64,000 nucleotides of DNA, from the NCBI GenBank assembly GCA_038874135.1, contig JAVZCZ010000001.1, positions 751,219 through 815,218 of the forward strand, written 5' to 3'. Under the pieces are notes generated by a model that ran no database searches, had not been told where the DNA came from, and saw nothing but the letters and a program-made list of their open reading frames with translations. The DNA comes from Candidatus Woesearchaeota archaeon (lineage in GTDB: Archaea; Nanobdellota; Nanobdellia; Woesearchaeales; 0-14-0-80-44-23). This document shows positions 1 through 64,000 of this stretch, one piece after another. A program made the position numbers and the translations under genes. Numbering within the stretch: the first letter of the stretch is position 1; the number at the start of each line of letters is the position of its first letter.

Positions 1-3000
1 TGCTCATACTCTTCTAACTACTTGGAAGTGCAGTGCTCAGATGAGCAAGCCTATGGCAATGCCTCTACATATTTTTACATATTTGAACTTCCATCCGTGA
101 ATACTTACGAACCGAACGATTCTGCAATAATAAACTCTTCCTCATTCCAATTTGAATATGAAATTCTGCCAGAATCGTCAGCATACTTAGTTAAAAACTG
201 CGCCCTTATATTAGATGGAACTTCCTGTAACTCTACTGATTTACCTCACAATGGAACAAACAGCATAAGCTGCCCGTTCAGTGAAGGATCTCACACTTGG
301 AAGGTGCTCTGCACACTCATAGGCTCAGGCCAGGAAACTATTGAAAGTCAAGAAAGAGGATTCTTTGCAGATTATAGTCCTCCAAATATAAACCTAATTA
401 ATCCAAACCAGCCCGCTTACAATTCAGATGTTCCCATTGAATTTAACATTACAGACTCTGCCTCTTCATCATTCAATTGCACAATATCCGGCATTCCAGC
501 ACCATTCAATCTCAGCTCACTTGTTTCCTACTCTTCTAAGCTTAACCTTCCAGTAGGAAAATATAATCTAACGATTTCCTGCTCAGATGCTGCTGGAAAT
601 TCTGCATATACTTGGCAAGAATTTGAACGAATAAATCTTTCAGTTTCAACTGACAAAAAATATTATATTCCTATGGAAAATGTGTTTATAACGCTGAACG
701 CTCCTCCTTCCCAAACAAATATCTCAGTTTCAAAAGGCAATTTCACACTGTCCAAAACAACAACTCCACCATATCCAATAGTCTACATCTTCACATCCTC
801 AAACGAGCCTGGAGATTACCTGGTGCAGGCATTTACAACATATAACAACATAACATTCACTGCCAACACCTCATTCTCAGTCAATATAACTAGAAACCTT
901 ACACTTTCAATATCAGCTAACACCACAACAGCTGAGCCCGGAGTAAGAATCCTATTCTATTCTAATGTTTCAGGAAACCTCACTCCTGTTACATACTTGT
1001 GGGACTTTAATAATGATAACCTTCCCGAAAGCAGCCTTCCAAATACCGAATACTCTTTCTCACAGCCTGGAAGATACCTCGTAACTTTAAAAGTGAACGA
1101 CTCATATTCCTCCGCCTCAGCTTCAATAAATATAACAGTGCTCTCCAGAGCAAATTTGAGCATTACAGTTCTTAACAGGCTTGGAGAACCTCTCGCTGGA
1201 GCAAACATCACGCTAGGCAACACATCTGCCATAACCAACTCCTCTGGAGCAGCAGTCATGCAGAATCTGCTTCAAGGCACATACCCTATAAATGTAACAG
1301 CCACAAATTACAATTCGTATTTCAACACAGTGGACATTTCCTCTAACAAAAACATAACAATATATCTACAAGAGCTCACAGAAGAGCCGGAAATCCTAAT
1401 AACAGAACCAACAGATGGTGCTACAATAACATCCCTTCCAATTACAATAAGGTTCAAAGCAAATTTATCATATCCTACAAACTGCACACTATACAAAAAT
1501 GAACAACAATCCTGGTGGGAACAGCTTTCTCAGATGGCTGTTACAAACAACACTGAAAATACCTTGTCAGTAGCCAATCTCACGGACGGGCAAGTTCTTC
1601 TAAGAATCGTATGCACAGATGTATTCGGAAACAGTGGCACCCAACAGATTTCCCTTAACATCAGCACACTACCAAAAGAGCCGCAATATCCAGAACTAGA
1701 CCAGGCAGAAGAAGAGCTCTACACAAAACAGGAATACTACAACAGCATAGGACCAGCACAGCTTGAAGCAGCTCAACTATTAGGTATACCTGATATGCTC
1801 TCAGATGCTCAGAACCGATTAACACTCGCCAGGAGGGATCTCTCAGACCTCTCATATTCAAAAAAGAGCCCGGAGGAAAAAGAAGCAAGAAAGAGTGAAA
1901 TAATATCTGACGCCGTTTCACGAATCAATGCAATTCCAGATTCAATACAGGTGCTATCTTCTTATGAACAGATACACTATCCAACTCAGCAAGAGCTGGA
2001 AAAGGTGGCAGCTCCCTTCATCTCAGCTAATTCTCTGAAGATAGACCAGCGGACATTCCTAAGAGCAAACTCTCCACTTATTGAGCTAATAACAATAAAT
2101 ACAAAAGCGTTTTCAATAGTGCTAAATTATAACGGGGAGAGCCGAGAAGTGTCTGTAATAAAGCACTCTGTACAGCTCAGCCAACAGCTTAACGAATCAG
2201 CAATCTCAAACCTGATGTTAATACTCAATATTCCAAAACAGATAGCTGACTCAGCAGCAGGAATCACATTTATGGACAGGTATGGACAAAAAGTAGTCAA
2301 AGATGATCCAATCTTTTCACTTCCTGTTACAAGCGAAATAGTTTACCAAATAAACAAGAGCATTGATGCAAATTCTGCTTCTGAGATATCACTCCTCTTA
2401 GTAAGCAAGAGTGCTTCAGTTTCAATACCAGGCATATCGGGACTGGCAGTTTCACAGACAAGGTATTCCATCTGGCCTTTCAATCTCATTGGAGGAAAAA
2501 TTGGCTCCAGTTTAGCTATTCAAATAGTAATACTTGTAGTGCTTCTTACCATATACTTAGTATACACCCTTCAGCCGGAAATAATAAGCAGATCAGCAGA
2601 TGCACTAGGAAATCATATCAAAAATCTCAGACCTCGCTCGGAAAATAGGATGAAGCAAATAGTCCATGCTGAGAAGTCAATTCCCACAACACTACAGAAC
2701 AATTTAGCTAGCATGCCGCAGCAACAAACATACTCACCCATTCAACAACAAGTAGTTCCCATAGGGCCTGGAATGCAGCATTCTTACATTGCTTACAGAA
2801 TGCAACGGGCTCTTCAGTTGGCAGAGCAGAACAACTATGAGGAAGCTTCAGCCGCATATTATGAATTAAAATTCCTTTATAACACGCTCAGCTCTCACGA
2901 AAAATCCCTACTTTATCCGCAATTATTAAACCTGGGACACAAGCTTAACATTTCCTATATCAGACAGTTAGTTTCAGAAGCAAAGTTAAAGGTTAATTCA

Positions 3001-3222
3001 GACTACCAAGAAGCCCTTGAACTTTATGATAAGATCTCCAAGGCATACTCACTGCTCCCTACAGAGTTCAAGTATGCAGTGTTCTCTGAATGTCTTGAGC
3101 TTCTAAACATTCTTGAAAGGGCAAGAAAAAACCAGAACAACTCTGAAAATCAAGCAGTAACCTTCAAAAAGAAAAAAAAGAGGTGCAGGTCAAAATCACA
3201 CGCCAAGGCGAGAAGGGCATAA
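1..3222 (+). CDS. 5'-partial bitopic surface glycoprotein: Ig-like/beta-sandwich ectodomain with many N-x-S/T sequons, one TM helix (LAIQIVILVVLLTIYLVYTL), Gln-rich/TPR-like cytoplasmic tail
   Basis: The frame is open from window base 1; the track's TTG 'start' at 22 is not a real start. It has NCxL..G...W.V.C.D repeats of the same family as the giant proteins downstream, a single hydrophobic helix near aa 835, and then no sequons. Its stop overlaps the next gene. Confidence 0.8.
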   Translation, partial: CSYSSNYLEVQCSDEQAYGNASTYFYIFELPSVNTYEPNDSAIINSSSFQFEYEILPESSAYLVKNCALILDGTSCNSTDLPHNGTNSISCPFSEGSHTWKVLCTLIGSGQETIESQERGFFADYSPPNINLINPNQPAYNSDVPIEFNITDSASSSFNCTISGIPAPFNLSSLVSYSSKLNLPVGKYNLTISCSDAAGNSAYTWQEFERINLSVSTDKKYYIPMENVFITLNAPPSQTNISVSKGNFTLSKTTTPPYPIVYIFTSSNEPGDYLVQAFTTYNNITFTANTSFSVNITRNLTLSISANTTTAEPGVRILFYSNVSGNLTPVTYLWDFNNDNLPESSLPNTEYSFSQPGRYLVTLKVNDSYSSASASINITVLSRANLSITVLNRLGEPLAGANITLGNTSAITNSSGAAVMQNLLQGTYPINVTATNYNSYFNTVDISSNKNITIYLQELTEEPEILITEPTDGATITSLPITIRFKANLSYPTNCTLYKNEQQSWWEQLSQMAVTNNTENTLSVANLTDGQVLLRIVCTDVFGNSGTQQISLNISTLPKEPQYPELDQAEEELYTKQEYYNSIGPAQLEAAQLLGIPDMLSDAQNRLTLARRDLSDLSYSKKSPEEKEARKSEIISDAVSRINAIPDSIQVLSSYEQIHYPTQQELEKVAAPFISANSLKIDQRTFLRANSPLIELITINTKAFSIVLNYNGESREVSVIKHSVQLSQQLNESAISNLMLILNIPKQIADSAAGITFMDRYGQKVVKDDPIFSLPVTSEIVYQINKSIDANSASEISLLLVSKSASVSIPGISGLAVSQTRYSIWPFNLIGGKIGSSLAIQIVILVVLLTIYLVYTLQPEIISRSADALGNHIKNLRPRSENRMKQIVHAEKSIPTTLQNNLASMPQQQTYSPIQQQVVPIGPGMQHSYIAYRMQRALQLAEQNNYEEASAAYYELKFLYNTLSSHEKSLLYPQLLNLGHKLNISYIRQLVSEAKLKVNSDYQEALELYDKISKAYSLLPTEFKYAVFSECLELLNILERARKNQNNSENQAVTFKKKKKRCRSKSHAKARRA

Positions 3223-5564
3223 TTTGTGCTCTGCTTTTAGGAATTGTAACTATAATCTTAGGTAGTTATGCCTGCGCTTTGGAATTTTCACCATCTTCAA
3301 TTAACGAAGTGCTTTCTATTAACAAGTTTGTTCAGAAAAACATAACTTTGAAGAATGAACTCTCCTATCCGGTAAGGATTGCTCTGGTGCCCTCTTCTAA
3401 CATTAGCGATTTATTAGACATCACTCCAAATTCTATTGAAATCGGGGCAAGAGAGTCAAAGAATGTTCTGGTTACAATATACGGAAATGTTGATCCTATA
3501 AAATTTATTAATCGCTCGTATTACATCTTTAATGGCTTCATAAAGCTTGAAGGAGCTAACGCTCAAATACCTACGGACTTGATGGTCACTAATGGAACAA
3601 TAAACCTGCCCAGCAGCATGGTGCTTTCAGCATCGGCAGGTAAGGATTATTTCACTAAATCAGAAAATCTCTCTTTTATAATTGTTGTAACGAATCTTAT
3701 GACAGGCTCAAAACCAAATGTTACTCTTTTCTATTATTTCCTAATTGATAAAAACTCAGAAATTCCCGTTGGGAACGATTCCTTCATAATTACTACTTCA
3801 AAATCAGTTGTAAAGGAATTCATACCAATGTCTTCAATACCTGATGGCACCTATACTTTCAGGGTTGTAATGTCTTATGCAGATAAGAAGAGTGTTGCTG
3901 ATGTGCCCTTCAGGATATCAACCCCATTTATATTCAGAACATTCTTAGGTATAGCTGTATGGCAGTATATACTCGGAGTGATTGCCTTAATAATAATTGG
4001 CTTGTTAGTATACTGGCGAAGGAAGCGTGTTTTGGCTTCTCGTCGTTATGGTGTGAGTGTGGATTTGCGTAGTTTTCCTTCTTCTGGTAGGCTTGTGCGT
4101 TTGGGTAAGTTGGCGGAGTATGGGCGTGATTTTTGGTTTGATTTGGATGGTTTGACTACGCATTGTATTGTGGCTGGTGCTACTGGTGGTGGTAAGACTG
4201 TTGCTGCTCAGGTTTTGGTGGAGGAGGCTTTGAAGGCTGGTGTGGCTGTGGTTGTTTTTGATCCTACGGCTCAGTGGAGTGGTTTTTTGAGGCCTTGTTC
4301 TGATAAGGGTATGTTGTCTTTGTATTCGGGTTTTGGGTTGCGTCGTTCTGATGCTCGGGGTTTTCCGGGTAATGTGAGGCAGGTGTTGGATGCTCGTGAG
4401 GTTTTTGATGTTAGGCGTTTTATGCGTCCTGGTGAGATTGAGATTTTGAGTTTGAATAGGTTGAGGCCTGAGGAGATTGATGTTTTTGTGGCTAATACTG
4501 TTAGGAGCGTGTTTGATGCGGGTTTGGATGAGTGTCGTGAGTTGAGGTTGTTGTTGGTTTATGATGAGGTGCATAGGTTGTTGCCGCGTTTTGGCGGTTC
4601 TGGTGAGGGTTTTGTGCAGATTGAGAGGGCTTGTCGTGAGTTTAGGAAGTGGGGTGTTGGTGTTGTTTTGATTAGTCAGGTTTTGTCTGATTTTGTTGGT
4701 GAGATTAAGGCTAATATTAATACTGAGGTTCAGATGAGGACTCGTGATGAGGGCGATTTGGAGCGTATTCGTGTTAAGTATGGTGATGCTTATCTTAGGG
4801 GTCTTGTGAGGGCTAGTGTGGGTACTGGTATGTTTGAGAATCCCGGTTATAATGGTGGTCGTCCTTTTTTTGTTAGTTTTAGGCCTTTGTTGCATAGTGT
4901 GGTTCGTTTGTCTGATGCCGAGTTGGGTGAGTATAATAGGTTGAATGGGGTGTTGGATGATTTGGAGTTTTGGATTGGCGAGTTGGAGCGTTTGGGTGTG
5001 GACGTGTTTGATTTGAGGTTGGAGTTGAAGTTGGCTTGGGATAAGTTGAGGGTTGGGGGGTTTGGGATGGTGGATGTTTATGTTGAGGGTTTGAGGCCTC
5101 GCGTGTTGGGCGAGTTTGAGCGTTTGGGGAGGCCTGTTCCTAAGCGTGAGGTTAAACGCCTTTCAGATGAGGAGCTTGCAAAGCAGAGGAAGCTGGCTGA
5201 GCAGAGCCGTGCAGAGTTTATAAAAAAGATGGGCATTAAAGAGCAGCAGTCCAAGCAGGAGGAAAAGAAGGAAGAACACATCGTGCAGCCTTACACTTTT
5301 GATAATGGTGCAATGGTTTCGGAGCTTAAGGAGTTGAAAGACGCTATAGAACCTATGAGTGCTGACATCCTCAGAAGCGCGTTGAGTGGAAACAATAAGC
5401 TTTCTGATTGGATAAAGAATGAGCTTAAGAATGAGCAGCTTGCCTCTGAAATTGAGAAGGCGAAGACGAAAAAGGAGATTCTTGATGCAATAACTGCTGA
5501 ACTTGATAAAGCAGAAAAGAGCAGTGAGAAATCTGGAACTGATAAAGGCCAAAAGTCTAAGTAG
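3183..5564 (+). CDS. Receptor-ATPase 1: signal/anchor, ~250-aa glycosylated ectodomain (two beta-sandwich domains), TM helix, cytoplasmic HerA/FtsK-superfamily (DUF87-like) P-loop ATPase, C-terminal adaptor domain
   Basis: GTG start with K/R n-region then a hydrophobic stretch. Sequons occur only before the TM helix (GIAVWQYILGVIALIIIGLLVYW). Walker A is AGATGGGKT, Walker B is LLLVYDEVHRL, and VVLISQ is a sensor-like block. The C-terminal ~65 aa match the HVNFERND-type domain of ORFs 26656..27150 and 35335..37869. Confidence 0.85.
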   Translation: MQVKITRQGEKGIICALLLGIVTIILGSYACALEFSPSSINEVLSINKFVQKNITLKNELSYPVRIALVPSSNISDLLDITPNSIEIGARESKNVLVTIYGNVDPIKFINRSYYIFNGFIKLEGANAQIPTDLMVTNGTINLPSSMVLSASAGKDYFTKSENLSFIIVVTNLMTGSKPNVTLFYYFLIDKNSEIPVGNDSFIITTSKSVVKEFIPMSSIPDGTYTFRVVMSYADKKSVADVPFRISTPFIFRTFLGIAVWQYILGVIALIIIGLLVYWRRKRVLASRRYGVSVDLRSFPSSGRLVRLGKLAEYGRDFWFDLDGLTTHCIVAGATGGGKTVAAQVLVEEALKAGVAVVVFDPTAQWSGFLRPCSDKGMLSLYSGFGLRRSDARGFPGNVRQVLDAREVFDVRRFMRPGEIEILSLNRLRPEEIDVFVANTVRSVFDAGLDECRELRLLLVYDEVHRLLPRFGGSGEGFVQIERACREFRKWGVGVVLISQVLSDFVGEIKANINTEVQMRTRDEGDLERIRVKYGDAYLRGLVRASVGTGMFENPGYNGGRPFFVSFRPLLHSVVRLSDAELGEYNRLNGVLDDLEFWIGELERLGVDVFDLRLELKLAWDKLRVGGFGMVDVYVEGLRPRVLGEFERLGRPVPKREVKRLSDEELAKQRKLAEQSRAEFIKKMGIKEQQSKQEEKKEEHIVQPYTFDNGAMVSELKELKDAIEPMSADILRSALSGNNKLSDWIKNELKNEQLASEIEKAKTKKEILDAITAELDKAEKSSEKSGTDKGQKSK
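4021..5176 (+). repeat. Copy 1 of an exactly duplicated 1156-bp cassette encoding the complete cytoplasmic HerA/FtsK-like ATPase module
   Basis: It is identical to 8201-9356 at a constant offset of 4180. The embedded antisense ORFs 4005..4895 and 8191..9075 translate identically. Identity begins immediately after the TM helix codons and ends at ...KRLSDEEL. Confidence 0.9.
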
Positions 5565-5740
5565 ATTTCTTATACCTTAACCAACAATGTGGTATTTATA
5601 AACTTAGATTACTTAGTATGCATTTATACACATACACTATTTGTGTCACATTTAAAAATTAGTATATAAAATGAAAATATTTATATATCAATATACATAT
5701 TTAGTATGAGTTTGTATTCAAAGACCTTGAAAAGGCTTTT
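5565..5740 (+). promoter_or_regulatory. AT-rich intergenic promoter/operator region upstream of the RHH pair
   Basis: A TATA-like AAAATTAGTATATAAA lies near 5655-5670. TTAGTATG/TAGTATA motifs recur three times (about 5620, 5655, 5701). This is the only sizeable non-coding gap inside the 26-kb gene string. Confidence 0.45.
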
Positions 5741-5752
5741 TTGGGACCCGAA

Positions 5753-5941
5753 ATGCGCAGTACGCCTGAGAAGCATGGCTCAAAGAGAATAACCATAACC
5801 ATAAGCAAGGACCTTTTAGACTTCTTAGATTTAGCTGTGGAGAACAGGCTGTTCGCAAGCAGAAGTCATGCACTTGAAGTCTTAGTAAGGCGCAGGATGG
5901 AGTTTGAGAATGAAGCAAAGAATTACAATTACATTGGATAG
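5753..5941 (+). CDS. Ribbon-helix-helix (CopG/Arc/MetJ-like) DNA-binding protein; alternative TTG start at 5741
   Basis: KRITITISKDLLDFLDLAVENRLFASRSHALEVLVRR is a beta-strand of alternating hydrophobics followed by two helices, the classic RHH layout. An AT-rich promoter-like region lies upstream. Confidence 0.65.
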   Translation: MRSTPEKHGSKRITITISKDLLDFLDLAVENRLFASRSHALEVLVRRRMEFENEAKNYNYIG

Positions 5942-6101
5942 TGAATGCCTGGCATGGGTTGATGAAAAGGTAAAGAATAGAAGCTTTGCTAATCGGAGCC
6001 ACGGCTTTGAATTTTTAATAGCGCGATTCAAGGAGCGCCAAGAACTTCAGAATCTTCTCAACTCGCGAAATTCAAAGGAGGAAGACTTAAAACATGAATA
6101 A
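5910..6101 (+). CDS. Second ribbon-helix-helix protein, tandem paralog of the previous one; ATG at 5910 preferred over the track's TTG at 5904
   Basis: QRITITLDSECLAWVDEKVKNRSFANRSHGFEFLIARF matches the RHH pattern. It overlaps the upstream RHH gene by ~32 nt, and its stop overlaps the ATG of the downstream ATPase gene (ATGAATAA). Confidence 0.65.
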   Translation: MKQRITITLDSECLAWVDEKVKNRSFANRSHGFEFLIARFKERQELQNLLNSRNSKEEDLKHE

Positions 6102-9100
6102 AAATCCTACCTTCAGGATACTGGAACGGGACAGGCAGCTGGAAAGGAGAAGACAGCAGCTGTACATCCTATTAGGCATCTTAGGAGTTTTACTAGCAGT
6201 TGGTGTTATACTTCTGATAAGAATGTTCATAGGATACGCAGTTCTGGAAAGCAGGGCTGGCACAATAACACAACTTAATATACAGCTCAGATACTCAACA
6301 CACATATGGGCTGGATTTTACGGATTGGCATTCCGCGTTCCCGGATACACTGAGCAGCAGTCTGCAGTTGCAGTCGGCGGCACAGTCTTCTTGCAGCACT
6401 TAGTATTTGACTGCTTAAAAACTACAGACGGCAACATTCCTGAGGTATATGCCAGTACTTCAAGAAACATTGACTGGAATTCACTCCAGCCAGCAACTCC
6501 AGACTTGATTGACAGCTACCTACAAGTAGATCCTTCAGATATAACCTCTGCTTCAAACACATTTACAGAAACAATGTCAATACTCTTAGGAGACAGAGAA
6601 ATCACAAATATTGCTGCAACGCACACCAAAAAGTTCGGAGTTCCGGACAGCACGGACTTTGATATAGGCTTCTTAAAAGATTCGTTGGGAAATCTCGTAT
6701 TTGTAACCCATGTAACTCCAACTTATACCAAAGGATTTAACAACCAAACTATAAACTACCAAATGCTCCTTCCAGTACAAGCAGGAACAGCTCCAGTATA
6801 CTACTTCTTCTCAGACCCATATGACGAGTGCCAAGCAGGGCTTGAAGCTCTCAAAAATGCTACCATATTCGGAAGAGCCATAGACAATGCAACAGGCCTT
6901 CCACTTGAAAATGTTACAGTTAATCTTCATACTGCTACAGTTCTTACCAACTCTACAGGAGACTATTACATAGCAATATTTAACGGCACCTACACCCTAG
7001 TAGCTTTCAAGCCGGGATATTACACCTTTGTTGCAACAAACATCACTCTCCCAGCTGACAATCTGTCTACACCTCAATCTGAAAATATTGTCGAATTTAA
7101 TATATCCCTCATTCCCAACCCTGGAAACCCAACTGGACTCGGAAACCTAACTGGCACTGTAACTGATAAAGACTTCGGAATACCCCTCTATAATGTAACA
7201 GTGTATGTAAACGGCAGAATCGCTAAGACAAACATTACAGGCCAATACCTACTTGAACTGCCAGCAGGAAATCATTCTCTTATAGCAATGAAGGAAAACT
7301 ACAGAACATACTACACTCCAAATGTAACTATACTGCCTGGAAACACCACTGAATTTAATTTCAGTATGGAATATGCAGAGCCAGAAATAAAAGAAACTCC
7401 TGGATATCCGCTAAATACCTTCGTTTCCAACCTACTCAAACAGGCAGTGCAGAGGCCTCAAATAATACTCACTCATAAGATTGATACAAAAGAGATATTT
7501 GAAACATTAAAAGTTGGCTCATATGTCCAGCGCTCATTCAATATAACGAGTTACAGGCCTGCCGAGTCCAAAGTTGAGTTTGAAGTCATAGGAAGTGCTG
7601 CACAGCTGGTAAAGGTTGACAAGAGCAGCTCAATAATACCTCCAAGGGGTGCAGAAAACTTCACCCTTACAATTCTAGCCAATGTGCCTCCAGGCATATA
7701 TACCGGAACATTCCTAATCAAAGGAGACCTTGAAGACAGAATCCCGATAAAGATAGTTGTTTATGAGAAGGATAGACTTCCAATAGAGGCTCTTCTCCTA
7801 GAAGTAGTGCCAATAAAAAAGATAATCAGCCCAGGAGAACTATTTGAATATAAGGTCAGCATGACAAACCTGCTGAGGGACACCCCATACAACATCACCC
7901 TTTCATACAATATCACCTCGCGCTCTTCAAATCTTACTATTCCCGTTGAAGAAGAGACGAGACTCTTGGAAACTCAGCTTTCCTACCTTAAGTATTACAA
8001 GCTTCCCAAAGACCTGCCAGAAGGAGAATACTTCCTTGAAACTAGAGCGGAATTCTTAGAACTATCAACAAACACAAAATCGCTATTCATAGTTAAGAAG
8101 CCAATTTACATGTATGCATTATTCGGAATACTTCCCCTCTGGCAGCTTTTCATAATAATAGTTTTCACCTCCCTCATGACCTTCGCAGGATTAATGTATC
8201 GGAAGCGTGTTTTGGCTTCTCGTCGTTATGGTGTGAGTGTGGATTTGCGTAGTTTTCCTTCTTCTGGTAGGCTTGTGCGTTTGGGTAAGTTGGCGGAGTA
8301 TGGGCGTGATTTTTGGTTTGATTTGGATGGTTTGACTACGCATTGTATTGTGGCTGGTGCTACTGGTGGTGGTAAGACTGTTGCTGCTCAGGTTTTGGTG
8401 GAGGAGGCTTTGAAGGCTGGTGTGGCTGTGGTTGTTTTTGATCCTACGGCTCAGTGGAGTGGTTTTTTGAGGCCTTGTTCTGATAAGGGTATGTTGTCTT
8501 TGTATTCGGGTTTTGGGTTGCGTCGTTCTGATGCTCGGGGTTTTCCGGGTAATGTGAGGCAGGTGTTGGATGCTCGTGAGGTTTTTGATGTTAGGCGTTT
8601 TATGCGTCCTGGTGAGATTGAGATTTTGAGTTTGAATAGGTTGAGGCCTGAGGAGATTGATGTTTTTGTGGCTAATACTGTTAGGAGCGTGTTTGATGCG
8701 GGTTTGGATGAGTGTCGTGAGTTGAGGTTGTTGTTGGTTTATGATGAGGTGCATAGGTTGTTGCCGCGTTTTGGCGGTTCTGGTGAGGGTTTTGTGCAGA
8801 TTGAGAGGGCTTGTCGTGAGTTTAGGAAGTGGGGTGTTGGTGTTGTTTTGATTAGTCAGGTTTTGTCTGATTTTGTTGGTGAGATTAAGGCTAATATTAA
8901 TACTGAGGTTCAGATGAGGACTCGTGATGAGGGCGATTTGGAGCGTATTCGTGTTAAGTATGGTGATGCTTATCTTAGGGGTCTTGTGAGGGCTAGTGTG
9001 GGTACTGGTATGTTTGAGAATCCCGGTTATAATGGTGGTCGTCCTTTTTTTGTTAGTTTTAGGCCTTTGTTGCATAGTGTGGTTCGTTTGTCTGATGCCG

Positions 9101-9636
9101 AGTTGGGTGAGTATAATAGGTTGAATGGGGTGTTGGATGATTTGGAGTTTTGGATTGGCGAGTTGGAGCGTTTGGGTGTGGACGTGTTTGATTTGAGGTT
9201 GGAGTTGAAGTTGGCTTGGGATAAGTTGAGGGTTGGGGGGTTTGGGATGGTGGATGTTTATGTTGAGGGTTTGAGGCCTCGCGTGTTGGGCGAGTTTGAG
9301 CGTTTGGGGAGGCCTGTTCCTAAGCGTGAGGTTAAACGCCTTTCAGATGAGGAGCTGCAGAAGGAAAAGGAGATTGCTATGCAGGAACATGAGAAAGCAA
9401 AACAGCAGGAAGCAGGACAAACTTCACAAAATTCAGATTCCAAGACAGAAACTTCCCAAATTCAAAACACAAAAGTTGAAGAGCAGCCCAGCCAAAATGA
9501 AAAGGCCGAGAACCAAGAGAATGCAAAATCCTCAAATGAAAATAAAATTAAAAGAGTAAGGGAGGGTAAAAAGCAGAGGATGAGGAAATCAGCAAGTTCG
9601 GAAAAAAATAATAAAAAAAGAGGTGCTAAAAAATGA
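6094..9636 (+). CDS. Receptor-ATPase 2: N-terminal signal-anchor, ~640-aa glycosylated ectodomain (two carboxypeptidase-regulatory-like domains plus two membrane-proximal beta-sandwich domains), TM helix, cytoplasmic HerA/FtsK-like ATPase identical to that of ATPase 1, K/E/Q-rich low-complexity tail
   Basis: RRRQQLYILLGILGVLLAVGVILLI is the anchor. GRAIDNATGLPLENVTVNLHTATVLTNSTGDYYIAIFNGTYTLVAFKPGYY and a second similar unit are CarboxypepD_reg-like. The second TM helix is LFIIIVFTSLMTFAGLMY. Nucleotides 8201-9356 are identical to 4021-5176. Confidence 0.85.
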   Translation: MNKNPTFRILERDRQLERRRQQLYILLGILGVLLAVGVILLIRMFIGYAVLESRAGTITQLNIQLRYSTHIWAGFYGLAFRVPGYTEQQSAVAVGGTVFLQHLVFDCLKTTDGNIPEVYASTSRNIDWNSLQPATPDLIDSYLQVDPSDITSASNTFTETMSILLGDREITNIAATHTKKFGVPDSTDFDIGFLKDSLGNLVFVTHVTPTYTKGFNNQTINYQMLLPVQAGTAPVYYFFSDPYDECQAGLEALKNATIFGRAIDNATGLPLENVTVNLHTATVLTNSTGDYYIAIFNGTYTLVAFKPGYYTFVATNITLPADNLSTPQSENIVEFNISLIPNPGNPTGLGNLTGTVTDKDFGIPLYNVTVYVNGRIAKTNITGQYLLELPAGNHSLIAMKENYRTYYTPNVTILPGNTTEFNFSMEYAEPEIKETPGYPLNTFVSNLLKQAVQRPQIILTHKIDTKEIFETLKVGSYVQRSFNITSYRPAESKVEFEVIGSAAQLVKVDKSSSIIPPRGAENFTLTILANVPPGIYTGTFLIKGDLEDRIPIKIVVYEKDRLPIEALLLEVVPIKKIISPGELFEYKVSMTNLLRDTPYNITLSYNITSRSSNLTIPVEEETRLLETQLSYLKYYKLPKDLPEGEYFLETRAEFLELSTNTKSLFIVKKPIYMYALFGILPLWQLFIIIVFTSLMTFAGLMYRKRVLASRRYGVSVDLRSFPSSGRLVRLGKLAEYGRDFWFDLDGLTTHCIVAGATGGGKTVAAQVLVEEALKAGVAVVVFDPTAQWSGFLRPCSDKGMLSLYSGFGLRRSDARGFPGNVRQVLDAREVFDVRRFMRPGEIEILSLNRLRPEEIDVFVANTVRSVFDAGLDECRELRLLLVYDEVHRLLPRFGGSGEGFVQIERACREFRKWGVGVVLISQVLSDFVGEIKANINTEVQMRTRDEGDLERIRVKYGDAYLRGLVRASVGTGMFENPGYNGGRPFFVSFRPLLHSVVRLSDAELGEYNRLNGVLDDLEFWIGELERLGVDVFDLRLELKLAWDKLRVGGFGMVDVYVEGLRPRVLGEFERLGRPVPKREVKRLSDEELQKEKEIAMQEHEKAKQQEAGQTSQNSDSKTETSQIQNTKVEEQPSQNEKAENQENAKSSNENKIKRVREGKKQRMRKSASSEKNNKKRGAKK
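8201..9356 (+). repeat. Copy 2 of the 1156-bp ATPase cassette
   Basis: See copy 1; it is a direct repeat in the same orientation. Confidence 0.9.
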
Positions 9637-10457
9637 AGTCAAAAAAATCAGTTAAGTATAGAGCGAGAGTTCACAATAAGGCTAACTCAAGCAAGAAAGA
9701 TTTGAGAAAAAAGAAGGTTCGCATTGAGAGAAAAAATAGCACTAAAACAATTAGTAAAGAAACATCACCTAAAAAATCCAAAGCTTACTTAAAAAAGCGA
9801 TTTGGCAAGATTGATAACAGAGTTATTAAAAATAAAAATAATAAAGTAAAACCAGGAGCTTTAAAGCACAGAAAAAAAGAGAAGAAGCAGAATGTTCAAA
9901 AAAGAAGAAAAGCAATGCAAAAAAAGCCAGCGCCTGAAAACGCAGCCGCAGCAACCAACCAAGTACAGACAAATACGACTTCAACAGCTCAGCAGGCAAA
10001 TTCTCAAATTGAAACACATTCAGATGTGGAAGCGCTTCAAAAAGAATACTCAGATATCAACAGCTATCTGGTTCAGCGAAGAAAAGCGGGAGTTGACACC
10101 TTCATACAGGAACTGAAACTTTTTTCAATACCGTCAAAAATTCAGCTTTTAAAGGCAGAATACTCAAAAGATTATGCTGACAAGATTAGAGTTCAACTTA
10201 ATGAGATTAGAGAAGAGTTAGAAAAAGCAGAACCTCAACCGACCCCCCTTGACCTTCCTAAAGTTCAGCCGAACCAGCCGAATCCATTCTCAGAGCAACA
10301 GCTCACAAGTCAGAATAATAATCATCCCTTAACGCAGGATGCAGAAAACTATTCAAAAGAACTAGCTGAGAAGCGCCTTTCAAATAAAATAAAAAATTCT
10401 CTGAGAAATGCTTCCAAAAAAGTTATGTCCATATTCAAAAAAGGAGGTGGAAATTAG
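9633..10457 (+). CDS. Lysine-rich basic protein (histone H1-like low-complexity N-terminal half) with C-terminal coiled-coil region
   Basis: Its ATG overlaps the upstream stop (ATGA). The N-terminal ~100 aa are about 35% K/R (KKSVKYRARVHNK...KKEKKQNVQKRRKAMQKK). The C-terminal part has heptad-like periodicity. Internal alternative-frame ORFs (9296..9559, 9892..10116) are artefacts of the A-rich sequence. Confidence 0.6.
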   Translation: MKSKKSVKYRARVHNKANSSKKDLRKKKVRIERKNSTKTISKETSPKKSKAYLKKRFGKIDNRVIKNKNNKVKPGALKHRKKEKKQNVQKRRKAMQKKPAPENAAAATNQVQTNTTSTAQQANSQIETHSDVEALQKEYSDINSYLVQRRKAGVDTFIQELKLFSIPSKIQLLKAEYSKDYADKIRVQLNEIREELEKAEPQPTPLDLPKVQPNQPNPFSEQQLTSQNNNHPLTQDAENYSKELAEKRLSNKIKNSLRNASKKVMSIFKKGGGN

Positions 10458-11615
10458 ATGTTCAACCTTTTCAAACGGAAAAACTCTGAAGAAGTTCCCA
10501 ATCAACAATCAGCTAACGAAGATCTGACAGCTCCAGCACAAACCCAGCAAACTGCTACTACGCAAGGACAGGAAAACCTCGCTGCAGAATTAATGAAGAT
10601 TAAGGCAGAAGTGGAAGCATTTTCAGATGTAAGAAAAGCCACAAATGAGAAACTTACAAGACTAAGCGAGCAGATTGGAGAGCTAAGAGCAATGATTGCA
10701 GACAGAGACAAGGTGATGAATCAGATAGAGGTTAAAGCTACAAAGGCAGCAGATCTCGTAGCCACAGTTAAGCCTGAAGAGCAGATGGTAGAAATAAAGC
10801 GTCAGGATGCAAAACTTGAAGCGTTTAAAGCATCTCTGGAGAGCAATGAACTTTTGATGAAGAGAGTTTTAGACGAACTTAAAGAGATGAGAACAAAGAT
10901 AGCTTCCTTCCGCGGAATTGAGGAACTAATCAACCTTAACAATGAAGTAAAATCTGAAATAATTGAAATAAAAAAGGTTGAAGCAAACATACAAAAGCAT
11001 GCAGACAAGGTAGAAACGATATTTGCAGAGGTTCAGAAAAGATTCGTTGACTTTACAAAAATTGATGATAGGATAGCATCCAACACGAAGCAAATAGCAG
11101 AGCTATCAAAGAACTTGGACGGAGTGAAGGCAACTGCCTCGGCAGCAGCCACAAAAAAGAGTGTAGATGAACTAACTTCCAAATTCTTAGAAATGAAAGA
11201 CCAACTCTCAGAACTGGTTTCAACAATAAACAAGCGCCTCTCCTTAGTGGAGAAGAACAATTCTGCAGCATTTGAAGCTTTTGAAAAAGCGATAATGCAC
11301 AAGTTTAAACTTTCAAAAGAGGAAGTAGCTGTATTTAAAGAGCAAGTACAGCAGAATCAGCAAGCCCAGCCAACTCAGCAAATATCCCAGCCGCAGGATG
11401 TCTCTCAAAAGAGCAATACTCAAGAGCAAAATCTTCAGACCAGTGAAGCACCCGAAGCTCTACCACAGCCGCAAGCCTCTCAGCAGGTTCAGCAGCCGCA
11501 GAGTGAGCCAAATGAGCAAGACTCAAAAAAGCCTGACAGCAGCATTCAGAAAGAGATAAGAGAAGCAGCCAAGTTTGCTAAAAGGATAAAAAGCAAAAAA
11601 AGAAAGAAGAAATGA
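10458..11615 (+). CDS. Long coiled-coil protein with Gln-rich ends and K-rich C-terminus (scaffold/filament-like)
   Basis: It starts directly after the upstream stop. The central ~250 aa have a continuous heptad pattern (ELMKIKAEVEAFSDVRKATNEKLTRLSEQIGELRAMIADRDKV...). It has no TM segment. Confidence 0.65.
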   Translation: MFNLFKRKNSEEVPNQQSANEDLTAPAQTQQTATTQGQENLAAELMKIKAEVEAFSDVRKATNEKLTRLSEQIGELRAMIADRDKVMNQIEVKATKAADLVATVKPEEQMVEIKRQDAKLEAFKASLESNELLMKRVLDELKEMRTKIASFRGIEELINLNNEVKSEIIEIKKVEANIQKHADKVETIFAEVQKRFVDFTKIDDRIASNTKQIAELSKNLDGVKATASAAATKKSVDELTSKFLEMKDQLSELVSTINKRLSLVEKNNSAAFEAFEKAIMHKFKLSKEEVAVFKEQVQQNQQAQPTQQISQPQDVSQKSNTQEQNLQTSEAPEALPQPQASQQVQQPQSEPNEQDSKKPDSSIQKEIREAAKFAKRIKSKKRKKK

Positions 11616-14600
11616 ATAGCTCCAAATTTTTCAAACTAATAATTTTAGGGTTTATAATAGTGGTAGGTCTCCTAAGCCAGTCAAAAGCAGACAGCATCCA
11701 AGCAGTATATGGCAATACTCAACTCATACTCACAGACAAGCCGCAGTACACTTTGGGAGAAAGTGTAAAGATAAACATACTAATCCCAACACAACTGCTT
11801 TCAGGAATGAATGTTGAAATAGATACCCCTGCTAGCAGATACCAACTTCTTGATTCAAATCTTTCAGAAGTATACTTCACTCCACAGCAAGAGGGAAACT
11901 ATACTATTAAAATATCTTCAGCAGCTGGGAATTTAATATCATCAACTTCTTTTTTAGTACTAAGAAAATCTGAAGTTGAAATTCCCTCATCAGATAGCAC
12001 CAGCCCCAAATTGTCTGCAAAAAACTGGAAGGGAAATTATCAAAAAATACTAAGACAGGAATACCTACCTGCCAACAAGAAGCTTTCAATAGAATTCTCA
12101 GAACTTTCAATACAGAAGATTGATTTTTACAATGTTTCAAATCCGAATGGAGAACTGAAAATAGAAGATGTGCCTCTATCTTATGTTGAAAACTTTTCAG
12201 GAAGAGCAGCGCGCTCATTTGCAATAGACCCAACTTTATTAGAATTTACTTATGCTGAAATTTACTTTACTGCAACTGCCAACGAGCTGTGGAAGTGCCG
12301 CGAATACGACTTCTCAACTAGAAGCTGCGCGGGAAGATATGTAAAAATAATGGACACCATTCCGGGCAGGCAGTATATCTTACACCTCACCAAAGAGGAT
12401 CCTCTCTACACAGAAGTATGGAACAATATAACCTGCACCTGCCAGAATACAGGCCCAAATAACGGCTGGGCATACTGCGAGGTATTCTGTCCGGTCAACA
12501 TTCCAATACCAACAGACGCTTTAGATGGATTCATTCAGATACTAGGCTATAATGTCACCATCACTACATCCTACCCGGCAGGCGGGTACATCACGCCTAA
12601 TTCTGGAATGCACTACGGCTTCTTTGATAGGGACCAGCTGAAAAGCAACGGAAACGAATCCCTAATAGGCTATGTGGCTTATGATGGCCCCGGAACAACC
12701 ACTCAGCTCATATACAACACCAGCATGGCACCGTCTGGAGCATATGCATTTAACAGGGCAAACTGCCCGACTTGGACCTCAGGATACTGCACCTGGTATG
12801 TATTTCTCAACTCAACTGCAAAGAGCAGCAAGGTTAAAAGGCCTGTGACTGTTAATATAACTCTTAATAGCATAAACTGGACTTGGAATTATACAACCCC
12901 TGCGCCTTCAAACATTACAATAAACCTTACAAGTCCAGCAGACAATACTGCCCTCGGATTTAGAAATGTGAATTTTTCCTATATTCCCATTTCAAGTTCT
13001 CCAGTTTCAAACTGCAGCCTTTTTATAAACATTACAGGTAGTTGGAATGCAGTTGCCACAAGCTACTCAATACAAAATAATTCTGTCAACAGTATAAATT
13101 ATACTCTTTCTAACGATGGCGAATACCTCTGGAATATCAGGTGTTATGCTGGAGACATCAGCAGTTTTGCACTATACAACAGAACTCTAATAGTTGATAC
13201 CGCACCCCCTTCAGTCACACTTCTTTCTCCTAACAATAACTCATTTTCTAACACATCTATAATCTCTTTCATTTACAATGTGAGTGACAACTTTAACATT
13301 GCTAACTGCTCATTAATACTGGACAATGTTCTAGTTGCAACTTCATACGCAGTTACTAAATATGTCCCGCAGAATATTACCTACGCGTTATCTAATGGCG
13401 TCCACAACTGGAGCATAACTTGTTTTGACTTTGCAGGCAATTTTAACATTTCCGAAAGTAGGATCATAAATATATCCGCAGTACCTACCATCTGGGACAG
13501 AAGGTGGTATGAAACTTCAACATCAGATTATACCTCTACAGCAAACATTTCTCTCGCAAATTTAAGGGACTCAACAGAAAATTCCATATCCGTTTCAGTT
13601 CCAGTTTCAACATCTTACACCCTTGTAGATGCGATTTCTCCATACATTGGAAGCAACGGGGCATTCGTTCCCAAAGGCACAAATGTATCTTTCAGCGGAG
13701 AATTCTCTACCAGCCCAAATGCAAAGGGAGTTATAAGCTGGTTCTTATACCAGACTGAGGGTTCAACAAAAAACCTTCTCTGTAATTACGGAAATGGCGG
13801 CTCGCTAGGCGCACCCATCTCATCAACAACAACTGCAAGCTGCACTATACAAAATGACACTCTAATGCTCCCAACAAATAGATTACAACTTATTATAATC
13901 TACTATAACAATTTCAAAAATTTAGTGTCTGTAACCCACTATTGGGATGGCACTAGGCTCTCGTTCGTTGAATTTTCAAACTTTACTACCTTAGGAACAT
14001 TAAGCGTTGACCTCTCCTATCCAGACACGGATATAACAGTGGGCCAGAACGAACTGTTCAATATGAGCTGCACAGTTAACTGCTCAGGAGGAAGCTGTCT
14101 TAACACACTCGTCTATGCACAGTATAACACGAGCTCAACGGCATTCACCAACATAGGAAGCTCCGGAAATCTCATTCTTAACACTGGAGAGACAAATCCC
14201 CATTCTCTCGGGAATATCAACCAGAGCTACACTACAACATTCTTAATAAAAGGAAACCTTGCATCAACAAACAACATAAGATGCGTAGCAGTTTCAAACT
14301 ATTCAAACGCTACAGGCCAGATTATAAGAAGGGTAGTTGTGGGGGACACTACGCCTCCAACAGTAAGTCTTGGAAATCCAGCAAACTTTTCTTGGCTGAA
14401 GAGTAAAACAGTAACAATCTATTACACGCCCTCAGACAACAGCGGAATTACTAACTGTTCAATATACTTGAATGATATTTTGAATTATACTCTTAATTCA
14501 GTTCCGAACGGGATTGAGCAGAACTTCACATTCCATAATCTTTCAGACGGACTTTACAATTGGACTGTAGCATGTACTGACAATTCGGCACTAACTACCA

Positions 14601-17600
14601 GGGCAGCTGAAAAATGGTTCTATATAGACACACAGAATCCCTCAGTAGAATTGCACCAGCCGGAAAACTTCATAGTTCTAGGAAGCAGCCTTGTGTTGTT
14701 CAACTTCACTGCATATGACGAAATGGCTTTCAACCTATCATGTAACCTGACAGCTGATAATATAATCAGAATTTCCGGCATAAACTCTCTAAACAGTACA
14801 CCTACAATAGTTAATTACACCCTTTCTATGGGGCAGCACTACTGGAATGTCACCTGTAGAGACCTTGCAGGAAACATTAACACGAGCGAGACTAGAACAT
14901 TTAATATAACAAACACTCCTCCTGAAGTTACCCTCATCTCCCCTCCTAACAACTACTGGGATAGAATAGGCAACATAACATTCATATTTAATGCCACAGA
15001 CACAGGCCTAATTTCAAACTGCTCACTAATAATAAATGGCCAGCTGAACCAGACTAAAAATTCAACTTTCTTAACTAACGGCATAAACAACTTTACTATT
15101 CTAAATATGGAATCGGGAGTTTATCTTTGGGAAGTAAACTGTACTGATGAGGGAAACCTGAGCACAATAGCAGGACCTTTCACGCTAAATGTTGATAAGA
15201 GCGTACCTTCTGTTCAGCTCGTATTCCCATCAAACTACTACAACTCCTCAGCTTCCTCTATTGTTCTGCAATTCATAACTACAGATGCTCATTCAGCAAA
15301 CCTCTCCTGCAACTTAACAATTGATGGCATTCTAAATTCAACAGACATAATAGCCCAAAATAATAGTTTAGTCTCACAGCCCATAACCTTCTATGATGGA
15401 ATTCACAATTGGAGTGTCTCCTGCTCTGATCTTGCTGGAAACCTGAATTCTACAAACACCTGGTATTTCAACATTTCAGAAAAACCTTCAGTATCGCTAA
15501 GCAGTCCTGCACCTAACGCCTGGACTAATGGTAATGTCACTTTCACATTTACAGCGTCTGACAATGACGGGCTTTACAACTGCTCTTTATTAATAAATGG
15601 AGCAGTCTATCAAACAAAGAATTCATCGCAACTTACAAATGGCGGACAGAACAACTTCACTGTAACAAATTTGCTTGAAGGAATAAACCAGCAGTGGACA
15701 GTAATCTGCTTTGATTTGGGAATATACAAGAACTTCTACTCACCATCTACAAGAATATTCCATGTGGATAAAACGCCTCCAGCAATAACTCTTAACTACC
15801 CTGCTGATTCAGCTCAGATAAAACAGAAGAATGTCAGCTTTAATTTCAGCGCCTCAGATAACTTCGCTTCTAACCTCTATTGCAACCTGTCCATAAACGG
15901 CCAGATTAACACTTCTGAAATAGCTGTTCAGTCAGGAAGTTCAGTTATCGTGAATGTTTCAGGATTTCCTAACGGTTTATACTACTGGAATGTCTCCTGT
16001 AGGGATTATGCTTACAATGTGAACTGGAGCGAGACAAATTCTTTTAATGTTTCAGTTCCTCCAGAGGTGTTTTTAGAATACCCCCTTGAAGGGCAGTGGG
16101 ACAATTCTGAGAATGTAACATTTTATTACTTAGTAACATCAAATGCAGAGTTACAGTCATGTTCTCTCATAATTAACGGGCAGTTAAATCAGACTGACAA
16201 TTCTCCAGTTAGTTCAGCATACAACAATTTTACCATTTTCCTAATGCCTGAAGGCTATTACACTTGGATGGTAAACTGCACTGATTCATATTGGCTAACC
16301 GGTTCTTCAAATTTGAGGAACCTCACCATTGACAGACAAGCTCCTTGGATAGTGCTAAATTCTCCTTCTAATTCTTCAATTGTTGACTCTAACTATGTAA
16401 CATTTAACTGGACTGCTTTTGACATGATGGCAGATAATATAAGCTGTGACCTATACGTAGATGATTATTTAAGAGAATCAGAAATATATTCTAAAAATGG
16501 AACACCTACCACTAGAACATACATATACTCTGACGGCACCTACTATTGGAATGTTTCATGTCGCGACCCTGCCTATAACATTAATTGGAGCCAAACTTAT
16601 AATTTCACTGTTGAGGCACCTCCAAATGTCACTCTCATAAGTCCTTCTAACTATAACTGGAGCACCGCTTATAGTATAACTTTTGCTTACTTACCTCAAG
16701 ACCCAATAGGGATAAGACAATGCACACTCTACTTTGATGGAAGCCCTAATCAGACTGATTACGACATAGAAGCTAACCAGCTGAATTATTTCACTATAAA
16801 TCCTATAAGTGAGGGAGTTCATACTTGGAGTGTTAACTGCACTGATTCAGATTGGAATACTTACATGCCGCCAGCCTTTACTCTTTATATTGACCGCACC
16901 CCGCCAACAATTGTTATAGAATCTCCTGTCAACCTGTCTGTTTTTTCAATTCCAGATGTAACCTTCAACTTTACTGCGATTGACATGTTATCAGATAATA
17001 TTTCGTGCAAAATAACTATAAATGGTAATTTGAACAGAACTATAACAGTACAGAATGATACTCCTTACAATTTCACGATTGTAAAAATGTCAGATAATAT
17101 CTATTATTGGAATGTGTCCTGCTCAGATTTAGCCGGAAATGCAAATGCTAGCAACACCATGCAGTTTACTGTAAGCGCTATTCCTTCAATAATTCCCATA
17201 TCGCCTGCCAACTTAAGTTGGAGTGAAGTATCACAGATAACATTTTACTTTAATGCAACCGACAACGATGGGCTTTCTAATTGCACTTTACTAATTAATG
17301 GTGTAGCAAATCAGACAAAATCTTCAGGTTTAATAAATGGTGGCATAAACAATATCACTTCTACTCTTACTGAAGGAGAATATGATTGGAGTATCGCTTG
17401 TACAGATTCGGGCATATTCTATAATCTCAACTTGTCCGCTCCTCAAAAGATTTTTGTTGATCTAAATTCCCCGCTGATTGTTCTTTACGCCCCTCTCAGC
17501 GGTAGCATTACTGAAAATAATTCTCCAGTTCTAAATTTTACTGCTTCAGACACGATGTACCCAATTATGTATTGCAACATTACTCTTGACGGAAAATTGA

Positions 17601-18652
17601 AACAATCTTATATTGAATTATATAACAACACACCTTATGCAGAAGCTACCTATAATTTATCTGCAGGAACTCATTACTGGAATGTTAGCTGCTGGGACTA
17701 TGTAAACCATACGGGCTTTAGCGAAACCTGGAACTTTACAGTTCCACTGCCAGACATCACAGTTTCAGCAATTGAATTCATTTATAATACCACAAACCCA
17801 GAAGAAGGCAAACAGCTGATGATAAATGCAACTGTAGAAAATTTAGGGAAGTCCAATGCAAACAATTTCTTAGTGCAATTCTTTGACGGAAATCCCGAAG
17901 ATGGGGGAATTCAGATTGGAAACAATATAACAATGAGTTTACAGCCGCTATCTGCTTCATACGCAATTATGAATTGGACTGCCTCCTTGGGAACTCACAA
18001 TATATTCGTGCTAGTAGATCCTCCAATAGCAACCAATGGAACGGTACAAGAAGAAAATGAGAGTAACAACATAGCTAATAAAACAATACTCATACAAAGT
18101 TGGCATTTCATCTACGGTAACCTTAGCGGAGAATTAGGACTTAGCAGCCAGCTCTATTCGCTGTTATTCCTCTGGAATGTTAGCGACGCCAACAATAGTA
18201 ATATATTTGCAGTTGACTCTGACAGCAATATTGATTGGGGAAGTCTAAAACCATTAGGATTGGATGTGAATAATCAAGCATCTCCCTACGACTTTTCAGT
18301 TCTAGACCAAAAACTAGGTATGTCAAATTATGAAGATTCAATAAACTCAACTTACACCGAGGGAGAATCTCCCAAAATGACAGAAACATTTACAATATAC
18401 GGAAAGCAGATAGAAAATGTTCCGGTAGCATATTCAATTAACAGCTCCAATTTTAAAACAGGAATACTGTGGGACACTTCCGATGGGAACACATACTTTA
18501 ACGGAACTCAGGATGTAGTTTTTGTAACTAAAACCAATATGAACGCACAGGGCAGTTTTGATCAGACAGACTACGAAATGCGCATCCCATCTAACTTGAA
18601 AAATTATATTGGCTCAAATCCAACAGTAGCATTATACTTAGAGATAAGATGA
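11612..18652 (+). CDS. Giant secreted glycoprotein (2346 aa): signal peptide, N-terminal ELWKC domain, ~14 Ig-like domains in alternating A/B subtypes, CARDB-like domain, conserved ~185-aa C-terminal domain; no C-terminal TM anchor
   Basis: The signal peptide is MNSSKFFKLIILGFIIVVGLLSQSKADS. Repeating units NCSLxINGxxNQT...W.VxCTD alternate with SCNLTxDGxxN...YYWNVSCRDxAGN. It has well over 100 N-x-S/T sequons. DITVSAIEFIYNT...ENLGKSNANNFLVQFFDGNPED...EENESNN is a CARDB signature. The ATGA overlap links it to the next gene. Confidence 0.9.
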   Translation: MNSSKFFKLIILGFIIVVGLLSQSKADSIQAVYGNTQLILTDKPQYTLGESVKINILIPTQLLSGMNVEIDTPASRYQLLDSNLSEVYFTPQQEGNYTIKISSAAGNLISSTSFLVLRKSEVEIPSSDSTSPKLSAKNWKGNYQKILRQEYLPANKKLSIEFSELSIQKIDFYNVSNPNGELKIEDVPLSYVENFSGRAARSFAIDPTLLEFTYAEIYFTATANELWKCREYDFSTRSCAGRYVKIMDTIPGRQYILHLTKEDPLYTEVWNNITCTCQNTGPNNGWAYCEVFCPVNIPIPTDALDGFIQILGYNVTITTSYPAGGYITPNSGMHYGFFDRDQLKSNGNESLIGYVAYDGPGTTTQLIYNTSMAPSGAYAFNRANCPTWTSGYCTWYVFLNSTAKSSKVKRPVTVNITLNSINWTWNYTTPAPSNITINLTSPADNTALGFRNVNFSYIPISSSPVSNCSLFINITGSWNAVATSYSIQNNSVNSINYTLSNDGEYLWNIRCYAGDISSFALYNRTLIVDTAPPSVTLLSPNNNSFSNTSIISFIYNVSDNFNIANCSLILDNVLVATSYAVTKYVPQNITYALSNGVHNWSITCFDFAGNFNISESRIINISAVPTIWDRRWYETSTSDYTSTANISLANLRDSTENSISVSVPVSTSYTLVDAISPYIGSNGAFVPKGTNVSFSGEFSTSPNAKGVISWFLYQTEGSTKNLLCNYGNGGSLGAPISSTTTASCTIQNDTLMLPTNRLQLIIIYYNNFKNLVSVTHYWDGTRLSFVEFSNFTTLGTLSVDLSYPDTDITVGQNELFNMSCTVNCSGGSCLNTLVYAQYNTSSTAFTNIGSSGNLILNTGETNPHSLGNINQSYTTTFLIKGNLASTNNIRCVAVSNYSNATGQIIRRVVVGDTTPPTVSLGNPANFSWLKSKTVTIYYTPSDNSGITNCSIYLNDILNYTLNSVPNGIEQNFTFHNLSDGLYNWTVACTDNSALTTRAAEKWFYIDTQNPSVELHQPENFIVLGSSLVLFNFTAYDEMAFNLSCNLTADNIIRISGINSLNSTPTIVNYTLSMGQHYWNVTCRDLAGNINTSETRTFNITNTPPEVTLISPPNNYWDRIGNITFIFNATDTGLISNCSLIINGQLNQTKNSTFLTNGINNFTILNMESGVYLWEVNCTDEGNLSTIAGPFTLNVDKSVPSVQLVFPSNYYNSSASSIVLQFITTDAHSANLSCNLTIDGILNSTDIIAQNNSLVSQPITFYDGIHNWSVSCSDLAGNLNSTNTWYFNISEKPSVSLSSPAPNAWTNGNVTFTFTASDNDGLYNCSLLINGAVYQTKNSSQLTNGGQNNFTVTNLLEGINQQWTVICFDLGIYKNFYSPSTRIFHVDKTPPAITLNYPADSAQIKQKNVSFNFSASDNFASNLYCNLSINGQINTSEIAVQSGSSVIVNVSGFPNGLYYWNVSCRDYAYNVNWSETNSFNVSVPPEVFLEYPLEGQWDNSENVTFYYLVTSNAELQSCSLIINGQLNQTDNSPVSSAYNNFTIFLMPEGYYTWMVNCTDSYWLTGSSNLRNLTIDRQAPWIVLNSPSNSSIVDSNYVTFNWTAFDMMADNISCDLYVDDYLRESEIYSKNGTPTTRTYIYSDGTYYWNVSCRDPAYNINWSQTYNFTVEAPPNVTLISPSNYNWSTAYSITFAYLPQDPIGIRQCTLYFDGSPNQTDYDIEANQLNYFTINPISEGVHTWSVNCTDSDWNTYMPPAFTLYIDRTPPTIVIESPVNLSVFSIPDVTFNFTAIDMLSDNISCKITINGNLNRTITVQNDTPYNFTIVKMSDNIYYWNVSCSDLAGNANASNTMQFTVSAIPSIIPISPANLSWSEVSQITFYFNATDNDGLSNCTLLINGVANQTKSSGLINGGINNITSTLTEGEYDWSIACTDSGIFYNLNLSAPQKIFVDLNSPLIVLYAPLSGSITENNSPVLNFTASDTMYPIMYCNITLDGKLKQSYIELYNNTPYAEATYNLSAGTHYWNVSCWDYVNHTGFSETWNFTVPLPDITVSAIEFIYNTTNPEEGKQLMINATVENLGKSNANNFLVQFFDGNPEDGGIQIGNNITMSLQPLSASYAIMNWTASLGTHNIFVLVDPPIATNGTVQEENESNNIANKTILIQSWHFIYGNLSGELGLSSQLYSLLFLWNVSDANNSNIFAVDSDSNIDWGSLKPLGLDVNNQASPYDFSVLDQKLGMSNYEDSINSTYTEGESPKMTETFTIYGKQIENVPVAYSINSSNFKTGILWDTSDGNTYFNGTQDVVFVTKTNMNAQGSFDQTDYEMRIPSNLKNYIGSNPTVALYLEIR

Positions 18653-21600
18653 AACGCAGCATAACTTTTGGAATAATTTTTCTACTTTTAATAGCATTAT
18701 CTCTAAAAATTTCCAGTGCGAGCTGTCCGGAAATAATACTTTCATCCAACACCACTATAAAAGATGTAGATATAAAAATAAAAGTTTCAGGGCAGACACA
18801 AGAGTCAGAATTAGTGATAAGAACGCCTTCAGGTCCGTATCGTCTTTTAGGAGATATTCCTTCCCTTACAAGCTTTACTCCAAAAGATGTAGGTAACTAC
18901 TCTGTTGAAGTTTGGCAGGACAAAGTGCTGTGTGACATAAAAAATTTTACCGCACTACCTCACAATAACTCGACACTATTCCTTCCGCCAATACTTTCCA
19001 CAGATAAAAAAGAATACCACTTAGGTGAAGCTGTTAGAATTTCACTCTCACCAGAATATTACGGTTACTCAATTGAAGGTTTAAATTTAAAACTGTTGAC
19101 AGGACAGCAATCCTACTCTCTCTTAGGGGAAATATCTGAGGATATAGAATTCCGACCTGTTTTTGAGGGTAACTATACAATTCTCTTATTAGACTCCATT
19201 GGAAATACTCTTGCTTCTGAAAGCTTTTCCGTCTACGCTTTGAATAGTTACTTTGTTAATAACTTATCTATTAAAAAACGATTTTCGGACAAATTTGAAT
19301 ACAACATCAGCACTAATTCAGAAGACATGATTGTTGAATTCTCAAACTCCTTCATTAAAAGACTAAACCTAAAGAAACTATCTTCAAGTAATCTGGCGAT
19401 AGTTAGGATTTCAGAGTTACTGCCGGAAGAGAGGAGCCGTCTGAATATTCCTACAATTGGAGGTGAAATTAAAGAATCTTTTGAATTAGATCCTTCCGCC
19501 CTAAACTTTTCAGAAGGTGAACTAACAATTGTCCCTTCAGGAAATGAGCTGTGGAAGTGCACTGATTGGAATTATGATGCTCAGTATTGTGTCGGAAGTT
19601 GGATCAAGCAGCAGAATCTTGTTCCCGGTGTTGAAAATGTAATTAAGTTTAACCTTTCCGATCCAGGATATGCTATTGTTGCAACTGCTAACATAACTTC
19701 AATAGCAGCAGCAACCCTCTCTGAAAACTCTTTTGTAGTAGCATATTGCGATGATACAAATGATAGAACTGCTTTCAAGGTTTTCTGGGCTAATGGGAGT
19801 GTAAGAACTAATGAGGTGATAGTTGATTCAACTACTGGAAATTGTGGTTACACCTCAGTTTCTGTTTCAGCACTTACCAACAACTCTTTTGTTATCGGAT
19901 GGATTGATACTGCCAGCAGTTATGCCAGCTTCGCTGTTTATGATGCCTCTGGAAATGTTATTACTCCAAGGGTGGATGTGGATACTACTGCTGGTACTTC
20001 CCGTTCTGTGAGTGTGTCTGCTTTTAATAGTTCTGCTTTTGTTTTTGGTTGGTATGATCAGGCTTCTGCTTATGCTTCTTTTAGGACTTTTAGTTCTTCT
20101 GGTGTGGCTATTTCTTCTGTTGTTAATGTGGATACTACTGCTGGTACTTGTAATGCTGTTTCTGTTTCTGCGGTTAATTCTTCTGCTTTTGTTTTTGGCT
20201 GGTATGATCAGGCTTCTTCTGATATGACTTTTCGTACTTATACTTCTTCTGGCGTTGCGATTTCTGCCGTGACTGATGTGAATACTAAGGTGGGTACTGG
20301 TTCTTTTTCTGTTTCTGTTGCTGCTTATAATTCTAGTGCTTTTGTTATTGTTTGGTATGATCAGAGGCTGGGTTATGTTAGTTTTCGTCAGTATTCTGTT
20401 GCTGGTGTTCAGATTGGGAGTCAGGTTAATCCGGATACTGCTGTTGGGACTACTGCTTCTGGTGTTTTTGTTTCTTCTGTTGGTGTGAATTCTAGTGTTT
20501 TTGCTGTGGGTTGGAATGATTTGACTACTGATGTTGTTAGTTCTGTGAGGACTTATAGTGGTGCTGGTGCTGCTGTTTCTTCTGAGGTGGTTGTGCAGGC
20601 TAATGCTTTGAAGTATAATGCTCTTGCCGGCTACTACCCTGCTACAGGCATAGGTTTCTGCAATGGAAACTTTGTAGCAATAATTGTTAATACTTCTTCG
20701 CAGGCATTTTTTAAAGCATACATGCCTAATGGAAGCGAATGGGACGGAAACTGTCCTGATGTTATACCGCCTCAAGTTGTTCTGAATAGTCCTCAGCAAG
20801 CCGCTGTCTTCTATAGTGATACTGTGGATTTTAATTTTACAGTAACCGACAATGTAGATTTAGTAATTCCAAACTGTACCCTTTGGATAAACACTTCATC
20901 AACATTCTCTCCAAACATAACAATTTACAATATAACCTCTAATAAGATGAACAACATAACTCTATCTCAAATTCCAGACAACAAATACATTTGGAATGTC
21001 AGGTGTTATGACAATGCAGGCAACTCAGCATTTGCTTCTTCAAATTTTTCATTATTTATCAACAAGAATCCACCTCAAATCTTGAACCCCCTCCTGAATG
21101 AAAGTACAGTAAATCAGAGCCATTCAGTAAAGTTTAATGTCTCAATAACCGATTCATATGGTATAGACTCTGCATATATAACTATGATGTACCCAAACGG
21201 TTCATCAAATAATTATTATCTTAATAGAAGTGGGAATGAATTTTACTTCATAATTAATAATACAATCCAGATAGGAACATATTCTGTGATATATGTGTGG
21301 GCTAATGATACCCTCGGACAAAACTCTTCTCTAACCCTTTCAGATCTCCAGTTTAATGTCACGCCTTCACCACCTGCTCAATTCAACCTTTTAAGTCCCC
21401 CGAATGCAACAGAGTCAACAAACCTGCGACCAAACTTGACTTGGGAGACATCTTACGATGAGACATTCCTTAATTATACTATTCAGATTTCTCAGGATGA
21501 AAACTTCGCAACAGTACTCTTTACATATTATAATCCGGGTGTTTATAATACTTCAAGAGTGCTGGATTATGCCCTAGAAGCGAATAAGAAATATTACTGG

Positions 21601-24600
21601 CAAGTTATTGCATACGACACCTTTGGCAATTATAAATATTCAACAAATTACTTCTCATACATAACTGACACTTTGGCACCTTCCATCGTGCTAAATATGC
21701 CGGGAAATCTTTCATTCATAAATTCTACACAAGTCAACTTTACATTTACACCTTCAGATGCTAACACGATATCAAGATGTACTCTCTACCTAAATGTCAC
21801 AGGAGCATTCCTCCCTAACACAAGTATAACTCAAGTTGTTAAAGACACTCCAAATTTAATACAAGCTGAAATTAAAGATGAGGGCGCCCACTTGTGGAAT
21901 ATCCTGTGTAATGATAGCGCAGGAAATTCTGCGTTTGCTCCTCAGAACTTCACCTTTATTTCAGATCTTAACCCGCCCTCAATACAACTATTAAGTCCTC
22001 CCAACGGCAGTACATACAACATTTCCAATTTTGTAAATTTCACTATAAATGCATCTGATAGGATATCCGCAGTATACCGCTGCACACTCATAATAAATGG
22101 ACAGCCCGTTCTTACTTCTTATTCTGTGCAGGACGGAGTGCCATACACATTTCAGTATTTCTTGCTGAATGGAAATTACTCCTGGCAGGCAGAATGTTAC
22201 GACTTAAACGGTCATTCAAACCTTTCTTATTCCTACAACATTTCAGTTTTAGTTATTGATTCAGTACCTCCAATCGTAACCTTAACTAGCCCCGCACAGG
22301 ACCAATACCTTTCCAGTAAAACAGTACTATTCAATTATACTCCGCAAGACGCTACTGGAATAAAGAACTGCACCCTATTTATTGATGGCAATGAAAACGA
22401 AACTGACTTTTCTGTTAGGAACTTGGAACCAAACTACTTCTTATTAGAATACTTAGAGGACGGGGTTCATAACTGGACTGTGCTCTGCTTTGACAATAGC
22501 AGCCAGCAGAACAGCTACGCACCCACCCCTGTAAGGTTCTCAATAGATACAACTCCGCCATCAGTAATTCTTATCTCTCCAGAAGATGGAGTTCTTACTA
22601 ATAATTCTCTAGTCACCTTTGTATACGCACCATCAGATGCAAATCTTGAAAATTGCTCCCTCTACACTAATTCTTCTAGCGAGTGGATGATGGAATCAAC
22701 AGACTTCTACCCAATTAATAATCAGCAGAATGTTTTTCAAAAATCAGTTGCGGATGGAGTTCTCGTTTGGAATGTTGTTTGTTATGATAAGGGCGGGCTC
22801 TCCAGCTTTGCTGACTTTAACCGAACATTGAATGTTGATACAACTCCGCCGCGATACGCCAATATAACTCTGATCCCGACAAGCCCAACTGAATATTCAC
22901 CTTATGGGGAGTATTACTTTAATATAACATGGATTGATGATTTTAATTTGTCATCTGTATATTTTGAGAGCAACTTTTCAGGAACCTTTGAGAATGAGAG
23001 TCCCAACCACTTTGAAAACATTTACTATGTTCACAAGACAGGTCTTAACTCAGGAACATACCAGATTAGGTGGTACGCTACTGATTCGGCAAAAAATCAG
23101 AACGAAACCCCGGCAATTCAGTATGATATAACTAAAGCAGAGCCTAACCTTACTTTAAAAATAAACAATTATTCTTATAATTTGACTGTTGAGGAAGATA
23201 GCATAGTTAATATCTCAGCAGAGCTCTTAGAGCCACCCGGAGCATACCTCTCTATTTATATTAACAATAATCTCATTACTAACGGAACTTCTCCTATTTA
23301 TACTACTTACAACTTTACAGAGCCTGGATCTTATAATGTTACTGCGAGCTTTGAAGGAAGCCAAAACTACCTTTCAGCATTCAGAACAATAATTGTAAAT
23401 GTCTCAGACACTACACCCCCAATTATAGTTCCCATCTTCCCGCAGAATAACTCATTCATAGGGGAAAATCACATTGTATTTTCTTACAATGTAACTGACA
23501 GCAGCCAAATTGCCAACTGTTCTTTATTCATAAATAGAACATTAAACCAGAGCAATACCAGCATACAGAATGGAATAAACTACTTTGAAGTTGACTTTCA
23601 AGATGGCAACTACTCCTGGCACCTCTCCTGTTATGACGAGTTTTCAAACTATGCTGAAAGCCCGGAGATATACTTCACTTCAATAAGGTCAGATAAAATA
23701 ATTGCTTCAGCACATCCTCAACAGCCGCAGTACCAAAAGGGTGAAACGGCAATACTTATAGGAAATACTACGAGCATCTTCGGAACACCATTAGATACAA
23801 ATATTTATGCTAATGTAATAAGAGGCAATACTACGATAGAATGGTGGAACACTTCATTCAAATACAGAAGGCCTATATTTATAAATAACTCAATGAACGC
23901 TTCAACATACTTGCAGGCGCTAATCAACATTTCAAACCTTAGCGCTTCAATTTCTAACTGTTCTGAACTCAGAATTGTAATGAACAACTCTTTTGAGCAC
24001 ACCCTAATCCCCTCAGAAGTACTCTTAGAAGAGGGAAATGCTTCGTGCCTGCTAAGATTTAATGCGAATGCTTCTGCACTCGCCACGAATGAGAACAACT
24101 ACTATGTATATTACGGAAACTCAGGAGCAGGAGCCCAGCAGCAGCTTCCAGAACTTGCAGGCATATCAGTACAGCGTAAGTCTGTTGTGGGAACTACAAC
24201 TTCAATCACTGATACGATGAGTGAGGTGAATACTTCAAGAGCGTTCCTGCTTTTCAGCGCCAATGTCGCCAGCTCAACTCCTGCAGTTTGGGAAATAACG
24301 GGAAGAATATTATCCTCAACGCAGGTAGTGTTTGAAAGATACTCGGGAACCACATCTGCAAATATATCCTGGCAGGTTATAGAAGGCTCAGAGATTAATG
24401 TGCAGAGGGGAACCGCATCATTTGGAGCTACACAATCAAATACTACAATACTTATAGATAGTGTTAATCTAAACGAGTCTTTCATAATAATAACCGGAAG
24501 GACCAGCAGCACCACAGCAGGGAATGCAAACATGGGCTTCTTTAGGGCAATGTTCCTTAACTCTACTGCAATTTATATTGAAAGGGCTACAACTGGAAGC

Positions 24601-26487
24601 ACTGCTGTTGCAGAATGGCAGGTAGTTTCGTGGAGTGGTGCGAGAGTGCAGAGTGGAAACATCTCTTTCATAACAGCTTCGCAGAGCGTCCCCATAGAAG
24701 AGGTTAATCTTTCCAGGAGCATGCTGATATTCAGCACTGCTGTAACTGGCAACACCAGGATAGGAGCTAACATGATTTTTGGCAACTTTACCAATTCCAC
24801 AACAGCATACTTCTCAAGAACGAATGCTGCAGGAACAGCATATGTTTCCTGGTTTGCAGTTGAGCTTCCCCAATACTACTCAGTACAAGCCGGAACAGTT
24901 TCAATCACAGCAGATACCAATGTTCAAATATACCCCGTGCGCACTGAGAAGACATTTCATCTGCACTCAGCTTCAGCAGTAGGAGCAACCAGCACTACCT
25001 ACTCTGATGCCCTAATAAGAGCCGAGCTAACAAATAGCTCAAATCTTATGCTGGATAAGGTGTCTGGCACAAATACCAACTATGTTGCCTGGTTTGTAGT
25101 AGAAGAAAAATATCTTTCAGCTAATTCGGGAATGGAAGAAGCTTTAATGGCATACAACTACAACTCCACATTGACAGGGCTTTACACTCTAAGTTGGGTT
25201 TCCGGAAAGAGCCCGGTGGGCAACTACACCTTTGTATACTCTGCAACAAAAACTAATTACTCATCTGCAAGGGCATACTCCACATTTGAGATAATTCCAG
25301 ACACAACTCCGCCCAATGTTACGCTTGTAAGCCCACTTCAACTTGAAAAGAGGGGCGTCGGAAATATAATCTTTTCCTACATACCTTATGACTTGAACCT
25401 TCTAAACTGCACACTCTACCTTGGAAAGGACGGAACTTTTTCTCCGAACATTACGAGCACGAGTCCAATAAATAATGCAGTAAACAATCTTTCAGTATAC
25501 TTAGACATCGGATTATACACTTGGAATGTGCTTTGTAGGGACAGTGAAGGAAACTCTGCATTTGCTCTGCAGAACAGGACACTTAACATAACAGGCCCAG
25601 ACCTATACCCTGTTGCTGTTTGGTTTAGCAACACGCCCAGGATTGAGACCGTTAACACAACCATCTTTGTTAACATTTCTAATAAGGGGCTTTCTGATTG
25701 TACTAAAAACTTCACTGTTGAGTTCAGGAGAAGTGGGCTGCTCATAGGCAATCTGAGTGTGCAGGGGCTGCTGATTGGCGAAGTTAAAAGCTTGAACTCT
25801 TCATTCCTGTTAGGTCCCGGCATTAATAATTTAAGTATTAGCATAGATCCTGATAACAGGATTAACGAGTCGGACGAGTCAAACAACAATGCTTATGAGG
25901 TTATTGCTGTTGAGTTTTATCAGTACTATTACGGAAATCTTAGCTTTTTACAGGTTTTGAGCAAGTCCTCAAACGAGTCTGTATTCACTTGGGAAAATTC
26001 AAATCCTGAAGATGGGGTTATTTTAGTTGCTGATATTGATTCAAAATTTGAGATTGGAAACTTAAGAGCCCTGACTCGGAATGCAAATGGGGATCCAGTT
26101 ATAAATGATCTTTCAGAATTGGATGAGGCTTTTAATTCTTCAAATCTTAACGATTCTATTAAGAATGTGTGGGGAAACGGCACTGACATTCCAATAATGA
26201 CTGCCAACTTTACGATAGGACAGTTTAATATTTCTAACGTTCCGGTAGCATATTCCAGAAATTCCACTTCTTCAATTACGGGAATACTCTGGGACTCTGC
26301 AGATGATTTAAGCCACAACCTTCAGTATGACAGCTCTGATAGGGAAGATATAGTTCTAATCACAAAGATTCACCCGTTAGCAGACTGTTCTTTTGGTAGC
26401 TGCAATTATGAGATAAGAATTCCAGCAGCTCTACGCTCTTACAAGCCTAACACCGACCTCGTAGTTTTTTACACCATGCTAAACTGA
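18649..26487 (+). CDS. Giant secreted glycoprotein (2612 aa): signal peptide, ELWKC domain, ~7 beta-propeller-like 50-aa blades (four inside an exactly duplicated cassette), Ig-like repeats, FN3-like domain, four ~110-aa jelly-roll-like repeats, CARDB domain, conserved C-terminal domain
   Basis: The signal peptide is MKRSITFGIIFLLLIALSLKISSASC. Blades have the form xVDTTAGTxxSVSVSAxNSSAFVFGWYDQASxYASFRT. Repeats such as RAFLLFSANVASSTPAVWEITGRILSSTQVVFERYSGTTSANISWQVIEG occur four times. Nucleotides 19969-20624 are identical to 30550-31205. Confidence 0.9.
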   Translation: MKRSITFGIIFLLLIALSLKISSASCPEIILSSNTTIKDVDIKIKVSGQTQESELVIRTPSGPYRLLGDIPSLTSFTPKDVGNYSVEVWQDKVLCDIKNFTALPHNNSTLFLPPILSTDKKEYHLGEAVRISLSPEYYGYSIEGLNLKLLTGQQSYSLLGEISEDIEFRPVFEGNYTILLLDSIGNTLASESFSVYALNSYFVNNLSIKKRFSDKFEYNISTNSEDMIVEFSNSFIKRLNLKKLSSSNLAIVRISELLPEERSRLNIPTIGGEIKESFELDPSALNFSEGELTIVPSGNELWKCTDWNYDAQYCVGSWIKQQNLVPGVENVIKFNLSDPGYAIVATANITSIAAATLSENSFVVAYCDDTNDRTAFKVFWANGSVRTNEVIVDSTTGNCGYTSVSVSALTNNSFVIGWIDTASSYASFAVYDASGNVITPRVDVDTTAGTSRSVSVSAFNSSAFVFGWYDQASAYASFRTFSSSGVAISSVVNVDTTAGTCNAVSVSAVNSSAFVFGWYDQASSDMTFRTYTSSGVAISAVTDVNTKVGTGSFSVSVAAYNSSAFVIVWYDQRLGYVSFRQYSVAGVQIGSQVNPDTAVGTTASGVFVSSVGVNSSVFAVGWNDLTTDVVSSVRTYSGAGAAVSSEVVVQANALKYNALAGYYPATGIGFCNGNFVAIIVNTSSQAFFKAYMPNGSEWDGNCPDVIPPQVVLNSPQQAAVFYSDTVDFNFTVTDNVDLVIPNCTLWINTSSTFSPNITIYNITSNKMNNITLSQIPDNKYIWNVRCYDNAGNSAFASSNFSLFINKNPPQILNPLLNESTVNQSHSVKFNVSITDSYGIDSAYITMMYPNGSSNNYYLNRSGNEFYFIINNTIQIGTYSVIYVWANDTLGQNSSLTLSDLQFNVTPSPPAQFNLLSPPNATESTNLRPNLTWETSYDETFLNYTIQISQDENFATVLFTYYNPGVYNTSRVLDYALEANKKYYWQVIAYDTFGNYKYSTNYFSYITDTLAPSIVLNMPGNLSFINSTQVNFTFTPSDANTISRCTLYLNVTGAFLPNTSITQVVKDTPNLIQAEIKDEGAHLWNILCNDSAGNSAFAPQNFTFISDLNPPSIQLLSPPNGSTYNISNFVNFTINASDRISAVYRCTLIINGQPVLTSYSVQDGVPYTFQYFLLNGNYSWQAECYDLNGHSNLSYSYNISVLVIDSVPPIVTLTSPAQDQYLSSKTVLFNYTPQDATGIKNCTLFIDGNENETDFSVRNLEPNYFLLEYLEDGVHNWTVLCFDNSSQQNSYAPTPVRFSIDTTPPSVILISPEDGVLTNNSLVTFVYAPSDANLENCSLYTNSSSEWMMESTDFYPINNQQNVFQKSVADGVLVWNVVCYDKGGLSSFADFNRTLNVDTTPPRYANITLIPTSPTEYSPYGEYYFNITWIDDFNLSSVYFESNFSGTFENESPNHFENIYYVHKTGLNSGTYQIRWYATDSAKNQNETPAIQYDITKAEPNLTLKINNYSYNLTVEEDSIVNISAELLEPPGAYLSIYINNNLITNGTSPIYTTYNFTEPGSYNVTASFEGSQNYLSAFRTIIVNVSDTTPPIIVPIFPQNNSFIGENHIVFSYNVTDSSQIANCSLFINRTLNQSNTSIQNGINYFEVDFQDGNYSWHLSCYDEFSNYAESPEIYFTSIRSDKIIASAHPQQPQYQKGETAILIGNTTSIFGTPLDTNIYANVIRGNTTIEWWNTSFKYRRPIFINNSMNASTYLQALINISNLSASISNCSELRIVMNNSFEHTLIPSEVLLEEGNASCLLRFNANASALATNENNYYVYYGNSGAGAQQQLPELAGISVQRKSVVGTTTSITDTMSEVNTSRAFLLFSANVASSTPAVWEITGRILSSTQVVFERYSGTTSANISWQVIEGSEINVQRGTASFGATQSNTTILIDSVNLNESFIIITGRTSSTTAGNANMGFFRAMFLNSTAIYIERATTGSTAVAEWQVVSWSGARVQSGNISFITASQSVPIEEVNLSRSMLIFSTAVTGNTRIGANMIFGNFTNSTTAYFSRTNAAGTAYVSWFAVELPQYYSVQAGTVSITADTNVQIYPVRTEKTFHLHSASAVGATSTTYSDALIRAELTNSSNLMLDKVSGTNTNYVAWFVVEEKYLSANSGMEEALMAYNYNSTLTGLYTLSWVSGKSPVGNYTFVYSATKTNYSSARAYSTFEIIPDTTPPNVTLVSPLQLEKRGVGNIIFSYIPYDLNLLNCTLYLGKDGTFSPNITSTSPINNAVNNLSVYLDIGLYTWNVLCRDSEGNSAFALQNRTLNITGPDLYPVAVWFSNTPRIETVNTTIFVNISNKGLSDCTKNFTVEFRRSGLLIGNLSVQGLLIGEVKSLNSSFLLGPGINNLSISIDPDNRINESDESNNNAYEVIAVEFYQYYYGNLSFLQVLSKSSNESVFTWENSNPEDGVILVADIDSKFEIGNLRALTRNANGDPVINDLSELDEAFNSSNLNDSIKNVWGNGTDIPIMTANFTIGQFNISNVPVAYSRNSTSSITGILWDSADDLSHNLQYDSSDREDIVLITKIHPLADCSFGSCNYEIRIPAALRSYKPNTDLVVFYTMLN
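19969..20624 (+). repeat. Copy 1 of an exactly duplicated ~656-bp cassette encoding four 50-aa beta-propeller-like blades
   Basis: It is identical to 30550-31205 at an offset of 10581. The identical + ORFs 20012..20227 and 30593..30808, and the identical antisense ORF segments, confirm it. Blades 1-2 inside the cassette are ~85% identical to each other at the nucleotide level (150-nt period). Confidence 0.9.
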
Positions 26488-35338: not shown

Positions 35339-37869
35339 TTTATTCCGTTCAATATTTTCAGCATTTCTTCCTTATTTCTTGCTTTTCTTAATCTTGCCGC
35401 TAAATTCCTATCCCTAATCTCGTCCCTTATCCAATCTGCAAGATCGTTCCTTTCAAAATTGACATGGTAGTTGAAAGTGTCAGAGTCGGCATATTTAATC
35501 TCCCTTTTGAGTTCTTCTATACTTCTAACAACTCTCCCATTGTAAAGATGCAGGGGATTTATTTTAAGTCCGCATTCACTTTTGGGCTGATTTGAGCTTT
35601 TCAATTCTTTTTCTTCTCCACTCTTAACTTGGCTTCTTATTTCTTCTAACCTTTTTATTCTACTTCTCAACTCTTCAGCTTCCTCTGGAGAAAGATCTCT
35701 TGGATCTATGCTTTTTAACTCTTCAAGCACAGAATCAACATTCTGTACATCTTCTTTTTCTTCCAGCAAGCCTTCTTCTCCGCTGAATTCATCTTCATAA
35801 AAAGTTTCCTTTCCCATTCTGAAATAATAAAATGCAAGAGCCGTCACAATAAAAACACCCATCACTATTCCAACATATTTTGAACTGCTTCTTAAAGTTT
35901 CAAAAACAGAATATCCGCTTATATTGTTTTTTTCATAAGTCGGCTTTTTAAGTAGGACTGATTTTATACTTCCCAAATCGCTTTCTGATACTTTAGAGTT
36001 TACTACGAACTTGATAACATTTTCTTTTCCATTTGTGGGGAAGCCTATTATAGGGTCACTTTGGATTATTGTGTAGCCCTTGCTTATGAAGCGAAGTTTA
36101 GATACATCTTCTGCAATGTTTTTCGGAATCAGCATTACAATTGAGGAGTTGTTTTCTTCCTTATCTAAAATGAGTTTATCTTCAATAAATGTGATATGCT
36201 CAGTGGAGCCCTCATATATTATGCTTACAAGCCTTCCGGAAATCAACTGCTTAACTCCTTCCTGTTCAGAGCTGACCTTCTTTATATAGTCTAAGTCTCC
36301 AGAATTTTGCGGGTAAGTCTTTGAAATGGCAGACACCACATCTTCGTTGTTTGCCCTTACTTCAACTTCTGAGTAGTTCGTTAATTCTAAACTTAGAGGA
36401 ACAGCACTTAGCAGCGATCTTAATGCTATCTTCTGCCTTGAAACCTCAGAAAGTATGTCTTCATCTTTTGAAGTGCTCGTTCTTAACCCTTTCAATTCTG
36501 AGATTACTCCTTCAAGTCTCATCAATGAGTTTTGCGCCTCTTCTAATAAGCCGGTTGCATCCAGAATTTCTGAAGGGATTTCTTGCATTTTTTGGATTCT
36601 CTTCTGAATTTCCACCTTAGCAGCTTCTGCAGAGCTTATCGCTTCGCCTATACTCCTTATTGTTTGCGGGGAAAGTTCAGAATCAACATCACTTTTAACA
36701 GCTATCGCACTTACCTCATTAGAAAGCCCGCCTTCATTTCCAGCCAGGTCAACTGCTGATACTGCGTAGTAATATGTTTTTCCTTCCGCTACATTTCTAT
36801 CAACATAATATGTTTCACTAGTCTTATCGTAGTAATCCAGATAGCTTACTCCAGTTGAAGAGCTTCTATATATTCTAAATTCTGATATGTTATCCCCTTC
36901 AAATCTTATACTTAAATTTATCTTACCATCTTTTTGAGATGAAGCGCTTAGGATTGGCGCTTCAGGTGCTACTGTATCTATTATGAAAAGTTTTCCAGAA
37001 GTTATTAGGTCCCCACTTGTGCCATAGTAATCAGTACCCCTGAATGAAAAAGAGCCTATCTTGTTTCCCATACCCTTATCAATTATGAGATACCCGCGCC
37101 AAACCCTTCCAGAACCGACTAGGTCTATACTTTTTATGTTATCATCCACCTTATATGTTAATATTGGCGTTGGTACTAATTCAGTTGAAGCTGTTAGAGT
37201 AACCTCATACAGCCCATCCTTCAATGGTGGATTTTTTGAGAGCGAAATCTGAGCATAGACTGGACTTCTCACATAAAAGTTTATAACTTGTTCAACCTTG
37301 TTTCCAACAGAATCAAAACATCTTATCAGGTATGACTTTGGGCCTTGAGATAGTCCTGAGAGGATAGTTTGATGGCTGAAACCATCTGCACTTTCCAGTT
37401 GCCTTTTTACTCCTGAAGATTCGTAGGAACAGTTAGCCCTTTCATTAGTCGCAACGAACATCATAACATAATCTGTGCTTATTGAGCCAGAAGGCCCGCT
37501 TCCCACTATTAAGGGGGGTGTAGTGTCTACTGTAAAATTAATTAGAATCGGAGTGCTGCTCTCATTGTTTAAGTTGGTGCAGACGGCATAGAATTCATAG
37601 TAATCGTCTTCCAAGCTTAGGTTCAGCCAGTGTTCTGTGTCGTTACCCTGCATAAGATTTTCCATCTGTGAATATGTAACATTGTTTTCTGATATTCTGC
37701 AGAGAGCACTCTCGTTTGTTATTGTGAGAAGATTAACATTTTTATTATTGGTGTCTGCTGTTGGTGCATATGCAACTATCTTTGGAGCGGCAAGAGTGGA
37801 TGTTGCACACGCTATTGTGATAATCAGGATTATTATGTTCTCCTTCCACGAGATGTGATAATTTTTCAT
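35335..37869 (-). CDS. 844-aa bitopic surface receptor: signal peptide, Ig/FN3-like ectodomain, TM helix, cytoplasmic coiled-coil plus C-terminal HVNFERND-type adaptor domain
   Basis: The signal peptide is MKNYHISWKENIIILIITIACATSTLAAP. The TM helix is YVGIVMGVFIVTALAFYYF. The C-terminus LHLYNGRVVRSIEELKREIKYADSDTFNYHVNFERNDLADWIRDEIRDRNLAARL matches gene 26656..27150. Confidence 0.8.
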   Translation of the reverse strand: MKNYHISWKENIIILIITIACATSTLAAPKIVAYAPTADTNNKNVNLLTITNESALCRISENNVTYSQMENLMQGNDTEHWLNLSLEDDYYEFYAVCTNLNNESSTPILINFTVDTTPPLIVGSGPSGSISTDYVMMFVATNERANCSYESSGVKRQLESADGFSHQTILSGLSQGPKSYLIRCFDSVGNKVEQVINFYVRSPVYAQISLSKNPPLKDGLYEVTLTASTELVPTPILTYKVDDNIKSIDLVGSGRVWRGYLIIDKGMGNKIGSFSFRGTDYYGTSGDLITSGKLFIIDTVAPEAPILSASSQKDGKINLSIRFEGDNISEFRIYRSSSTGVSYLDYYDKTSETYYVDRNVAEGKTYYYAVSAVDLAGNEGGLSNEVSAIAVKSDVDSELSPQTIRSIGEAISSAEAAKVEIQKRIQKMQEIPSEILDATGLLEEAQNSLMRLEGVISELKGLRTSTSKDEDILSEVSRQKIALRSLLSAVPLSLELTNYSEVEVRANNEDVVSAISKTYPQNSGDLDYIKKVSSEQEGVKQLISGRLVSIIYEGSTEHITFIEDKLILDKEENNSSIVMLIPKNIAEDVSKLRFISKGYTIIQSDPIIGFPTNGKENVIKFVVNSKVSESDLGSIKSVLLKKPTYEKNNISGYSVFETLRSSSKYVGIVMGVFIVTALAFYYFRMGKETFYEDEFSGEEGLLEEKEDVQNVDSVLEELKSIDPRDLSPEEAEELRSRIKRLEEIRSQVKSGEEKELKSSNQPKSECGLKINPLHLYNGRVVRSIEELKREIKYADSDTFNYHVNFERNDLADWIRDEIRDRNLAARLRKARNKEEMLKILNGIK

Positions 37870-37870
37870 G

Positions 37871-38026
37871 TTAAAGCTTTATCTTTGAGACAAGGTTGTT
37901 GTCTCTTTTTACTGCCTCTTCAATTGCCTTTTGCAGGTATTCTTTTAGGGTTGTGTTCTTGAGAAAGGCGATGACCTTAGCTTTTGTGTGCAGGTCCTCG
38001 CTTAGGTCTAGATTTATCTTTTTCAT
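37871..38026 (-). CDS. Unannotated 51-aa ribbon-helix-helix protein at the head of the minus-strand receptor operon
   Basis: Reverse-strand translation gives MKKINLDLSEDLHTKAKVIAFLKNTTLKEYLQKAIEEAVKRDNNLVSKIKL. This is a beta-strand (KINLDL) plus two helices, as in CopG/Arc. It lies 1 nt upstream of the 844-aa gene's ATG, with an AT-rich promoter-like region upstream (38027-38191). It is absent from the ORF track because it is under 60 aa. Confidence 0.6.
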   Translation of the reverse strand: MKKINLDLSEDLHTKAKVIAFLKNTTLKEYLQKAIEEAVKRDNNLVSKIKL

Positions 38027-38191
38027 TTTCAGCCGCTCCTCGGAAATTCCCGAATTACTTTAATTACTTCAATTGTTAAAAGAATTTAAATAGTTTTCTA
38101 TATTAAAATTATAAAAGTTATAAAAATTATTTAACTAATCTTAACAACTTAAACTATAAAAATAATATATATAAGAATTGAAAATGGTTTT
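38027..38191 (-). promoter_or_regulatory. AT-rich promoter region for the minus-strand RHH-receptor operon
   Basis: It is ~85% A+T with several TATA-like runs, and lies immediately upstream of the 51-aa RHH ORF. Confidence 0.4.
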
Positions 38192-39928
38192 TTAGTAAGC
38201 GTATTCTTCTTTCTTCTTCCTTCTCTTAAAGAAGGCTATCACTATCAACACTATCAGTACCGCTATTGCAATGGGAAGCCCATAGGTTGTAGCATAATAC
38301 ACATAATCAAATCCTGCTTCTTTCATTGGGAACTTGGCTGTCTTAAACTTCACTAGAGCATCTTGCCGCTCTCCGTAGTAAGCATTAACTGTTATCTGAG
38401 AATTTTCATTTATGTCACCTTCAGTAAGCTTCTCAGGTGCGTAAACCTCTATCTTTCTCTTTTCTCCAGGCAGCAGTGCAAAGGCGCCTTTTGAGGAGAT
38501 CGTAGTGGGTATTCCATTAATTATTACATCCGGAAGCTCTACACTCACATAAGCCTTAACCCTTCCAATGTTCTCTATCTCAACCAGGAATGCACCCGTT
38601 CGCGCATTATACTCTAAGTTGGTTATGTTGATATCTGAGTTGTCCATAACTTCAATTACTGATATTACAACTGTTGCCTGAAGCACTTTTTCCAATGACT
38701 TTTTAGACTCGCCATACAGCGTGTAAAGGCTAGCACTTATATTTCCCTGCAATCTTTCAGAAACTGGATATGTCACTGTCTTCTTTGAATTCCCATCTAT
38801 AAAGACAGCTTCAGAATCTCCAACACTAACCCTATTGCCATTTTCGTCACTTAGGATGATAGTTCCCTTAAAGTAAGCTGCTTGGGGTTTTGGATTTGAG
38901 TATGTGACCTCTAACCTCTGAGTTGCTCTATTGTAAGTTATCTGAAATAGTTCAAGCTGCAGCTCATATTTGGGAAGATAAAAGAGATCCAGCCCTTCTA
39001 CCTGTGCTATTGCGCCCTGAGGATTTCTAGCTCCTTGAGCAAACTTTACAAACACGCTCAGCCCAAGGTTTCTTCTAAGCGTAGTTGCAGTTCCAACCAG
39101 CTCATTTCCTATGAGGACTGCAAACTTTATACCGCTCTTCTTTACAAACTCGCTTACAACATCTGGAACATTGTTTGAACCTATGAATATTACCGGCTCA
39201 ACCCCGCTCATTATCTCTTTTTCTATGAACTCTCCATTTGTGAATATGACCTGCTTTTTGTCAGATATTGCAAGATATCTCTTTTGTATTTCTATGTTGT
39301 TCTCAAAGCGGTCGCCTTCCTTGTTTATCACTTCAGGATTGTATTTCTGGAAGGTGGAAAGCACGCTCCTATCCACATTTCCATAAATTATTATCTTATC
39401 AACTCTTCGCGAGGATAGAAGAGCATCTACTCTGCCCACATTTCTGCTGTTCACAAATAAGACATACCAGCCGTCCAAAACAGCATATGGTGCCACAGAT
39501 ATGGCATTATAGCCATACGAATCATCTATTATTATAAACTTGGTAATCTGCGGGAGGTTGTTTTTTAGCAAATCTAAGTTTACATCCGAATATGAAAGCT
39601 CTTCTGCATTGAAACCACGCGCCTCAACAATAGCCCTATACCCAACAACATATGGAACTTTTGAGGAGCTGATTATCTGAATGTTCTTCTTATTTGGATC
39701 TATCGTATTCAAAAGAAGAGGGCCCGCCTTGCTGCTTACTAAAAAGCCGTTATCAGCTTTTATCAGGTTGGCGTATAAAAGCGTTGAATAAACATCTCGC
39801 CAGTCCTGCGAATTGGCTATTACATAATCCGGAGTAAGCGCTTGAACCCCCCTTGCTATGAGTATTCCAGCAATAATGAGAATTATTCCAAAAGCCAACC
39901 TGCTCCTCTTCATAAGTTTCCACCCCAA
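38192..39928 (-). CDS. 578-aa secreted protein with N-terminal anchor, three ~45-aa repeats (cell-wall-binding-like?), beta-sandwich domains, C-terminal TM helix and basic tail (KRRKKKEEYAY)
   Basis: The N-terminal hydrophobic segment is LAFGIILIIAGILIA. Repeats are VIANSQDWRDVYSTLLYANL, ISVAPYAVLDGWYVLFVNSRNVG and VIFIGSNNVPDVVSEFVKKSG. The C-terminus is LPIAIAVLIVLIVIAFFKRRKKK. The family is uncertain. Confidence 0.7.
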   Translation of the reverse strand: MGWKLMKRSRLAFGIILIIAGILIARGVQALTPDYVIANSQDWRDVYSTLLYANLIKADNGFLVSSKAGPLLLNTIDPNKKNIQIISSSKVPYVVGYRAIVEARGFNAEELSYSDVNLDLLKNNLPQITKFIIIDDSYGYNAISVAPYAVLDGWYVLFVNSRNVGRVDALLSSRRVDKIIIYGNVDRSVLSTFQKYNPEVINKEGDRFENNIEIQKRYLAISDKKQVIFTNGEFIEKEIMSGVEPVIFIGSNNVPDVVSEFVKKSGIKFAVLIGNELVGTATTLRRNLGLSVFVKFAQGARNPQGAIAQVEGLDLFYLPKYELQLELFQITYNRATQRLEVTYSNPKPQAAYFKGTIILSDENGNRVSVGDSEAVFIDGNSKKTVTYPVSERLQGNISASLYTLYGESKKSLEKVLQATVVISVIEVMDNSDINITNLEYNARTGAFLVEIENIGRVKAYVSVELPDVIINGIPTTISSKGAFALLPGEKRKIEVYAPEKLTEGDINENSQITVNAYYGERQDALVKFKTAKFPMKEAGFDYVYYATTYGLPIAIAVLIVLIVIAFFKRRKKKEEYAY

Positions 39929-39963
39929 AATGAATACTTTTAAGTATTAATGCGGAGCTTTTT

Positions 39964-41112
39964 TTAAATCTTTTGCCCTATTACCCTCTTGTTTTCAGGC
40001 AAGTCCTCTGAGCAGTAGTAGTCAGCCAGCTGGAATAATGCCTTAAAAATAAATAGGACAGCTAATATGTTGAAAAGCACAATTAATGCTAATGGAATCT
40101 GCATGCTGGCAAGGTCAGCGTTTGAGATGTAGATTGAAATTGCTAGTGCTGCAATGCCTAAATTCTTTACTAAAACACCATCTGAAAGCAGCAATAGTGC
40201 TGATAATAACAGGGGAAACAGCACTCCACCAAGGCGAACTAGCAGGTAAGCAGAGCTGCTGTTGCATGTAACTTTTGTAAAGAAGTGCTCATTTGCGTCT
40301 GAACTAAATATTACTGACTCACAAGAGCAGTTAAGAGCTAAGCCGACCAATCCGTGTCCCAGCTCATGAACTGCTATCGTGCTTGCAAAAAGAAATGTTA
40401 ACATTGAAATCATAAAAAAGAGGTAGTGTACGAATCTAAGAGAATTTTTACTAAGTCCCTCTTCAAATTTTTTTCCTTCACTTCTTTCAGCATCCTTAAA
40501 CTCAACTAATCCTCCAGAATTTCTAATTAGAACCATGAGTGCAGCGCATAGAAAAATCAAGGGAGCAAACCAGAATTTTCCTACTAAAATTCTTAGTGAA
40601 GAAAACAAAGATATTACGCTGCCCAGCAGCCCGTACAAAGCAATTAAAAGCCAAGCCTCTGAAATCGCCTTATGCGAGCTAGTGTATTTTGGATTATGAG
40701 CAATTCTGAGCATCACTCCCAAGAGCATGAGCAGGAGAAAAGATAGCAGGTTTAGTATGAATAAGAATGATCCGGGAATTATAGCCATTCCAACAGCGGC
40801 CATGCTGAAAATCGTCATAAACAAAATTATCCGCTTGTCTCCAGCAAGCAGGTAAGCTATATAGGATAAGAGTGCTGCTAGGGGAGTGATAAAAGCAGAG
40901 CCTGCTAGGATGAGTTCCAGCTCAGAAGGTTTGACATGGCTGAAAGCCCAGAAAATGTTTAGAACGCCGGAAGCAAGGTAGAATCCTGAGAGAAAGATAA
41001 AACTCCAAACGAGCCTTCTCCCCTCTTCTTTGTTTATCCTTGCAGTGAGAATCCAGCAGAGCAGGGTAGCTAAAAAAAAGAACACCGCATTTACAATAAG
41101 TATTTCTTCCAT
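39964..41112 (-). CDS. Polytopic membrane zinc metalloprotease, site-2-protease (M50)-like; start trimmed to the internal ATG
   Basis: It has multiple TM helices. HELGH sits inside a hydrophobic segment (TIAVHELGHGLVGLAL), and a later LLSDGVL block resembles the S2P LDG motif. The track's start at 41187 adds a non-hydrophobic, Cys-rich extension that is probably untranslated. Confidence 0.55.
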   Translation of the reverse strand: MEEILIVNAVFFFLATLLCWILTARINKEEGRRLVWSFIFLSGFYLASGVLNIFWAFSHVKPSELELILAGSAFITPLAALLSYIAYLLAGDKRIILFMTIFSMAAVGMAIIPGSFLFILNLLSFLLLMLLGVMLRIAHNPKYTSSHKAISEAWLLIALYGLLGSVISLFSSLRILVGKFWFAPLIFLCAALMVLIRNSGGLVEFKDAERSEGKKFEEGLSKNSLRFVHYLFFMISMLTFLFASTIAVHELGHGLVGLALNCSCESVIFSSDANEHFFTKVTCNSSSAYLLVRLGGVLFPLLLSALLLLSDGVLVKNLGIAALAISIYISNADLASMQIPLALIVLFNILAVLFIFKALFQLADYYCSEDLPENKRVIGQKI

Positions 41113-41204
41113 AAAATGTATTTGGCACTTGCACTTTATAAAATTGCGCCTCTCAATTTGTTTTAACCTAAAAATATAAAAGAGCACAACTATTTACTTA
41201 GTTT

Positions 41205-42263
41205 ATGAAGAGCAGAGAAGGAGCCTGCTTTATGCGAGCCGAAGTTAGTATAGAAGATCCGGAATTCTACATAAAGCAGGCGTTTTTAAACGCTCGCAAA
41301 GCCCTCTCTCAGAAGGAAAAGAAAAGGAAAAAGTCTAAATCAGGATTCTTCTCAGCTAAGCGGAGATATGCAGATAGGATAACTTTGTTTCAGCAGTTTT
41401 TCAAAGAGCGCTTCTCAGAGATTATAGGAGCATTTCCGGAGTTGTGGCGGCTTTCTCCATTTTATAGAGAGCTTACTAATATAACATTTGGGGTTGACGA
41501 GTTCAAAAACGCGCTCGGCTCGCTCTCCTGGACAATCTCTAAGATTAACGGGCTTTCAAGTCAGTATAGGATTAAGATTTTATCTGCGGACAACTTAGAA
41601 GAAGCTCGCAATTTGATGAGGGAGTATGAAGGGAGAATCTCCTCGCTGCTGAGGGAGTTAAGCCCAGCTCTGAACTTCTTGAGAACTGCTAAGGAAGAAA
41701 TAAGGAATTATCCAATAGTTAGGCAGGACACCTTCACTGTTGCAATAGCTGGCTTTCCAAATGTTGGCAAGTCCACACTTCTCTCAAAACTAACAAAATC
41801 GCGCCCGGACATAGCGCCATACCCATTCACTACTAAATCTCTTCTATTAGGGTATGCCAGCGCCTTTGACTTTGCAAGCTCAGACATTCAGATAATAGAC
41901 ACGCCGGGAACTTTGGACAGGCCTGAGAAGATGAACAGCATAGAAAAGCAGGCATATTCTGCAATGAGAAACCTTGCTAATCTGATAGTTTATGTTTTTG
42001 ACCCAACGCTCCAATACCCTTTACAACTTCAAGAACAGCTCCTTTCAGAGATAACCACCTTCGGAAAGCCGGTGATAATTTACATAAGTAAGACTGACAT
42101 TCAAAGTGAGGAAGTAGTGAGAACTGTTGAAGAAATAAAAAACAAGCACAATTCTTTTACAAATTCAGAAGAGCTGGCTTCAGAACTTAGAAGGATTGCT
42201 AGAGAGTATTACGCTAAGCTTAAGGCTCAAAAGTTTGGAAACAAAAATAAAGGCTCAAACTAA
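41205..42263 (+). CDS. NOG1-family GTP-binding protein (archaeal Nog1/Obg-class GTPase); the start could be the internal ATG at 41232
   Basis: G1 is AIAGFPNVGKSTLLSKLT, G3 is DTPG and G4 is SKTD. The N-terminal helical region is typical of the NOG1 N-terminal domain. Confidence 0.8.
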   Translation: MKSREGACFMRAEVSIEDPEFYIKQAFLNARKALSQKEKKRKKSKSGFFSAKRRYADRITLFQQFFKERFSEIIGAFPELWRLSPFYRELTNITFGVDEFKNALGSLSWTISKINGLSSQYRIKILSADNLEEARNLMREYEGRISSLLRELSPALNFLRTAKEEIRNYPIVRQDTFTVAIAGFPNVGKSTLLSKLTKSRPDIAPYPFTTKSLLLGYASAFDFASSDIQIIDTPGTLDRPEKMNSIEKQAYSAMRNLANLIVYVFDPTLQYPLQLQEQLLSEITTFGKPVIIYISKTDIQSEEVVRTVEEIKNKHNSFTNSEELASELRRIAREYYAKLKAQKFGNKNKGSN

Positions 42264-42279
42264 TATCTTTTTATAAGGT

Positions 42280-42585
42280 TTACTCATATGCGGTTAACTT
42301 CTTGTTCTTCGCCCTTCTAAGCTTTTCTCTTATTAGGTCAATCTTCTGGCTGCAAGTTGGGCATAGCATTATTATGTTTGAGAACTCATCTTTTCCCCCG
42401 CTGGCAATAGGAATTAGATGAAAGAAGTGGCACTCCTTCAGCCTTACGGGAGTTTTGCAGTTCGCGCATCTTAAGGTTATTTTCTGCTCGTGTCCACACT
42501 CAGAACATCTTATAATACTATTCTCCAGAAACTCTAAGATTACTGAGCGCTTCACCTGCTTGCTCATACTTAGATATACTTGCAC
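42280..42585 (-). CDS. Small HNH-type endonuclease with N-terminal zinc ribbon
   Basis: CSECGHEQKITLRCANCK forms a Cys4 ribbon. HFFHLIPIASGGKDEFSNIIMLCPTCSQK matches the HNH pattern HH..P...GG.D...N...LC..CH. Confidence 0.55.
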   Translation of the reverse strand: MQVYLSMSKQVKRSVILEFLENSIIRCSECGHEQKITLRCANCKTPVRLKECHFFHLIPIASGGKDEFSNIIMLCPTCSQKIDLIREKLRRAKNKKLTAYE

Positions 42586-42591
42586 GCCTGT

Positions 42592-44766
42592 TTAAATCTT
42601 TTTCTCCCCAATAAGCTTTGAACTCTCTTTAGTCCCATTATCTTTTTCATAATATTCCTGCTTAGAAGGGCATTCGGGATTCAGGCAGAACTTCCAAGGC
42701 CTCTTCCCCTTGTTAATTATTAGAACAATTGGCCAGGAGCACTTTTCACACTTCTCTTCGGATGGCTTAACCATTCCCTTCTGCGGAATGCTGAAAGTTG
42801 TCTTGCACTCAGGATAGCGGTCGCAGGCGATAAACCTCTTCCCCGACTTCTTTGAGAATAGTATTTTGAGGTTTCCCTCATTACAGGATGGACACTTTCC
42901 AACAGTGTTCTGACTGTGAATAGTTTTTTCATTCGCATCTTTAAGCTCAGCTCCCATCTCCTTCTCCTGTTTCTTGAACTTCAAAAGCACCTTAGTCAGG
43001 AGCTCTCGCGCTTCTTGAAGGACTTCTTCCCTCTTCTTTTTTCCTTCCATGACAAGGTCTGCTTCGTCTTCAAAATGCCTCGTAAGCTCTACATCCACTA
43101 TCTCCGGACAGTATCTTTCAAGAGTTTTTTCAGTGGTTATGCCAAGCTGAGTTGCCCTTATTGCCTGCCCTTCAATGTAGCCCCTCTTATAAAGCGTTTC
43201 AACAACAGTTGCCCTAGTTGCTTTAGTCCCCAGGTTCTTTGCAGAGAGCTCGCTAACCAGGGAAGCTGGGGAATACCTCTTAGGCGGCTGGGTCTCCTTC
43301 TCCTCAATCCTAATTGAAAGAACCTTAACCTGCTGACCCATCTCCATTTTTGGAAGCTGCGCCTCCTTGATATTAGCGTAAGGAGCATACAATTCCATCC
43401 AGCCCCTCTCACGAATTGAGAGGCCCTCGCATACAAAAGTTTCAGGACCAGATACAATTTCAGCTTTTACCCTCTCTAAAACTGCAGGATTTCCAAATGT
43501 TGCCAGAAATCTCTTAACAATCAGGTCATAAATCTTTTCAGATTCGGAGTCCAGCTTCTTAGGTGCATTTCCCGTGGGATAAATTGCAGGGTGCGCTGGA
43601 TCGGTCTTCTTTCCATTGTTGGGAGTCAGCTTTGCACTTCTTAAATCTTGGAATCCGCGCATTCCAGTAAGCTTCTCAATCAGCACAGCATAATCTCTCT
43701 GCTTTTGCAGGGATGACATTATTTCGTTGAATCCAATACTGAGAGGAAGCTGCTGAGAAGAAGTTCTTGGGTAAGATATAAGCCCCTCAGTGTATAGCGC
43801 CTGTGCAATGTCCAGACACCTTTTAGGATTAATGCCGAAGCACCTATAAGCTTCTACCTGCAGTGTAGTCAGGTCAAATGGGAAAGGTGGGCTCTTAAAA
43901 ACTTCGGAACTTTCAACCCTTGCTACAGAGCACTTGCTCCCAGAAGCGTTCTTTAGAGCAAGCTCAGCCTCTTCCTTATTCCAGAACCTATCATGCTTGT
44001 GCACAGCTTCAAAATTTTCACTTCCGACCCTGCCGTTGAGTATAACCTGCCAATATTTTTTTGGAACGAAACTACTTATCTGCTCCTCCCTGTCTACAAC
44101 TATCTTAAGCGCTGGGCCCTGCACCCTTCCTGAGCTCATCACTTTAAATGTGCCAACACTCTTTATTGCAGATGTGAGAGCTCTTGAAATGTTTATGCCG
44201 TAATAGTAATCCAACTCGTGTCTCAACAGTCCCGCTTCTGCCTGGCCCCAGTCAATTGTTGGGCTCTTGTTCTCATAGGCACGCACCAGATCCTTCTGAG
44301 TAAGTGCAGAGAACTTCATCCTGCAGCCGTCCTTCTGCTTGCAGATGAACCTTAGAACATTTAATCCAATTACTTCACCCTCTATATCGTAATCAGTGGC
44401 AACAGTGAAAAAGCTTGACTTCGCGCTTGCAGCTTCCAAAGCTTTTATGTATTTCTTAGTGTGAGCGCTTTCCTTCTTAATCTTATAAGCAGGAGCCCAC
44501 TCCACTTCAAAAACAGGATACTTCCACTTGTTACCTCCTTTTTCCATAAGCCCAAAGAGGTGGCCCACAGCGCATCCGACTAATATTTTCCTGCCGCCCC
44601 TCTCAATCTCATAATATGGAACGCCTCCCTCAGAAATCCTCTTTACAGTGCCTTCTGCCAGCGCATTAGCTATCCTGGCAGCAACTTTCGGCTTCTCAGT
44701 TATTATCAACTCGTAACCTTCGCCTAAAGCTTTTTCTCCTTCCGATTTTGAAGCCCTTCTAGCCAT
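42592..44766 (-). CDS. topA: DNA topoisomerase I/III (type IA)
   Basis: The Toprim N-terminus is LIITEKPKVAARIANAL. GHLFGL is present, followed by the Topo IA core. The C-terminal zinc ribbons are CPSCNEGNLKI...CDRYPECKTT and CEKCSWPIVL...CLNPECP. Confidence 0.9.
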   Translation of the reverse strand: MARRASKSEGEKALGEGYELIITEKPKVAARIANALAEGTVKRISEGGVPYYEIERGGRKILVGCAVGHLFGLMEKGGNKWKYPVFEVEWAPAYKIKKESAHTKKYIKALEAASAKSSFFTVATDYDIEGEVIGLNVLRFICKQKDGCRMKFSALTQKDLVRAYENKSPTIDWGQAEAGLLRHELDYYYGINISRALTSAIKSVGTFKVMSSGRVQGPALKIVVDREEQISSFVPKKYWQVILNGRVGSENFEAVHKHDRFWNKEEAELALKNASGSKCSVARVESSEVFKSPPFPFDLTTLQVEAYRCFGINPKRCLDIAQALYTEGLISYPRTSSQQLPLSIGFNEIMSSLQKQRDYAVLIEKLTGMRGFQDLRSAKLTPNNGKKTDPAHPAIYPTGNAPKKLDSESEKIYDLIVKRFLATFGNPAVLERVKAEIVSGPETFVCEGLSIRERGWMELYAPYANIKEAQLPKMEMGQQVKVLSIRIEEKETQPPKRYSPASLVSELSAKNLGTKATRATVVETLYKRGYIEGQAIRATQLGITTEKTLERYCPEIVDVELTRHFEDEADLVMEGKKKREEVLQEARELLTKVLLKFKKQEKEMGAELKDANEKTIHSQNTVGKCPSCNEGNLKILFSKKSGKRFIACDRYPECKTTFSIPQKGMVKPSEEKCEKCSWPIVLIINKGKRPWKFCLNPECPSKQEYYEKDNGTKESSKLIGEKKI

Positions 44767-44905
44767 ACTAAAACAAACCCTTACAAATTTAAACCACAGC
44801 AGGAAGCATATAAAAAGCTTGCGAAAGAAAATTTACGCCGAATCATAATAACATGACAACATCCTTTGCGAAAGCTTTAAAAATGAATGGGGGCTTCCCA
44901 CCTGT

Positions 44906-45430
44906 ATGGCGAAGCTAAGAAAGGGAAGGGCTTACAGGAAGCTGAAGAGGCCTTACACCAGAATTTCCAAGTTCAGGAACAAGTCGTTCGTAAGAATGGA
45001 CCCTCACATCAAAGTGATAAGGTTTGTTATGGGGGATCCTAACAAGAAGTTTGAATACACCTTAAACTTGATTGCTAAGTCCTCTCTTCAGATAAGACAG
45101 GAGGCAATTGAAGCTGCAAGGCAGATTGCTAACAGGATTCTTGAAGGAAAACTTGGCAAGACCGGCTTCTTTTTCAGGATAAGAGCTTATCCTCATCAGG
45201 TGTTAAGGGAGAAGCCGATGGCAACCGGGGCAGGTGCAGATAGAACCAGTACGGGAATGGCAGCCCCATTTGGAAAGCCTATAGGTGTTGCAGCGCGCGT
45301 CTTAAAGGGCTCTACGGTCTTTGAAGTCCAAGTGAATGAATCTGATTTGGACATAGCCAAGCACGCTCTCAAAGAGGCTTCTTACAAGTTGCCATTGTCA
45401 TATCAGATAACTGTTCAGAAAAATAATTAA
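44906..45430 (+). CDS. rpl10e: 50S ribosomal protein L10e (uL16)
   Basis: MAKLRKGRAYRKLKRPYTRISKFRNKSFVRMDPHIKVIRFVMGD is the typical archaeal L10e N-terminus, and the length of 174 aa fits. Confidence 0.9.
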   Translation: MAKLRKGRAYRKLKRPYTRISKFRNKSFVRMDPHIKVIRFVMGDPNKKFEYTLNLIAKSSLQIRQEAIEAARQIANRILEGKLGKTGFFFRIRAYPHQVLREKPMATGAGADRTSTGMAAPFGKPIGVAARVLKGSTVFEVQVNESDLDIAKHALKEASYKLPLSYQITVQKNN

Positions 45431-45474
45431 AGTTATTCTTTTTTTACACTTCAACATTTTTTAGATGAGGCTTT

Positions 45475-47328
45475 ATGAAGAGAACAAGGATTTTTTCAAT
45501 ATTCTCACTGGCAATTTTTGTATTTGCTATGCTCTCAGTTACAACTTACGCTTCAAAAACAAATCTTCTGGCAGTTTCTGAAACTGAGCACGGCCATGTT
45601 GGAAGCGTTGTGCCTCTTAACCTGGAAGTGCTTCCGGGAAGTGGGCGAATACTGATAAATACAGCCCCTCTCACAAGGCCGGATACTCAGATTTCTTTTA
45701 GAATAGCCACGCAGATAGCCTGCGAGGAGGCAAATGTGGATTGTTCAACTCTAGACTTCATATACACTCTTGATTCCTCCTCGCCACTTGTTAGCGGGCC
45801 CAGTGCAGGTGCTGCAATTTCAGCCCTGGCATATTCTGAACTTAAGGGCTATCATATTAATGAGAATTATGCAATGACTGGCACCATAAATGCTGGCGGC
45901 ATAATTGGGCCTGTGGATGGAATTCGTGAGAAGGTGAGTGCGGCTTCCAGGGCAAATATAAGCCTTGTTCTAGTTCCTCAGATAGAGTTCAGTTCTAGCT
46001 TAAACTTGAATAAGAGTCTAACTGAGAATTTAAGCAGTGAAAATTCGGATAATGAAAATATTGAAGAGTTTGGCGCTTCTATAGGTGTTAGGGTTGTTAG
46101 GGTTTCTACACTATATGAGGCGCTTAGCTATCTAACCTCAGAATTTAAGTATGAGACGCCAGAAATCCTGAGGAATGCTGCATATTCTGCAATAATGAAG
46201 AATATTTCTGAAGAGCTATGCGCTGAAACTTTGCAGCTTCTGAACACTTCAAGAGTTTATAATCTGTCTCAAGATTACCTCTTAGCTCTTAACCTTTCTC
46301 AGAAGGCAATGCTTGACTATTCAAAAGGCAGTTATTATTCTAGTGCGAGCAGGTGCTTCGGGGCTAATTTGAAGCTGAGAGGGCTTATCGCTTCTTCAGA
46401 GGCACCATATAGTGCTGAAGAAGTCTTGATAAGGTTTGATTCTGTTCTGTCAGCAATTCGGTCTGAGAGGCAGTCTCTTCCTAAGAGTTATGAAAGTTTG
46501 GAAGAACTTCAAGCATTTATGGTTACCTCTTCCCGACTGGAAGAAGCCTCTAAGTATTTAGACGATGCGAGGATTAACATAGTGGAGAAAAATTATACTG
46601 GTGCAATGCTTTCAATAACCTCTGCAGAGGAACGCCTTAAAAGCGCCATCTTATGGAAGAAGCTTTTTAACCTGCCCGGAAAAAAATTGAGCTTGTCAGA
46701 GCAGAAGCTTAAAAATGCGTGTATTGCCAAGATTGTGGAGGCTCAAGAGAGCTACCAATACGCCAACTTCATCCTTCCTGACTATCTGAATTCTACTCGT
46801 GAAAAGATAATTTCTGCTCTTTCAAGCTTGAACAGCTCATACTATGCTGATTGCTTCTATCAGGCAGCTCTCGGTAAGTCTGAAGCCGATTCGGTTATTT
46901 TGCTTTCCAGTATGGAAGGTGAGAACCTGACCCCCTTCCTGGCTGCTCGGCTCAATGCATCAGAAAGGGAGATTTCTATTCAACAGAAGGAGGGAATATT
47001 TCCGCTCATCAGTTTTAGTTATTATGATTATTCTTTATCTCTGAAGGAAGACTCCCCATCTGCGTCTATGTTATATGCAGGATATGCCTTGGAGCTCTCC
47101 AAGCTTTCTCAATATTTCTTGTCTGATAAGAAAGTTCCTAGACAAATAATCCATTCTCTCTTATTAGTTATTTTGATATTTATCGCAGGCGTTTCCTCGG
47201 GACTTCTGCTCTTTCTGGCATTTTCATCATTTAGAAGACGCAGGTTTAGAAAAGCACTGCAATTTAGCAAGGGTGAAGCTTTTAAAAAAACACCTAAGCA
47301 TAAGGGTAAATTTCTTAGAATTAGGTGA
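45475..47328 (+). CDS. Secreted Lon-like S16-family serine peptidase domain protein (no AAA+ module), C-terminal TM helix plus basic tail
   Basis: The signal peptide is MKRTRIFSIFSLAIFVFAMLSVTTYA. The Lon proteolytic-domain signature is LDSSSPLVSGPSAGAAISALAYSEL...AMTGTINAGGIIGPVDGIREKVSAASRANISLVLVP (catalytic Ser in GPSAG, Lys in EKVSAA). The C-terminal hydrophobic helix is LLLVILIFIAGVSSGLLLFLAF, followed by RRRRFRK. Confidence 0.7.
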   Translation: MKRTRIFSIFSLAIFVFAMLSVTTYASKTNLLAVSETEHGHVGSVVPLNLEVLPGSGRILINTAPLTRPDTQISFRIATQIACEEANVDCSTLDFIYTLDSSSPLVSGPSAGAAISALAYSELKGYHINENYAMTGTINAGGIIGPVDGIREKVSAASRANISLVLVPQIEFSSSLNLNKSLTENLSSENSDNENIEEFGASIGVRVVRVSTLYEALSYLTSEFKYETPEILRNAAYSAIMKNISEELCAETLQLLNTSRVYNLSQDYLLALNLSQKAMLDYSKGSYYSSASRCFGANLKLRGLIASSEAPYSAEEVLIRFDSVLSAIRSERQSLPKSYESLEELQAFMVTSSRLEEASKYLDDARINIVEKNYTGAMLSITSAEERLKSAILWKKLFNLPGKKLSLSEQKLKNACIAKIVEAQESYQYANFILPDYLNSTREKIISALSSLNSSYYADCFYQAALGKSEADSVILLSSMEGENLTPFLAARLNASEREISIQQKEGIFPLISFSYYDYSLSLKEDSPSASMLYAGYALELSKLSQYFLSDKKVPRQIIHSLLLVILIFIAGVSSGLLLFLAFSSFRRRRFRKALQFSKGEAFKKTPKHKGKFLRIR

Positions 47329-47370
47329 TTTTGATAAGAAAATATTTTTTCTTATATGTTGAAAACCCAT

Positions 47371-47394
47371 GCAAGCAACCCGAAGGTTGCTTGC
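47371..47394 (+). terminator. Perfect 10-bp stem / CGAA tetraloop hairpin followed by a T-tract, downstream of the S16 peptidase gene
   Basis: GCAAGCAACC-CGAA-GGTTGCTTGC is followed 20-30 nt later by ATTTTTTCT. It could be a terminator-like structure or a small structured RNA. Confidence 0.4.
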
Positions 47395-47553
47395 CTGGGA
47401 AAAAGAGGTGATAGATCGTGATTTTTTCTACTATGTAGTGAAACTATCTAATATTTAAAACTTTCTGTTTTTTTCTATATTTTAGTAGTAACAAAATGGG
47501 GACGAATCTTTAAATAATTGTTAATTAAAGGTTTTTGAAGGAACAATAAAAAA

Positions 47554-48210
47554 ATGAGAATCGCTATTTGTGAAAGCTGCAGAGAGCATCCTGCACAAGT
47601 CTCATTTAAATATTCACGAAGCTTGTGCTATAGCTGCTTCTCAGCACTGTTGGAAAGGAGATGCAGAATTGACTTAAGAAGGCACGAGTGTCTTGAACCC
47701 CTATTGAGGGCTGAGAGAGTTTTACTAATTGAGCAAACTGCTCTGGAAGGAATGGCAGCAGAGCAGTTTCTCCACAAGCTTAACCCCAAATTAACAGTGT
47801 TTAGAACGCCCACTAAAAATTTTTCTCCTAATCAAATACTAAGCATTGCTAATGAAAAAAAAGCAAAGTTAATCGCGCTAGCGTGGAGCATTGAACGCGA
47901 ATGTTCTCTTTTTTTAAAAGAATATTTAACAACACGAACTCAAAAGACAATATCTCAGCCATGCTTAAAATCTTCAGGAAGGCTGATTTTTAAGGTTTTT
48001 AGAAATGCAAGGATTGAAGAACTTAAGGCATACTTAAAATGTGAAAAAGTAAAAATCCCAGAATTTGAAGTGCCATCTTCTGATAAGCCAATCTACAGAA
48101 TGCTTTCACGAATGGAAAGGCAATATCCAGAAATAAAGTTTTCCCTACTCTCCTCAGCTGATAAACTTGTTAAGATCCGGAAAACTTTCGGAAAAGGAAA
48201 GAACATCTAA
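47554..48210 (+). CDS. Hypothetical protein with N-terminal Cys-x2-Cys ... Cys-x2-Cys zinc-ribbon
   Basis: The N-terminus is MRIAICESCREHPAQVSFKYSRSLCYSCF. I recognise no PP-loop or other catalytic motif. Confidence 0.5.
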   Translation: MRIAICESCREHPAQVSFKYSRSLCYSCFSALLERRCRIDLRRHECLEPLLRAERVLLIEQTALEGMAAEQFLHKLNPKLTVFRTPTKNFSPNQILSIANEKKAKLIALAWSIERECSLFLKEYLTTRTQKTISQPCLKSSGRLIFKVFRNARIEELKAYLKCEKVKIPEFEVPSSDKPIYRMLSRMERQYPEIKFSLLSSADKLVKIRKTFGKGKNI

Positions 48211-48239
48211 ATTAATCCAATTTTTTCTATGAACAAGGT

Positions 48240-49223
48240 ATGCGCAGGATTCCGACAATTATCCTCTTATGCATCACTATACTAACTGTAAATTTTTTTA
48301 AAAAATTCTCATATGCAAACTTTTTTGAAATAGTTGGCAGTGCAGTCCGGGATGAGGGAAGCATTAGTGTTTATTTCTGCCCAAGACAAGACTGTCTGGA
48401 GATATTTTTAAATATACTCTCAAGTGCTCAATCGGTAGAGTGTGCCCTCTACACCGTGTCACCTGAAGTTATAACAGCTATCCAACAAGTTCCACAACAC
48501 ACAATCTTGATTGACTACAAAACCTATCAGAGGCTTTCAGAAAAAGTGACAGACATAATTCCAGTTTATTCCGAAGGAATAATGCACAACAAGTTCTGCA
48601 TTATTAATAAAAGTATTTTAATTACAGGATCCTGGAATCCGACTCTAGCGGACTCTTTCAAAAACAATAATAACATGCTAATCATTCATTCACAAAAAAT
48701 CTCTAACAATTATGAAGAGAAGTTTAAGCAGCTTCTATTGAGGAACACACAGAGATATTCCCCTAAGATTAAACATAAAATTATTCTCAGCAACGCCCTT
48801 GTTGAGAATTACTTCTGCCCAGAAGACAATTGTAGCAGAATTCTTATTGAAAAAATAAACTCTGCAACATCAACAATCTACTTTATGACATTCAGCTTCA
48901 CTGAGGATTCTGTAGGAGACGCTTTGTTAAAAAAGAATTCGGCAGGAATTATAATCTCAGGAATATTTGATAGGCAGCAACTTTCCAATTTTTCAGAATA
49001 TGAAAGACTACTAAATGCGGGAATAGATGTTTCAGCAGACTCTAACAAATACCTTATGCATCACAAGGTTTTCATAATAGATAACTCAACAGTGATTACC
49101 GGAAGCTTTAATCCTACACAGAATGGAAATACAAAAAATGATGAGAACATCTTAATAATTCACAGTCGAGAGATAGCATCTCGCTATGTTGAAGAATTTT
49201 TAAATTTGAAAGCTGATAATTAA
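48240..49223 (+). CDS. Phospholipase D-family (HKD) protein with N-terminal signal/anchor
   Basis: Two HKD motifs are present: MHNKFCIINKSILITGSWNPT and MHHKVFIIDNSTVITGSFNPT (HxKxxxxD/N ... GS.N). The N-terminal hydrophobic segment is IPTIILLCITILTVNFF. Confidence 0.8.
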   Translation: MRRIPTIILLCITILTVNFFKKFSYANFFEIVGSAVRDEGSISVYFCPRQDCLEIFLNILSSAQSVECALYTVSPEVITAIQQVPQHTILIDYKTYQRLSEKVTDIIPVYSEGIMHNKFCIINKSILITGSWNPTLADSFKNNNNMLIIHSQKISNNYEEKFKQLLLRNTQRYSPKIKHKIILSNALVENYFCPEDNCSRILIEKINSATSTIYFMTFSFTEDSVGDALLKKNSAGIIISGIFDRQQLSNFSEYERLLNAGIDVSADSNKYLMHHKVFIIDNSTVITGSFNPTQNGNTKNDENILIIHSREIASRYVEEFLNLKADN

Positions 49224-49233
49224 AAATATTAAA

Positions 49234-50730
49234 CTATTTTATCACAACCATGTCGCTTCCAATGTTCTTAAGAAACTCAACTGCAGACTCCAACCTTTCC
49301 CTGTTTGAAGAATATAGTGTCAGGATTGGTTCTCCGACATTTACTTGACTGTCCACATGCTTATAGAGGTATATCCCTGCCAGCTTATCTTTGGGAGTTC
49401 CAGCTGCTCGGCACACCTGTGCAATGAGCTGGCTGTCAATGTGTGCTATCCTCCCGCTGTTATAGGCAGTCATCGTGTAGGAGAACCTTCCAGGGGAGAG
49501 CTCCTTCTCGTCAGGAACTCTTCCCCCCTGAGCTTCAATTATCTCCGTGAATTTTCTGAGAGCCCTTCCAGATTCAAGTATCTCCTTGGCAAGCTTATAC
49601 CCCTGCCCTTTCTTTGCCTTTCCACCCATTTCTAACAGCTTGGCTGCCATCTTAAGAGATTTCTCTTTAAGGTCCAAAGGCATTCCCGGCTTGTTCTGAA
49701 GTATTCTTAATATATCTCTCATCTCCAACAGGGCACCTATGCCATTGCCTATTGGTTGAGAACCGTCACTCAGCATAACCTCAAATTTTATATCCAGCGC
49801 CTTTCCAATCTCTACAAACATCCTTGCAAGCTTTTTCGCTTCAAATACACTTTCAACCTTAGCACCCTTCCCTACAGGTATGTCTATCAGCACATGAGTT
49901 GCAGAGACGGACTTCTTCTTAGCTATTATACTTGCCAACATCTGCGATGGAGAATCTATCCCCAGAGGATATTCCAGCCTAATTATCGTGTCATCTGCAG
50001 GTGCCAGAGAAACTGCACCTCCCCAGACGATACATCCTCCAGTTTTCTGAACTATGCTCTTTATCTCATCTACTCCAAAGGAAACATTTGCTATGACTTC
50101 AATAGTGTCAGCAGTGCCGGCTGGACTGGTAATTGCTCTAGAGCTTGTTTTCGGGATTAAAAGCCCCGCCTCAGCCACTATTGGAACAACAATGGGCGTT
50201 GTCCTATTGCCAGCAACACCGCCTATGCAGTGCAAGTCAAATACGGGAGGCTCAAATTTTATCGTTTCCCCACTTTCAACCATCGCTTTAGTAAGTGCAA
50301 TGGTCTCCCTAAGCGTAGTTGGCCTCATGTAGCATGCAGCTATAAAATATGATATCTCGCTTTCTGAAAGGCGATTTTCAACGATATCTCTGACTATCTG
50401 GCTCATCTCTTGAGGTGTGAGCTCCTTGCCTTCCATCTTCTTTCTTATCAACGACACTGACAGCGGCTTTCCTTCAGGCTGAACCTCAACAATTTCGCCG
50501 CCCTTACATTTAAGTTTGGAAGCAACCTCTTCAAAAACAGCTATCCTGCCCTTAGGCACAAGCTTTTTGTTCTTAGCTATATCAATTATTGCTACAACAT
50601 CAATCCCCTGCTTCTTTATCAGAACTCTGTCGCCGTAGTGAAGGTCCAGTTTAACCGCATCACTCTCATTCAGCACTACTATCGGTGCATCTCCAGTTCC
50701 TATGCCTAAAAGCATTGTTCTCAATTTCAT
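49234..50730 (-). CDS. AMP phosphorylase / thymidine phosphorylase family (archaeal DeoA-type with N-terminal extension)
   Basis: Its ~498 aa length, the N-terminal extra domain (MKLRTMLLGIGTGDAPIVVLNESDA...) and the pyrimidine-nucleoside phosphorylase core (HCIGGVAGNRTTPIVVPIVAEAGLLIPKTSSRAITSPAGTAD) all fit this family. Confidence 0.85.
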   Translation of the reverse strand: MKLRTMLLGIGTGDAPIVVLNESDAVKLDLHYGDRVLIKKQGIDVVAIIDIAKNKKLVPKGRIAVFEEVASKLKCKGGEIVEVQPEGKPLSVSLIRKKMEGKELTPQEMSQIVRDIVENRLSESEISYFIAACYMRPTTLRETIALTKAMVESGETIKFEPPVFDLHCIGGVAGNRTTPIVVPIVAEAGLLIPKTSSRAITSPAGTADTIEVIANVSFGVDEIKSIVQKTGGCIVWGGAVSLAPADDTIIRLEYPLGIDSPSQMLASIIAKKKSVSATHVLIDIPVGKGAKVESVFEAKKLARMFVEIGKALDIKFEVMLSDGSQPIGNGIGALLEMRDILRILQNKPGMPLDLKEKSLKMAAKLLEMGGKAKKGQGYKLAKEILESGRALRKFTEIIEAQGGRVPDEKELSPGRFSYTMTAYNSGRIAHIDSQLIAQVCRAAGTPKDKLAGIYLYKHVDSQVNVGEPILTLYSSNRERLESAVEFLKNIGSDMVVIK

Positions 50731-50736
50731 CTTAAT

Positions 50737-51819
50737 TCACTCCGCTTCTCCTCGCCAGTATTCATCCTTGTATATCTTTAAAAATGTTGAGAAAAGGGCA
50801 AGTACTACAGGCCCTATAAACACGCCCACAACCCCAAAAAACATTATGCCCCCAACTGTTCCAAACATAACTATCAGTGGATGAGTTTTTATCTTGCTGC
50901 CAACTATCTTAGGCCTGAGAAGATTGTCAATCGTACTAACTATTATGGCTCCATAAGCAAATATGAATATCCCATTTTTGAGCATCGCAATATTGTCCAT
51001 GCTTATTCCCTTTATGACATGGTAAGCAGATATTGGAAGCCAAATTGCTACTGCTCCCATGAATGGAATCAGAGCTGCTATTACTGTAAAGAATCCCCAG
51101 ATGAGGGCTGCCTTGACACCAAACAGGTAGAATCCGAAAGCAGCTAACGCTCCTTGTACAACTGCTATAACTATGTTTCCATATATTACTCCATTCAGAG
51201 TCGTAATCACCCTCTTAGCAGCTTCTTTTTTATGACTCTCTTTTATCATCAAAGTGTCCCAAATGGATTTGTATATCTCTTCCGCATCTCTTAAAAAGAA
51301 GAACATGGTAAAGAATATTATGAAAAGGTGAAATGCAACTCCAGGTATTATTTTTATGAGAGAAGCAATGTTCTGAGTAATGAACGAAGTGAAGTTGGAG
51401 ATCATCTCAAGTGAGATCTTATTGAATGGCTGCGTATACATAACCTTGCTGATAAGAGAGTAGATGGTGCAGGCTATCTTTCCATCATCTTTACACCCAA
51501 CACCGGTATAGCTCTGCTCTATGAACTGTTGGACCACAGCATAAGAACCTGAAAGTTCACTGAGCAGACGATTTATAAGCAGAACTGATGGGACTGCAAT
51601 CAAAAGAAATGCAAGCACACTCACAACTCCAGCAGATAAGTTCTTATTGTTAATCCTTCTAAGGATAAACCTGTAAAGTGGGCTGAAGGTGTAAGAGAAT
51701 AAGAAAGCCATAAAAATGTCTACAAAAAAAGGTCTTACTATCAAAAAAGAGAGCACTGCCAGACTGCACAGAATGAATATTAAAAAATACTTAGAAGTGG
51801 CTCCATCCCTCTTTTTCAT
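50737..51819 (-). CDS. AI-2E family (UPF0118/PerM-like) transporter
   Basis: It has ~8 TM helices. The N-terminal pattern LIVRPFFVDIFMAFLFSYTFSPLYRFILRR and the overall size match AI-2E permeases. Confidence 0.6.
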   Translation of the reverse strand: MKKRDGATSKYFLIFILCSLAVLSFLIVRPFFVDIFMAFLFSYTFSPLYRFILRRINNKNLSAGVVSVLAFLLIAVPSVLLINRLLSELSGSYAVVQQFIEQSYTGVGCKDDGKIACTIYSLISKVMYTQPFNKISLEMISNFTSFITQNIASLIKIIPGVAFHLFIIFFTMFFFLRDAEEIYKSIWDTLMIKESHKKEAAKRVITTLNGVIYGNIVIAVVQGALAAFGFYLFGVKAALIWGFFTVIAALIPFMGAVAIWLPISAYHVIKGISMDNIAMLKNGIFIFAYGAIIVSTIDNLLRPKIVGSKIKTHPLIVMFGTVGGIMFFGVVGVFIGPVVLALFSTFLKIYKDEYWRGEAE

Positions 51820-51846
51820 CCTCGCATTCCCTTTCCTAGTTGAAAA

Positions 51847-51919
51847 ATGGGCCCGCCCGGATTCGAACCGGGGACCTTCTGCACGTCAAGCAGACGTCAT
51901 AGCCTCTAGACTACGAGCC
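51847..51919 (-). tRNA. tRNA-Val (anticodon GAC)
   Basis: The reverse complement folds as GGGCTCG-TA-GTCTAGAGGCTATGAC-G-TCTGC-TTGACGT-GCAGA-AGGTC-CCCGG-TTCGAAT-CCGGG-CGGGCCC-A. The 7-bp acceptor stem includes one G-U pair, and U33 and the T-loop TTCGAAT are present. A TATA-like TATTTAAATAA lies ~30 nt upstream on the minus strand. Confidence 0.8.
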
Positions 51920-52007
51920 CTCTTTCTAAAACAAACATTCCATCCTTATTTAAATATTTCGCCAAATATCAAAATGTTTAAAAATAACTGAATATGCTCT
52001 CCATCCT

Positions 52008-52093
52008 GCGGGGGTATCAAAGGCTGGTCAAATGAGCGGGACTTAAGATCCCGTCCCCTAGCGGGTTCGGGGGTTCAAATCCCTCCCCCCGCA
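52008..52093 (+). tRNA. tRNA-Leu (anticodon UAA), class II with long variable arm
   Basis: The acceptor is GCGGGGG/CCCCCGC. The anticodon arm is CGGGA-CTTAAGA-TCCCG, the variable arm is ~15 nt (CCCC..GGG stem), and the T-arm is GGGGG-TTCAAAT-CCCTC. A TATA-like GTTTAAAAATAA lies ~27 nt upstream. Confidence 0.8.
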
Positions 52094-52138
52094 TTTAACC
52101 GATTGTTTTAAAAACAAAGCCAGATTCCAGGAGTTTGC

Positions 52139-52245
52139 GCCTCTGTAGCTCAGTGGTAGAGCGCCACCTTGGTATATTCCGCAGTCAACCCAGGCTTGGA
52201 ATTGCAGAAAGGTGGAGGTCGCGAGTTCAATCCTCGCCAGAGGCT
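52139..52245 (+). tRNA. Intron-containing tRNA, most likely tRNA-Thr (anticodon GGU), with a ~35-nt intron at the canonical 37/38 position (about 52175-52209)
   Basis: The acceptor is GCCTCTG/CAGAGGC and the D-arm is GCTC-AGTGGTA-GAGC. The anticodon stem is 5' CCACC with loop TTGGTA, interrupted before the 3' stem GGTGG. The T-arm is GCGAG-TTCAATC-CTCGC. A TATA-like GTTTTAAAAACA lies ~28 nt upstream. The isotype call depends on the intron placement. Confidence 0.65.
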
Positions 52246-52760
52246 TACTTTACAAATCGGTACATGTTCAGAAAGCTCTTGATTGTTGCTTCTATGTCTG
52301 CAGTGTCGGAGCTTACTATGTTCTCAAAGTGTTGAGTGTAGTTTTTATAGAAAAACTTGTCGTAAACCGTTCTCATAAAGAAATAGAAAGGCGTCTGCTC
52401 CCACCTGCCTTCATAATCAGTTTCAAGATAGGAATCAACTTTTACTTCCATTTCACCCTGATTGAGTAAAGCCTTATGCCCGTCTATCTCAACTTCTACA
52501 TCCTTAAGGTCTCGTATAATGATTTGAAGCCTTATTACAGATTTGGCATAATCACTCATCTTCTTGAAAGGCATCATGTCTATATCTATAAACTTGCCAG
52601 ACTGTTTAACATGCTCTTCATTCTTTATCTCCCGCCTGTCATACCCTTTCTCTTTTAGCCATTCGTTTATTATCCTGTAAAGCTCGTTAAAGCTGAAGAG
52701 TCCAGAATACTTTATCACACGCCCCTGCACTACAGGCATCTGCTCTGACATTCTTATCAC
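52245..52760 (-). CDS. Hypothetical 171-aa protein, tandem paralog of 52761..53276
   Basis: Both have the same length (171 aa) and shared blocks (K..G.F..N.LY+.+..WL.E.G+D..E.KY...). They are abutting head-to-tail with no intergenic gap. Confidence 0.6.
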   Translation of the reverse strand: MIRMSEQMPVVQGRVIKYSGLFSFNELYRIINEWLKEKGYDRREIKNEEHVKQSGKFIDIDMMPFKKMSDYAKSVIRLQIIIRDLKDVEVEIDGHKALLNQGEMEVKVDSYLETDYEGRWEQTPFYFFMRTVYDKFFYKNYTQHFENIVSSDTADIEATIKSFLNMYRFVK

Positions 52761-53276
52761 CTACACCATGCTTCCAGTTCCTTCCATTCCGAGGTATGCC
52801 TTAACATCTTCATAAAATCTTAACACATAATAATAAAGAGGGTCTACATGCTTAAAATCCAAATCCTGTCTCAAAACATACTTGTCAAAGAACTCCTGCA
52901 TTTTAATTAAGAATTTGCTTTCATCCCACAAAGTTTTTCCATACTCATCAGGATAATCAGTCTGAACCTTTCCTGAAAAAGTTATTATCACGCGGGCATC
53001 CTGCATCTTCTTCTTTTCCCCATCTTTTATAACCTCAACATCCCTTACGCCGTAAAAGTGAAATTCCACGCTTATAACATACTTGACATATCCTGTGATT
53101 TTTTTTTCAGCCTCCCAGCTCAGCTCAATCTCAGGAGGCTTGTGCTTATACTTCCTTTCATAAAAATCAAAACCCTCATTTATAAGCCAGTTAGACATGA
53201 ACTTGTAAAGCCCATTTATGTCAAAGATGCCCTTATATTTCAGAACAGTGTTGGGAAGCTTTATCTCTCTCATCAA
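52761..53276 (-). CDS. Hypothetical 171-aa protein, tandem paralog of 52245..52760
   Basis: See the previous entry. MMREIKLPNTVLKYKGIFDINGLYKFMSNWLINEGFDFYERKYKHK compares with MIRMSEQMPVVQGRVIKYSGLFSFNELYRIINEWLKEKGYDRREIKNE. Confidence 0.6.
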   Translation of the reverse strand: MMREIKLPNTVLKYKGIFDINGLYKFMSNWLINEGFDFYERKYKHKPPEIELSWEAEKKITGYVKYVISVEFHFYGVRDVEVIKDGEKKKMQDARVIITFSGKVQTDYPDEYGKTLWDESKFLIKMQEFFDKYVLRQDLDFKHVDPLYYYVLRFYEDVKAYLGMEGTGSMV

Positions 53277-53341
53277 AACCCTTTAAAGAAAAGTTTGTTT
53301 ATAAAAGTTTCCCTATTATTCCAGCAGTGCGCTTCGCATTT

Positions 53342-53884
53342 TTAGAGTTTACTTCTGCACTCAACGCAAACCAGCATGTCTTTTACTCTGTATAACTTCT
53401 TGGCAGGATTTCCGCAGAGCTCGCAAACTGAATTGCTAATTGTCCTTACAGGCTTATGTTCCTCTTCCCTTATCTCAAACTTTTCTACTATTAGATCAAA
53501 AAGCTCCGGCTGTATCTTTAAGATGTCCTTAATTGTCAGCAGCCCGATTATGTTCTGTCCGTCCACTATTGGAAGGTGCCTTATGTTGTTGTCCCTCATC
53601 TTTATCAGAGCATTGTATATGTCGGCTTCAGGCCCTATTGTTATTAGCTTCTTGACCATCAGCTTCTTCACAGGAACTTTTGAGCAGTCAATGTTTTGAG
53701 CAACTGCCTTTCTGACAATGTCCTGCTCGGTTATTATGCCTCTAAGCTTCTTGCCCTCAGTTATTAGTAATCCCCCAACATGCTTCTGCTTCATTATCCT
53801 AGCACAATCGCAGATGCTGGTTTCAGGACTAACCGTTATGGGCTCCCTAGTCATTGCGTCGCATACCTTATACCCAGTTTTCAT
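53342..53884 (-). CDS. CBS-domain pair protein with C-terminal zinc ribbon
   Basis: Two CBS-like units are VSPETSICDCARIMKQKHVGGLLIT..GKKLRGIITEQDIVRK and ITIGPEADIYNALIKMRDNNIRHLPIVDGQNIIGLLTIKDILK. The C-terminus is CELCGNPAKKLYRVKDMLVCVECRSK. Confidence 0.8.
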   Translation of the reverse strand: MKTGYKVCDAMTREPITVSPETSICDCARIMKQKHVGGLLITEGKKLRGIITEQDIVRKAVAQNIDCSKVPVKKLMVKKLITIGPEADIYNALIKMRDNNIRHLPIVDGQNIIGLLTIKDILKIQPELFDLIVEKFEIREEEHKPVRTISNSVCELCGNPAKKLYRVKDMLVCVECRSKL

Positions 53885-53951
53885 TCTGAGATGAAGTAAC
53901 CCTCAGATGCTTATAAAGATTATTATAAAATAAAACAACAATAAAAAAGGT

Positions 53952-55820
53952 CTATGCGTTTATTAGAATTTCCATTTTTGGACCGAATATTTTTTTTAGA
54001 GACTCAAAGCTTTTCTCCTTTATGAACACCACAGGCGCTTTTTCCAGCTTTGCAAGTTCAGAGTCCATCTCTTCAAAGCTGCTTTCTCTCAACTCAGATA
54101 TCTCGCCATCCTCATTCACATTTGCCATTTGAACCTTCTTCCCCTCCTGCTCTGTCTTTATTATGAAGGCGGCCTTTTCCAGCATTATTACTTCTGCATA
54201 TTTATTTTCATCATACTTTATCTTGATCTTTACTCGTTCAATCTGCTGTACATGGTACCTCTGCAGATATTCTATAACATACTTTATAAATTCGGAGAAG
54301 GAATTCTTGAGCCTTTGAAGCTCCGCCTTGTCCAGTTTTCGTTCTTCGTAATCTTTTTTTCCCTTGATTATCTCTCTAAGTAGCCTGCTGAACTTTTCAG
54401 GCATCTTTCCAGTGTTAACAAGATGCTTTTCAAACAGTTCGGCAATTTCTTCTTCTGAAGCTTGAGTTATGCCTTCTGTTTTTAGAATGTCTCTTACAGC
54501 GGTTATAGTGCTTTCATATATGCTCCTCATGCTTTCCTCTTCTTTCATCTTGTTTATCTGGCTAAATAGGCGTTGTATCCTCTTTAGATATGCCTTTGCG
54601 TCTGTGAGAAGCTGGTCTATCTCTTTTCCAGTCAGCTCCTTCTTTTCCCCATGCTCAATGTCTTTTCTTACTTTTATATTTCTCTCTAATATGTCAACAT
54701 ATTTTTCTTCTAGAAGTCCTTCTTTCTTTACAAAGATTTCTCGCATCATCTCAGCAGTTTCTCTAGGAGCTGGCGGTGGCACGCCGTACAGCATTAGAGC
54801 TGCCTGTGATGGGGTAAGAATTGCATAGTATATGTCTTCCATTCCTATATCTTTCAGTTTCGTCTCAACATGGTTGAGCATCTGTTCTCCCGTGCTCATA
54901 AACATGTCTATTGCTTCCTGAGAGGGCTTTATCCTACCCATCTTTAAAAGCTGCTTCCAAGGCATAAATATTCCTCTATCGTATAATGGCACTCCGTCCC
55001 TCAACAGGGTGAATATTATTGGATTCGCTTCTCTGAGAGAGTCCCAGAAGTCAGTAAGTATGTACACTTGTATGTTTAGCTTATTTTTTATTCCTGTAAT
55101 CTCTCCGGCTTCTATTCCCATGCTTATTATTATTGCCCTCAGCTTGTCTTTGAGCTCAGCTCTAGTCATTCTCTTAACATCAGTGTCGTCAATAACAACC
55201 CACACGTCAATATCTGAATTCTTAGTTGCCTTCCCCTTAACAAGAGATCCTGCTAATACGTAACTCACTATGTACTTCTCAAATTTCTTAATTACCATTG
55301 ACTTGTGAATTTCTCCAATCTTTATTGCAGAGAGCATTCCATTGTCATAAACTGGCGCCGCCATTGCTATTGTTTGTAAAAGCTCATATTTACCGTCGTA
55401 GCAGGACTGCCACAGCTCTGAAAGTAGCACAGTTTTGGGCACCAGCTTTTCATCTACTTCTCTTGCCATCTGCTCAACTATTGATGCCAGCTTTAGAGAA
55501 AGCTCGTCTTTGCTCATCTTCTTTGAATCAGAATCATCAACTAGGATTAGTAAAGGAAGCTGCTGTTTTCCATCTTTTTTCTCATCTTCCTTATTTTCAG
55601 GCGGGAGCAGTGCTATCCCAACCACATAGTTTGAGAACTTTTCTAAAAGTCTCTTCTTAAACTCGTCAATCTTTCCCTTTAATTCCAGAATGTTCTTCTT
55701 AGTCTCTTCCGGAAGCTGCGTAATGAGTTTGTCAGTATCATTACTTTCAGCCTGCTGATTAATTCCCATTTTTTGAGAATTATCATTTTTTTCTTCTGCC
55801 TTTTTCCTTGCCATAAACAT
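53952..55820 (-). CDS. Nucleotidyltransferase (Pol-beta-like) domain protein, 622 aa, possibly with tandem NTase folds and a long helical C-terminal region
   Basis: GSLVKGKATKNSDIDVWVVIDD is the canonical GS...D.D NTase motif. An earlier degenerate copy is LPLLILVDDSD. Confidence 0.6.
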   Translation of the reverse strand: MFMARKKAEEKNDNSQKMGINQQAESNDTDKLITQLPEETKKNILELKGKIDEFKKRLLEKFSNYVVGIALLPPENKEDEKKDGKQQLPLLILVDDSDSKKMSKDELSLKLASIVEQMAREVDEKLVPKTVLLSELWQSCYDGKYELLQTIAMAAPVYDNGMLSAIKIGEIHKSMVIKKFEKYIVSYVLAGSLVKGKATKNSDIDVWVVIDDTDVKRMTRAELKDKLRAIIISMGIEAGEITGIKNKLNIQVYILTDFWDSLREANPIIFTLLRDGVPLYDRGIFMPWKQLLKMGRIKPSQEAIDMFMSTGEQMLNHVETKLKDIGMEDIYYAILTPSQAALMLYGVPPPAPRETAEMMREIFVKKEGLLEEKYVDILERNIKVRKDIEHGEKKELTGKEIDQLLTDAKAYLKRIQRLFSQINKMKEEESMRSIYESTITAVRDILKTEGITQASEEEIAELFEKHLVNTGKMPEKFSRLLREIIKGKKDYEERKLDKAELQRLKNSFSEFIKYVIEYLQRYHVQQIERVKIKIKYDENKYAEVIMLEKAAFIIKTEQEGKKVQMANVNEDGEISELRESSFEEMDSELAKLEKAPVVFIKEKSFESLKKIFGPKMEILINA

Positions 55821-55927
55821 CTCCTCTATTTTTTCTTACTTTACCACTTACTTTACCGGCATATATAAAGGTTTCCAAACAAAGTTTTAAATAATCATCT
55901 GTCTTCTAACCCTACAGGTGGTTTAAT

Positions 55928-56542
55928 ATGGGAGTTGACTATGCTAAGATTGAGCAGAGGATACTTGACGAGGCACTTCCGGGAGCCGAAACCTTGGAGT
56001 CCTTGATATATGGAGCTTACTATAAAATTCTGGATTCTGATGAGCTGCACTATAAAGAGCACGCATTTGAAGATGTTCATAAGGATAAACTTGTAAATGA
56101 GATTATCAGTAGATTGAAGCAGTTCTTTTTGGCGAAAAACGAGGACTACAAGCAAATGGACAAGGAGCTGTTTGATAAGAATTTTAACGATTATATAATG
56201 AAAAGCGTTTTCGGTATAACTCCTTCTGAGCTAAGAGAACAGTTCATGGATTTAAAAAGGATAACTCATCAACACATAAGCCAAATCGCATCCTCAATCT
56301 CTAGAAACTATTATTCTTATACAGTGCATTCTGCCTTTTCCGACATTAAAAGTTTAAGTGACATCAAGGGCGCTTTTGACTACCTCAAAAACAGCTACAA
56401 GTCTTTAGGTATTAATCCTCCAGATTTTGAAAAGAAGATTGCCGAGTCACCTAATAAACTGCCCATGGATATTGTAAAGCAGCACTACTTAGAGGTTGCA
56501 AGCCAGAAGTATGAAAATAAGCTGAAACAGAAGTATTCTTAA
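55928..56542 (+). CDS. Hypothetical cytoplasmic protein (204 aa)
   Basis: It is a clean ORF with native codon usage and no recognisable motif. Confidence 0.5.
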   Translation: MGVDYAKIEQRILDEALPGAETLESLIYGAYYKILDSDELHYKEHAFEDVHKDKLVNEIISRLKQFFLAKNEDYKQMDKELFDKNFNDYIMKSVFGITPSELREQFMDLKRITHQHISQIASSISRNYYSYTVHSAFSDIKSLSDIKGAFDYLKNSYKSLGINPPDFEKKIAESPNKLPMDIVKQHYLEVASQKYENKLKQKYS

Positions 56543-56569
56543 CTTTTAACTTTTGCAGCTAAAATTTTT

Positions 56570-57238
56570 TTATCTTAACTTTTTTGAAAGCCCGCTGGCT
56601 ATAAAGCCGAATGGAGCCATGAGCCAGCTTCCTCCTGCAAGTGTTTTCTTTAAACGGATTGCTTTTTCCAATGAAAGGGATTCTGAAAATGTAGTGTAGC
56701 CCGATCCAACTTCAAAAGGGAAGTGCGCATCAGAGCCACCTGTTCTTGCAATTTTGTACTTCTGAGCTGCAACTTCTGCATTCCTGTTTGCTCCAGGCAC
56801 TATGTTTCTCGCGTTAAATGTTTCAATTGCATCCACAACTTTAGCTGCCCTTTTGAGATCTCCGCTGAAATTCTTCCTGAACCGCGTAAAGGGGTGCGCT
56901 ATTGAGCAGAGAGCCCCCTGCCGTCTTATCTCATCTATAACATCTTCAAACCTGCCCGGGCGTATCCTCTCATTAAGATAATACGCAAGTATCTCCCCCT
57001 TATCAGTAAGGATTTCCTCTCCAATCACAACTTCAAAAGTTTTGTTAGAAAATAGCTTCTTTGCAAGCTTCTTGGCTTCTAAAGCACCTCTAATCTCGTT
57101 GTGGTCTGTTATTGCAATACCATCTAGCCCTCTAATCTTCGCGAACCTCAAAGTGTCTTTAATGCTCTGAAAACTGCATTTGGAGTAAATCGTGTGGCAG
57201 TGAAGATCATACCTAAGCTTTTTCTCATCCGAGTCCAT
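56570..57238 (-). CDS. PHP-domain phosphoesterase
   Basis: The N-terminus is LHCHTIYSKCS, followed by GIAITDHNEIRGALEA. These His/Asp-rich motifs, plus later GGSDAHFPFEVG, are typical of PHP family metal-dependent phosphoesterases. Confidence 0.75.
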   Translation of the reverse strand: MDSDEKKLRYDLHCHTIYSKCSFQSIKDTLRFAKIRGLDGIAITDHNEIRGALEAKKLAKKLFSNKTFEVVIGEEILTDKGEILAYYLNERIRPGRFEDVIDEIRRQGALCSIAHPFTRFRKNFSGDLKRAAKVVDAIETFNARNIVPGANRNAEVAAQKYKIARTGGSDAHFPFEVGSGYTTFSESLSLEKAIRLKKTLAGGSWLMAPFGFIASGLSKKLR

Positions 57239-57322
57239 GCTCGCAGTTTTTCTCAGGTTAAATATAAAACTTGTGCTTCCGCAAAATTTTTATAACCTTA
57301 TCAGATAATCAAAAACCTGTGT

Positions 57323-57394
57323 GCGGCCGTGGTCTAGCGGCTATGATTCGAGCTTCCCAAGCTTGCGACCCGGGTTCGAATCCCGGCGGCCGCA
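57323..57394 (+). tRNA. tRNA-Gly (anticodon CCC)
   Basis: The acceptor is GCGGCCG/CGGCCGC. The anticodon arm is CGAGC-TTCCCAA-GCTTG and the T-arm is CCGGG-TTCGAAT-CCCGG; total length is 72 nt. The D-stem is weak in my hand fold. A TATA-like TTTTTATAA lies ~30 nt upstream. Confidence 0.7.
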
Positions 57395-57465
57395 TTTTTC
57401 ACTTCTTAATAGAGAAAAAATTTAAATATTGCACTGTCTAAAGAGTTTTTGTAGGGGGTGTTTTT

Positions 57466-58713
57466 ATGAAAGCTTGGAAGAAGTTTTTAGTCGGCGCTGT
57501 TGTTGGTGGGGCTCTGCTCGTATCAGCTTTAGTGCCAAGCTGTCAGAAGCAGCATTCAAACTTTTACATCCTTGATGAGTGGGCGGTTATGGAAGGATGC
57601 ACTTCAAGTTCAAATTTTTCAGCAAAGGGCGTTCCTAAGCTGGAGATGATTGTTAAGCAGCCGGTTGTCTACATAAGGTCTGAATCTGAGATGGATGATT
57701 TGGATTTAAGGTTTGAGCTTCCCACTATTTCAAGTAGGAATTCCGTATTAGTATACCCTCAAGCTTCAGTTTCTGAAAGCGCTGTTGAGTGGAACAATGT
57801 TAAAGTGTTCAGCTCTATTAACAAGGTTGTAAATCCTGCGAAATCAGGAAACTCAGACCTGGACGCTCTGCTAGATGTACTTGGAGAGACCGATTCAAAC
57901 ATATTAAGTGTCGGTTCAACAAGGTCAAAATTCTTATTTTATGAGGCGGAGCTTAAATTTTCAAATCCGGTCAGAATCTCTTATGATAATGAAGAGGTGC
58001 GAATAAGAAACATTGCAGATTACACATTAGAAAATTTGGTTTTTTCTGCAGAGTTTCCGACAGGGGAAAGTCCAATCTTCGGCAGGAACTACTTTGCAAC
58101 TGCAGCCAAGCTTAATCCTGGAGAGGAGCTTGTGCTTAAACTTTCAGAGAATGCTCCTGAATATTCAATATTTAAGGATGACCTAATTAGATTGGGCTTT
58201 TCTGAGCGGGAGGCTGATGCATTCGTAAATACTTGGGCTTCAAAGCTTTTAAACCCAGGAATTCAAGGGCGATCTGCACAGCTGACCTTTAGGATTCCTG
58301 AAAAAGAATATGACAAAATAATCCCGTTAAAGGCAAATCCCGTTCCGAAAGATACAAACAGAGCAATGTATGTTCTGTTAGATGCTGGCTCATGCCTTAA
58401 ACCAAGTTCAGAATTATATGAGAAATATGCACAAATACTTCCGGCAGAAGCTCTGGCGCTTCTTAGAAATCCAGATTCCAAGTGGCAGCTGACTGCAGAT
58501 CCTGATTATAAGAAGTCAGAGGTAACATGCGAGGCGTGCGGCTGGATATGCTACTCAACACCAGTCCCATTTGAGTATGTTATCTCAGGAGATAGAGGAG
58601 ATCAGCTTGAGATTAGAATTAGAAATGTGCAGTGCTTCGGCAGGGTGCCAATCTTCTATTATAATAGCAAGGAATTTAGGCCTTCCCTCTCTCTTGAAGA
58701 TGTGGACAAGTAA
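57466..58713 (+). CDS. Secreted hypothetical protein (possible lipobox-like LVPSC after the signal peptide)
   Basis: The signal peptide is MKAWKKFLVGAVVGGALLVSALVPSC. No other motif was recognised. Confidence 0.6.
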   Translation: MKAWKKFLVGAVVGGALLVSALVPSCQKQHSNFYILDEWAVMEGCTSSSNFSAKGVPKLEMIVKQPVVYIRSESEMDDLDLRFELPTISSRNSVLVYPQASVSESAVEWNNVKVFSSINKVVNPAKSGNSDLDALLDVLGETDSNILSVGSTRSKFLFYEAELKFSNPVRISYDNEEVRIRNIADYTLENLVFSAEFPTGESPIFGRNYFATAAKLNPGEELVLKLSENAPEYSIFKDDLIRLGFSEREADAFVNTWASKLLNPGIQGRSAQLTFRIPEKEYDKIIPLKANPVPKDTNRAMYVLLDAGSCLKPSSELYEKYAQILPAEALALLRNPDSKWQLTADPDYKKSEVTCEACGWICYSTPVPFEYVISGDRGDQLEIRIRNVQCFGRVPIFYYNSKEFRPSLSLEDVDK

Positions 58714-59499
58714 TCATATTGAGAATGAGTATGTGAAGCTTTTTCCAAGGTTTCCTTTTTCCTCTTTCAAATTTTTGTATGCTTCGTATATTTCTCTTCT
58801 CCTTTCCAGCACGAGTTTCATGACTCCCTCTTTGTGTCCAGCGCCTAGAACTGCGATGACTTTTTTTCCAGGATTTGACCTCATTATTTCAACTATCCTG
58901 CTAGCCATTATCCGATTCCTGTCCTCAACGAGCACTTCATACAAGCTAGGGTACCTCTTCTTAATCTCTTCAACAGCCCTTTTTACAACTTCATCTTCAG
59001 GCACTTTTTCAAGGTCAAGCTGAACATCCTGAGCAATCATTCCGCGCTTAAACAAAATTCCACTAATTAAGTCCCAAGCCATTCTGGAAGCCTCTCTAAG
59101 CGTGAATCTTCTGGAAAACTCTTTGAGTGTAATTTCAAGGTTTCTATCTATTAAGAAGATTGGAATTTCACGCCTTTTTGCTTCCATTATTGCAGCCTTC
59201 ATATCCACGCCAGGAGTAGAGCCTATGCTTTCGCCCAAACGCTTTTGAATTATTCCTCCAATCTTAGCAAAGAGGTATCCCTTGAAGCCCAACTTTTTTG
59301 TATCTGAAAGAGATGGCCCTCTCTTTTCTTCCAGTACGCTCATTAACGCCTGCATCCTGTTTGAGTCCAGTTCTAATGCGCAGATTTCCGGAGAAAATTC
59401 TGAAAACTTGTCCCTTATTAGTTTAGAGGTTGAGGTTGCAATGTGAGAGGTTCCAACTATGAGCAACCTTTTTTTAACATATTCTTCTGCCTCGTCCAT
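58714..59499 (-). CDS. TraB/PrgY-family (TIKI-like) protein
   Basis: The N-terminus LLIVGTSHIATSTSKLIRDKFSEFSPEICALELD and the later GAGH block resemble the TraB family. Confidence 0.6.
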   Translation of the reverse strand: MDEAEEYVKKRLLIVGTSHIATSTSKLIRDKFSEFSPEICALELDSNRMQALMSVLEEKRGPSLSDTKKLGFKGYLFAKIGGIIQKRLGESIGSTPGVDMKAAIMEAKRREIPIFLIDRNLEITLKEFSRRFTLREASRMAWDLISGILFKRGMIAQDVQLDLEKVPEDEVVKRAVEEIKKRYPSLYEVLVEDRNRIMASRIVEIMRSNPGKKVIAVLGAGHKEGVMKLVLERRREIYEAYKNLKEEKGNLGKSFTYSFSI

Positions 59500-59600
59500 T
59501 AAAATGGCTTTTTATAGTGCTCATTATAAAGTTTATGCGCAAGATTTAAATAGTAGCAATTAAATAGTCAGCCCATCCAAAAATATGGAGGGATAAGGCT

Positions 59601-59894
59601 ATGCTCAAGATGAAGAGGATAAGTGAGATGTATGGTATGAAGGTTTTTACTGATGCTGGCGACTATTTTGGAGATGTAGAAGAGGCTGTGCTTACCTCTT
59701 CCAAGATTTATGGGTGGAGAATAAGGGCAGGCAGGGAGTCATTCCTGGGAAAGATTTTGGGAGGAGGAGCTAAGGGTGTAATTGTGCCTCACCACTTTGT
59801 TGAGAGTATAGGGGATGTTATGATTATAAGGAAGCTCGCAATACCCAGCTCTGCAACAGAAACAGCAGAGGAATCCCCGCGTGAAGAGGAGTAA
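59601..59894 (+). CDS. PRC-barrel domain protein
   Basis: It is a small (~97 aa) protein. GMKVFTDAGDYFGDVEEAVL..SKIYGWRI is typical of PRC-barrel proteins. Confidence 0.5.
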   Translation: MLKMKRISEMYGMKVFTDAGDYFGDVEEAVLTSSKIYGWRIRAGRESFLGKILGGGAKGVIVPHHFVESIGDVMIIRKLAIPSSATETAEESPREEE

Positions 59895-59930
59895 TTTCTT
59901 CTTTTTACCCTGTTCTTCTGTTATCCGCTT

Positions 59931-60410
59931 ATGTCTAAGACGCTCAAATTTTTGAACACTAGAGATGCAAAGGAAGTATTAAATATTGTGAAGGAGCAGT
60001 GGGGTGCTGATTTAATATCTGAAGGATTTCTTGATAAGTTTGCTCTCATGCAGGACTCAAATAACAACATATTCATAATTTCTAAAGGAGTCTCAGCGCT
60101 CAACAGTGTCAAGCATTTGAGAATTGACTCGGCAGGATTATACTTTGGAGAATTGAAAAATGGTAATCTCAGATTGAGTATTGAAGGTTCTCAAATTGTT
60201 GGCAGGCATGCTTCAAAGAACATAGTTAAACTTTCAAGAGAGGAATGTTCTGAATGGATGAAGGGCAACTCAATTAGAAAAGACATCCCATCACACCAAG
60301 GGTACCTCATTGTTAAATACGAAAACTATTTTCTAGGCTGCGGCAGAATTAAGGACGGAATGCTCCTAAACTTTATCCCGAAGGTCAGGCGGGTTTCTGA
60401 GCCCTGGTAA
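59931..60410 (+). CDS. Hypothetical 159-aa protein, possibly a Nip7/UPF0113-like pre-PUA/PUA ribosome-biogenesis factor
   Basis: The C-terminal half (YFGELKNGNLRLSIEGSQIVGRHASKNIVKL...GYLIVKYENYFLGCGRIKDG) resembles the PUA-like part of Nip7. It is adjacent to ksgA. The assignment is weak. Confidence 0.4.
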   Translation: MSKTLKFLNTRDAKEVLNIVKEQWGADLISEGFLDKFALMQDSNNNIFIISKGVSALNSVKHLRIDSAGLYFGELKNGNLRLSIEGSQIVGRHASKNIVKLSREECSEWMKGNSIRKDIPSHQGYLIVKYENYFLGCGRIKDGMLLNFIPKVRRVSEPW

Positions 60411-61233
60411 GCTTATCTGCTTCTTCTAAAATTCTTAAAAGGTTCTCATACTTCAGGTTTTGTATCTTCTTATTGAGTATTCCCCTTCCAAGAGGGATTC
60501 TGCTAACTAGTATTCCAGCTTCCCTCTTTGTTATTTTAAGCATTTTTATGAAGATTTCACGAAGAGCATTCTTAACTAGCTTATCCCGCTGCAGGTAAAG
60601 CTCTCTAAGAAGGTATCTCTGAAACATAAGCTCAGAGGAGAGTGCTTCTTCAATACTTATTGGCTCGCGCTTCCTCACACTTACAAGTACGGTTCTGGCC
60701 TTTGGTGCCGGGCTGAATGATTCTGGAAGTATCTCCCTCACGAAGTTCATTCTTAAAAATGCGTCTGCAAAAAGCCCAAGCTTCGTATTCTTGGCAGCTA
60801 TCCTATCTGAGAACCTCTTGGGAAGGAGCAATATGGCTTTTTCATATTCTCTTAGGAAGAGTTGGTGCATAAGCGGCTCACAAATTAGGAATGGCGTGCT
60901 GGATATTATTTTGTTGAAATTAATTTTGGATATCACCTTAATTGCATCGCCTAATATCGGCTCTACATAGTCTAAGTGTTGAACTTCCTTTTTCAGGATT
61001 TCAAATGTTTTAGGTTCAATTTCAACTGCATAGACCTTTTTGCATTTTGGGATGTTCTTAGTAATTGTGCCTATGCCAGCTCCGACTTCAAAGATAATGT
61101 CTTCAGGCATGACTTCCAAGAGCGTTATTATTTCCATTATGTTGTCCCTATTGTTAAGAAAATGCTGATCCATTGACGGATCTGGACTGAAATGATACCT
61201 CTTAAAAATTATGTCCAGCTCATCTTCTTCCAT
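60385..61233 (-). CDS. ksgA: 16S rRNA (adenine1518/1519-N6)-dimethyltransferase KsgA/Dim1
   Basis: The SAM-binding motif is IIFEVGAGIGTITKNI. The length (282 aa) and C-terminal helical domain fit KsgA. Confidence 0.85.
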   Translation of the reverse strand: MEEDELDIIFKRYHFSPDPSMDQHFLNNRDNIMEIITLLEVMPEDIIFEVGAGIGTITKNIPKCKKVYAVEIEPKTFEILKKEVQHLDYVEPILGDAIKVISKINFNKIISSTPFLICEPLMHQLFLREYEKAILLLPKRFSDRIAAKNTKLGLFADAFLRMNFVREILPESFSPAPKARTVLVSVRKREPISIEEALSSELMFQRYLLRELYLQRDKLVKNALREIFIKMLKITKREAGILVSRIPLGRGILNKKIQNLKYENLLRILEEADKLTRAQKPA

Positions 61234-61281
61234 GCACTCTCACTTTTGTTAGAGAATTTATAACTTTTTCTTTTTAGTAAT

Positions 61282-61686
61282 TCACGCTTCTCTTATTGTG
61301 ACTAAAATCCTGGATTTCGGGCTTTTAAGATACTTCACAAGATCTCTTGACATTTGAGAAGCCGCCTTATCAGCCAATACGCCCAGCGTCCTTTCTGATT
61401 CATAGTCACTTTTTCTTATTACAATCTCCCGGTCAGAGCTAAAACTTTTATTCAGCACTGCTCTAATAGTTTCTCTGATGCCGTTTCCGCATATTTCAAT
61501 TTCAATCATATGCGATTTTACCATTTTAATGAACTCTTGGATGGCTTCTGGAGAAAAATCAGCGCTGACACCAAGAATGCAGTCTCCATTCTTAGTTAAT
61601 TCAGAGTCCTTAGTAAATTCTATTGTTTTTTTATGAGTGGCAAGTATGTTTTTATGTCCAAAGGCGTTAAAACTGACCTGCGCCAT
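61282..61686 (-). CDS. Hypothetical protein; start trimmed to MAQVSFNAF to avoid overlap with the next gene
   Basis: The track's ORF runs 61282..61770, but its first 28 codons are Arg/Lys-rich and overlap the upstream gene. The internal ATG at 61686 gives a clean 134-aa protein. Confidence 0.5.
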   Translation of the reverse strand: MAQVSFNAFGHKNILATHKKTIEFTKDSELTKNGDCILGVSADFSPEAIQEFIKMVKSHMIEIEICGNGIRETIRAVLNKSFSSDREIVIRKSDYESERTLGVLADKAASQMSRDLVKYLKSPKSRILVTIREA

Positions 61687-61696
61687 TTCAAAATTC

Positions 61697-61930
61697 CTAC
61701 TGCAAAACTTCGTCAATGGGCTTCTTCTTCTCTTCTTTCTTCTGTTCAGACTGCTTCTGCCCAAGCTCAACTCCCAAATCTTTCAAAGACTTAAGATGCA
61801 TCTGCATAAGCTGTTCAACTATTGAGAGGGTCTTCAAAAATTCTTCCCTTTCCTTGGCAAGAGTAGCCAAAGCCCCCTTATGGAATCCAATTTGTTCTTC
61901 TCTGCTCATTTCGCCCTTCTTCTCAGCCAT
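61697..61930 (-). CDS. Small coiled-coil protein (prefoldin-like?)
   Basis: It is a ~78-aa helical, Glu/Lys-rich ORF between the hypothetical gene and infB. Its start is uncertain: 61948 per the track, or 61930 (MAEKKGEM). Confidence 0.4.
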   Translation of the reverse strand: MAEKKGEMSREEQIGFHKGALATLAKEREEFLKTLSIVEQLMQMHLKSLKDLGVELGQKQSEQKKEEKKKPIDEVLQ

Positions 61931-61935
61931 TTTTC

Positions 61936-63732
61936 TCACACTCCCCATAATTTATTCTCTTTTCTCATCTCCAGAGCAATTTCTCTCAGAGCCTCAACCT
62001 CATCTTCCCTTAAGTATTCCTTATAATTTTTTATCTTTACAAAATCGCTTTCAGGCATAAATGAATATAAAACATCTCCAGGATTGAGCTGTCTTCCTAT
62101 AGTAACACCTTCCAGGCTAACTGCTACTTGTTTGCCCTTAACCGCAGCAGGTATGCTCTGATTTTCCTCCTGTATTGTTTTTACTACTGTAACCTTTTTG
62201 CCATCCTTCATCAGAGGGGTTTCGGGCTTCAGAGTGCCTAACAGCACTTCAACTCCAACAATTGCCGGATTGCTCTTCCTAAATATGAAGTTTGGAAGTA
62301 TCTGAATCTTGCACGGAGAGGTTATTGAACTCAGAGCAGCTCTTTCCAACTCTTCCTTTCTGGCATCTCTCCACCTTTCAAACTCGTCAAGTAGATTATA
62401 TATTATGTTAGAAGTGATTATCTTAACCTTTGAAGAGTTCAAATACTCTTTAGCCTCCTTGTTAGGTGAGGATTCAAATGCAACTATCACTGCATTAAGC
62501 GGTTCCCTCTCCAAAGATGCCTCTGCATCTATAACATCGCTTTTAGTAATTGCTCCGAGCCCAACCTTTCTTATCTTTATCCCGCTGTTCTTAAAGAGGG
62601 TTACAACAGCTTCTAATGCTCCCAAATTTGCAGCCTTAACTATTATCCCTTCCTCCTCTGTTTCTATGAATATCTTTTTTATATCCCCCTGAACTTCATC
62701 TGATACTATACTTATCTCATTTTCCTTCCTGCATCCTAAAAAGGGCATTCCTGCAAGCATGCCTTCTGTTTCAGAACATTTGAGGCAAACTGAGGTAGCA
62801 GCAACAGCTTCCTCAACCTGCACAAGTTCATACCTTTTATCCTTTCTCGTAGGAGCCTTCTTTTCAAATATAGCTCTCACCTTAGCAGAAATGGGTCTCT
62901 CAACTCCCCCTACAACTATGAAATCTCCTTTTCTTAGAGTTCCATCATAAATTACTGCTTCAACAGTGCTTCCAAGGCCGGGTTCTTCCTTAACTTCTAA
63001 GATTGAGCCTTTAGCGTTTCCCTCAGCAGTGCAGTGAAGTCCTGAGCTTAGATATCTCTGCACAAGCCCCACTATCAAGCTTAGCAGTTCGGGAATTCCC
63101 TCGCCCGTTTTAGCAGAAACTGGAACTATTGCAATCTGTCTTGTAAAGTCCTCAACCCTGTCAAAACGTTCAGAAGCAAAGCCCATTGCGTACAATCTTT
63201 CCACTATGGTGTATATTCTCTGGTCTAGCAGCGCCTGCGTTTCACTACCCTGTTTTGAAATATTTTGTATGAGAAGCTCTTTAGGCATCGGTTCCCATCC
63301 AGGCACCATGTCAATCTTGTTTGCGGCAACTATGAACGGCGTCTTATTTGCTTTGAGAATGCCTATTACTTCCTCTGTTTGCGGCATGAACCCTTCATTT
63401 ACATCCACAACTACAACTGCAAAGTCAGCTATTGAGCCGCCCCTCTTTCTCAGGCTAACAAAGGCAGAGTGTCCCGGAGTGTCTATAAATAGTATCCCGG
63501 GAAGGTTGAAATTAATCTTTGACTTGCAAAGTATTGGCTCGCAGATGCTCTTTATGTTCTCTATAGGGATTAAATACGCATTTATGCTCTGTGTAATCTG
63601 GCCTGCTTCGGTCTTAGTTATTGAGCTGCCCATAATTCTGTCTAGCAGGGAAGACTTTCCATGGTCTACATGCCCTTCAAATACGCATATTGGGCTTCTG
63701 AGCCTCTTGTTGCTTGGGCACTGCTCTTCCAT
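61936..63732 (-). CDS. infB: Translation initiation factor aIF5B (IF2 homolog)
   Basis: G1 is GHVDHGKSSLLDRI, G3 is DTPGH and G4 is NKID. At 598 aa with beta-barrel domains downstream, it has no intein. Confidence 0.9.
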   Translation of the reverse strand: MEEQCPSNKRLRSPICVFEGHVDHGKSSLLDRIMGSSITKTEAGQITQSINAYLIPIENIKSICEPILCKSKINFNLPGILFIDTPGHSAFVSLRKRGGSIADFAVVVVDVNEGFMPQTEEVIGILKANKTPFIVAANKIDMVPGWEPMPKELLIQNISKQGSETQALLDQRIYTIVERLYAMGFASERFDRVEDFTRQIAIVPVSAKTGEGIPELLSLIVGLVQRYLSSGLHCTAEGNAKGSILEVKEEPGLGSTVEAVIYDGTLRKGDFIVVGGVERPISAKVRAIFEKKAPTRKDKRYELVQVEEAVAATSVCLKCSETEGMLAGMPFLGCRKENEISIVSDEVQGDIKKIFIETEEEGIIVKAANLGALEAVVTLFKNSGIKIRKVGLGAITKSDVIDAEASLEREPLNAVIVAFESSPNKEAKEYLNSSKVKIITSNIIYNLLDEFERWRDARKEELERAALSSITSPCKIQILPNFIFRKSNPAIVGVEVLLGTLKPETPLMKDGKKVTVVKTIQEENQSIPAAVKGKQVAVSLEGVTIGRQLNPGDVLYSFMPESDFVKIKNYKEYLREDEVEALREIALEMRKENKLWGV

Positions 63733-63765
63733 GCATAAGAGAAATTTTGAGGTGCTTTTAAATCT

Positions 63766-64000
63766 TTACAAAATTTCAGAGCAGAGCCATCTGTAATATT
63801 CTTTATTTGCCTCAGCTTCCATTTTGAGAATGCAGGGAACATCGTATGGGTGAACCTTTTCAATTTCTCTTTTGACACTATTAAAATTGCTGGCTCTTGT
63901 TTTTAATATCAGTGCATATTCCCTTGCGCGCTCAACTCTTCCATTCCACTTATAGATACTGTCTATTCTGAACATATTTGCGCAGGCGACCAGCTTCTTA
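63766..64000 (-). CDS. cutA: Divalent-cation tolerance protein CutA, 3'-portion (its start lies beyond the window end)
   Basis: KKLVACANMFRIDSIYKWNGRVERAREYALILKT...EKVHPYDVPCIL...YYRWLCSE matches CutA1 conserved blocks (KKLAAC.N, SIY.WKG, HPYEVPE, YL.W). The reading frame stays open to base 64000. Confidence 0.6.
   Translation of the reverse strand, partial: KKLVACANMFRIDSIYKWNGRVERAREYALILKTRASNFNSVKREIEKVHPYDVPCILKMEAEANKEYYRWLCSEIL

Follow-up and report, generated by a model that had tools for sequence, protein, structure and literature searches.

Our analyses indicate that two neighboring receptor-ATPase genes of a DPANN archaeon, gene1 and gene2, carry one and the same ATPase cassette, and that this two-copy repeat is real and is maintained across a clade by recurrent interlocus gene conversion, a form of concerted evolution. 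We put the probability of this reading at roughly 0.75. The source genome was recovered from a hot-spring metagenome as a single contig of 909,956 bp and is 99.4% complete; the names of its homologs suggest Woesearchaeota/Nanoarchaeota. Unless genome coordinates are stated, positions refer to the window, i.e. the whole 64,000-bp stretch of DNA that was analyzed, and the genes of the locus and their domains lie on its plus strand.

The locus begins with a PKD/carboxypeptidase-regulatory-like surface glycoprotein of 1066 aa (22-3222) that has many NxS/T sequons and a C-terminal transmembrane (TM) segment. The 3′ end of this gene overlaps the start of gene1 by 40 bp. Both gene1 (3183-5564; 793 aa, GTG start) and gene2 (6094-9636; 1180 aa) encode membrane-anchored HerA-like proteins with a common architecture: one TM at the N-terminus and a second one further on enclose an extracellular region, and a HerA/VirB4-type (DUF87) ATPase follows in the cytoplasm. 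In gene1, hydropathy scans placed the N-terminal TM at aa 8-36 and the second TM at aa 249-281 (nt ~3927-4025); together with homology to the gene2 ectodomain, they delimited an extracellular domain at aa ~37-248 (3291-3926). The ectodomain of gene2 is carboxypeptidase-regulatory-like/PEGA and includes a CarboxypepD_reg beta-sandwich recognized by Pfam at aa 352-432 (7147-7389). Its TM helix directly precedes the cassette (aa ~670-703; 8101-8202, hydropathy scan). Between the two genes lie two small overlapping ORFs of the ribbon-helix-helix (RHH) type, one NikR/MazE-like (5741-5941) and the other MazE-antitoxin-like (5904-6101). Related loci likewise keep an RHH ORF between their HerA1 and HerA2 genes.

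Sequence comparison confirmed an exact match of 1156 bp between nucleotides 4021-5176 and 8201-9356. Outward extension halts at those edges, and the 60-bp flanks of the two copies match only at chance level. Identity of this length is not due to chance. The copies are direct repeats with a start-to-start spacing of 4180 bp, and self-comparison of the whole genome found exactly two of them. As the earlier note had described, identity sets in immediately past the second TM ('...YWRRKRVL' in gene1 and '...MYRKRVL' in gene2). The same note had it end about 30 codons before each stop codon, which is wrong; it ends 128 codons before the stop in gene1 and 92 codons before the stop in gene2. The cassette spans the entire ATPase domain in both genes, including the Walker A motif GATGGGKT.

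Outside of the cassette, the two proteins have little in common. Their ectodomains measure 279 aa (gene1) and 702 aa (gene2), lengths that had been put at ~250 and ~640. As the earlier note had stated, their relationship is limited to the membrane-proximal part, where aa 39-261 of gene1 align with aa 467-684 of gene2 at 24% identity (E 3e-8). The C-terminal tails are unrelated. That of gene1 (5177-5564; 128 aa) is charged and coiled-coil-like and has orthologous counterparts at the C-terminus of HerA1 in other lineages; that of gene2 (9357-9636; 92 aa) showed no relation to any other tail examined. The idea of a common "engine" beneath two distinct receptors is supported.

Perfect identity is also the one observation that favors an assembly artefact, in which a collapsed or mis-joined repeat fakes the identity or one of the copies is absent. 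This is almost certainly not the case. In Logan contigs from the two source sequencing runs (X1 and X2), contig ends fall at 4050 and 9324, so that the assembly is interrupted where the repeat begins and ends, and a single contig spanning 5144/5147-8230 bridges the unique flank that links 5176 to 8201. The repeat forms its own contig of 1153/1156 bp, free of variant letters, with a depth about twice that of its unique flanks (92 versus 33-49 in X1 and 113 versus 57-72 in X2). Based on the contig breaks at the repeat edges and the doubled depth, both cassette copies are genuine. Moreover, near-identical paralog cassettes occur in three independent assemblies from other samples.

Those three assemblies represent DPANN lineages from independent metagenomes, analyzed here as contig fragments: L013 (ENA ERZ17912254), L026 (NCBI GCA_049700835.1, a Woesearchaeota MAG) and L027 (JGI 3300063141). 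Each repeats the architecture of the locus, with a shared gene order in which a PKD glycoprotein is followed by HerA1, then by one or two small RHH genes and finally by HerA2 with a CPD ectodomain. The glycoprotein was seen upstream of HerA1 in L013 and L026, and the RHH pair was seen in L027. A search of 40 relatives for HerA homologs returned homologs at 50-57% identity in many genomes of the same order. Several of these relatives carry 2-7 HerA paralogs that are divergent (61-79% at the amino acid level and 67-82% at the DNA level) and have normal codon usage.

Within each of the lineages with the conserved locus, the HerA1 and HerA2 cassettes are 98-100% identical to one another (99.0% over 1121 bp in L013 and 99.8% over 1246 bp in L026). 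Between lineages, cassettes are only 74-87% identical, i.e. 13-26% different. In a maximum-likelihood tree, the cassettes cluster by genome, inside a well-supported clade that is G/T-biased, whereas the ectodomains cluster by paralog type, with identities of 45-60% among HerA1 ectodomains, 47-65% among HerA2 ectodomains and 21-32% between the two types. The clustering of the ectodomains dates the duplication to before the four lineages, and since the cassettes nonetheless group by genome, their homogenization is lineage-specific. A conversion-tract signature is visible as well. All 37 differences between the paralog cassettes of L013 lie within ~30 bp of the start or ~100 bp of the end, around a core without differences, and the source genome's second pair of identical blocks also combines an identical core with diverged ends. 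Thus, the features that define concerted evolution were found here: paralogs closer within a genome than orthologs between genomes, an older duplication and the signature of conversion tracts.

The 100% cassette identity in the source genome would also be expected from a single recent duplication or conversion event after which the copies drift apart. We regard this as very improbable, because this paralog pair has been homogenized independently in each of four lineages, with cassettes that are 13-26% apart, and because the ectodomains place the duplication before the lineages split. Hence, the suggestion of the earlier note that gene conversion acted here stands insofar as it is limited to the cytoplasmic motor domain, but the process does not appear to be one recent event; rather, it appears to be recurrent and ancient in at least four lineages.

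From these comparative patterns we infer gene conversion as the mechanism, recombination events not being directly visible in Logan contigs. In this reading, gene1 and gene2 are old paralogs that arose by a duplication predating the split of four or more lineages within a DPANN clade resembling Woesearchaeota. The ATPase domain is the sole part of the paralogs similar enough in DNA to recombine, and homologous gene conversion would repeatedly overwrite the ATPase domain of one gene from the other, independently in each lineage. This would keep the cassettes identical within a genome as they drift between lineages. Conversion tracts may at times end short of the limits of homology, leaving diverged edges. 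The converted blocks are also under a persistent, strand-specific pressure toward G/T on one strand. The precise confinement described in the earlier note calls for no special module mechanism; the edges coincide with the points at which the paralogs cease to be similar in DNA, and they are not the same in every lineage (1121-1246 bp). Because the edges vary and those of L013 have diverged, we interpret them as limits of homology and not as a dedicated module boundary.

The arrangement of the repeats had also led to the proposal of a programmed switch, in which the direct repeats recombine with loss of the 4180-bp segment carrying the gene1 tail, the RHH genes and the gene2 ectodomain, creating a fusion of the gene1 ectodomain, the cassette and the gene2 tail for phase or antigenic variation. 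Both cassettes start at a codon boundary and are in direct orientation, so that the deletion product would be in frame, and 1.1-kb direct repeats of any kind permit some RecA/RadA-mediated excision. Nevertheless, the switch is unsupported by our data and seems quite improbable. The depth of the intervening segment is not lowered in Logan contigs, which cannot show junctions, and no recombination-site motifs flank the cassette blocks. Further, the two-gene arrangement with its RHH genes is kept across four lineages, suggesting that the full arrangement is what is retained.

With regard to function, the cassette belongs to the HerA/FtsK/VirB4 (DUF87) superfamily, based on its Walker A motif and on Pfam matches to DUF87 (E 3e-9) and HerA_C (E 2e-9). 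PADLOC returned HerA/mad8 matches for the ATPase, and NCBIfam also pointed to the HerA clade. Matches to TraD, TraC and TrbC fell far under their cut-offs and no partner genes were identified, which does not support an assignment as a VirB4 or coupling protein of a type IV secretion system. Among the window ORFs examined, an inspection short of a systematic search for VirB6/VirB2-like proteins identified no CedA/VirB6-like channel and no pilin. By analogy with CedB/CedD and VirB4, the ATPase probably translocates DNA or protein, and the pair may constitute a two-receptor membrane translocase that works between symbiont and host with either kind of substrate. If HerA1 and HerA2 were to form mixed rings, a hypothetical assembly, identical motors would keep the ring interfaces compatible.

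A close functional parallel is the Ced system of Sulfolobales, where CedB and CedD are paired, paralogous, TM-anchored HerA/VirB4-like ATPases required for DNA import (PMC11868833, PMC9905601). Like gene1 and gene2, they are two paralogous ATPases of the HerA/VirB4 clade with a TM segment and are thought to cooperate in DNA translocation across the membrane. CedD in particular combines a TM, an N-terminal domain and a HerA-like ATPase in a manner resembling both genes. The likeness is one of architecture only, as the match to the CedD family NF053655.1 (NCBIfam) scored 32 bits against a cut-off of 600 bits. The ATPase domains of the Ced proteins are also divergent, whereas those of gene1 and gene2 are kept identical, apparently by conversion, and the DPANN proteins differ further in bearing large extracellular beta-sandwich (CPD/PKD-like) domains.

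Interlocus gene conversion between prokaryotic paralogs is exemplified by tufA/tufB of E. coli and the tandem flagellin genes flaA/flaB of Campylobacter. In contrast to these pairs, gene1 and gene2 share one domain only, under unrelated receptor regions, and extreme strand-specific G/T composition is not a known feature of either example. A case of conversion restricted to one domain is found in Trypanosoma brucei, where the GAF-A domain is reported to have been transferred by gene conversion between TbrPDEB1 and TbrPDEB2, neighboring paralogs that differ elsewhere (PMC2689650). This is reported as a single allele-level event in a eukaryote with no compositional skew, whereas the case of gene1 and gene2 is clade-wide and in archaea. 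Diversity-generating retroelements (DGRs) of DPANN archaea also rewrite a variable segment of surface or receptor proteins from a template. Here, however, the cassette copies are identical and not adenine-mutagenized, and there is no TR/VR asymmetry. No reverse transcriptase (RVT_1) is present in the source genome. Together with the identity of the copies, this rules out DGR-mediated replacement.

Concerted evolution of one domain under different outer domains amounts to a "constant engine, variable receptor" design. Its preservation across a clade of host-dependent DPANN archaea is of interest given that the surface and translocation machinery of these organisms is poorly known.

The base composition of the identical block is extreme, a property that the earlier note had missed. 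The cassette is 75% G+T with a GC skew of +0.6, and its third codon positions comprise 216 T, 158 G, 10 C and 2 A (~97% G/T); codon usage in the ectodomains of gene1 and gene2 is normal. The cassettes of L013, L026 and L027 are G/T-biased too, with third positions that are ~100% G/T, and in none of the four lineages does the lasting skew extend beyond the converted blocks. When the source genome is compared with L013, 81 of the 95 third-position differences are exchanges between G and T. Because G/T is retained while the lineages diverge, the skew is both old and ongoing. Two further runs, X3 and X6 (from other hot springs and sediment), yielded G/T cassettes of ~88-90% similarity that again differ mainly by third-position exchanges between G and T.

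The bias also reaches the encoded protein, whose composition is altered by K→R and I→V changes. The ratio R/(R+K) is 0.75-0.79 in converted cassettes versus 0.15-0.45 in normal homologs, and the number of Ile residues is 7-10 versus 21-33. Relative to normal homologs, differences at codon positions 1-2 run toward G/T, with 620 A>G against 92 G>A, and A>T, C>T and C>G are likewise in excess. Since these four types of substitution all push toward G/T, the signature of one deaminase does not fit as the cause. Recombination driven by a G-quadruplex, as at pilE of Neisseria, was also considered and rejected, as no G-quadruplex motifs were found in the cassette.

Third codon positions that are nearly all G or T resemble NNK-type codons, which could suggest that a reverse-translated ATPase was engineered and placed into the two genes. 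The likelihood of such a synthetic insertion is negligible. Independent metagenomes that differ in study and year contain G/T-rich cassettes as well, with a divergence of ~15% and natural-looking third-position substitutions between G and T, and comparable skewed repeats are present at other sites of the genome.

Indeed, every long and extreme skewed segment in the source genome is a homogenized repeat. In addition to the HerA cassettes (4021-5176 and 8201-9356), these are the second pair of identical blocks, which lies within two surface proteins (~19.9-20.7 kb and ~30.4-31.2 kb of the window), repeats of internal or tandem type at 293, 527 and 744 kb of the genome and an inverted pair at 343/672 kb of the genome that is 97.9% identical and has an A/C-rich coding strand. 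Another ~12 short skewed segments are unique, non-repeat sequences, so skew and conversion are imperfectly coupled. A rule based on the transcribed strand fails for the long segments, as the coding strand is A/C-rich in those that are co-oriented and G/T-rich in those that are head-on. Instead, their G/T-rich strand keeps one and the same orientation relative to replication in the two replichores, with a sign opposite to that of the background GC skew. Orc1/Cdc6 lies at 588.6 kb, which is the cumulative skew maximum, and the minimum of the GC skew is at ~85 kb; placement of the origin is ambiguous. With the origin thus uncertain, the data give a weak hint that the direction of the skew is tied to replication orientation.

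Most plausibly, we infer, the skew is an outcome of strand-biased mutation or mismatch repair that accompanies frequent conversion. A more specific version, in which frequent conversion together with strand-asymmetric mutation or repair drives segments toward a near-complete keto (G/T) strand set by replication orientation and not by transcription, is offered as a tentative possibility. Alternatively, G/T skew could be selected for its own sake, either because it lessens intrastrand secondary structure of ssDNA or RNA in segments that have to undergo strand invasion often, or as an mRNA property. A strand of G and T only is incapable of Watson-Crick hairpins, and the fact that transitions and transversions both run toward G/T speaks for a compositional target over a single enzyme. 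Selection of this kind is nevertheless unlikely, since the orientation of long segments follows the replication strand and not transcription, which a DNA-level process fits better than an RNA-level one, and since some of the short skewed segments are not repeats.

As far as can be told, there is no precedent for so extreme and persistent a strand skew that is restricted to converted DNA. If the skew is a by-product of conversion, it would provide a genomic fingerprint of recombination hotspots that can be read from sequence alone, and it would represent a recombination-linked mutation bias that overrides protein composition (K→R, I→V). In that case it would bear on the effect of gene conversion on base composition, as a process of the biased-gene-conversion type, but one that is strand-specific. 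The keto-strand process, if true, would give recombination a mutational signature not described before, able to reshape protein composition. As a minor observation, long minus-strand ORFs extend over both cassettes (4005-4895 and 8191-9075), and these are by-products of the G/T composition.

The 92-aa tail of gene2 (HerA2; window 9357-9636) bears no relation to the tail of any other HerA1 or HerA2 copy examined. In other lineages, the tails of HerA1 paralogs are related to those of HerA2 paralogs. The gene2 tail may have been replaced or frame-changed in the lineage of this genome. Logan contigs of the two sequencing runs behind the assembly differ from the window at positions 9396, 9504, 9561, 9562, 9564, 9924, 9929 and 9947. 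Most of these mismatches, which fall within the gene2 tail and the gene downstream of it, affect third codon positions. They reflect either microvariation between strains or derivation from a different sample.

Two genes follow gene2, encoding a lysine-rich 274-aa protein (9633-10457) and a 385-aa coiled-coil SMC-like protein (10458-11615). Since genes for 229-, 393- and 389-aa proteins are similarly placed downstream of HerA2 in L013, a DPANN lineage with the same locus order, all of these may be members of one cluster. Upstream, a gene for a large PKD/CPD glycoprotein (22-3222), with numerous NxS/T sequons and a C-terminal TM segment, overlaps the start of gene1 (HerA1) at its 3′ end. A PKD/CPD glycoprotein likewise precedes HerA1 in L013 and in a second such lineage, L026, and based on this shared neighbor, translational coupling to HerA1 is possible. 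Between gene1 and gene2 lie two overlapping NikR/MazE-antitoxin-like RHH ORFs (5741-5941 and 5904-6101). One or two small RHH genes are kept at this place in related loci, and those found here are possibly regulators of HerA2.

A second G/T-biased identical block pair was observed at window ~19970-20625 and ~30550-31210 (genome 771187-771842 and 781768-782426), with an identical core and diverged ends. Its carriers, a 2612-aa surface protein (18649-26487) and a 752-aa protein (30160-32418), are both made up of 'SVSVSAFNSSAFVFGWYDQAS'-type repeats. Outside the window, further homogenized repeats occur in giant surface-protein genes at 293 kb, 343-346 kb, 527 kb, 672-680 kb and 744 kb of the genome. 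Their strand skews are equally extreme, and in some the coding strand is A/C-rich. All long skewed repeats in the genome share the same orientation relative to the replichores. Orc1/Cdc6 (G000:C1:588647-588907, outside the window) is located at the cumulative GC-skew maximum, not the minimum, making the replication-origin call ambiguous, and this bears on how the strand skews are interpreted.

Follow-up and report, generated by a model that had tools for sequence, protein, structure and literature searches.

Domain-limited concerted evolution and G/T wobble bias of the motor domain in two tandem membrane-anchored HerA/FtsK-type ATPase genes of a Woesearchaeota archaeon

The window, a stretch of 64,000 nucleotides from the Candidatus Woesearchaeota assembly GCA_038874135.1, opens with a cluster of genes on the forward strand for membrane and surface proteins. 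The open frame of the first cluster gene (1..3222, +) starts 326 nt upstream of the window, and its product comprises a signal or TM segment, a glycosylated ectodomain of about 910 aa with PKD and CarboxypepD_reg domains, one TM helix and a helical cytoplasmic tail of about 220 aa. The gene is also located upstream of the shorter of two ATPase genes in the relatives L030, L031 and L029. This shorter protein, ATPase-S (3183..5564, +; 793 aa), consists of a TM helix (aa 13-31), an ectodomain of about 225 aa, a second TM helix (aa 257-278), the ATPase and a tail of 129 codons. An AT-rich intergenic spacer with TATA-like runs (5565..5752), as read from the sequence, presumably contains the promoter of a second transcription unit. 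The latter would begin with small ORF 1 (5753..5941, +; 62 aa) and small ORF 2 (5910..6101, +; 63 aa), whose stop codon overlaps the ATG of the longer ATPase gene. Their Pfam RHH_1 matches (15.2 bits, E 0.02, model positions 1-36 of 39; 13.7 bits, E 0.06) cover the whole model at scores below the cut-off of 20.5, and the two ORFs likely encode a ribbon-helix-helix regulator and a ribbon-helix-helix protein, respectively. Small ORFs are present at the equivalent position in L028, L030 and L031. ATPase-L (6094..9636, +; 1180 aa) exhibits a TM helix (aa 24-42), an ectodomain of about 640 aa with two CarboxypepD_reg domains and an S-like membrane-proximal part, a second TM helix, the ATPase and a low-complexity tail of 93 codons. 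Translationally coupled to it are the genes of two cytoplasmic lysine-rich coiled-coil proteins of 274 and 385 aa (9633..11615, +), whose homologues also come after the L gene in L030, L031 and contig C47 of the same-genus assembly G001. They are followed by two giant secreted surface proteins of 2346 and 2612 aa (11612..26487, +) with Big_7, Big_13 and CARDB domains and with 132 and 127 N-glycosylation sequons, respectively.

Judged by their sequences, S and L belong to an uncharacterised DPANN (Woesearchaeota-type) family of HerA/FtsK-superfamily ATPases that are anchored in the membrane by two TM helices. Their membership in the FtsK-HerA superfamily of P-loop ATPases is documented by Walker motifs, Pfam scores above the gathering score (DUF87, 37.8 bits, cut-off 23.2; HerA_C, 37.4 bits, cut-off 22) and a HerA-like fold. 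The Walker A motif GATGGGKT is present, its G57, G60, G62 and K63 columns are invariant across 70 homologues, and Walker B (D186/E187) is nearly invariant in the same set. The full S protein gave no usable single-sequence AlphaFold model (pLDDT 42), and an alignment-based model of the ATPase was substituted for it. This AF2 model of aa 276-690 has a pLDDT of 91, and its top Foldseek match is HerA (4d2i, E 2e-11); the HerA profile matches with E 8e-15, with TM-scores of the fold matches of only about 0.48. The two ectodomains had been described as unrelated in the sequence-only reading, but S aa 39-285 aligns to L aa 467-708 with 25% identity (E 3e-10), so that the whole S ectodomain corresponds to the membrane-proximal portion of its L counterpart. 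Across the family, ectodomains of about 250 to more than 6000 aa are combined with the same motor.

HerA, the hexameric archaeal DNA translocase known from end resection with NurA (PDB 4d2i, 9x1m) and from Sir2-HerA and DUF4297-HerA defence, has the Walker A and B motifs in common with S and L and is their best sequence and fold match. However, S and L lack the N-terminal HAS barrel, they start with a TM helix and ectodomain instead, two TM helices flank a large extracellular domain, and no NurA, Sir2 or DUF4297 partner is encoded nearby. HerA proper, the DSB-repair helicase, was rejected on these grounds, on family scores far below the cut-offs (NF040937, 34.6 bits versus 800; NF040819, 25.3 versus 970) and on a neighbourhood of surface protein genes rather than nurA, mre11 or rad50. 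The coupling proteins and translocases VirD4/TrwB/TraD, TcpA, FtsK/SpoIIIE and EssC (type VII) resemble S and L in their N-terminal TM pair followed by a cytoplasmic FtsK-HerA motor; TcpA, FtsK and EssC are among the fold matches, and TrwB, TraD and CedD give weak Pfam or NCBIfam matches. All of these family scores are nevertheless below cut-off, and the inter-TM loop of coupling proteins measures a few residues compared with 225 to more than 6000 aa in the S/L family. A type IV coupling protein was thus rejected (TrwB_AAD_bind, 18.7 bits versus 20.5; T4SS-DNA_transf, 16.3 versus 20.1; TIGR03743, 30 versus 366), as only the topology of two TM helices plus motor is common and the cluster harbors giant Ig-like surface proteins in place of a relaxase, VirB4 or other T4SS or T7SS genes. 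The same applies to the Ced DNA-import ATPase CedD, whose model NF053655 (cut-off 600) matches a mere 46 residues flanking the P-loop with 32 bits.

Both termini of S and L are predicted to be intracellular, with a large extracellular loop between the TM helices. The HerA-like motor module probably forms a ring beneath the membrane, and since the motor modules are identical, S and L subunits could be mixed in one ring. We infer that this ring is part of a surface apparatus that is encoded together with the giant adhesin-like proteins. The widespread DPANN family, in which a variable ectodomain is joined through the membrane to a HerA-type motor and tandem S/L pairs are common, often beside giant surface proteins, is a candidate for cell-cell interface machinery. 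Our literature search on this ATPase family in DPANN found nothing specific, and a paper on Thermococcales Ig modules mentions no ATPase.

Nucleotides 4021-5176 and 8201-9356 (both +; copy 2 inside the ATPase-L gene) are identical base for base over 1156 nt, with a start-to-start spacing of 4180, and this exact identity, the central claim of the sequence-only reading, was confirmed by direct comparison. The match is not extendable by even one base at either end, the ungapped identity of the flanks (0.2-0.3) is random, and the cassette occurs exactly twice in the whole genome of 909,956 bp. In both S and L the identity sets in at the basic stop-transfer residues directly past the second TM helix, in agreement with the proposed start just after the helix; its end lies 129 codons (S) and 93 codons (L) ahead of the stop codons, which corrects the previously claimed distance of about 30 codons.

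Exact repeats that exceed the read length are a classic source of assembly error, and G001 indeed breaks at the cassette: contig C8 ends 81 nt into it, contig C47 begins just past it, and the cassette itself is absent, as expected for an unresolvable repeat. One ATPase domain might thus have been duplicated artificially, or two diverged ones collapsed or polished to identity. Logan contigs of two public runs from a single hot-spring study (X1, X2) speak against both variants. The cassette forms its own contig of 1156 nt in X1 and 1153 nt in X2, where copy 2 has a T for G three bases before its end and the identical tract is shortened to 1153 nt. All four junctions were recovered in these independent de Bruijn graphs, i.e., separate entries from the S and L ectodomains and separate exits to the S and L tails. 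With depths of 113 versus 57.7 and 56.6 for the flanks in X1 and of 92.1 versus 33.9 and 32.9 in X2, the cassette is about twice as deep as its flanks and approximates the sum of the flank depths. Furthermore, near-identical cassettes in the same arrangement of two genes are present in three more assemblies, which come from other studies. Within the reach of short-read graphs, the concern that one copy might be artificial is refuted, and its residual probability is negligible. The middle segment has 1.26 and 1.48 times the flank depth in the two runs, an excess that is a hint only and that strain mixtures could produce. An invariant cassette depth equal to flank plus middle predicts 129 and 83, whereas 113 and 92 were observed; the contig depths give an inconsistent picture of copy number and are too noisy for calling amplification.

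The comparison with relatives documents the history of the two genes. In the ectodomain tree, S of this genome, L028, L030 and L031 form one clade (99/97) and L of this genome, L030 and L031 another (99/99), whereas in the ATPase tree the copies pair by genome, either as identical sequences or with support of 100/99. The ATPase domains of more distant S/L pairs in G029 and G036 also pair by genome. Nucleotide identity of the ATPase part amounts to 96.9-100% within and 72-86% between genomes. The S/L split hence predates the split from the three syntenic relatives, and each of the lineages has overwritten the ATPase-coding part on its own. The tracts are discrete, with lineage-specific ends: 1156 nt without mismatch in this genome, 1246 nt with 2 mismatches at the 5' edge in L031, a 1066-nt exact core within a 1194-nt region of 96.9% identity in L030, and a mosaic in L028 whose final 127 nt before the contig end are identical. 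Their 5' border coincides with the junction of TM helix and cytoplasmic part to within about 10 codons, and pairing cannot extend further upstream because S and L share only about 25% protein identity there. These findings bear out the earlier proposal of recent gene conversion confined to the cytoplasmic ATPase module, and the orthologous loci of syntenic relatives show near-identical cassettes with shifting borders. With high confidence, we regard the locus as a case of ongoing concerted evolution by repeated intrachromosomal gene conversion between two old tandem paralogues of a DPANN-specific, HerA/FtsK-type ATPase. The conversion would run through the homologous-recombination machinery of the cell on direct repeats 4.2 kb apart. 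A diversity-generating retroelement or retro-conversion was rejected, since the 99.4%-complete single-contig genome has no RVT_1 match while control genomes gave matches.

Concerted evolution has been described for bacterial and archaeal paralogues such as duplicated tuf genes and rRNA operons (survey in PMC6053082), and TLR1/TLR6 represents a domain-limited case of gene conversion (PMC2077338). The S/L locus shares with the known examples that paralogues within a genome are closer than orthologues between genomes, that tracts have sharp borders and mosaics, and that direct repeats can recombine with deletion of the DNA between them. It differs in that conversion is restricted to a single domain shared by two multi-domain membrane proteins and recurs in three or more lineages, and in a near-total G/T wobble bias that is coextensive with the tract. 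In a probable archaeal symbiont with a reduced genome, the locus offers a clear natural instance of concerted evolution limited to one domain.

This bias affects 374 of the 386 third codon positions of the cassette (97%), compared with a genome mean of 0.486 (binomial P 4e-99). Its 5' border is the identity border in this genome and in L031; in L030 it begins about 10 codons before the exact core, where homology of lower identity starts. It is confined to the clade with homogenised cassettes, and 17 ATPase domains from more distant relatives lack it. Between genomes, 64-89% of the third-position differences are G/T swaps, which indicates that the bias is continuously maintained. The protein composition has been shifted from I to V, K to R and T to A, with I decreasing from 7.5 to 2.2% and K from 10.6 to 3.6%, and V increasing from 6.1 to 12.8% and R from 4.3 to 11.7%. 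We found no description in the literature of a G/T wobble bias coextensive with a conversion tract, and nothing specific on repeat-linked strand bias. Such a signature on conversion tracts connects recombination with strand-specific mutation and with protein composition.

The same combination is found outside of the motor genes. A second exact repeat of 656 nt connects the gene of the 2612-aa surface protein (19969..20624, +) with that of a 752-aa secreted protein (30160-32418; repeat at 30550..31205, +), and its third positions are 98% G/T. Flanking homology of lower identity adds about 130 nt at either end, resulting in a 915-nt alignment that is 91% identical as a whole, and the G/T bias does not reach beyond the exactly identical part. 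Since this segment is extracellular in both proteins, the suggestion that the pattern is special to a "constant engine" beneath variable receptors is not supported, and its cause looks like a repeat process at the genome level. Five of the about seven repeat families in the genome (at least 150 nt, 90% identical), i.e., four others besides the cassette, are biased towards G/T or, in mirror image, towards A/C. In a second genome, 4 of 10 repeats are similarly skewed versus about 1% of the background windows. The skew is not automatic for every repeat, as some near-identical repeats of G041 are unskewed (e.g., 981 nt at 99.6% with a keto fraction of 0.41). Under a polarity rule, the keto-rich strand would point, in the 5' to 3' sense, away from the single Orc1/Cdc6 gene. 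The five strong islands of this genome and the three testable repeats in G041:C1 obey this rule, but 8 of about 20 weak islands violate it; the weak islands are 60-codon windows of at least 0.85, many of which correspond to low-complexity or hydrophobic regions. With this limited support, the relation to replication polarity is a lead for strong, repeat-associated islands only. Keto- or amino-rich windows at 24.6k, 165k, 169k and 293k of the genome were set aside as membrane-protein or lysine-rich regions, which reflect a different phenomenon.

The composition of the converted tract suggests a transition pressure that acts asymmetrically on the strands, with A to G and C to T changes on one of them, and that would have driven the wobble positions to G/T and altered the protein. 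Deamination of A and C in single-stranded DNA characteristically leaves a strand depleted in A and C and enriched in G and T, and strand-asymmetric deamination is exemplified by the H strand of vertebrate mtDNA and by the GC and TA skews of leading and lagging strands. Our best guess is that the repeat strand would be repeatedly single-stranded or re-synthesised in recombination or replication-gap repair, and that the exposed strand would suffer deamination or G.T-mispair errors. Poor repair of such lesions is proposed because no UDG or Endonuclease_5 (EndoV) gene was found in the 99.4%-complete genome. The process would be reminiscent of the mtDNA type in its one-strand exchange of A/C for G/T; unlike mtDNA and replication skews, it concerns only segments of 0.2-1.2 kb inside genes and about 100% of their wobble positions. 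Fungal RIP also targets duplicated sequence, but it hits both strands and destroys the copies, whereas here the genes are intact and the copies identical in an archaeon without known RIP machinery. The resulting GT-rich strand would be of the type preferred by RecA-family recombinases and could reinforce conversion; a preference of RecA for TGG/GT-rich DNA is indicated in PMC3763553. Deamination, polymerase error and selection for GT-rich DNA are inseparable with the present data. Tentatively, and with somewhat less than even chances, we suggest that long-lived near-identical repeats in this hot-spring DPANN lineage undergo a repeat-specific strand-asymmetric transition drive, possibly on the lagging-strand template, that is coupled to homologous pairing or gene conversion and leaves the copies identical and intact. 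If true, such a drive would push all wobble positions to G/T (A/C in the opposite gene orientation) and recode the motor protein. It would be a non-destructive archaeal equivalent of RIP or of deamination as in mtDNA, or else a GT-rich hotspot of recombination that reinforces itself.

Recombination that underlies conversion would sometimes resolve as a crossover, by which the unit between the repeats is deleted or amplified; deletion would yield a chimeric ATPase with S ectodomain and L tail and eliminate the RHH genes and the L ectodomain. L029 corresponds to L031 minus exactly one repeat unit of 4455 nt in assemblies that are 99.97% identical, and it encodes an intact chimera of 842 aa composed of S ectodomain, cassette and L tail. 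Deletion through repeat recombination in nature is plausible, and the formation of a chimeric receptor-ATPase, which had been anticipated from the direct repeats, is borne out in principle by this difference. The related natural population would accordingly contain the chimeric deletion product. The L029 deletion could be an assembler path through the repeat.

The near identity of the two motors might alternatively result from one very recent event, either a gene duplication or a transplantation of the ATPase module followed by an ectodomain swap. A sharp border at the domain boundary would be its natural outcome as well, and the range of ectodomains on one motor attests domain shuffling in the family. 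However, three other genomes contain orthologues of both ectodomain types, which together with the conserved synteny including the small ORFs shows that both genes are old, and the lineages were homogenised independently of each other, with tract ends and mosaics that differ between them, so that we rate a single event as highly improbable compared with recurrent conversion. Selection on the protein would preserve identity if S and L had to co-assemble in one hexameric ring, in which case the codon bias would be unrelated. HerA-family ATPases act as hexamers (PDB 4d2i, 8zis and others), and the motors of tandem S/L pairs group by genome even at 67-81% nucleotide identity. Yet a functional constraint does not require identity at synonymous sites, the second exact repeat resides in extracellular parts of two proteins of unrelated length, and the coincidence of bias and identity borders argues for a shared cause at the DNA level. 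Co-assembly as the source of identity is a minor possibility.

The proposal of a dedicated switch for phase or antigenic variation, alternating between S plus L and one chimeric receptor or amplifying the unit, fared less well than conversion. It could draw on the intact chimera encoded by the sister assembly of L031, on the greater depth of the middle segment as a weak hint of amplified or excised units, and on the surface exposure of the encoded proteins in a probable symbiont. In Neisseria pilE/pilS and Borrelia vlsE, the variable part is exchanged from silent cassettes. These systems likewise combine surface proteins, repeats and recombination that yields chimeric genes; here it is the constant part that is homogenised, each variable ectodomain is single-copy, and a whole-genome search for cassette copies found no silent cassettes. 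Moreover, no deletion joint was seen in the contigs of runs X1-X3, the deletion form is known solely from the comparison of two assemblies of a relative, the neighbourhood of the locus showed no site-specific recombinase, the deletion permanently loses the L ectodomain and the RHH genes and is not obviously reversible, and other repeats show the same identity and bias without an apparent switch. A selected switching device is therefore unlikely. An origin of the G/T wobble in selection on RNA or translation (optimisation, mRNA structure, RNase escape) or in an open antisense gene is very unlikely, even if the bias is extreme and shared by four diverged genomes and the islands are spanned by open antisense frames of 294-310 aa. 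All 100-codon windows of at least 0.85 fall within the listed islands and no other gene is biased, presumably not even the highly expressed ones; codon positions 1 and 2 and the amino-acid make-up are shifted too, and the A/C-only wobble in the coding strand of other repeats is not predicted by a cause that acts on the coding strand or mRNA. An open antisense frame needs only three sense codons to be avoided, not all A- and C-ending ones. The antisense frame at 4005..4895 (-), with its twin at 8191-9075, is by its codon arithmetic a by-product of the bias without sign of being a gene: sense codons ending in G or T give antisense codons that begin with A or C and are never stops. Such G/T wobble islands create long spurious antisense ORFs and call for caution in annotation.

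The two HerA/FtsK-superfamily ATPase genes lie in a cluster whose members are all encoded on the + strand, with stops and starts that mostly overlap. The first gene (to 3222) encodes a surface protein with PKD and CarboxypepD_reg domains and a cytoplasmic tail. It is followed by the short gene ATPase-S (3183-5564, 793 aa), an AT-rich spacer, two small RHH-like ORFs (5753-5941, 5910-6101), the long gene ATPase-L (6094-9636, 1180 aa), two cytoplasmic coiled-coil or lysine-rich proteins (9633-11615) and two giant secreted proteins with Big and CARDB domains (2346 and 2612 aa; 11612-26487), which contain 132 and 127 N-x-S/T sequons for N-glycosylation. Further downstream (27454-33636), all genes start with signal-like hydrophobic segments and lack a Pfam match. 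In both ATPases, two TMs, the first of them N-terminal, bracket an extracellular domain, and the ATPase module follows the second TM. The C-terminal ~60-70 aa of the ATPase-S tail (5178-5564) match DUF7118 (E 0.0014) and DUF5752 (E 0.016) weakly, the latter being precomputed on many L-type family members; the ATPase-L tail in the window is pure low-complexity K/E/Q/N.

The ATPase-coding cassette is letter-identical over 1156 nt in ATPase-S (copy 1, 4021-5176) and ATPase-L (copy 2, 8201-9356). The tracts are spaced by 4180 nt; the match breaks off at the very next base on either side, and the ungapped identity of their flanks (0.2-0.3) corresponds to the random level. Exactly two copies exist in the whole genome (one contig of 909,956 bp, 99.4% complete), both at the DNA and at the protein level. 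Sequence comparison and the Logan contig graph thus confirm the identical pair described in the sequence-only reading, while two of its details require correction: the identity ends 129 (S) and 93 (L) codons before the stops rather than ~30, and the supposedly unrelated ectodomains align between aa 39-285 of S and aa 467-708 of L (25% identity, E 3e-10).

The suspicion of an assembly artefact was evaluated with Logan contigs from runs of one hot-springs metagenome study, which were placed on window positions 3000-8200. The cassette forms a contig of its own in both well-covered runs (1156 nt in X1, 1153 nt in X2). In each of them one contig runs into it from the ectodomain-S side, one starts in tail-S, crosses the intergenic region and ectodomain-L and leads back into it, and one exits on the tail-L side. 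The depth of the cassette is 113 in X1 (left flank 57.7, middle segment 72.1, right flank 56.6) and 92.1 in X2 (33.9, 49.4 and 32.9). Two entries, two exits and an about doubled depth are the graph of a true two-copy repeat, which rejects an artefact as far as short-read contigs can tell. The depth of the middle segment, 1.26x (X1) and 1.48x (X2) that of the flanks, gives no more than a hint that units are amplified or excised, as depths are noisy. At position 9354, three bases short of the tract end, copy 2 has T for G in X2 (2023 sample). The identity therefore spans 1153 nt in that sample, compared with 1156 nt in both the 2024 sample and the reference, and so the tract end differs between samples.

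Three syntenic relatives were recovered (L028, L030, L031). On the JGI contig L028 both copies have common derived states relative to our genome; their last 127 nt before the contig end are identical and the upstream part is a mosaic. The cassettes of L030 (ENA contig) are 96.9% identical over 1194 nt with an exact core of 1066 nt, and L031 (GCA_049700835.1) exhibits a tract of 1246 nt with two mismatches, both at the 5' edge. Between genomes, the cassette identity is only 72-86%. In the tree of the membrane-proximal ectodomain, the S sequences of our genome, L028, L030 and L031 form one clade (support 99/97) and the L sequences of our genome, L030 and L031 another (99/99), whereas in the ATPase-domain tree the copies pair by genome, being identical or supported by 100/99. 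The ATPases of two more distant genomes (G029, G036) also pair by genome (100/99), with a DNA identity of only 68-81%. This conflict between the trees indicates an old duplication whose identity has been renewed repeatedly by gene conversion. The earlier claim that conversion is confined to the ATPase module is borne out, since ectodomains group by orthology and ATPases by genome, and judged from these phylogenies the process is recurrent and limited to this segment. The 5' border of identity coincides with the TM/cytoplasm junction, within ~10 codons depending on the lineage, because the sequences upstream are too dissimilar to pair. The cassette itself is missing from the same-genus assembly G001: contig C8 stops 81 nt into it (6134-6214) and contig C47 begins just past it (~10977), in a tail that is like the S tail and unlike the L tail of our genome, with a homologue of the 385-aa gene next. 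Assemblies usually lose an unresolved repeat in this way.

The most surprising feature of the cassette, missed by the sequence-only reading, is its wobble position. The base composition is A 15%, C 10%, G 37% and T 38%, and 374 of 386 third codon positions are G or T (97%; A 1%, C 3%; genome mean 0.486; binomial P 4e-99). Leucine is encoded by TTG in 43 of 48 cases, glutamate always by GAG (31/31) and arginine by CGT or AGG in 43 of 46 cases; TTG and CGT are rare in the rest of the genome. In both genes, the bias sets in with the first identical codon, and it fades where the identity ends on the 3' side. Its 5' border is likewise the identity border in L031, where all third positions of copy 2 are G/T, and in L030 it spans the homologous cassette with an onset ~10 codons before the exact core. 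It is limited to the clade whose cassettes are homogenised, namely our genome, L028, L030, L031 and the sister assembly of the latter, L029; 17 ATPase domains of more distant relatives lack it and have an ordinary composition. Third positions differ between genomes in 22-30% of cases, and 64-89% of these differences are G/T swaps, showing that the restriction is maintained and not a frozen accident. First and second positions have lost A and gained G, thereby shifting the protein composition (I 7.5 to 2.2%, V 6.1 to 12.8%, K 10.6 to 3.6%, R 4.3 to 11.7%; T, M, N, H and Q reduced). Antisense open frames of 274-310 aa on the - strand of the biased islands (4005-4895, 8191-9075, 19867-20799, 30460-31284) were rejected as genes, because G/T-ending sense codons yield antisense codons starting with A or C, which are never stops; gene callers are likely to mis-annotate them.

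The genome contains nine repeat pairs of about seven families (at least 150 nt, at least 90% identity), and five families, the ATPase cassettes among them, show a bias. An exact 656-nt repeat (19969-20624, 30550-31205) within the genes of the 2612-aa and a 752-aa secreted protein has 98% G/T in third positions. Homology of lower identity extends ~130 nt further on each side (915-nt alignment, 91% identical), but the bias does not reach beyond the exactly identical part. A Cys-rich secreted protein of 777 aa, encoded 5-7 kb upstream of the window (genome 743997-746327), likewise contains internal repeats with G/T third positions. In two families of giant-protein repeats (genome 343.7-346.9 kb and 672.0-672.5 kb), the third positions of the coding strand are exclusively A or C, and this mirror image argues against coding-strand, mRNA or translation explanations. 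None of the remaining genes of the genome reaches this bias, which is a property of repeats and not of this ATPase. Strong skew is also seen in 4 of 10 repeats of a second genome, that of the relative G041 (three contigs), compared with ~1% of background windows; some near-identical repeats there are without skew. The G/T-rich strand of strong islands always runs 5' to 3' away from the sole Orc1/Cdc6 gene. In our genome this gene is located at 588.6 kb, where the cumulative GC skew peaks, and in G041:C1 at 112 kb, at a skew minimum. Weaker islands have mixed polarity, so this rule is a lead rather than a result.

The comparisons show a strand-asymmetric pressure towards A to G and C to T changes that is confined to converted tracts. 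One repeat strand might repeatedly become single-stranded, or be re-synthesised during recombination or replication-gap repair, and would thereby collect U from deaminated C and hypoxanthine from deaminated A, or errors due to G.T mispairs. These changes would be fixed because neither a glycosylase nor EndoV removes them, and each would be passed to the other copy at the next conversion. In the 99.4%-complete single-contig genome, no match was found for reverse transcriptase (RVT_1), the UDG superfamily (PF03167) or endonuclease V (PF04493), and one ordinary cytidine/dCMP-deaminase-family gene is present. RecA-family recombinases prefer GT-rich single strands according to PMC3763553, and on this basis the tract may become an ever better recombination substrate. 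A G/T-only wobble that is coextensive with conversion tracts and recurs in other repeats appears to be undescribed.

On either side of the locus, L029 (GCA_049969735.1) matches L031 with 99.97% identity, yet exactly one 4455-nt unit is missing from L029. Its sole ATPase (842 aa) combines ectodomain-S, cassette and tail-L, and the small ORF and the L ectodomain are absent. This natural one-unit deletion matches the chimeric ATPase predicted from repeat recombination, although the deletion form could also be an assembler path through the repeat. The further proposal of a programmed or reversible switch found no support, and phase or antigenic variation is plausible but unproven. Given identical motor modules, S and L subunits could mix in one sub-membrane ring, which would belong to an apparatus presenting giant adhesin-like proteins on the surface of a probable symbiont.

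Both ATPases match DUF87 and HerA_C above the Pfam cut-offs; the HerA, CedD, TraD and TrwB family models all score far below their own cut-offs. A profile of 70 homologues, in which Walker A and Walker B are conserved, finds HerA as best structure match (E 8e-15), and an alignment-based AF2 model (pLDDT 91) is closest to HerA 4d2i (E 2e-11), followed by TcpA, FtsK and EssC. An exhaustive search retrieved 361 family clusters (50% identity, E < 1e-30). The motor forms the C-terminal end in all of them, N-terminal parts range from ~100 to >5600 residues, and open frames of relatives reach 11,830 aa. Dominant size classes are ~770-800 aa and ~1200-1370 aa with CarboxypepD_reg, and tandem pairs are frequent among same-order relatives. 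Named members are hypothetical or DUF87 proteins of 'Candidatus Woesearchaeota / Pacearchaeota / Nanoarchaeota', ESM Atlas clusters are 'hypothetical protein' from Nanobdellota, Altarchaeota and Aenigmatarchaeota, and our literature search retrieved no paper describing the family. On contig G029:C41 (locus L016), where L precedes S, a 296-aa ORF (3723-4613) lies between the two genes. It weakly resembles the N-terminal ATPase region (28% over query residues 34-183) and is perhaps a remnant or a truncated third paralogue.

Follow-up and report, generated by a model that had tools for sequence, protein, structure and literature searches.

Strand-specific T/G-ending codon blocks in paralogous surface-protein genes of a Woesearchaeota archaeon

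Among described systems in which the base composition of a restricted tract departs from that of its surroundings, the mammalian histone genes are a concertedly evolving family that undergoes GC-biased gene conversion, and RIP of fungi introduces C>T changes into duplicated DNA and inactivates the genes. The heavy strand of vertebrate mitochondrial DNA is G+T-rich through single-strand exposure. Gene conversion also operates at the antigenic-variation loci Borrelia vls and Neisseria pilE, which have a G-rich coding strand, and diversity-generating retroelements are common in DPANN archaea. The recombinases RecA and Rad51 have a preference for single-stranded DNA rich in G+T (Tracy & Kowalczykowski 1996, 1997, as cited in PMC3763553), and the G+T islands of Escherichia coli have been explained by ordinary codon usage (Biaudet 1998, Colbert 1998, as cited in the same paper). 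Here we describe a 64-kb stretch of a Woesearchaeota genome (the window) in which segments shared by paralogous genes consist almost wholly of codons with T or G in the third position. Literature searches found no published description of such a pattern in DPANN archaea.

Composition and limits of the cassettes

The longest of these segments, the ATPase cassette, is present in two copies, each inside a membrane-protein gene:

4021..5176, + strand: ATPase cassette, copy 1, a 1156-bp exact repeat inside ORF 3183-5564
8201..9356, + strand: ATPase cassette, copy 2, same sequence as copy 1, inside ORF 6094-9636
3183..5564, + strand: type A gene (793 aa), with an extracellular part, a membrane helix, the cassette and a Lys/Glu-rich tail
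6094..9636, + strand: type B gene (1180 aa), with CarboxypepD_reg domains, a membrane helix, the cassette and a tail

The exact identity of the two 1.1-kb copies may partly be an effect of the assembler, the assembly being a short-read metagenome one. Read in frame, the cassette has 384 codons, of which 97% carry G or T in the third position (T 0.56, G 0.41, C 0.03, A 0.01), compared with 56% and 39% in the remainder of the two ORFs and 39-63% in the 33 window ORFs without a cassette. G+T is also raised at codon positions 1 and 2 (0.68 and 0.62, versus 0.48 and 0.45). In copy 1 the block of G/T-ending codons extends from ~4020 to 5153. Its 5' edge is sharp and falls at the same point as the edge of the repeat; at the 3' edge the special coding ends at ~5153, about 23 nt short of the end of identity at 5176, and the coding, perfect over the 5' 161 codons, becomes leaky near this edge. 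No motif common to the cassette edges was found in a search for one. In the cassette-bearing ORFs, neither the N-terminal half nor the tail has the special coding: ordinary codons are used in the extracellular part and the Lys/Glu-rich tail of the type A gene and in the CarboxypepD_reg domains of the type B gene.

By Pfam scores and Walker motifs, the cassette encodes a HerA/FtsK-like ATPase domain. It matches DUF87 (PF01935) with 37.8 bits (cut-off 23.2) and HerA_C (PF05872) with 37.4 bits (cut-off 22), contains a Walker A (GATGGGKT) and a Walker B (LLVYDEVH) motif, and keeps 48 of the 48 invariant columns of the family alignment. In the type A gene the domain is cytoplasmic and directly follows the membrane helix. 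Its amino-acid composition is displaced relative to 78 homologues, with 11.7% Arg (5.4% in the homologues), 3.1% Lys (10.1%) and 2.6% Ile (7.3%), and Asn and Tyr are lower too. Differences from the family consensus amount to 108-115 sites in the cassette, compared with 43.8 +/- 13 for the outgroups.

A second cassette, unrelated to the first, shows the same coding:

19969..20624, + strand: second cassette, copy 1, a 656-bp exact repeat inside ORF 18649-26487
30550..31205, + strand: second cassette, copy 2, same sequence as copy 1, inside ORF 30160-32418

This cassette encodes some four repeat units of 50 aa, and G or T is the last base of 98% of its codons. The special coding covers the identical tract only; the longer paralogous region around it is diverged and ordinarily coded, as is the one distant relative retrieved in a protein search with this cassette. 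A third cassette family with the same coding, a Cys-rich gene pair, is located just upstream of the window, and in all three of the three families the G+T-rich strand is the sense strand. Only four G+T islands are present in the 64 kb, namely the two copies of each of the first two cassettes, with 162-164 and 119-120 consecutive G/T-ending codons, respectively; outside them neither strand of the window has a run of 25 or more such codons. Across the DNA surveyed (the window and ~17 kb beyond it), the blocks are all confined to a single cluster of surface-protein genes, and 40 kb of housekeeping genes contain no block.

Four open reading frames lie opposite the cassettes:

4005..4895, - strand: antisense ORF of 296 aa, a by-product of sense coding
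8191-9075, - strand: antisense ORF, a by-product of sense coding
19867-20799, - strand: antisense ORF, a by-product of sense coding
30460-31284, - strand: antisense ORF, a by-product of sense coding

These frames are in register with the sense codons, so that every antisense codon begins with A or C and stops are absent. The first-pass annotation had regarded them as a side effect of the composition, which this register bears out. It had also described the composition as sharply bounded, and the skew proves stronger than it had stated (97%, against 39-63% in the ORFs without a cassette) and absent from the other window genes. The Arg-rich, Lys-poor protein with few Asn, Ile and Tyr holds up against the 78 homologues, and the common mechanism suggested for the unrelated cassettes is strengthened by the third family.

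Relatives, age and concerted evolution

The ATPase block also occurs, inside the same pair of genes, in related Woesearchaeota (genome G+C 29-46%), where as many as 402 G/T-ending codons follow one another, whereas 78 other DPANN homologues have ordinary coding. In at least five lineages the two orthologous genes carry the block at one and the same in-frame position. The cassette DNA is genuine, as several independent assemblies carry the sequence. Public collections were scanned with a G/T-ending back-translation of QVLSDFVGEIKANI; all metagenome copies found lie within type A or type B genes, and viral contigs gave no match. The ORFs are intact in 12 block copies. The carriers are tiny hot-spring archaea, and the special coding is held across several of their species.

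The type B genes of the window and of other lineages are orthologues. N-terminal parts of type B are 47-65% identical in amino acids between lineages, and A and B within a genome are 24-29% identical; because the first value exceeds the second, the A/B duplication predates the lineages. Within the cassette, the A and B copies of four genomes are 100%, 99.8%, 100% and ~96-97% identical, versus 75-90% between lineages. An ancient split combined with 96-100% identity inside each genome shows that the A and B blocks evolve in concert. The two copies are resolved apart in relatives, by 2 mismatches in L005 and by a few per cent in L089/L092, and both carry the special coding where they differ. Two T/G differences between strains are each present in both copies simultaneously. 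Identical codons make up 94% in the block and 42% in the N-terminal parts beside it; an A/B chimera is present in L004, and L091 has a four-codon patch of ordinary codons within the block.

The blocks are the shared cores of paralogous pairs (the A/B ATPase genes, the 50-aa-repeat pair and the Cys-rich pair), and recurrent gene conversion holds both copies of each core near-identical in each genome. Their composition is native, old and still maintained. The bias follows the conversion-competent tract, as the special coding matches the identical tracts of the concerted pairs. Repetition by itself is insufficient, since a 45-nt perfect repeat of L005 (12081 and 12214) has ordinary composition. 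Shorter G/T-ending runs at other DPANN loci (L030, L069 and others) were rejected as analogues, being Pro/Ala- or Lys/Glu-rich low-complexity tails, and so was the G+T island of L086, which is of low complexity and lies on the other strand.

The base rule and its possible causes

The rule works on nucleotides and not through tRNA choice, and at free sense-strand sites the order is T > G >> C > A. Third positions in the blocks of the window species comprise 604 T, 244 G, 15 C and 0 A, and in one clade four-fold sites are 98-99% T. C makes up 8-10% of the ATPase blocks and 14.5% of the second cassette, with T at 38-45%. The six-codon families of Arg (189 AGG, 176 CGT) and Ser (83 TCT, 74 AGT) are evenly split and that of Leu is not (345 TTG, 15 CTN), which fits the count of G and T in the codon and does not fit tRNA choice. 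At codon positions 1 and 2, changes from A/C to G/T number 73-80 against 5 in the reverse direction (means of 16.7 and 13.5 in the 78 outgroups). Transversions there are one-sided, with 12-14 A>T (2 T>A) and 10-11 C>G (1 G>C), and C>T occurs 5-9 times, so the amino-acid shifts in the block arise by transitions and transversions alike. Runs of five or more T, which are termination signals in archaea, are 7.6 times enriched in the blocks, and the composition looks imposed rather than useful. Block G+C (0.42-0.47) is above that of the host in low-G+C hosts, and four-fold sites of the block have more G in higher-G+C hosts.

Of the recent third-position changes, 39 interchange T and G and eight replace T/G by A/C, with no replacement of A/C by T/G; in a lineage with rising G+C there were 23 T>G and four T>C changes. 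The predominance of T/G interchange suggests that a filter on base choice is still operating. T/G divergence events are few, ~6 in the block versus 4 in the flank. The non-template strand of the blocks has a GC skew of 0.58-0.62, with G far in excess of C, whereas the + strand background has more C than G whichever the direction of the gene; with the opposite sign, the block skew is no replication skew. The folding energies of the cassette strands are -52.9 and -35.1 kcal/mol, against -98.1 kcal/mol in a control stretch.

The explanation that we favour, with a confidence somewhat below even, is a bias in gene conversion that is tied to the sense strand. Where the copies differ, the variant with T or G on the sense strand would tend to replace the one with C or A, so that free sites would end at T where it is allowed and otherwise at G, and tolerant residues would drift likewise (Lys to Arg, Ile to Val, Leu or Phe, Asn and Ser to Gly, Tyr to Phe). 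Where A or C is essential, it would survive because both copies have it and no mismatch forms. With two copies per genome, the bias requires conversion either to be frequent or to take place among chromosome copies or strains.

As the likeliest molecular cause, though of low probability on its own, we put forward heteroduplexes of a single orientation processed by an EndoMS/NucS-like mismatch nuclease. EndoMS cuts G/T, G/G and T/T well, T/C moderately, and A/G, A/A, A/C and C/C barely (PMC4838380), and this specificity, together with one heteroduplex orientation, would yield T > G >> C > A on one strand. The observed order is the same; the match was made post hoc and would arise by accident with a chance of ~1 in 12, and it depends on the assumed single orientation and on an assumed outcome of cleavage. 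The gap between T/C and A/G cleavage may also be too narrow to account for 99% T. Recombination of diverged sequences is suppressed by NucS (PMC8228993), which hence does act on recombination heteroduplexes. The orientation could be set by a recombinase that favours G+T-rich, structure-free single strands, in which case the bias would reinforce itself; alternatively, the pairing strand could be the sense strand displaced in a transcription bubble or an R-loop. Among window ORFs of at least 150 aa, none is a nucS, radA/recombinase, reverse transcriptase or deaminase gene. A purely mutational strand bias would give the same pattern at equilibrium.

Such a bias could come from strand-specific damage, with no preference in conversion, an account to which we still assign an appreciable, if minor, probability. 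A sense strand exposed in an R-loop, as a resected tail or as RNA/cDNA would gather lesions at hot-spring temperature, C->U being read as T, A->hypoxanthine as G, and lost purines or oxidised G as T; T would be a sink, G would be one where only purines are synonymous, and conversion would merely spread the outcome. This agrees with the G+T-rich strand being the sense strand in all three families, with the end state of T at four-fold and G at purine-only sites, with a block skew that opposes the + strand background and hence is not of replicative origin, and with the non-template GC skew of 0.58-0.62, positive skew on that strand being favourable to R-loops. A gene matching Endo_dU (PF01949) adjoins the window; the enzyme presumably acts on deoxyuridine, judging from its name, so deamination may be a live problem for the organism. 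Related strand-specific mutation biases occur in vertebrate transcribed regions (PMC2927911). However, deamination predicts neither the one-sided A>T nor a C>G count (10-11) at least equal to that of C>T (5-9), although selection on amino acids may contribute. Since deamination is faster for C than for A, more A than C should be left over, and the 15 C and 0 A observed are the reverse (Fisher p = 0.009). The untouched N-terminal half of the same transcripts means that the sharp limits would need an extra reason. The strand-specific transition pressure proposed in the first-pass annotation therefore stands in its strand specificity and fails in its limitation to C>T and A>G, since transversions are equally one-sided (A>T 12 vs 2, C>G 11 vs 1); the advantage of T over G at four-fold sites, 98-99% in one clade, also counts against it.

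Direct selection for a recombination-proficient sense strand, G+T-rich and free of structure, is less credible still, and we consider it improbable. The blocks would then be homology arms that exchange or reshuffle the adjoining variable parts of surface proteins, a role with a counterpart in the Borrelia vls cassettes and their G-rich coding strand. In line with this are the preference of RecA and Rad51 for G+T-rich strands (PMC3763553), the weak folding of both cassette strands, the confinement of the blocks to the surface-protein cluster and their absence from 40 kb of housekeeping genes, the fast divergence of the adjoining N-terminal parts (42% vs 94% identical codons) and the A/B chimera of L004, which is expected if the copies recombine. 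Holding ~400 synonymous sites at 100% would, however, demand strong selection per site, which seems unlikely; the copies are identical and hence provide no diversity within the blocks, the enrichment of T runs and the changes at conserved amino-acid positions look costly, and L091 keeps its ordinary patch. Foreign origin, either by recent gain from a virus, plasmid or other donor or by repeated overwriting from an unseen master copy, would explain a composition sharply unlike that of the host and a block G+C above that of low-G+C hosts. We hold it to be very improbable. At least five lineages have the block at one in-frame position of orthologous genes, four-fold G is commoner where host G+C is higher, viral contigs gave no match, every metagenome copy is in a type A or type B gene, no integrase or transposase gene is nearby, and no organism is known to have the codon usage of the block; the ATPase block thus does not qualify as a horizontally acquired island, which would be marked by patchy presence among relatives, mobility genes or insertion-site signs and a composition independent of the host. 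Recent acquisition, which had been suggested from the composition, is not supported in view of this shared position, of concerted evolution within genomes and of the lack of a viral copy, and the suggested master copy finds no evidence, all copies found being within the two membrane-protein genes. The essentially single codon per amino acid and the open antisense frames could point to selection at translation (a tRNA subset or slow wobble decoding) or to real overlapping antisense genes, but this is the least credible reading of all: Arg and Ser are split evenly and Leu is not, in keeping with the G/T base count, the amino-acid composition is shifted as well, and the other half of the same mRNAs has ordinary codons. 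The antisense product is also less conserved than the sense product, with in-register amino-acid identities between the window and L005 of 0.60 and 0.72, respectively.

A broader form of the conversion bias, possible but doubtful, is an undescribed strand-asymmetric conversion/repair drive that recodes any segment shared by paralogues, leaving one T/G-ending codon per amino acid, freezing synonymous sites and reshaping the protein. It might have its source in the mismatch specificity of an archaeal nuclease or in a dedicated cassette-copying machine. If such a drive exists, DNA-repair specificity alone can recode genes in a prokaryote and push amino-acid change against purifying selection, producing an extreme composition easily mistaken for foreign or synthetic DNA. 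The blocks would then document, under natural conditions, how heteroduplexes are oriented and mismatches processed in uncultured DPANN archaea, would be the first natural biased gene conversion separating G/T from A/C on one strand, and would suggest a concrete recombination role for EndoMS-type nucleases. In practical terms, the blocks break metagenome assemblies, yield long spurious ORFs in other frames and would mislead detectors of horizontal transfer based on codon usage.

Comparison with known systems

GC-biased gene conversion, as in the mammalian histone genes, resembles the present case in that the shift is limited to inter-converting tracts, overrides host base composition and pushes amino-acid changes. 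It favours G and C on both strands, whereas the blocks favour T and G on one strand with C depleted, are saturated at 98-100% of free sites and occur in an archaeal host. The heavy strand of vertebrate mitochondrial DNA and transcription-associated asymmetry (PMC2927911) share the G+T excess on an exposed strand. These known asymmetries are mild, driven by transitions and spread over a whole replication arm or transcript; the blocks are total, cover 0.65-1.2 kb within ORFs, include transversions and run opposite to the local background skew.

RIP likewise restricts a composition change to duplicated DNA with sharp edges at the repeat ends, but changes C>T on both strands, creates stops and inactivates, while the blocks are affected on one strand, have intact ORFs and keep 48 invariant residues. 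A RIP-like process was rejected because the changes are confined to a single strand, extend to A>G, A>T and C>G, and leave the ORFs intact in 12 copies. With Borrelia vls and Neisseria pilE the blocks have in common surface-protein cassettes, gene conversion and a G-rich coding strand. Those loci use an array of silent cassettes and generate diversity, in contrast to two identical copies per family within full-length ORFs and no array seen here, and the present coding rule is far more extreme, with T favoured over G. Diversity-generating retroelements also involve a repeated segment in surface-protein genes and the loss of one base class. The window ORFs of at least 150 aa contain no reverse transcriptase, and no template/variable pair differing at adenines was found, the copies being identical or, in relatives, both specially coded; moreover, the blocks are depleted in C as well as A and are 5-10 times longer. 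Finally, the preferred pairing sequences of RecA and Rad51 (Chi-associated islands; PMC3763553) are, like the blocks, G+T-rich with little single-strand structure, but unlike the islands of E. coli the blocks have a composition that departs from the codon usage of their own host.

Composition, extent and genuineness of the cassettes

The ATPase cassette is an exact repeat of 1,156 bp (4021-5176 = 8201-9356) encoding a DUF87/HerA_C ATPase domain after a membrane helix. Of its 384 in-frame codons, 97% end in G or T (T 0.56, G 0.41, C 0.03, A 0.01), against 56% and 39% in the remainder of the two host ORFs and 39-63% in the 33 cassette-free ORFs of the window, which bears out the skewed codon usage described in the first-pass annotation. 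G+T is also high at codon positions 1 and 2 (0.68 and 0.62, versus 0.48 and 0.45), and the reported shift to an Arg-rich, Lys-poor protein with few Ile holds in comparison with homologues (Arg 11.7% versus 5.4%, Lys 3.1% versus 10.1%, Ile 2.6% versus 7.3%). The sliding-window scan that had been proposed as a check revealed only four G+T islands in the 64 kb, corresponding to two copies each of two unrelated cassettes, with uninterrupted runs of 162-164 and 119-120 G/T-ending codons; no run of 25 or more such codons occurs elsewhere on either strand of the window. Hereafter, a stretch of nearly all G/T-ending codons is called a block, and the repeated gene segment that bears it a cassette. The second cassette is a 656-bp exact repeat with 98% G/T-ending codons, and a 0.8-kb stretch with the same coding was found about 6 kb upstream of window position 1, in locus L002.

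Cassettes of the window species
4021-5176: ATPase cassette, copy 1, in the type A gene (ORF 3183-5564)
8201-9356: ATPase cassette, copy 2, in the type B gene (ORF 6094-9636)
19969-20624: second cassette (about four 50-aa repeat units), in ORF 18649-26487
30550-31205: second cassette, in ORF 30160-32418
L002:251-1051: third cassette, in ORF L002:158-1930 (Cys-rich secreted protein); runs of 73 and 192 G/T-ending codons

The same G/T coding in all three cassettes supports the proposal of one common mechanism for unrelated sequences. The sharp bounds claimed at the repeat edges apply to the 5' side, where an abrupt boundary coincides with that of the repeat, but on the 3' side G/T coding ends about 23 nt before the identity does; the first 161 codons of the ATPase block are perfect, and the next 216 include nine C-ending codons. 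In assembly GCA_038731275.1 (L001:1-1048) the third cassette adjoins a scaffold gap (Ns), and the sequence upstream of it is another one; it is therefore repeated as well, and this context suggests a second copy in another gene. All five blocks in the approximately 81 kb surveyed for this species are in the surface-protein gene cluster, and none is in the housekeeping part.

The cassettes are genuine DNA and belong to a real organism. Two NCBI assemblies (GCA_038731275.1 and GCA_038872315.1) encode exactly the 793-aa protein of ORF 3183-5564, and further window proteins are present in GCA_038871545.1, GCA_038873495.1 and GCA_038873055.1. In several of these assemblies a contig ends about 120-130 nt within a cassette copy, as expected of a true repeat. 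The remainder of the window is ordinary chromosome, with topoisomerase I, ribosomal protein L10e, NOG1, Lon, an aIF5B-like IF-2 and tRNAs; one tRNA of 107 nt (52139-52245), detected with Rfam but not with ARAGORN, probably contains an intron. Compared with GCA_038871545.1 (L085) over 20160-41900, the window is identical from about 20.2 to 34.6 kb and has 24 differing sites from there to 41.9 kb, and 30 sites differ from GCA_038731275.1 in the first 15.5 kb, a pattern that suggests a mosaic of closely related strains, or another strain. Just past position 64000, locus L093 has matches to the DNA-repair families Endo_dU (PF01949; 4762-5352) and Pyr_excise (PF03013; 9240-9668), whose genes adjoin the window, as well as a PDDEXK nuclease with an HTH domain and a Ski2-like helicase.

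The long antisense ORFs over the cassettes had been interpreted as a side effect of composition, and this reading is confirmed. They share the register of the sense codons, so that their codons begin with A or C and are never stops, and their products are less conserved than the sense protein (0.60 versus 0.72); they are therefore by-products, and not real antisense genes. Stop codons are scarce in all six frames of the blocks (4021-5176 and others) because the sense strand is nearly free of A, and spurious ORFs also arise in shifted sense frames, such as the very hydrophobic L002:336-731.

Blocks in related archaea and concerted evolution

The relatives of the cassette ATPase are all DPANN archaea, mostly Woesearchaeota. 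Eighty homologous loci, each species being represented by one genome, were compared, and the signature is present in only two of them, L004 (G+C 29%) and L005 (G+C 34%, on a 492-kb contig), with 402 and 393 consecutive G/T-ending codons, respectively; the other 78 have 19-76% (median 51%). Metagenomes were scanned with a conserved cassette peptide back-translated into G/T-ending codons, and the further copies that the first pass had suggested looking for were found at seven loci (L086-L092, host G+C 33-46%), every one with a block of 145-402 consecutive G/T-ending codons. One of these also has the second cassette in G/T coding (L088:13611-14285). The suggested viral donor was sought with the same scan of viral contigs, which gave no match. 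Across 12 gene copies, which represent at least five lineages, the block begins just past the membrane helix and stops where the ATPase domain does, within 10-15 codons, and the N-terminal part and tail are ordinarily coded in all 12. The feature is old and maintained.

Several loci have particularities of their own. L004 has a single gene (6814-9378), which joins the N-terminus of type A to the C-terminal tail of type B. This fusion is either the product of a genuine deletion, through recombination between the two copies of the cassette, or an artefact of an assembly in which the repeat collapsed. In the minus-strand ORF of L091, four consecutive ordinary codons (AGA GCA TGC AGA) interrupt an otherwise pure block some 15 codons upstream of the anchor motif; the patch resembles a micro-conversion whose source was an ordinarily coded homologue, and it shows that ordinary codons are tolerated. 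Two other DPANN genomes, L061 (whole 18.7 kb) and L048, have a locus-wide bias of opposite sign, the strand with the ATPase gene being A+C-rich and the gene having 19-26% G/T-ending codons.

Two genes bear the ATPase cassette in each genome, type A of about 800 aa and type B of about 1200 aa. The N-terminal parts of type B are 47-65% identical across lineages, whereas types A and B within one genome are only 24-29% identical, which places the duplication before the split of the lineages. Even so, identity between the A and B cassettes within a genome is 100% in the window and in L087/L088, 99.8% in L005 and about 96-97% in L089/L092, compared with 75-90% between cassettes of different lineages. 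Two strains of the window species differ in the cassette at two sites, both T/G at third positions, and each strain has its own state in both copies. These comparisons show that the type A and B cassettes evolve in concert. The identical tract of the second cassette is embedded in a longer paralogous region with ordinarily coded flanks (50-70% protein identity), so that G/T coding follows the converting tract, not the domain or the transcript. The intergenic region between the type A and B genes is conserved between lineages (5565-6093 in the window); in L005 it has a 45-nt perfect direct repeat (12081-12125 and 12214-12258) of ordinary, A-rich composition, apparently in two neighbouring small ribbon-helix-helix-like ORFs.

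The proposal of a recent foreign insert does not agree with a block found at the same in-frame place in at least five lineages, with concerted evolution, or with the higher frequency of G at four-fold sites in hosts of higher G+C.

The nucleotide rule and its maintenance

Eight pooled cassettes use about one codon per amino acid (GCT, GGT, GTT, CCT, ACT, TTG, GAT, GAG, AAG, CAG, AAT, ATT, TAT, TTT, TGT, CAT). Leu is strongly skewed (TTG 345 versus CTN 15), but Arg (AGG 189, CGT 176) and Ser (TCT 83, AGT 74) are evenly split, which fits a count of G/T bases per codon and not tRNA choice; translational selection was rejected on this basis. Runs of five or more T, which are archaeal termination signals, reach 6.1 per kb in blocks versus 0.8 per kb elsewhere, and the composition is thus unlikely to benefit expression. 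In the low-G+C clade T occupies 98-99% of four-fold sites, and in hosts of 38-46% G+C it occupies 74-84%, with G at 14-22%; in the flanks of the same genes T/(T+G) is 0.42-0.86. Block third positions in the window species comprise 604 T, 244 G, 15 C and no A, the exceptions all being C-ending (Fisher p = 0.009). Together these counts give a sense-strand preference of T > G >> C > A.

Amino-acid-level changes were scored against a consensus (70% or more) built from 78 ordinary homologues. At codon positions 1-2, cassette lineages have 73-80 A/C->G/T changes and five G/T->A/C, versus means of 16.7 and 13.5 in outgroups (maximum ratio 3.5). Total departures are 108-115, versus 43.8 +/- 13 (maximum 80); all 48 invariant family residues are retained, implying that the proteins are still under purifying selection. 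The first pass had proposed strand-specific transition pressure. Strand specificity was found, but transitions alone do not account for it, since transversions are as skewed (A>T 12 versus T>A 2; C>G 11 versus G>C 1).

Synonymous third-position differences between the window and L005 are T/G in 51 cases and of all other kinds in seven, and polarised recent changes comprise 39 T<->G, eight T/G->A/C and no A/C->T/G. In a lineage of rising genome G+C, T>G exceeds T>C (23 versus 4), reversing the usual transition excess. Identical codons between L005 and L004 make up 94% of the block versus 42% of the N-terminal part of the same gene. Synonymous sites in blocks are thus nearly frozen, and a filter on their third positions still acts.

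Origin of the blocks

A bias coupled to gene conversion fits best, since the coding occurs in converting tracts only and weakens towards a tract edge. The G/T versus A/C split on one strand, transversions included, makes the handling of mismatches a more likely source than deamination alone. Among mismatches, G/T, G/G and T/T are bound and cut well by archaeal EndoMS/NucS, T/C is cut moderately, and A/G, A/A, A/C and C/C are barely cut (PMC4838380); NucS also suppresses recombination between diverged sequences (PMC8228993). Assuming that heteroduplexes in block tracts always have one orientation, the twelve donor/recipient pairs would yield T > G >> C > A on one strand, which matches the observed sense-strand order, although post hoc; with the matching orientation, the order would not depend on whether cleavage aborts exchange or has the donor copied in full. 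A recombinase preference for G+T-rich, unstructured single strands could set the orientation, which would make the bias self-reinforcing; RecA-family recombinases favour such strands according to work cited in PMC3763553. The folding energies of the cassette strands are -52.9 and -35.1 kcal/mol, versus -98.1 for a control stretch. A second way to set the orientation would be pairing by the sense strand that an R-loop displaces.

A purely mutational strand bias, by heat damage to an exposed sense strand or an RNA/cDNA intermediate, is plausible and accounts naturally for T as the end state, but it fits less well the transversions and the excess of leftover C over A. A whole-transcript effect was rejected, as the other half of each mRNA is ordinarily coded. 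Third positions on the + strand of the window (1-64000) have C>G regardless of gene direction, which looks like a replication-type skew; such skew was rejected as the cause of blocks, where G>>C. Selection could also have acted directly in favour of a recombination-prone strand, as has been proposed for the Borrelia vls locus, but it would have to be very strong at about 400 synonymous sites, and the ordinary codons within the L091 block argue against it.

The G/T-recoded feature is real, statistically overwhelming and conserved across lineages. Literature searches on DPANN archaea found no description of this pattern, and as far as they show it is undescribed. Regarding known systems, a DGR was rejected because the window has no reverse transcriptase, the copies are identical and C is depleted as well. 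RIP was also rejected, since in the blocks, in contrast, one strand only is changed and the ORFs are intact. We regard the feature as a form of conversion-linked composition bias, and the chance that a new kind of process lies behind it is substantial.

Follow-up and report, generated by a model that had tools for sequence, protein, structure and literature searches.

Three proteins encoded in a 64,000-nucleotide stretch of a Candidatus Woesearchaeota contig (the window), namely a membrane ATPase (ATPase-1), a soluble 164-aa protein (p164) and a bitopic 844-aa protein (p844), each carry in their C-terminal tail one unit of about 70 residues that belongs to the DUF5752/OrfY family. The domain itself is already known, as a single unit of Pfam DUF5752 (PF19027). 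We read it, with a probability of roughly 45%, as a cytoplasmic co-localisation (tethering) module that serves general docking and not as a dedicated coupler of ATPase to receptor, a reading drawn entirely from protein architecture and gene neighbourhood.

Three copies of the module in the window

A C-terminal domain common to these three proteins had been proposed in a first-pass annotation of the same DNA, and it proved to be real by BLASTP and by a profile HMM built from 46 homologues from other genomes and zero window sequences (the foreign-only HMM). The three sequences quoted there were located at, or about 10–35 nt away from, the coordinates given earlier. Pairwise BLASTP returned 42% identity between p164 and p844 (E 9e-21), 34% between ATPase-1 and p844 (E 4e-12) and 18% between ATPase-1 and p164 (E 2e-6), and the alignment was also significant at the profile level with the foreign-only HMM, whose E values are listed with the features concerned.

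3183..5564, plus strand: ATPase-1 (DUF87/HerA_C Pfam matches, TM prediction, distant PDB HerA matches)
5292..5492, plus strand: DUF5752/OrfY-type module of ATPase-1, aa 704-770 (foreign-only HMM E 2.5e-15; BLASTP)
26656..27150, plus strand: p164, 164 aa, soluble, TM helix absent
26704-26736 and 26776-26802, plus strand: 'E(V/L)PPLA' short motifs of p164
26929..27138, plus strand: canonical module of p164, aa 92-161 (foreign-only HMM E 5.9e-29; Pfam DUF5752 18.1 bits)
35335..37869, minus strand: p844, 844 aa, bitopic
35344..35553, minus strand: canonical module of p844, aa 773-842 (foreign-only HMM E 9e-26; Pfam DUF5752 20.6 bits; AF2 model)
35821-35877, minus strand: predicted TM helix of p844, aa 665-683

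HMM searches of the window recovered one unit in each of the three proteins and no fourth copy, the next best match being at E 1.4 for an HMM of the three copies run against all six frames and at E 0.27 for the foreign-only HMM run against 921 translated pieces.

ATPase-1 consists of an N-terminal signal anchor, an ectodomain of about 225 aa, a TM helix (aa 257-275), a HerA/FtsK-clade P-loop ATPase with the Walker A motif GATGGGKT, a linker and the module; its Pfam matches are DUF87 at 37.8 bits, against a cut-off of 23.2, and HerA_C at 37.4 bits, against one of 22. In p844 a signal or N-terminal TM segment is followed by a glycosylated ectodomain of about 635 aa, the TM helix, an acidic linker of about 90 aa and the module, while p164 has its short motifs at the N-terminus and the module at the C-terminus, with a linker between them that is disordered or helical. 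The cytoplasmic location suggested earlier was borne out, as the module lies after the ATPase domain in ATPase-1 and after the TM helix in p844, and the sequon pattern agrees (2.0–3.3 N-glycosylation sequons per 100 aa in predicted ectodomains, 0 in predicted cytoplasmic parts). Throughout the family the module is predicted to be on the cytoplasmic side, and a long, flexible linker connects it to its carrier. Other Pfam candidates were rejected: DELLA, MitMem_reg and Nuf2 on p164 and p844 scored below cut-off in coiled-coil or low-complexity regions, and DUF7118 on the ATPase-1 tail was not significant (E 0.027, 14 bits).

Relation to DUF5752 and OrfY

A profile search of the PDB gave OrfY of Thermoproteus tenax (4CSO, E 1.2e-4, both repeats) as its sole match, this being the one solved DUF5752 member and one that holds two units. 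For the p844 tail, an AF2 model (pLDDT 89.6, pTM 0.74) was matched by Foldseek to 4cso_A/B/D with TM scores of 0.74–0.83 at a probability of 1.00 and to no other PDB fold. PF19027 was matched by 98 of 117 relatives (best 5e-14). The window copies stay below the Pfam cut-off of 23 bits (scores listed above), with no match for ATPase-1, which we attribute to copy number and not to missing homology, since the Pfam model spans two units. Its profile is made of two homologous halves, the p844 module aligns to positions 14-79 of 208, and isolated single units of undisputed relatives likewise score 19.3–26.1 bits; with the 46-homologue HMM all three copies are homologous to DUF5752 members. OrfY and the Pfam model describe soluble proteins of about 200–210 aa with two tandem units, whereas the window has single units on an ATPase, on a receptor tail and on a short soluble protein, and with one unit per protein they are therefore filed as single-unit variants and not as OrfY orthologues.

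Small and independently folding, the unit combines a beta-hairpin with five short helices, and its family consensus reads F.L.NG..lKnL.EL..aL..MD..tF..HVN..KNDFa.WI.....D..LA. Fold and sequence signature are the same in OrfY and in the window modules, in that H-V-N-x2-(K/R)-N-D-F-x2-W together with G6, L15 and L51-A52 is present in p164 (HVNFERNDFANW) and in p844 (HVNFERNDLADW). The ATPase-1 copy is divergent: the H..N..(K/R)ND(F) signature is missing, the corresponding stretch reads SALS-GNNKLSDW with H30 changed to A, D37 to K and F38 to L, and G, L, N36, W and LA are all that remains of the signature. Catalytic features were not found in the module, and across 216 modules the median pI was 6.3 and the median net charge −1. 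The conserved polar residues H30, N36 and D37 sit at a loop and a helix N-cap and may have a purely structural role. Our literature search found no paper on DUF5752, PF19027, T. tenax OrfY or DUF87 in DPANN archaea. To our knowledge no function has been established for OrfY, whose gene presumably lies in the treT operon of T. tenax.

Distribution of the family and its glycogen gene clusters

A word-index homology search was too insensitive for a 70-aa domain (one match for the p164 module, zero for a 49-sequence alignment), and an exhaustive HMM search was used instead, which found 4,640 clusters at 50% identity from 1.84 billion cluster representatives. They span DPANN archaea, Methanosarcinales, Altiarchaeota and some bacteria. 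Among the top 150, one unit was present in 74, two in 75 and three in 2, and the module was C-terminal in 55, N-terminal in 49 and stand-alone in 30. Its carriers include HerA-like membrane ATPases, bitopic surface proteins, tail-anchored membrane proteins, GH57 glycosidases and coiled-coil or disordered soluble proteins.

Gene neighbourhoods were surveyed in 80 loci chosen by similarity to the p164 module (8-sequence alignment) and one motif pattern, so that the sample is biased towards p164-like modules. Glycogen-metabolism clusters from archaea and bacteria made up 39 of the 80, a share of 49% that describes this biased sample and should not be extrapolated to the family at large. These clusters combine GT4/5, GH57, one or more module genes, GT3 glycogen synthase and a debranching enzyme. 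Of the 60 module proteins in the glycogen loci, 20 are tail-anchored, and in four loci (L007, L029, L039 and L058) a GH57–module fusion is the only module gene within 14–20 kb. At least two module proteins were encoded in 39 of the 80 sampled loci, mostly by adjacent and co-oriented genes.

This distribution shows that the domain is not specific to an ATPase/receptor system, as it is a widespread DUF5752/OrfY unit that occurs in glycogen-metabolism loci and in some cases as GH57 fusions. The opposite possibility, a generic motif unrelated to these loci, comes close to describing the breadth of the family, yet the module is found on the ATPase family of the window far above chance.

The ATPase operon and the p164/p844 clusters

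When only the ATPase core served as search seed, the module was present on 26 of 93 ATPase relatives (28%), against 4,640 of the 1.84 billion representatives. The share rose to 24 of 52 (46%) among relatives whose tails reach 100 aa or more and to 11 of 14 (79%) where they reach 150 aa or more. Of the module proteins in ATPase loci, 13 have the module after a TM helix. The conserved operon comprises an RHH gene, a surface protein, the ATPase with its module, one or more small module proteins, a coiled-coil protein and a giant protein; the window has the following related features in addition to ATPase-1.

6094..9636, plus strand: ATPase-2, an ATPase-1 paralogue with identical ATPase core and long ectodomain
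9633..10457, plus strand: 274-aa protein (BLASTP against the c4 protein of locus L015, E 5e-9, C-terminal region only; synteny)
10458..11615, plus strand: coiled-coil protein of 385 aa, conserved in the ATPase operon

The 385-aa protein was matched in 10 of 12 ATPase loci (phmmer E 1e-47 to 1e-58), always downstream of module proteins. The tail of ATPase-2 is of low complexity and bears no module, while its orthologues (about 1,250–1,600 aa) have one or two. Similarly, the 274-aa gene occupies the operon slot of the small proteins with an N-terminal module in relatives ('c4'), and its product has in common with them a C-terminal region of about 65 aa, the module being missing. Both proteins have lost a module that their orthologues carry, and the module is thus dispensable for part of the system. 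An equivalence of the C-terminal motif of the 274-aa and c4 proteins with the ATPase C-terminal helix was not significant (E 2.1) and was dropped. The ATPase cores resemble those of the Ced system (CedD, NF053655) and of HerA helicases in being HerA/FtsK-clade P-loop ATPases with TM anchors; the weak matches to CedD (32 bits) and HerA are far under the family cut-offs (600–970 bits), and Ced or HerA-NurA systems have neither the large ectodomain and DUF5752 tails of the window ATPases nor their operon partners.

At syntenic clusters elsewhere (L092, L021, L023 and L035/L076, all from other genomes), p164-type and p844-type proteins have kept the module. The p164 orthologue in L092 is 51% identical and retains both motif and module, and the p164 module is 71% identical to that of orthologue P0039. 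A 'DELPPLA'-type motif was present in 28 of 162 sequences (three redundant P0039 copies included), compared with 0.3 expected by shuffling. Module-bearing p844 orthologues were found in L021, L023, L092 and P0080; between p844 and its L092 orthologue identity is 49% in the module, 32% in the linker and 40% in the ectodomain. A set of secreted proteins travels with both types.

27454..30112, plus strand: paralogous secreted proteins of 256, 230 and 305 aa

Homologues of these adjoin module-bearing genes in seven loci (L012, L021, L023, L035, L068, L089 and L092).

A proposed general docking module and its candidate partners

A family that is widespread, and that elsewhere resides mostly in glycogen-metabolism clusters, argues for a general docking module rather than a dedicated coupler. 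The very different carriers, the one to three copies per protein and the side-by-side genes suggest that the module would dock each carrier on one common partner in the cytoplasm close to the membrane; for the locus studied here, the ATPase-1 tail, soluble p164 and the p844 tail would be gathered at one place. C-terminal accessory domains of FtsK/HerA-clade ATPases are expected to select a partner or a substrate, and such domains, FtsK gamma among them, are likewise small, linker-borne and placed after the motor of a membrane-anchored hexameric ATPase. As the signature is conserved across unrelated contexts in archaea and bacteria, the partner should be universal, which would leave two candidates, a conserved ligand or polymer other than a protein, and the module itself.

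Between these two, we tentatively favour a conserved ligand tied to alpha-glucan (glycogen or trehalose) metabolism. The gene-cluster pattern, with a GH57 fusion and soluble as well as tail-anchored module proteins, may be compared to that of eukaryotic glycogen-targeting modules (CBM20 of STBD1, CBM21 of PP1 targeting subunits, and CBM48), which are likewise small and are found on enzymes, scaffolds and membrane tethers. The likeness would be functional only, CBM20, CBM21 and CBM48 being beta-sandwiches with proven glucan binding and the module being mostly helical. Several points count against a ligand: the modelled fold is unlike known carbohydrate-binding modules; H30, N36 and D37 do not prove a ligand site; there is no evident reason for an ATPase or receptor of a surface apparatus to bind an alpha-glucan-related ligand; and the ATPase-1 copy, which lacks the signature, may bind nothing or something else. 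The frequent pairs of soluble and tail-anchored module genes fit heterodimerisation as well as a shared ligand.

Self-association of modules is ranked below the alpha-glucan-linked ligand and is, in our estimation, rather unlikely to be the answer. It underlies the original proposal that the modules bind one another homo- or heterotypically, so that p164 and the p844 and ATPase-1 tails form a hub coupling surface receptors to the motor, an arrangement that we likewise hold to be unlikely. Such a hub would fit the joint encoding of several module proteins in 39 of the 80 loci, typically as a soluble and a membrane-anchored neighbour. It would also fit the pattern of fusion and fission seen where proteins with one, two or three units occur alongside split gene pairs, the enrichment on this ATPase family and the syntenic p164-type/p844-type pair. 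A tandem two-module protein was nevertheless modelled with confident units (pLDDT 92) whose mutual packing was not confident (pTM 0.59) and whose arrangement did not reproduce that of the units in the OrfY crystal 4CSO (TM 0.33, rmsd about 20 Å). In addition, neither co-evolution or concerted evolution of modules within genomes nor subtype specificity was detected, the modules grouping by orthology and not by genome. Self-association would also let modules from glycogen clusters cross-react with those from ATPase clusters in the same cell, and it sits poorly with GH57 fusions that are the sole module protein of their neighbourhood, with ATPase-2 and the 274-aa protein devoid of a module, and with the loss of the signature from the ATPase-1 copy. 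Homotypic binding finds no support here, nor does system specificity; what stands of the adaptor idea is that the domain is real, shared, cytoplasmic and enriched on the ATPase family. Dockerin–cohesin, death-fold and SAM modules similarly are small, linker-attached and recurrent within one system; in contrast to dockerin–cohesin, however, a single module type is present here.

The divergence of the ATPase-1 copy can also be interpreted as decay. In this alternative the domain is largely an evolutionary relic here, an ancestral operon having carried modules that the lineage is losing, and its sharing reflects mobile-domain descent and not a present-day functional link of ATPase-1 to p164 and p844. 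Orthologous ATPases carry one canonical and one 'HVGEDYNHFADW' module where ATPase-1 has the derived form, the ATPase-2 tail is of low complexity, the 274-aa protein retains only the C-terminal part of c4, and the ATPase-1 module is just 16–31% identical to those of p164 and p844. The same derived form is conserved, however, in the ATPase-1 orthologue P0099 from a separate metagenomic sequence, which together with the score to the family and the retention of all core hydrophobic positions, G6, W41 and L51-A52 argues for a folded and selected ATPase-1 domain. In p164 and p844 the module is of the canonical type and has diverged less than the linker. We regard decay as doubtful.

The module is very improbably a nucleic-acid-binding or transcription-factor domain that would recognise substrate DNA on a HerA/FtsK-type ATPase as FtsK gamma does: 4CSO was deposited as 'ORFY PROTEIN, TRANSCRIPTION FACTOR' (a label of the depositors' own), the carrier belongs to the HerA/FtsK clade with weak matches to DNA-translocating CedD and TraD, and a weak resemblance to tRNA-binding helical domains of dihydrouridine synthases was seen (TM 0.42–0.54, not significant), but FtsK gamma is a basic, DNA-reading winged helix and the module a different, near-neutral to slightly acidic fold that also occurs on non-ATPase proteins, many of its carriers are tail-anchored proteins, receptor tails or a glycosidase, unusual for DNA-binding regulators, the Foldseek matches include zero known DNA-binding folds, and separate RHH regulators are encoded in the same operons.

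Implications

A bolder form of the docking reading, which we consider improbable, is that DUF5752 units represent a novel cytoplasmic fold, helical for the most part, for targeting a polymer or ligand, tied to alpha-glucan metabolism and recruited in Woesearchaeota-type DPANN archaea as a tail on a HerA-like membrane ATPase, on its small partners and on a surface receptor, whereby a surface (probably host-contact) apparatus would be tethered to glycogen stores or to a glycogen-enzyme complex. If true, such tethering would be a direct structural link from surface machinery to carbon storage; should the module turn out to be no more than a generic tag for oligomerisation, the finding would be an ordinary one.

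DUF5752 comprises thousands of clusters in archaea and some bacteria and has a solved structure, and our analysis now gives it two concrete contexts: a conserved position within gene clusters of glycogen metabolism, GH57 fusions included, and the cytoplasmic tails of a conserved, undescribed supercluster of membrane ATPases and giant surface proteins in DPANN archaea. Identification of the partner would annotate thousands of hypothetical proteins and would reveal how the surface apparatus of these small archaea, which probably depend on hosts, is organised on its cytoplasmic side.

Three proteins share a single-unit DUF5752/OrfY domain

Three proteins of the window end in a domain of about 70 aa, referred to here as the module:

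3183-5564, + strand: ATPase-1, 793 aa, module at 5292-5492
26656-27150, + strand: p164, a soluble protein of 164 aa, module at 26929-27138
35335-37869, - strand: p844, a bitopic protein of 844 aa, module at 35344-35553

BLASTP comparison of the tails gave 42% identity between p164 and p844 (E 9e-21), 34% between ATPase-1 and p844 (E 4e-12) and 18% between ATPase-1 and p164 (E 2e-6), which bears out the first-pass annotation, where an alignable domain had been reported at these three C-termini and placed correctly to within ~10-35 nt at most. The profile search was likewise significant, as an HMM of 46 foreign homologues containing no window sequence scored the three modules at 5.9e-29, 9e-26 and 2.5e-15, with the next-best window piece at 0.27. 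An HMM of the three copies found no fourth copy in the six frames of the window. The cytoplasmic location claimed for the domain agrees with the predicted topology, both in TM positions and in sequon distribution: in ATPase-1 the ATPase domain is preceded by a predicted signal anchor, 225-aa ectodomain and TM helix (aa 257-275), p844 is predicted to have a TM helix (aa 665-683) followed by a 160-aa tail, and the density of N-glycosylation sequons is 2.0-3.3 per 100 aa in ectodomains and 0 in cytoplasmic parts.

Against Pfam DUF5752 (PF19027), p844 scored 20.6 bits over profile positions 14-79 of 208 and p164 scored 18.1 bits, both below the cut-off of 23. The Pfam profile is built of two homologous halves (~positions 6-85 and 128-197), and isolated single units score 19-26 bits against it, which accounts for the slightly sub-threshold scores of the window proteins; PF19027 was matched by 98 of the 117 relatives scanned. 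Among all PDB sequences the sole real match of the domain profile was 4CSO from Thermoproteus tenax (E 1.2e-4), titled 'OrfY protein, transcription factor', whose 216-aa chain was matched twice. An AlphaFold2 model of the p844 tail (pLDDT 89.6, pTM 0.74) contained a beta-hairpin and five short helices, and Foldseek comparison with the PDB retrieved 4CSO chains only (TM 0.74-0.83, probability 1.00), the remainder being noise. The sub-threshold Pfam scores and both matches to 4CSO therefore identify the window tails as single units of the DUF5752/OrfY family.

Distribution and architecture of the family

When 1.84 billion cluster representatives were searched exhaustively by HMM, the module was detected in 4,640 proteins at E <= 1e-3 and in 2,450 at <= 1e-10. 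Among the best 150 of the 4,640, one unit was present in 74, two in 75 and three in 2; units were C-terminal in 55, N-terminal in 49, often followed by a C-terminal TM anchor, and stand-alone (140 aa or less) in 30. Conserved module positions were F1, G6, L15, L19, F27, H30, V31, K35, N36, D37, F38, W41 (99%), L51 and A52. Related loci were sampled with the pattern [RK]ND[FL]A[ND]W[VI][RNL], one genome per species, giving 194 confirmed loci. Most of the best 80 analysed came from Woesearchaeota, Nanoarchaeota and Pacearchaeota; Methanosarcinales were also numerous, and the rest included some Altiarchaeota and Aenigmatarchaeota and a dozen bacterial MAGs. At least two module proteins were encoded in 39 of these 80.

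The membrane ATPase operon

Close orthologues of the window ATPase core (E 1e-137 to 1e-154) were found at 12 loci, all DPANN, and 10 of the 12 ATPases carry one or two tail modules. The conserved operon begins with a small RHH protein, a ~1,000-aa surface protein and the ATPase, and continues with one or two ~220-290-aa N-terminal-module proteins, a coiled-coil protein and a giant surface protein. Because these loci had been found via the module, the ATPase core was searched alone as an unbiased test, in which many relatives were broken off at contig ends and, among those with the core complete at its C-end, 26 of 93 (28%) carried the module; the proportion was 24/52 for tails of >=100 aa and 11/14 for >=150 aa. 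Compared with a background of ~2.5 per million cluster representatives, this is a very strong module-ATPase association.

Several neighbouring genes belong to this operon or resemble its members:

22-3222: first ORF of the window, the 3' part of a 1,172-aa surface protein that overlaps the ATPase-1 start, with PKD and CarboxypepD_reg domains, one TM helix and a ~220-aa cytoplasmic tail (loci L083, L084)
5741-5941 (66 aa) and 5904-6101 (65 aa): small overlapping ribbon-helix-helix-like ORFs, 'ITITISKDLLDFLD' and 'ITITLDSECLAWVD', upstream of the paralogue ATPase-2 (6094-9636)
9633-10457: 274-aa lysine-rich protein downstream of ATPase-2
10458-11615: 385-aa coiled-coil protein without a Pfam family, found in 10/12 ATPase loci (E 1e-47 to 1e-58), a strictly conserved partner of the operon

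A small RHH (CopG-type) gene also lies 5' of the ATPase operon in relatives, and in the source contig a further RHH gene lies 5' of the upstream surface-protein gene.

The ATPase-1 module is a derived form, with SALS-GNNKLSDW instead of HVN..KNDFa.W, which recurs in the metagenomic orthologue P0099, while orthologous ATPases retain a canonical proximal unit and a 'HVGEDYNHFADW' distal unit. The ATPase-2 tail has no module, only low-complexity sequence. The 274-aa protein occupies the position of the relatives' small N-terminal-DUF5752 proteins and keeps their C-terminal ~65 aa ('RKAGVDTFIQELKLFSIPSKIQ'; E 5e-9); it is without the module, which it has lost. Part of the ATPase system therefore functions without the domain.

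A second conserved block containing p164 and p844

p164 and p844 are members of a second conserved block. A JGI metagenome locus (L092) runs from two giant proteins and a p164 orthologue (51% identical) through proteins of 256, 71, 242, 304, 756 and 395 aa to a 554-aa protein and a 1002-aa p844 orthologue on the opposite strand, an arrangement that mirrors window 11612-37869 with the module on both end proteins. At two loci (L021, L023) a p844 orthologue (E 1e-65 to 1e-72) is accompanied by a soluble protein with a C-terminal module and by the secreted paralogues also seen in the window. L035 and L076, which overlap on one contig, run from an ATPase with module through a ~590-aa ORF and a giant protein to a soluble module protein and a 256-aa-family protein. 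Given this synteny and the conserved ATPase operon, the supercluster, with the module on ATPase, soluble protein and receptor, is therefore ancestral to the group.

The secreted paralogues of 256, 230 and 305 aa (27454-30112, also 30160-33636; 'YYGNVTG.IVLDD ... TTTYYFYVEL') gave no Pfam or PDB match. In related genomes they always occur together with p164-type and p844-type proteins, and they could be building blocks of a surface structure. The p164 N-terminus carries short 'E(V/L)PPLA / ELPxIAEL' motifs (26704-26736 and 26776-26802). A whole family of soluble proteins whose C-termini carry DUF5752 units is recognisable by a 'DELPPLA' motif at residues ~12-40, in some cases following an 'MVKKxIxGLLKKK' N-terminus; the motif is present in 28/162 sequences (three redundant copies of the protein P0039 counted in; 0.3 expected by shuffling) and is possibly a docking peptide.

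Exact repeats coincide with G/T third-position islands

Only two long exact direct repeats are present in the window, and long ORFs lie antisense to them:

4021-5176 = 8201-9356: 1,156 nt, ATPase cores of ATPase-1 and ATPase-2; the block is sharply delimited and its flanks are unrelated
19969-20624 = 30550-31205: 656 nt, common to a 2612-aa giant and a 752-aa protein, encoding beta-propeller-like 'SAFVFGWYDQAS' repeats
4005-4895, 8191-9075, 19867-20799, 30460-31284, - strand: antisense ORFs (274-310 aa) located precisely beneath the G/T-rich islands

Both repeats coincide with the only G/T third-position islands (0.97-1.0; 0.97 in the 656-nt repeat) in the four genes profiled, compared with ~0.35-0.55 elsewhere in the same genes. 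Third positions of the ATPase block are 41% G, 56% T, 1% A and 3% C, and its coding strand is extremely G+T-rich (GC skew +0.58, AT skew -0.44). The bias was absent from orthologous ATPase cores in 12 other genomes. Identical or near-identical sequence occurs in several NCBI MAG contigs, so the islands are no artefact of the window; one MAG assembly ends ~120 nt into the second ATPase-core copy. The pattern possibly reflects a one-strand transition bias (C->T plus A->G) coupled to tract copying into two genes. The antisense ORFs are almost certainly not genes, as their translations are low-complexity (T/N/Q/K/P-rich) and arise because the antisense strand of the islands lacks stop codons. Elsewhere, a 95-aa HNH endonuclease gene (~42280-42567, - strand) lies between NOG1-type GTPase and topoisomerase genes, as called in the matching NCBI contig (L001, 5303-5590).

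Association with glycogen gene clusters

All ORFs of the best 80 loci (of 194) were clustered and representatives scanned with Pfam. In 39 of the 80, module genes are surrounded by a conserved alpha-glucan cluster in the order GT4/GT5 starch-synthase-like, GH57 (E 1e-83), one to three small module genes, GT3 glycogen synthase (E 9e-135) and GDE_C debranching enzyme, with a sugar-nucleotidyl transferase, a GalT-like enzyme and sometimes a MinD/ParA ATPase as extras. This context occurs in archaea and bacteria. Nine loci encode a GH57 with its own C-terminal module fusion, which in L007, L029, L039 and L058 is the sole module gene within 14-20 kb, and 20/60 module proteins in glycogen loci are tail-anchored (module N-terminal, TM helix C-terminal). 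In four glycogen clusters (L008, L044, L070, L081) a MinD/ParA-type ATPase gene lies directly 3' of small DUF5752 genes, which hints at positioning of a cellular body, e.g. glycogen granules, with the module proteins as adaptors.

Proposed function of the module

The module has no catalytic features, joins either end of unrelated carriers via long linkers in varying copy number, is often encoded side by side with other module genes and is very often membrane-proximal, a profile that would fit a targeting or co-localisation module. As its signature is 35-50% identical across unrelated contexts and domains of life, the partner would be expected to be universal, either the module itself or a conserved ligand or polymer. 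We tentatively favour a conserved glucan-related ligand (probability roughly 0.4). Pointing to it are the predominant gene context, the fusions to GH57 and the putative tail-anchored tethers; the module fold, however, is unlike known CBMs. Eukaryotic STBD1-type proteins are glycogen tethers, which the tail-anchored module proteins may recall.

Self-association, the homotypic or hub coupling of surface receptors to the ATPase envisaged in the first-pass annotation, is a somewhat less likely alternative: co-encoding of module pairs is its one supporting point, whereas modules cluster by orthology and not by genome, some loci hold a lone GH57-module fusion, and a two-unit protein model has confident units (pLDDT 92) with low pTM (0.59) in an arrangement unlike 4CSO (TM 0.33, rmsd ~20 A). 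The PDB label of OrfY hints at DNA binding, but this is unlikely because of module charge (median pI 6.3, median net charge -1), the nature of the carriers and the absence of a DNA-binding fold match in Foldseek searches of the PDB. Our preferred reading is therefore a cytoplasmic co-localisation module whose carriers would share one partner.

The domain family and fold are already known (Pfam DUF5752, PDB 4CSO), and no paper on the family was found in the literature searched. What is new is the occurrence of single-unit variants on three carriers (a membrane HerA-like ATPase, a receptor tail and a soluble protein with the 'ELPPLA' motif), the conserved supercluster of DPANN archaea that houses them, and the strong association of the DUF5752 family with glycogen clusters.
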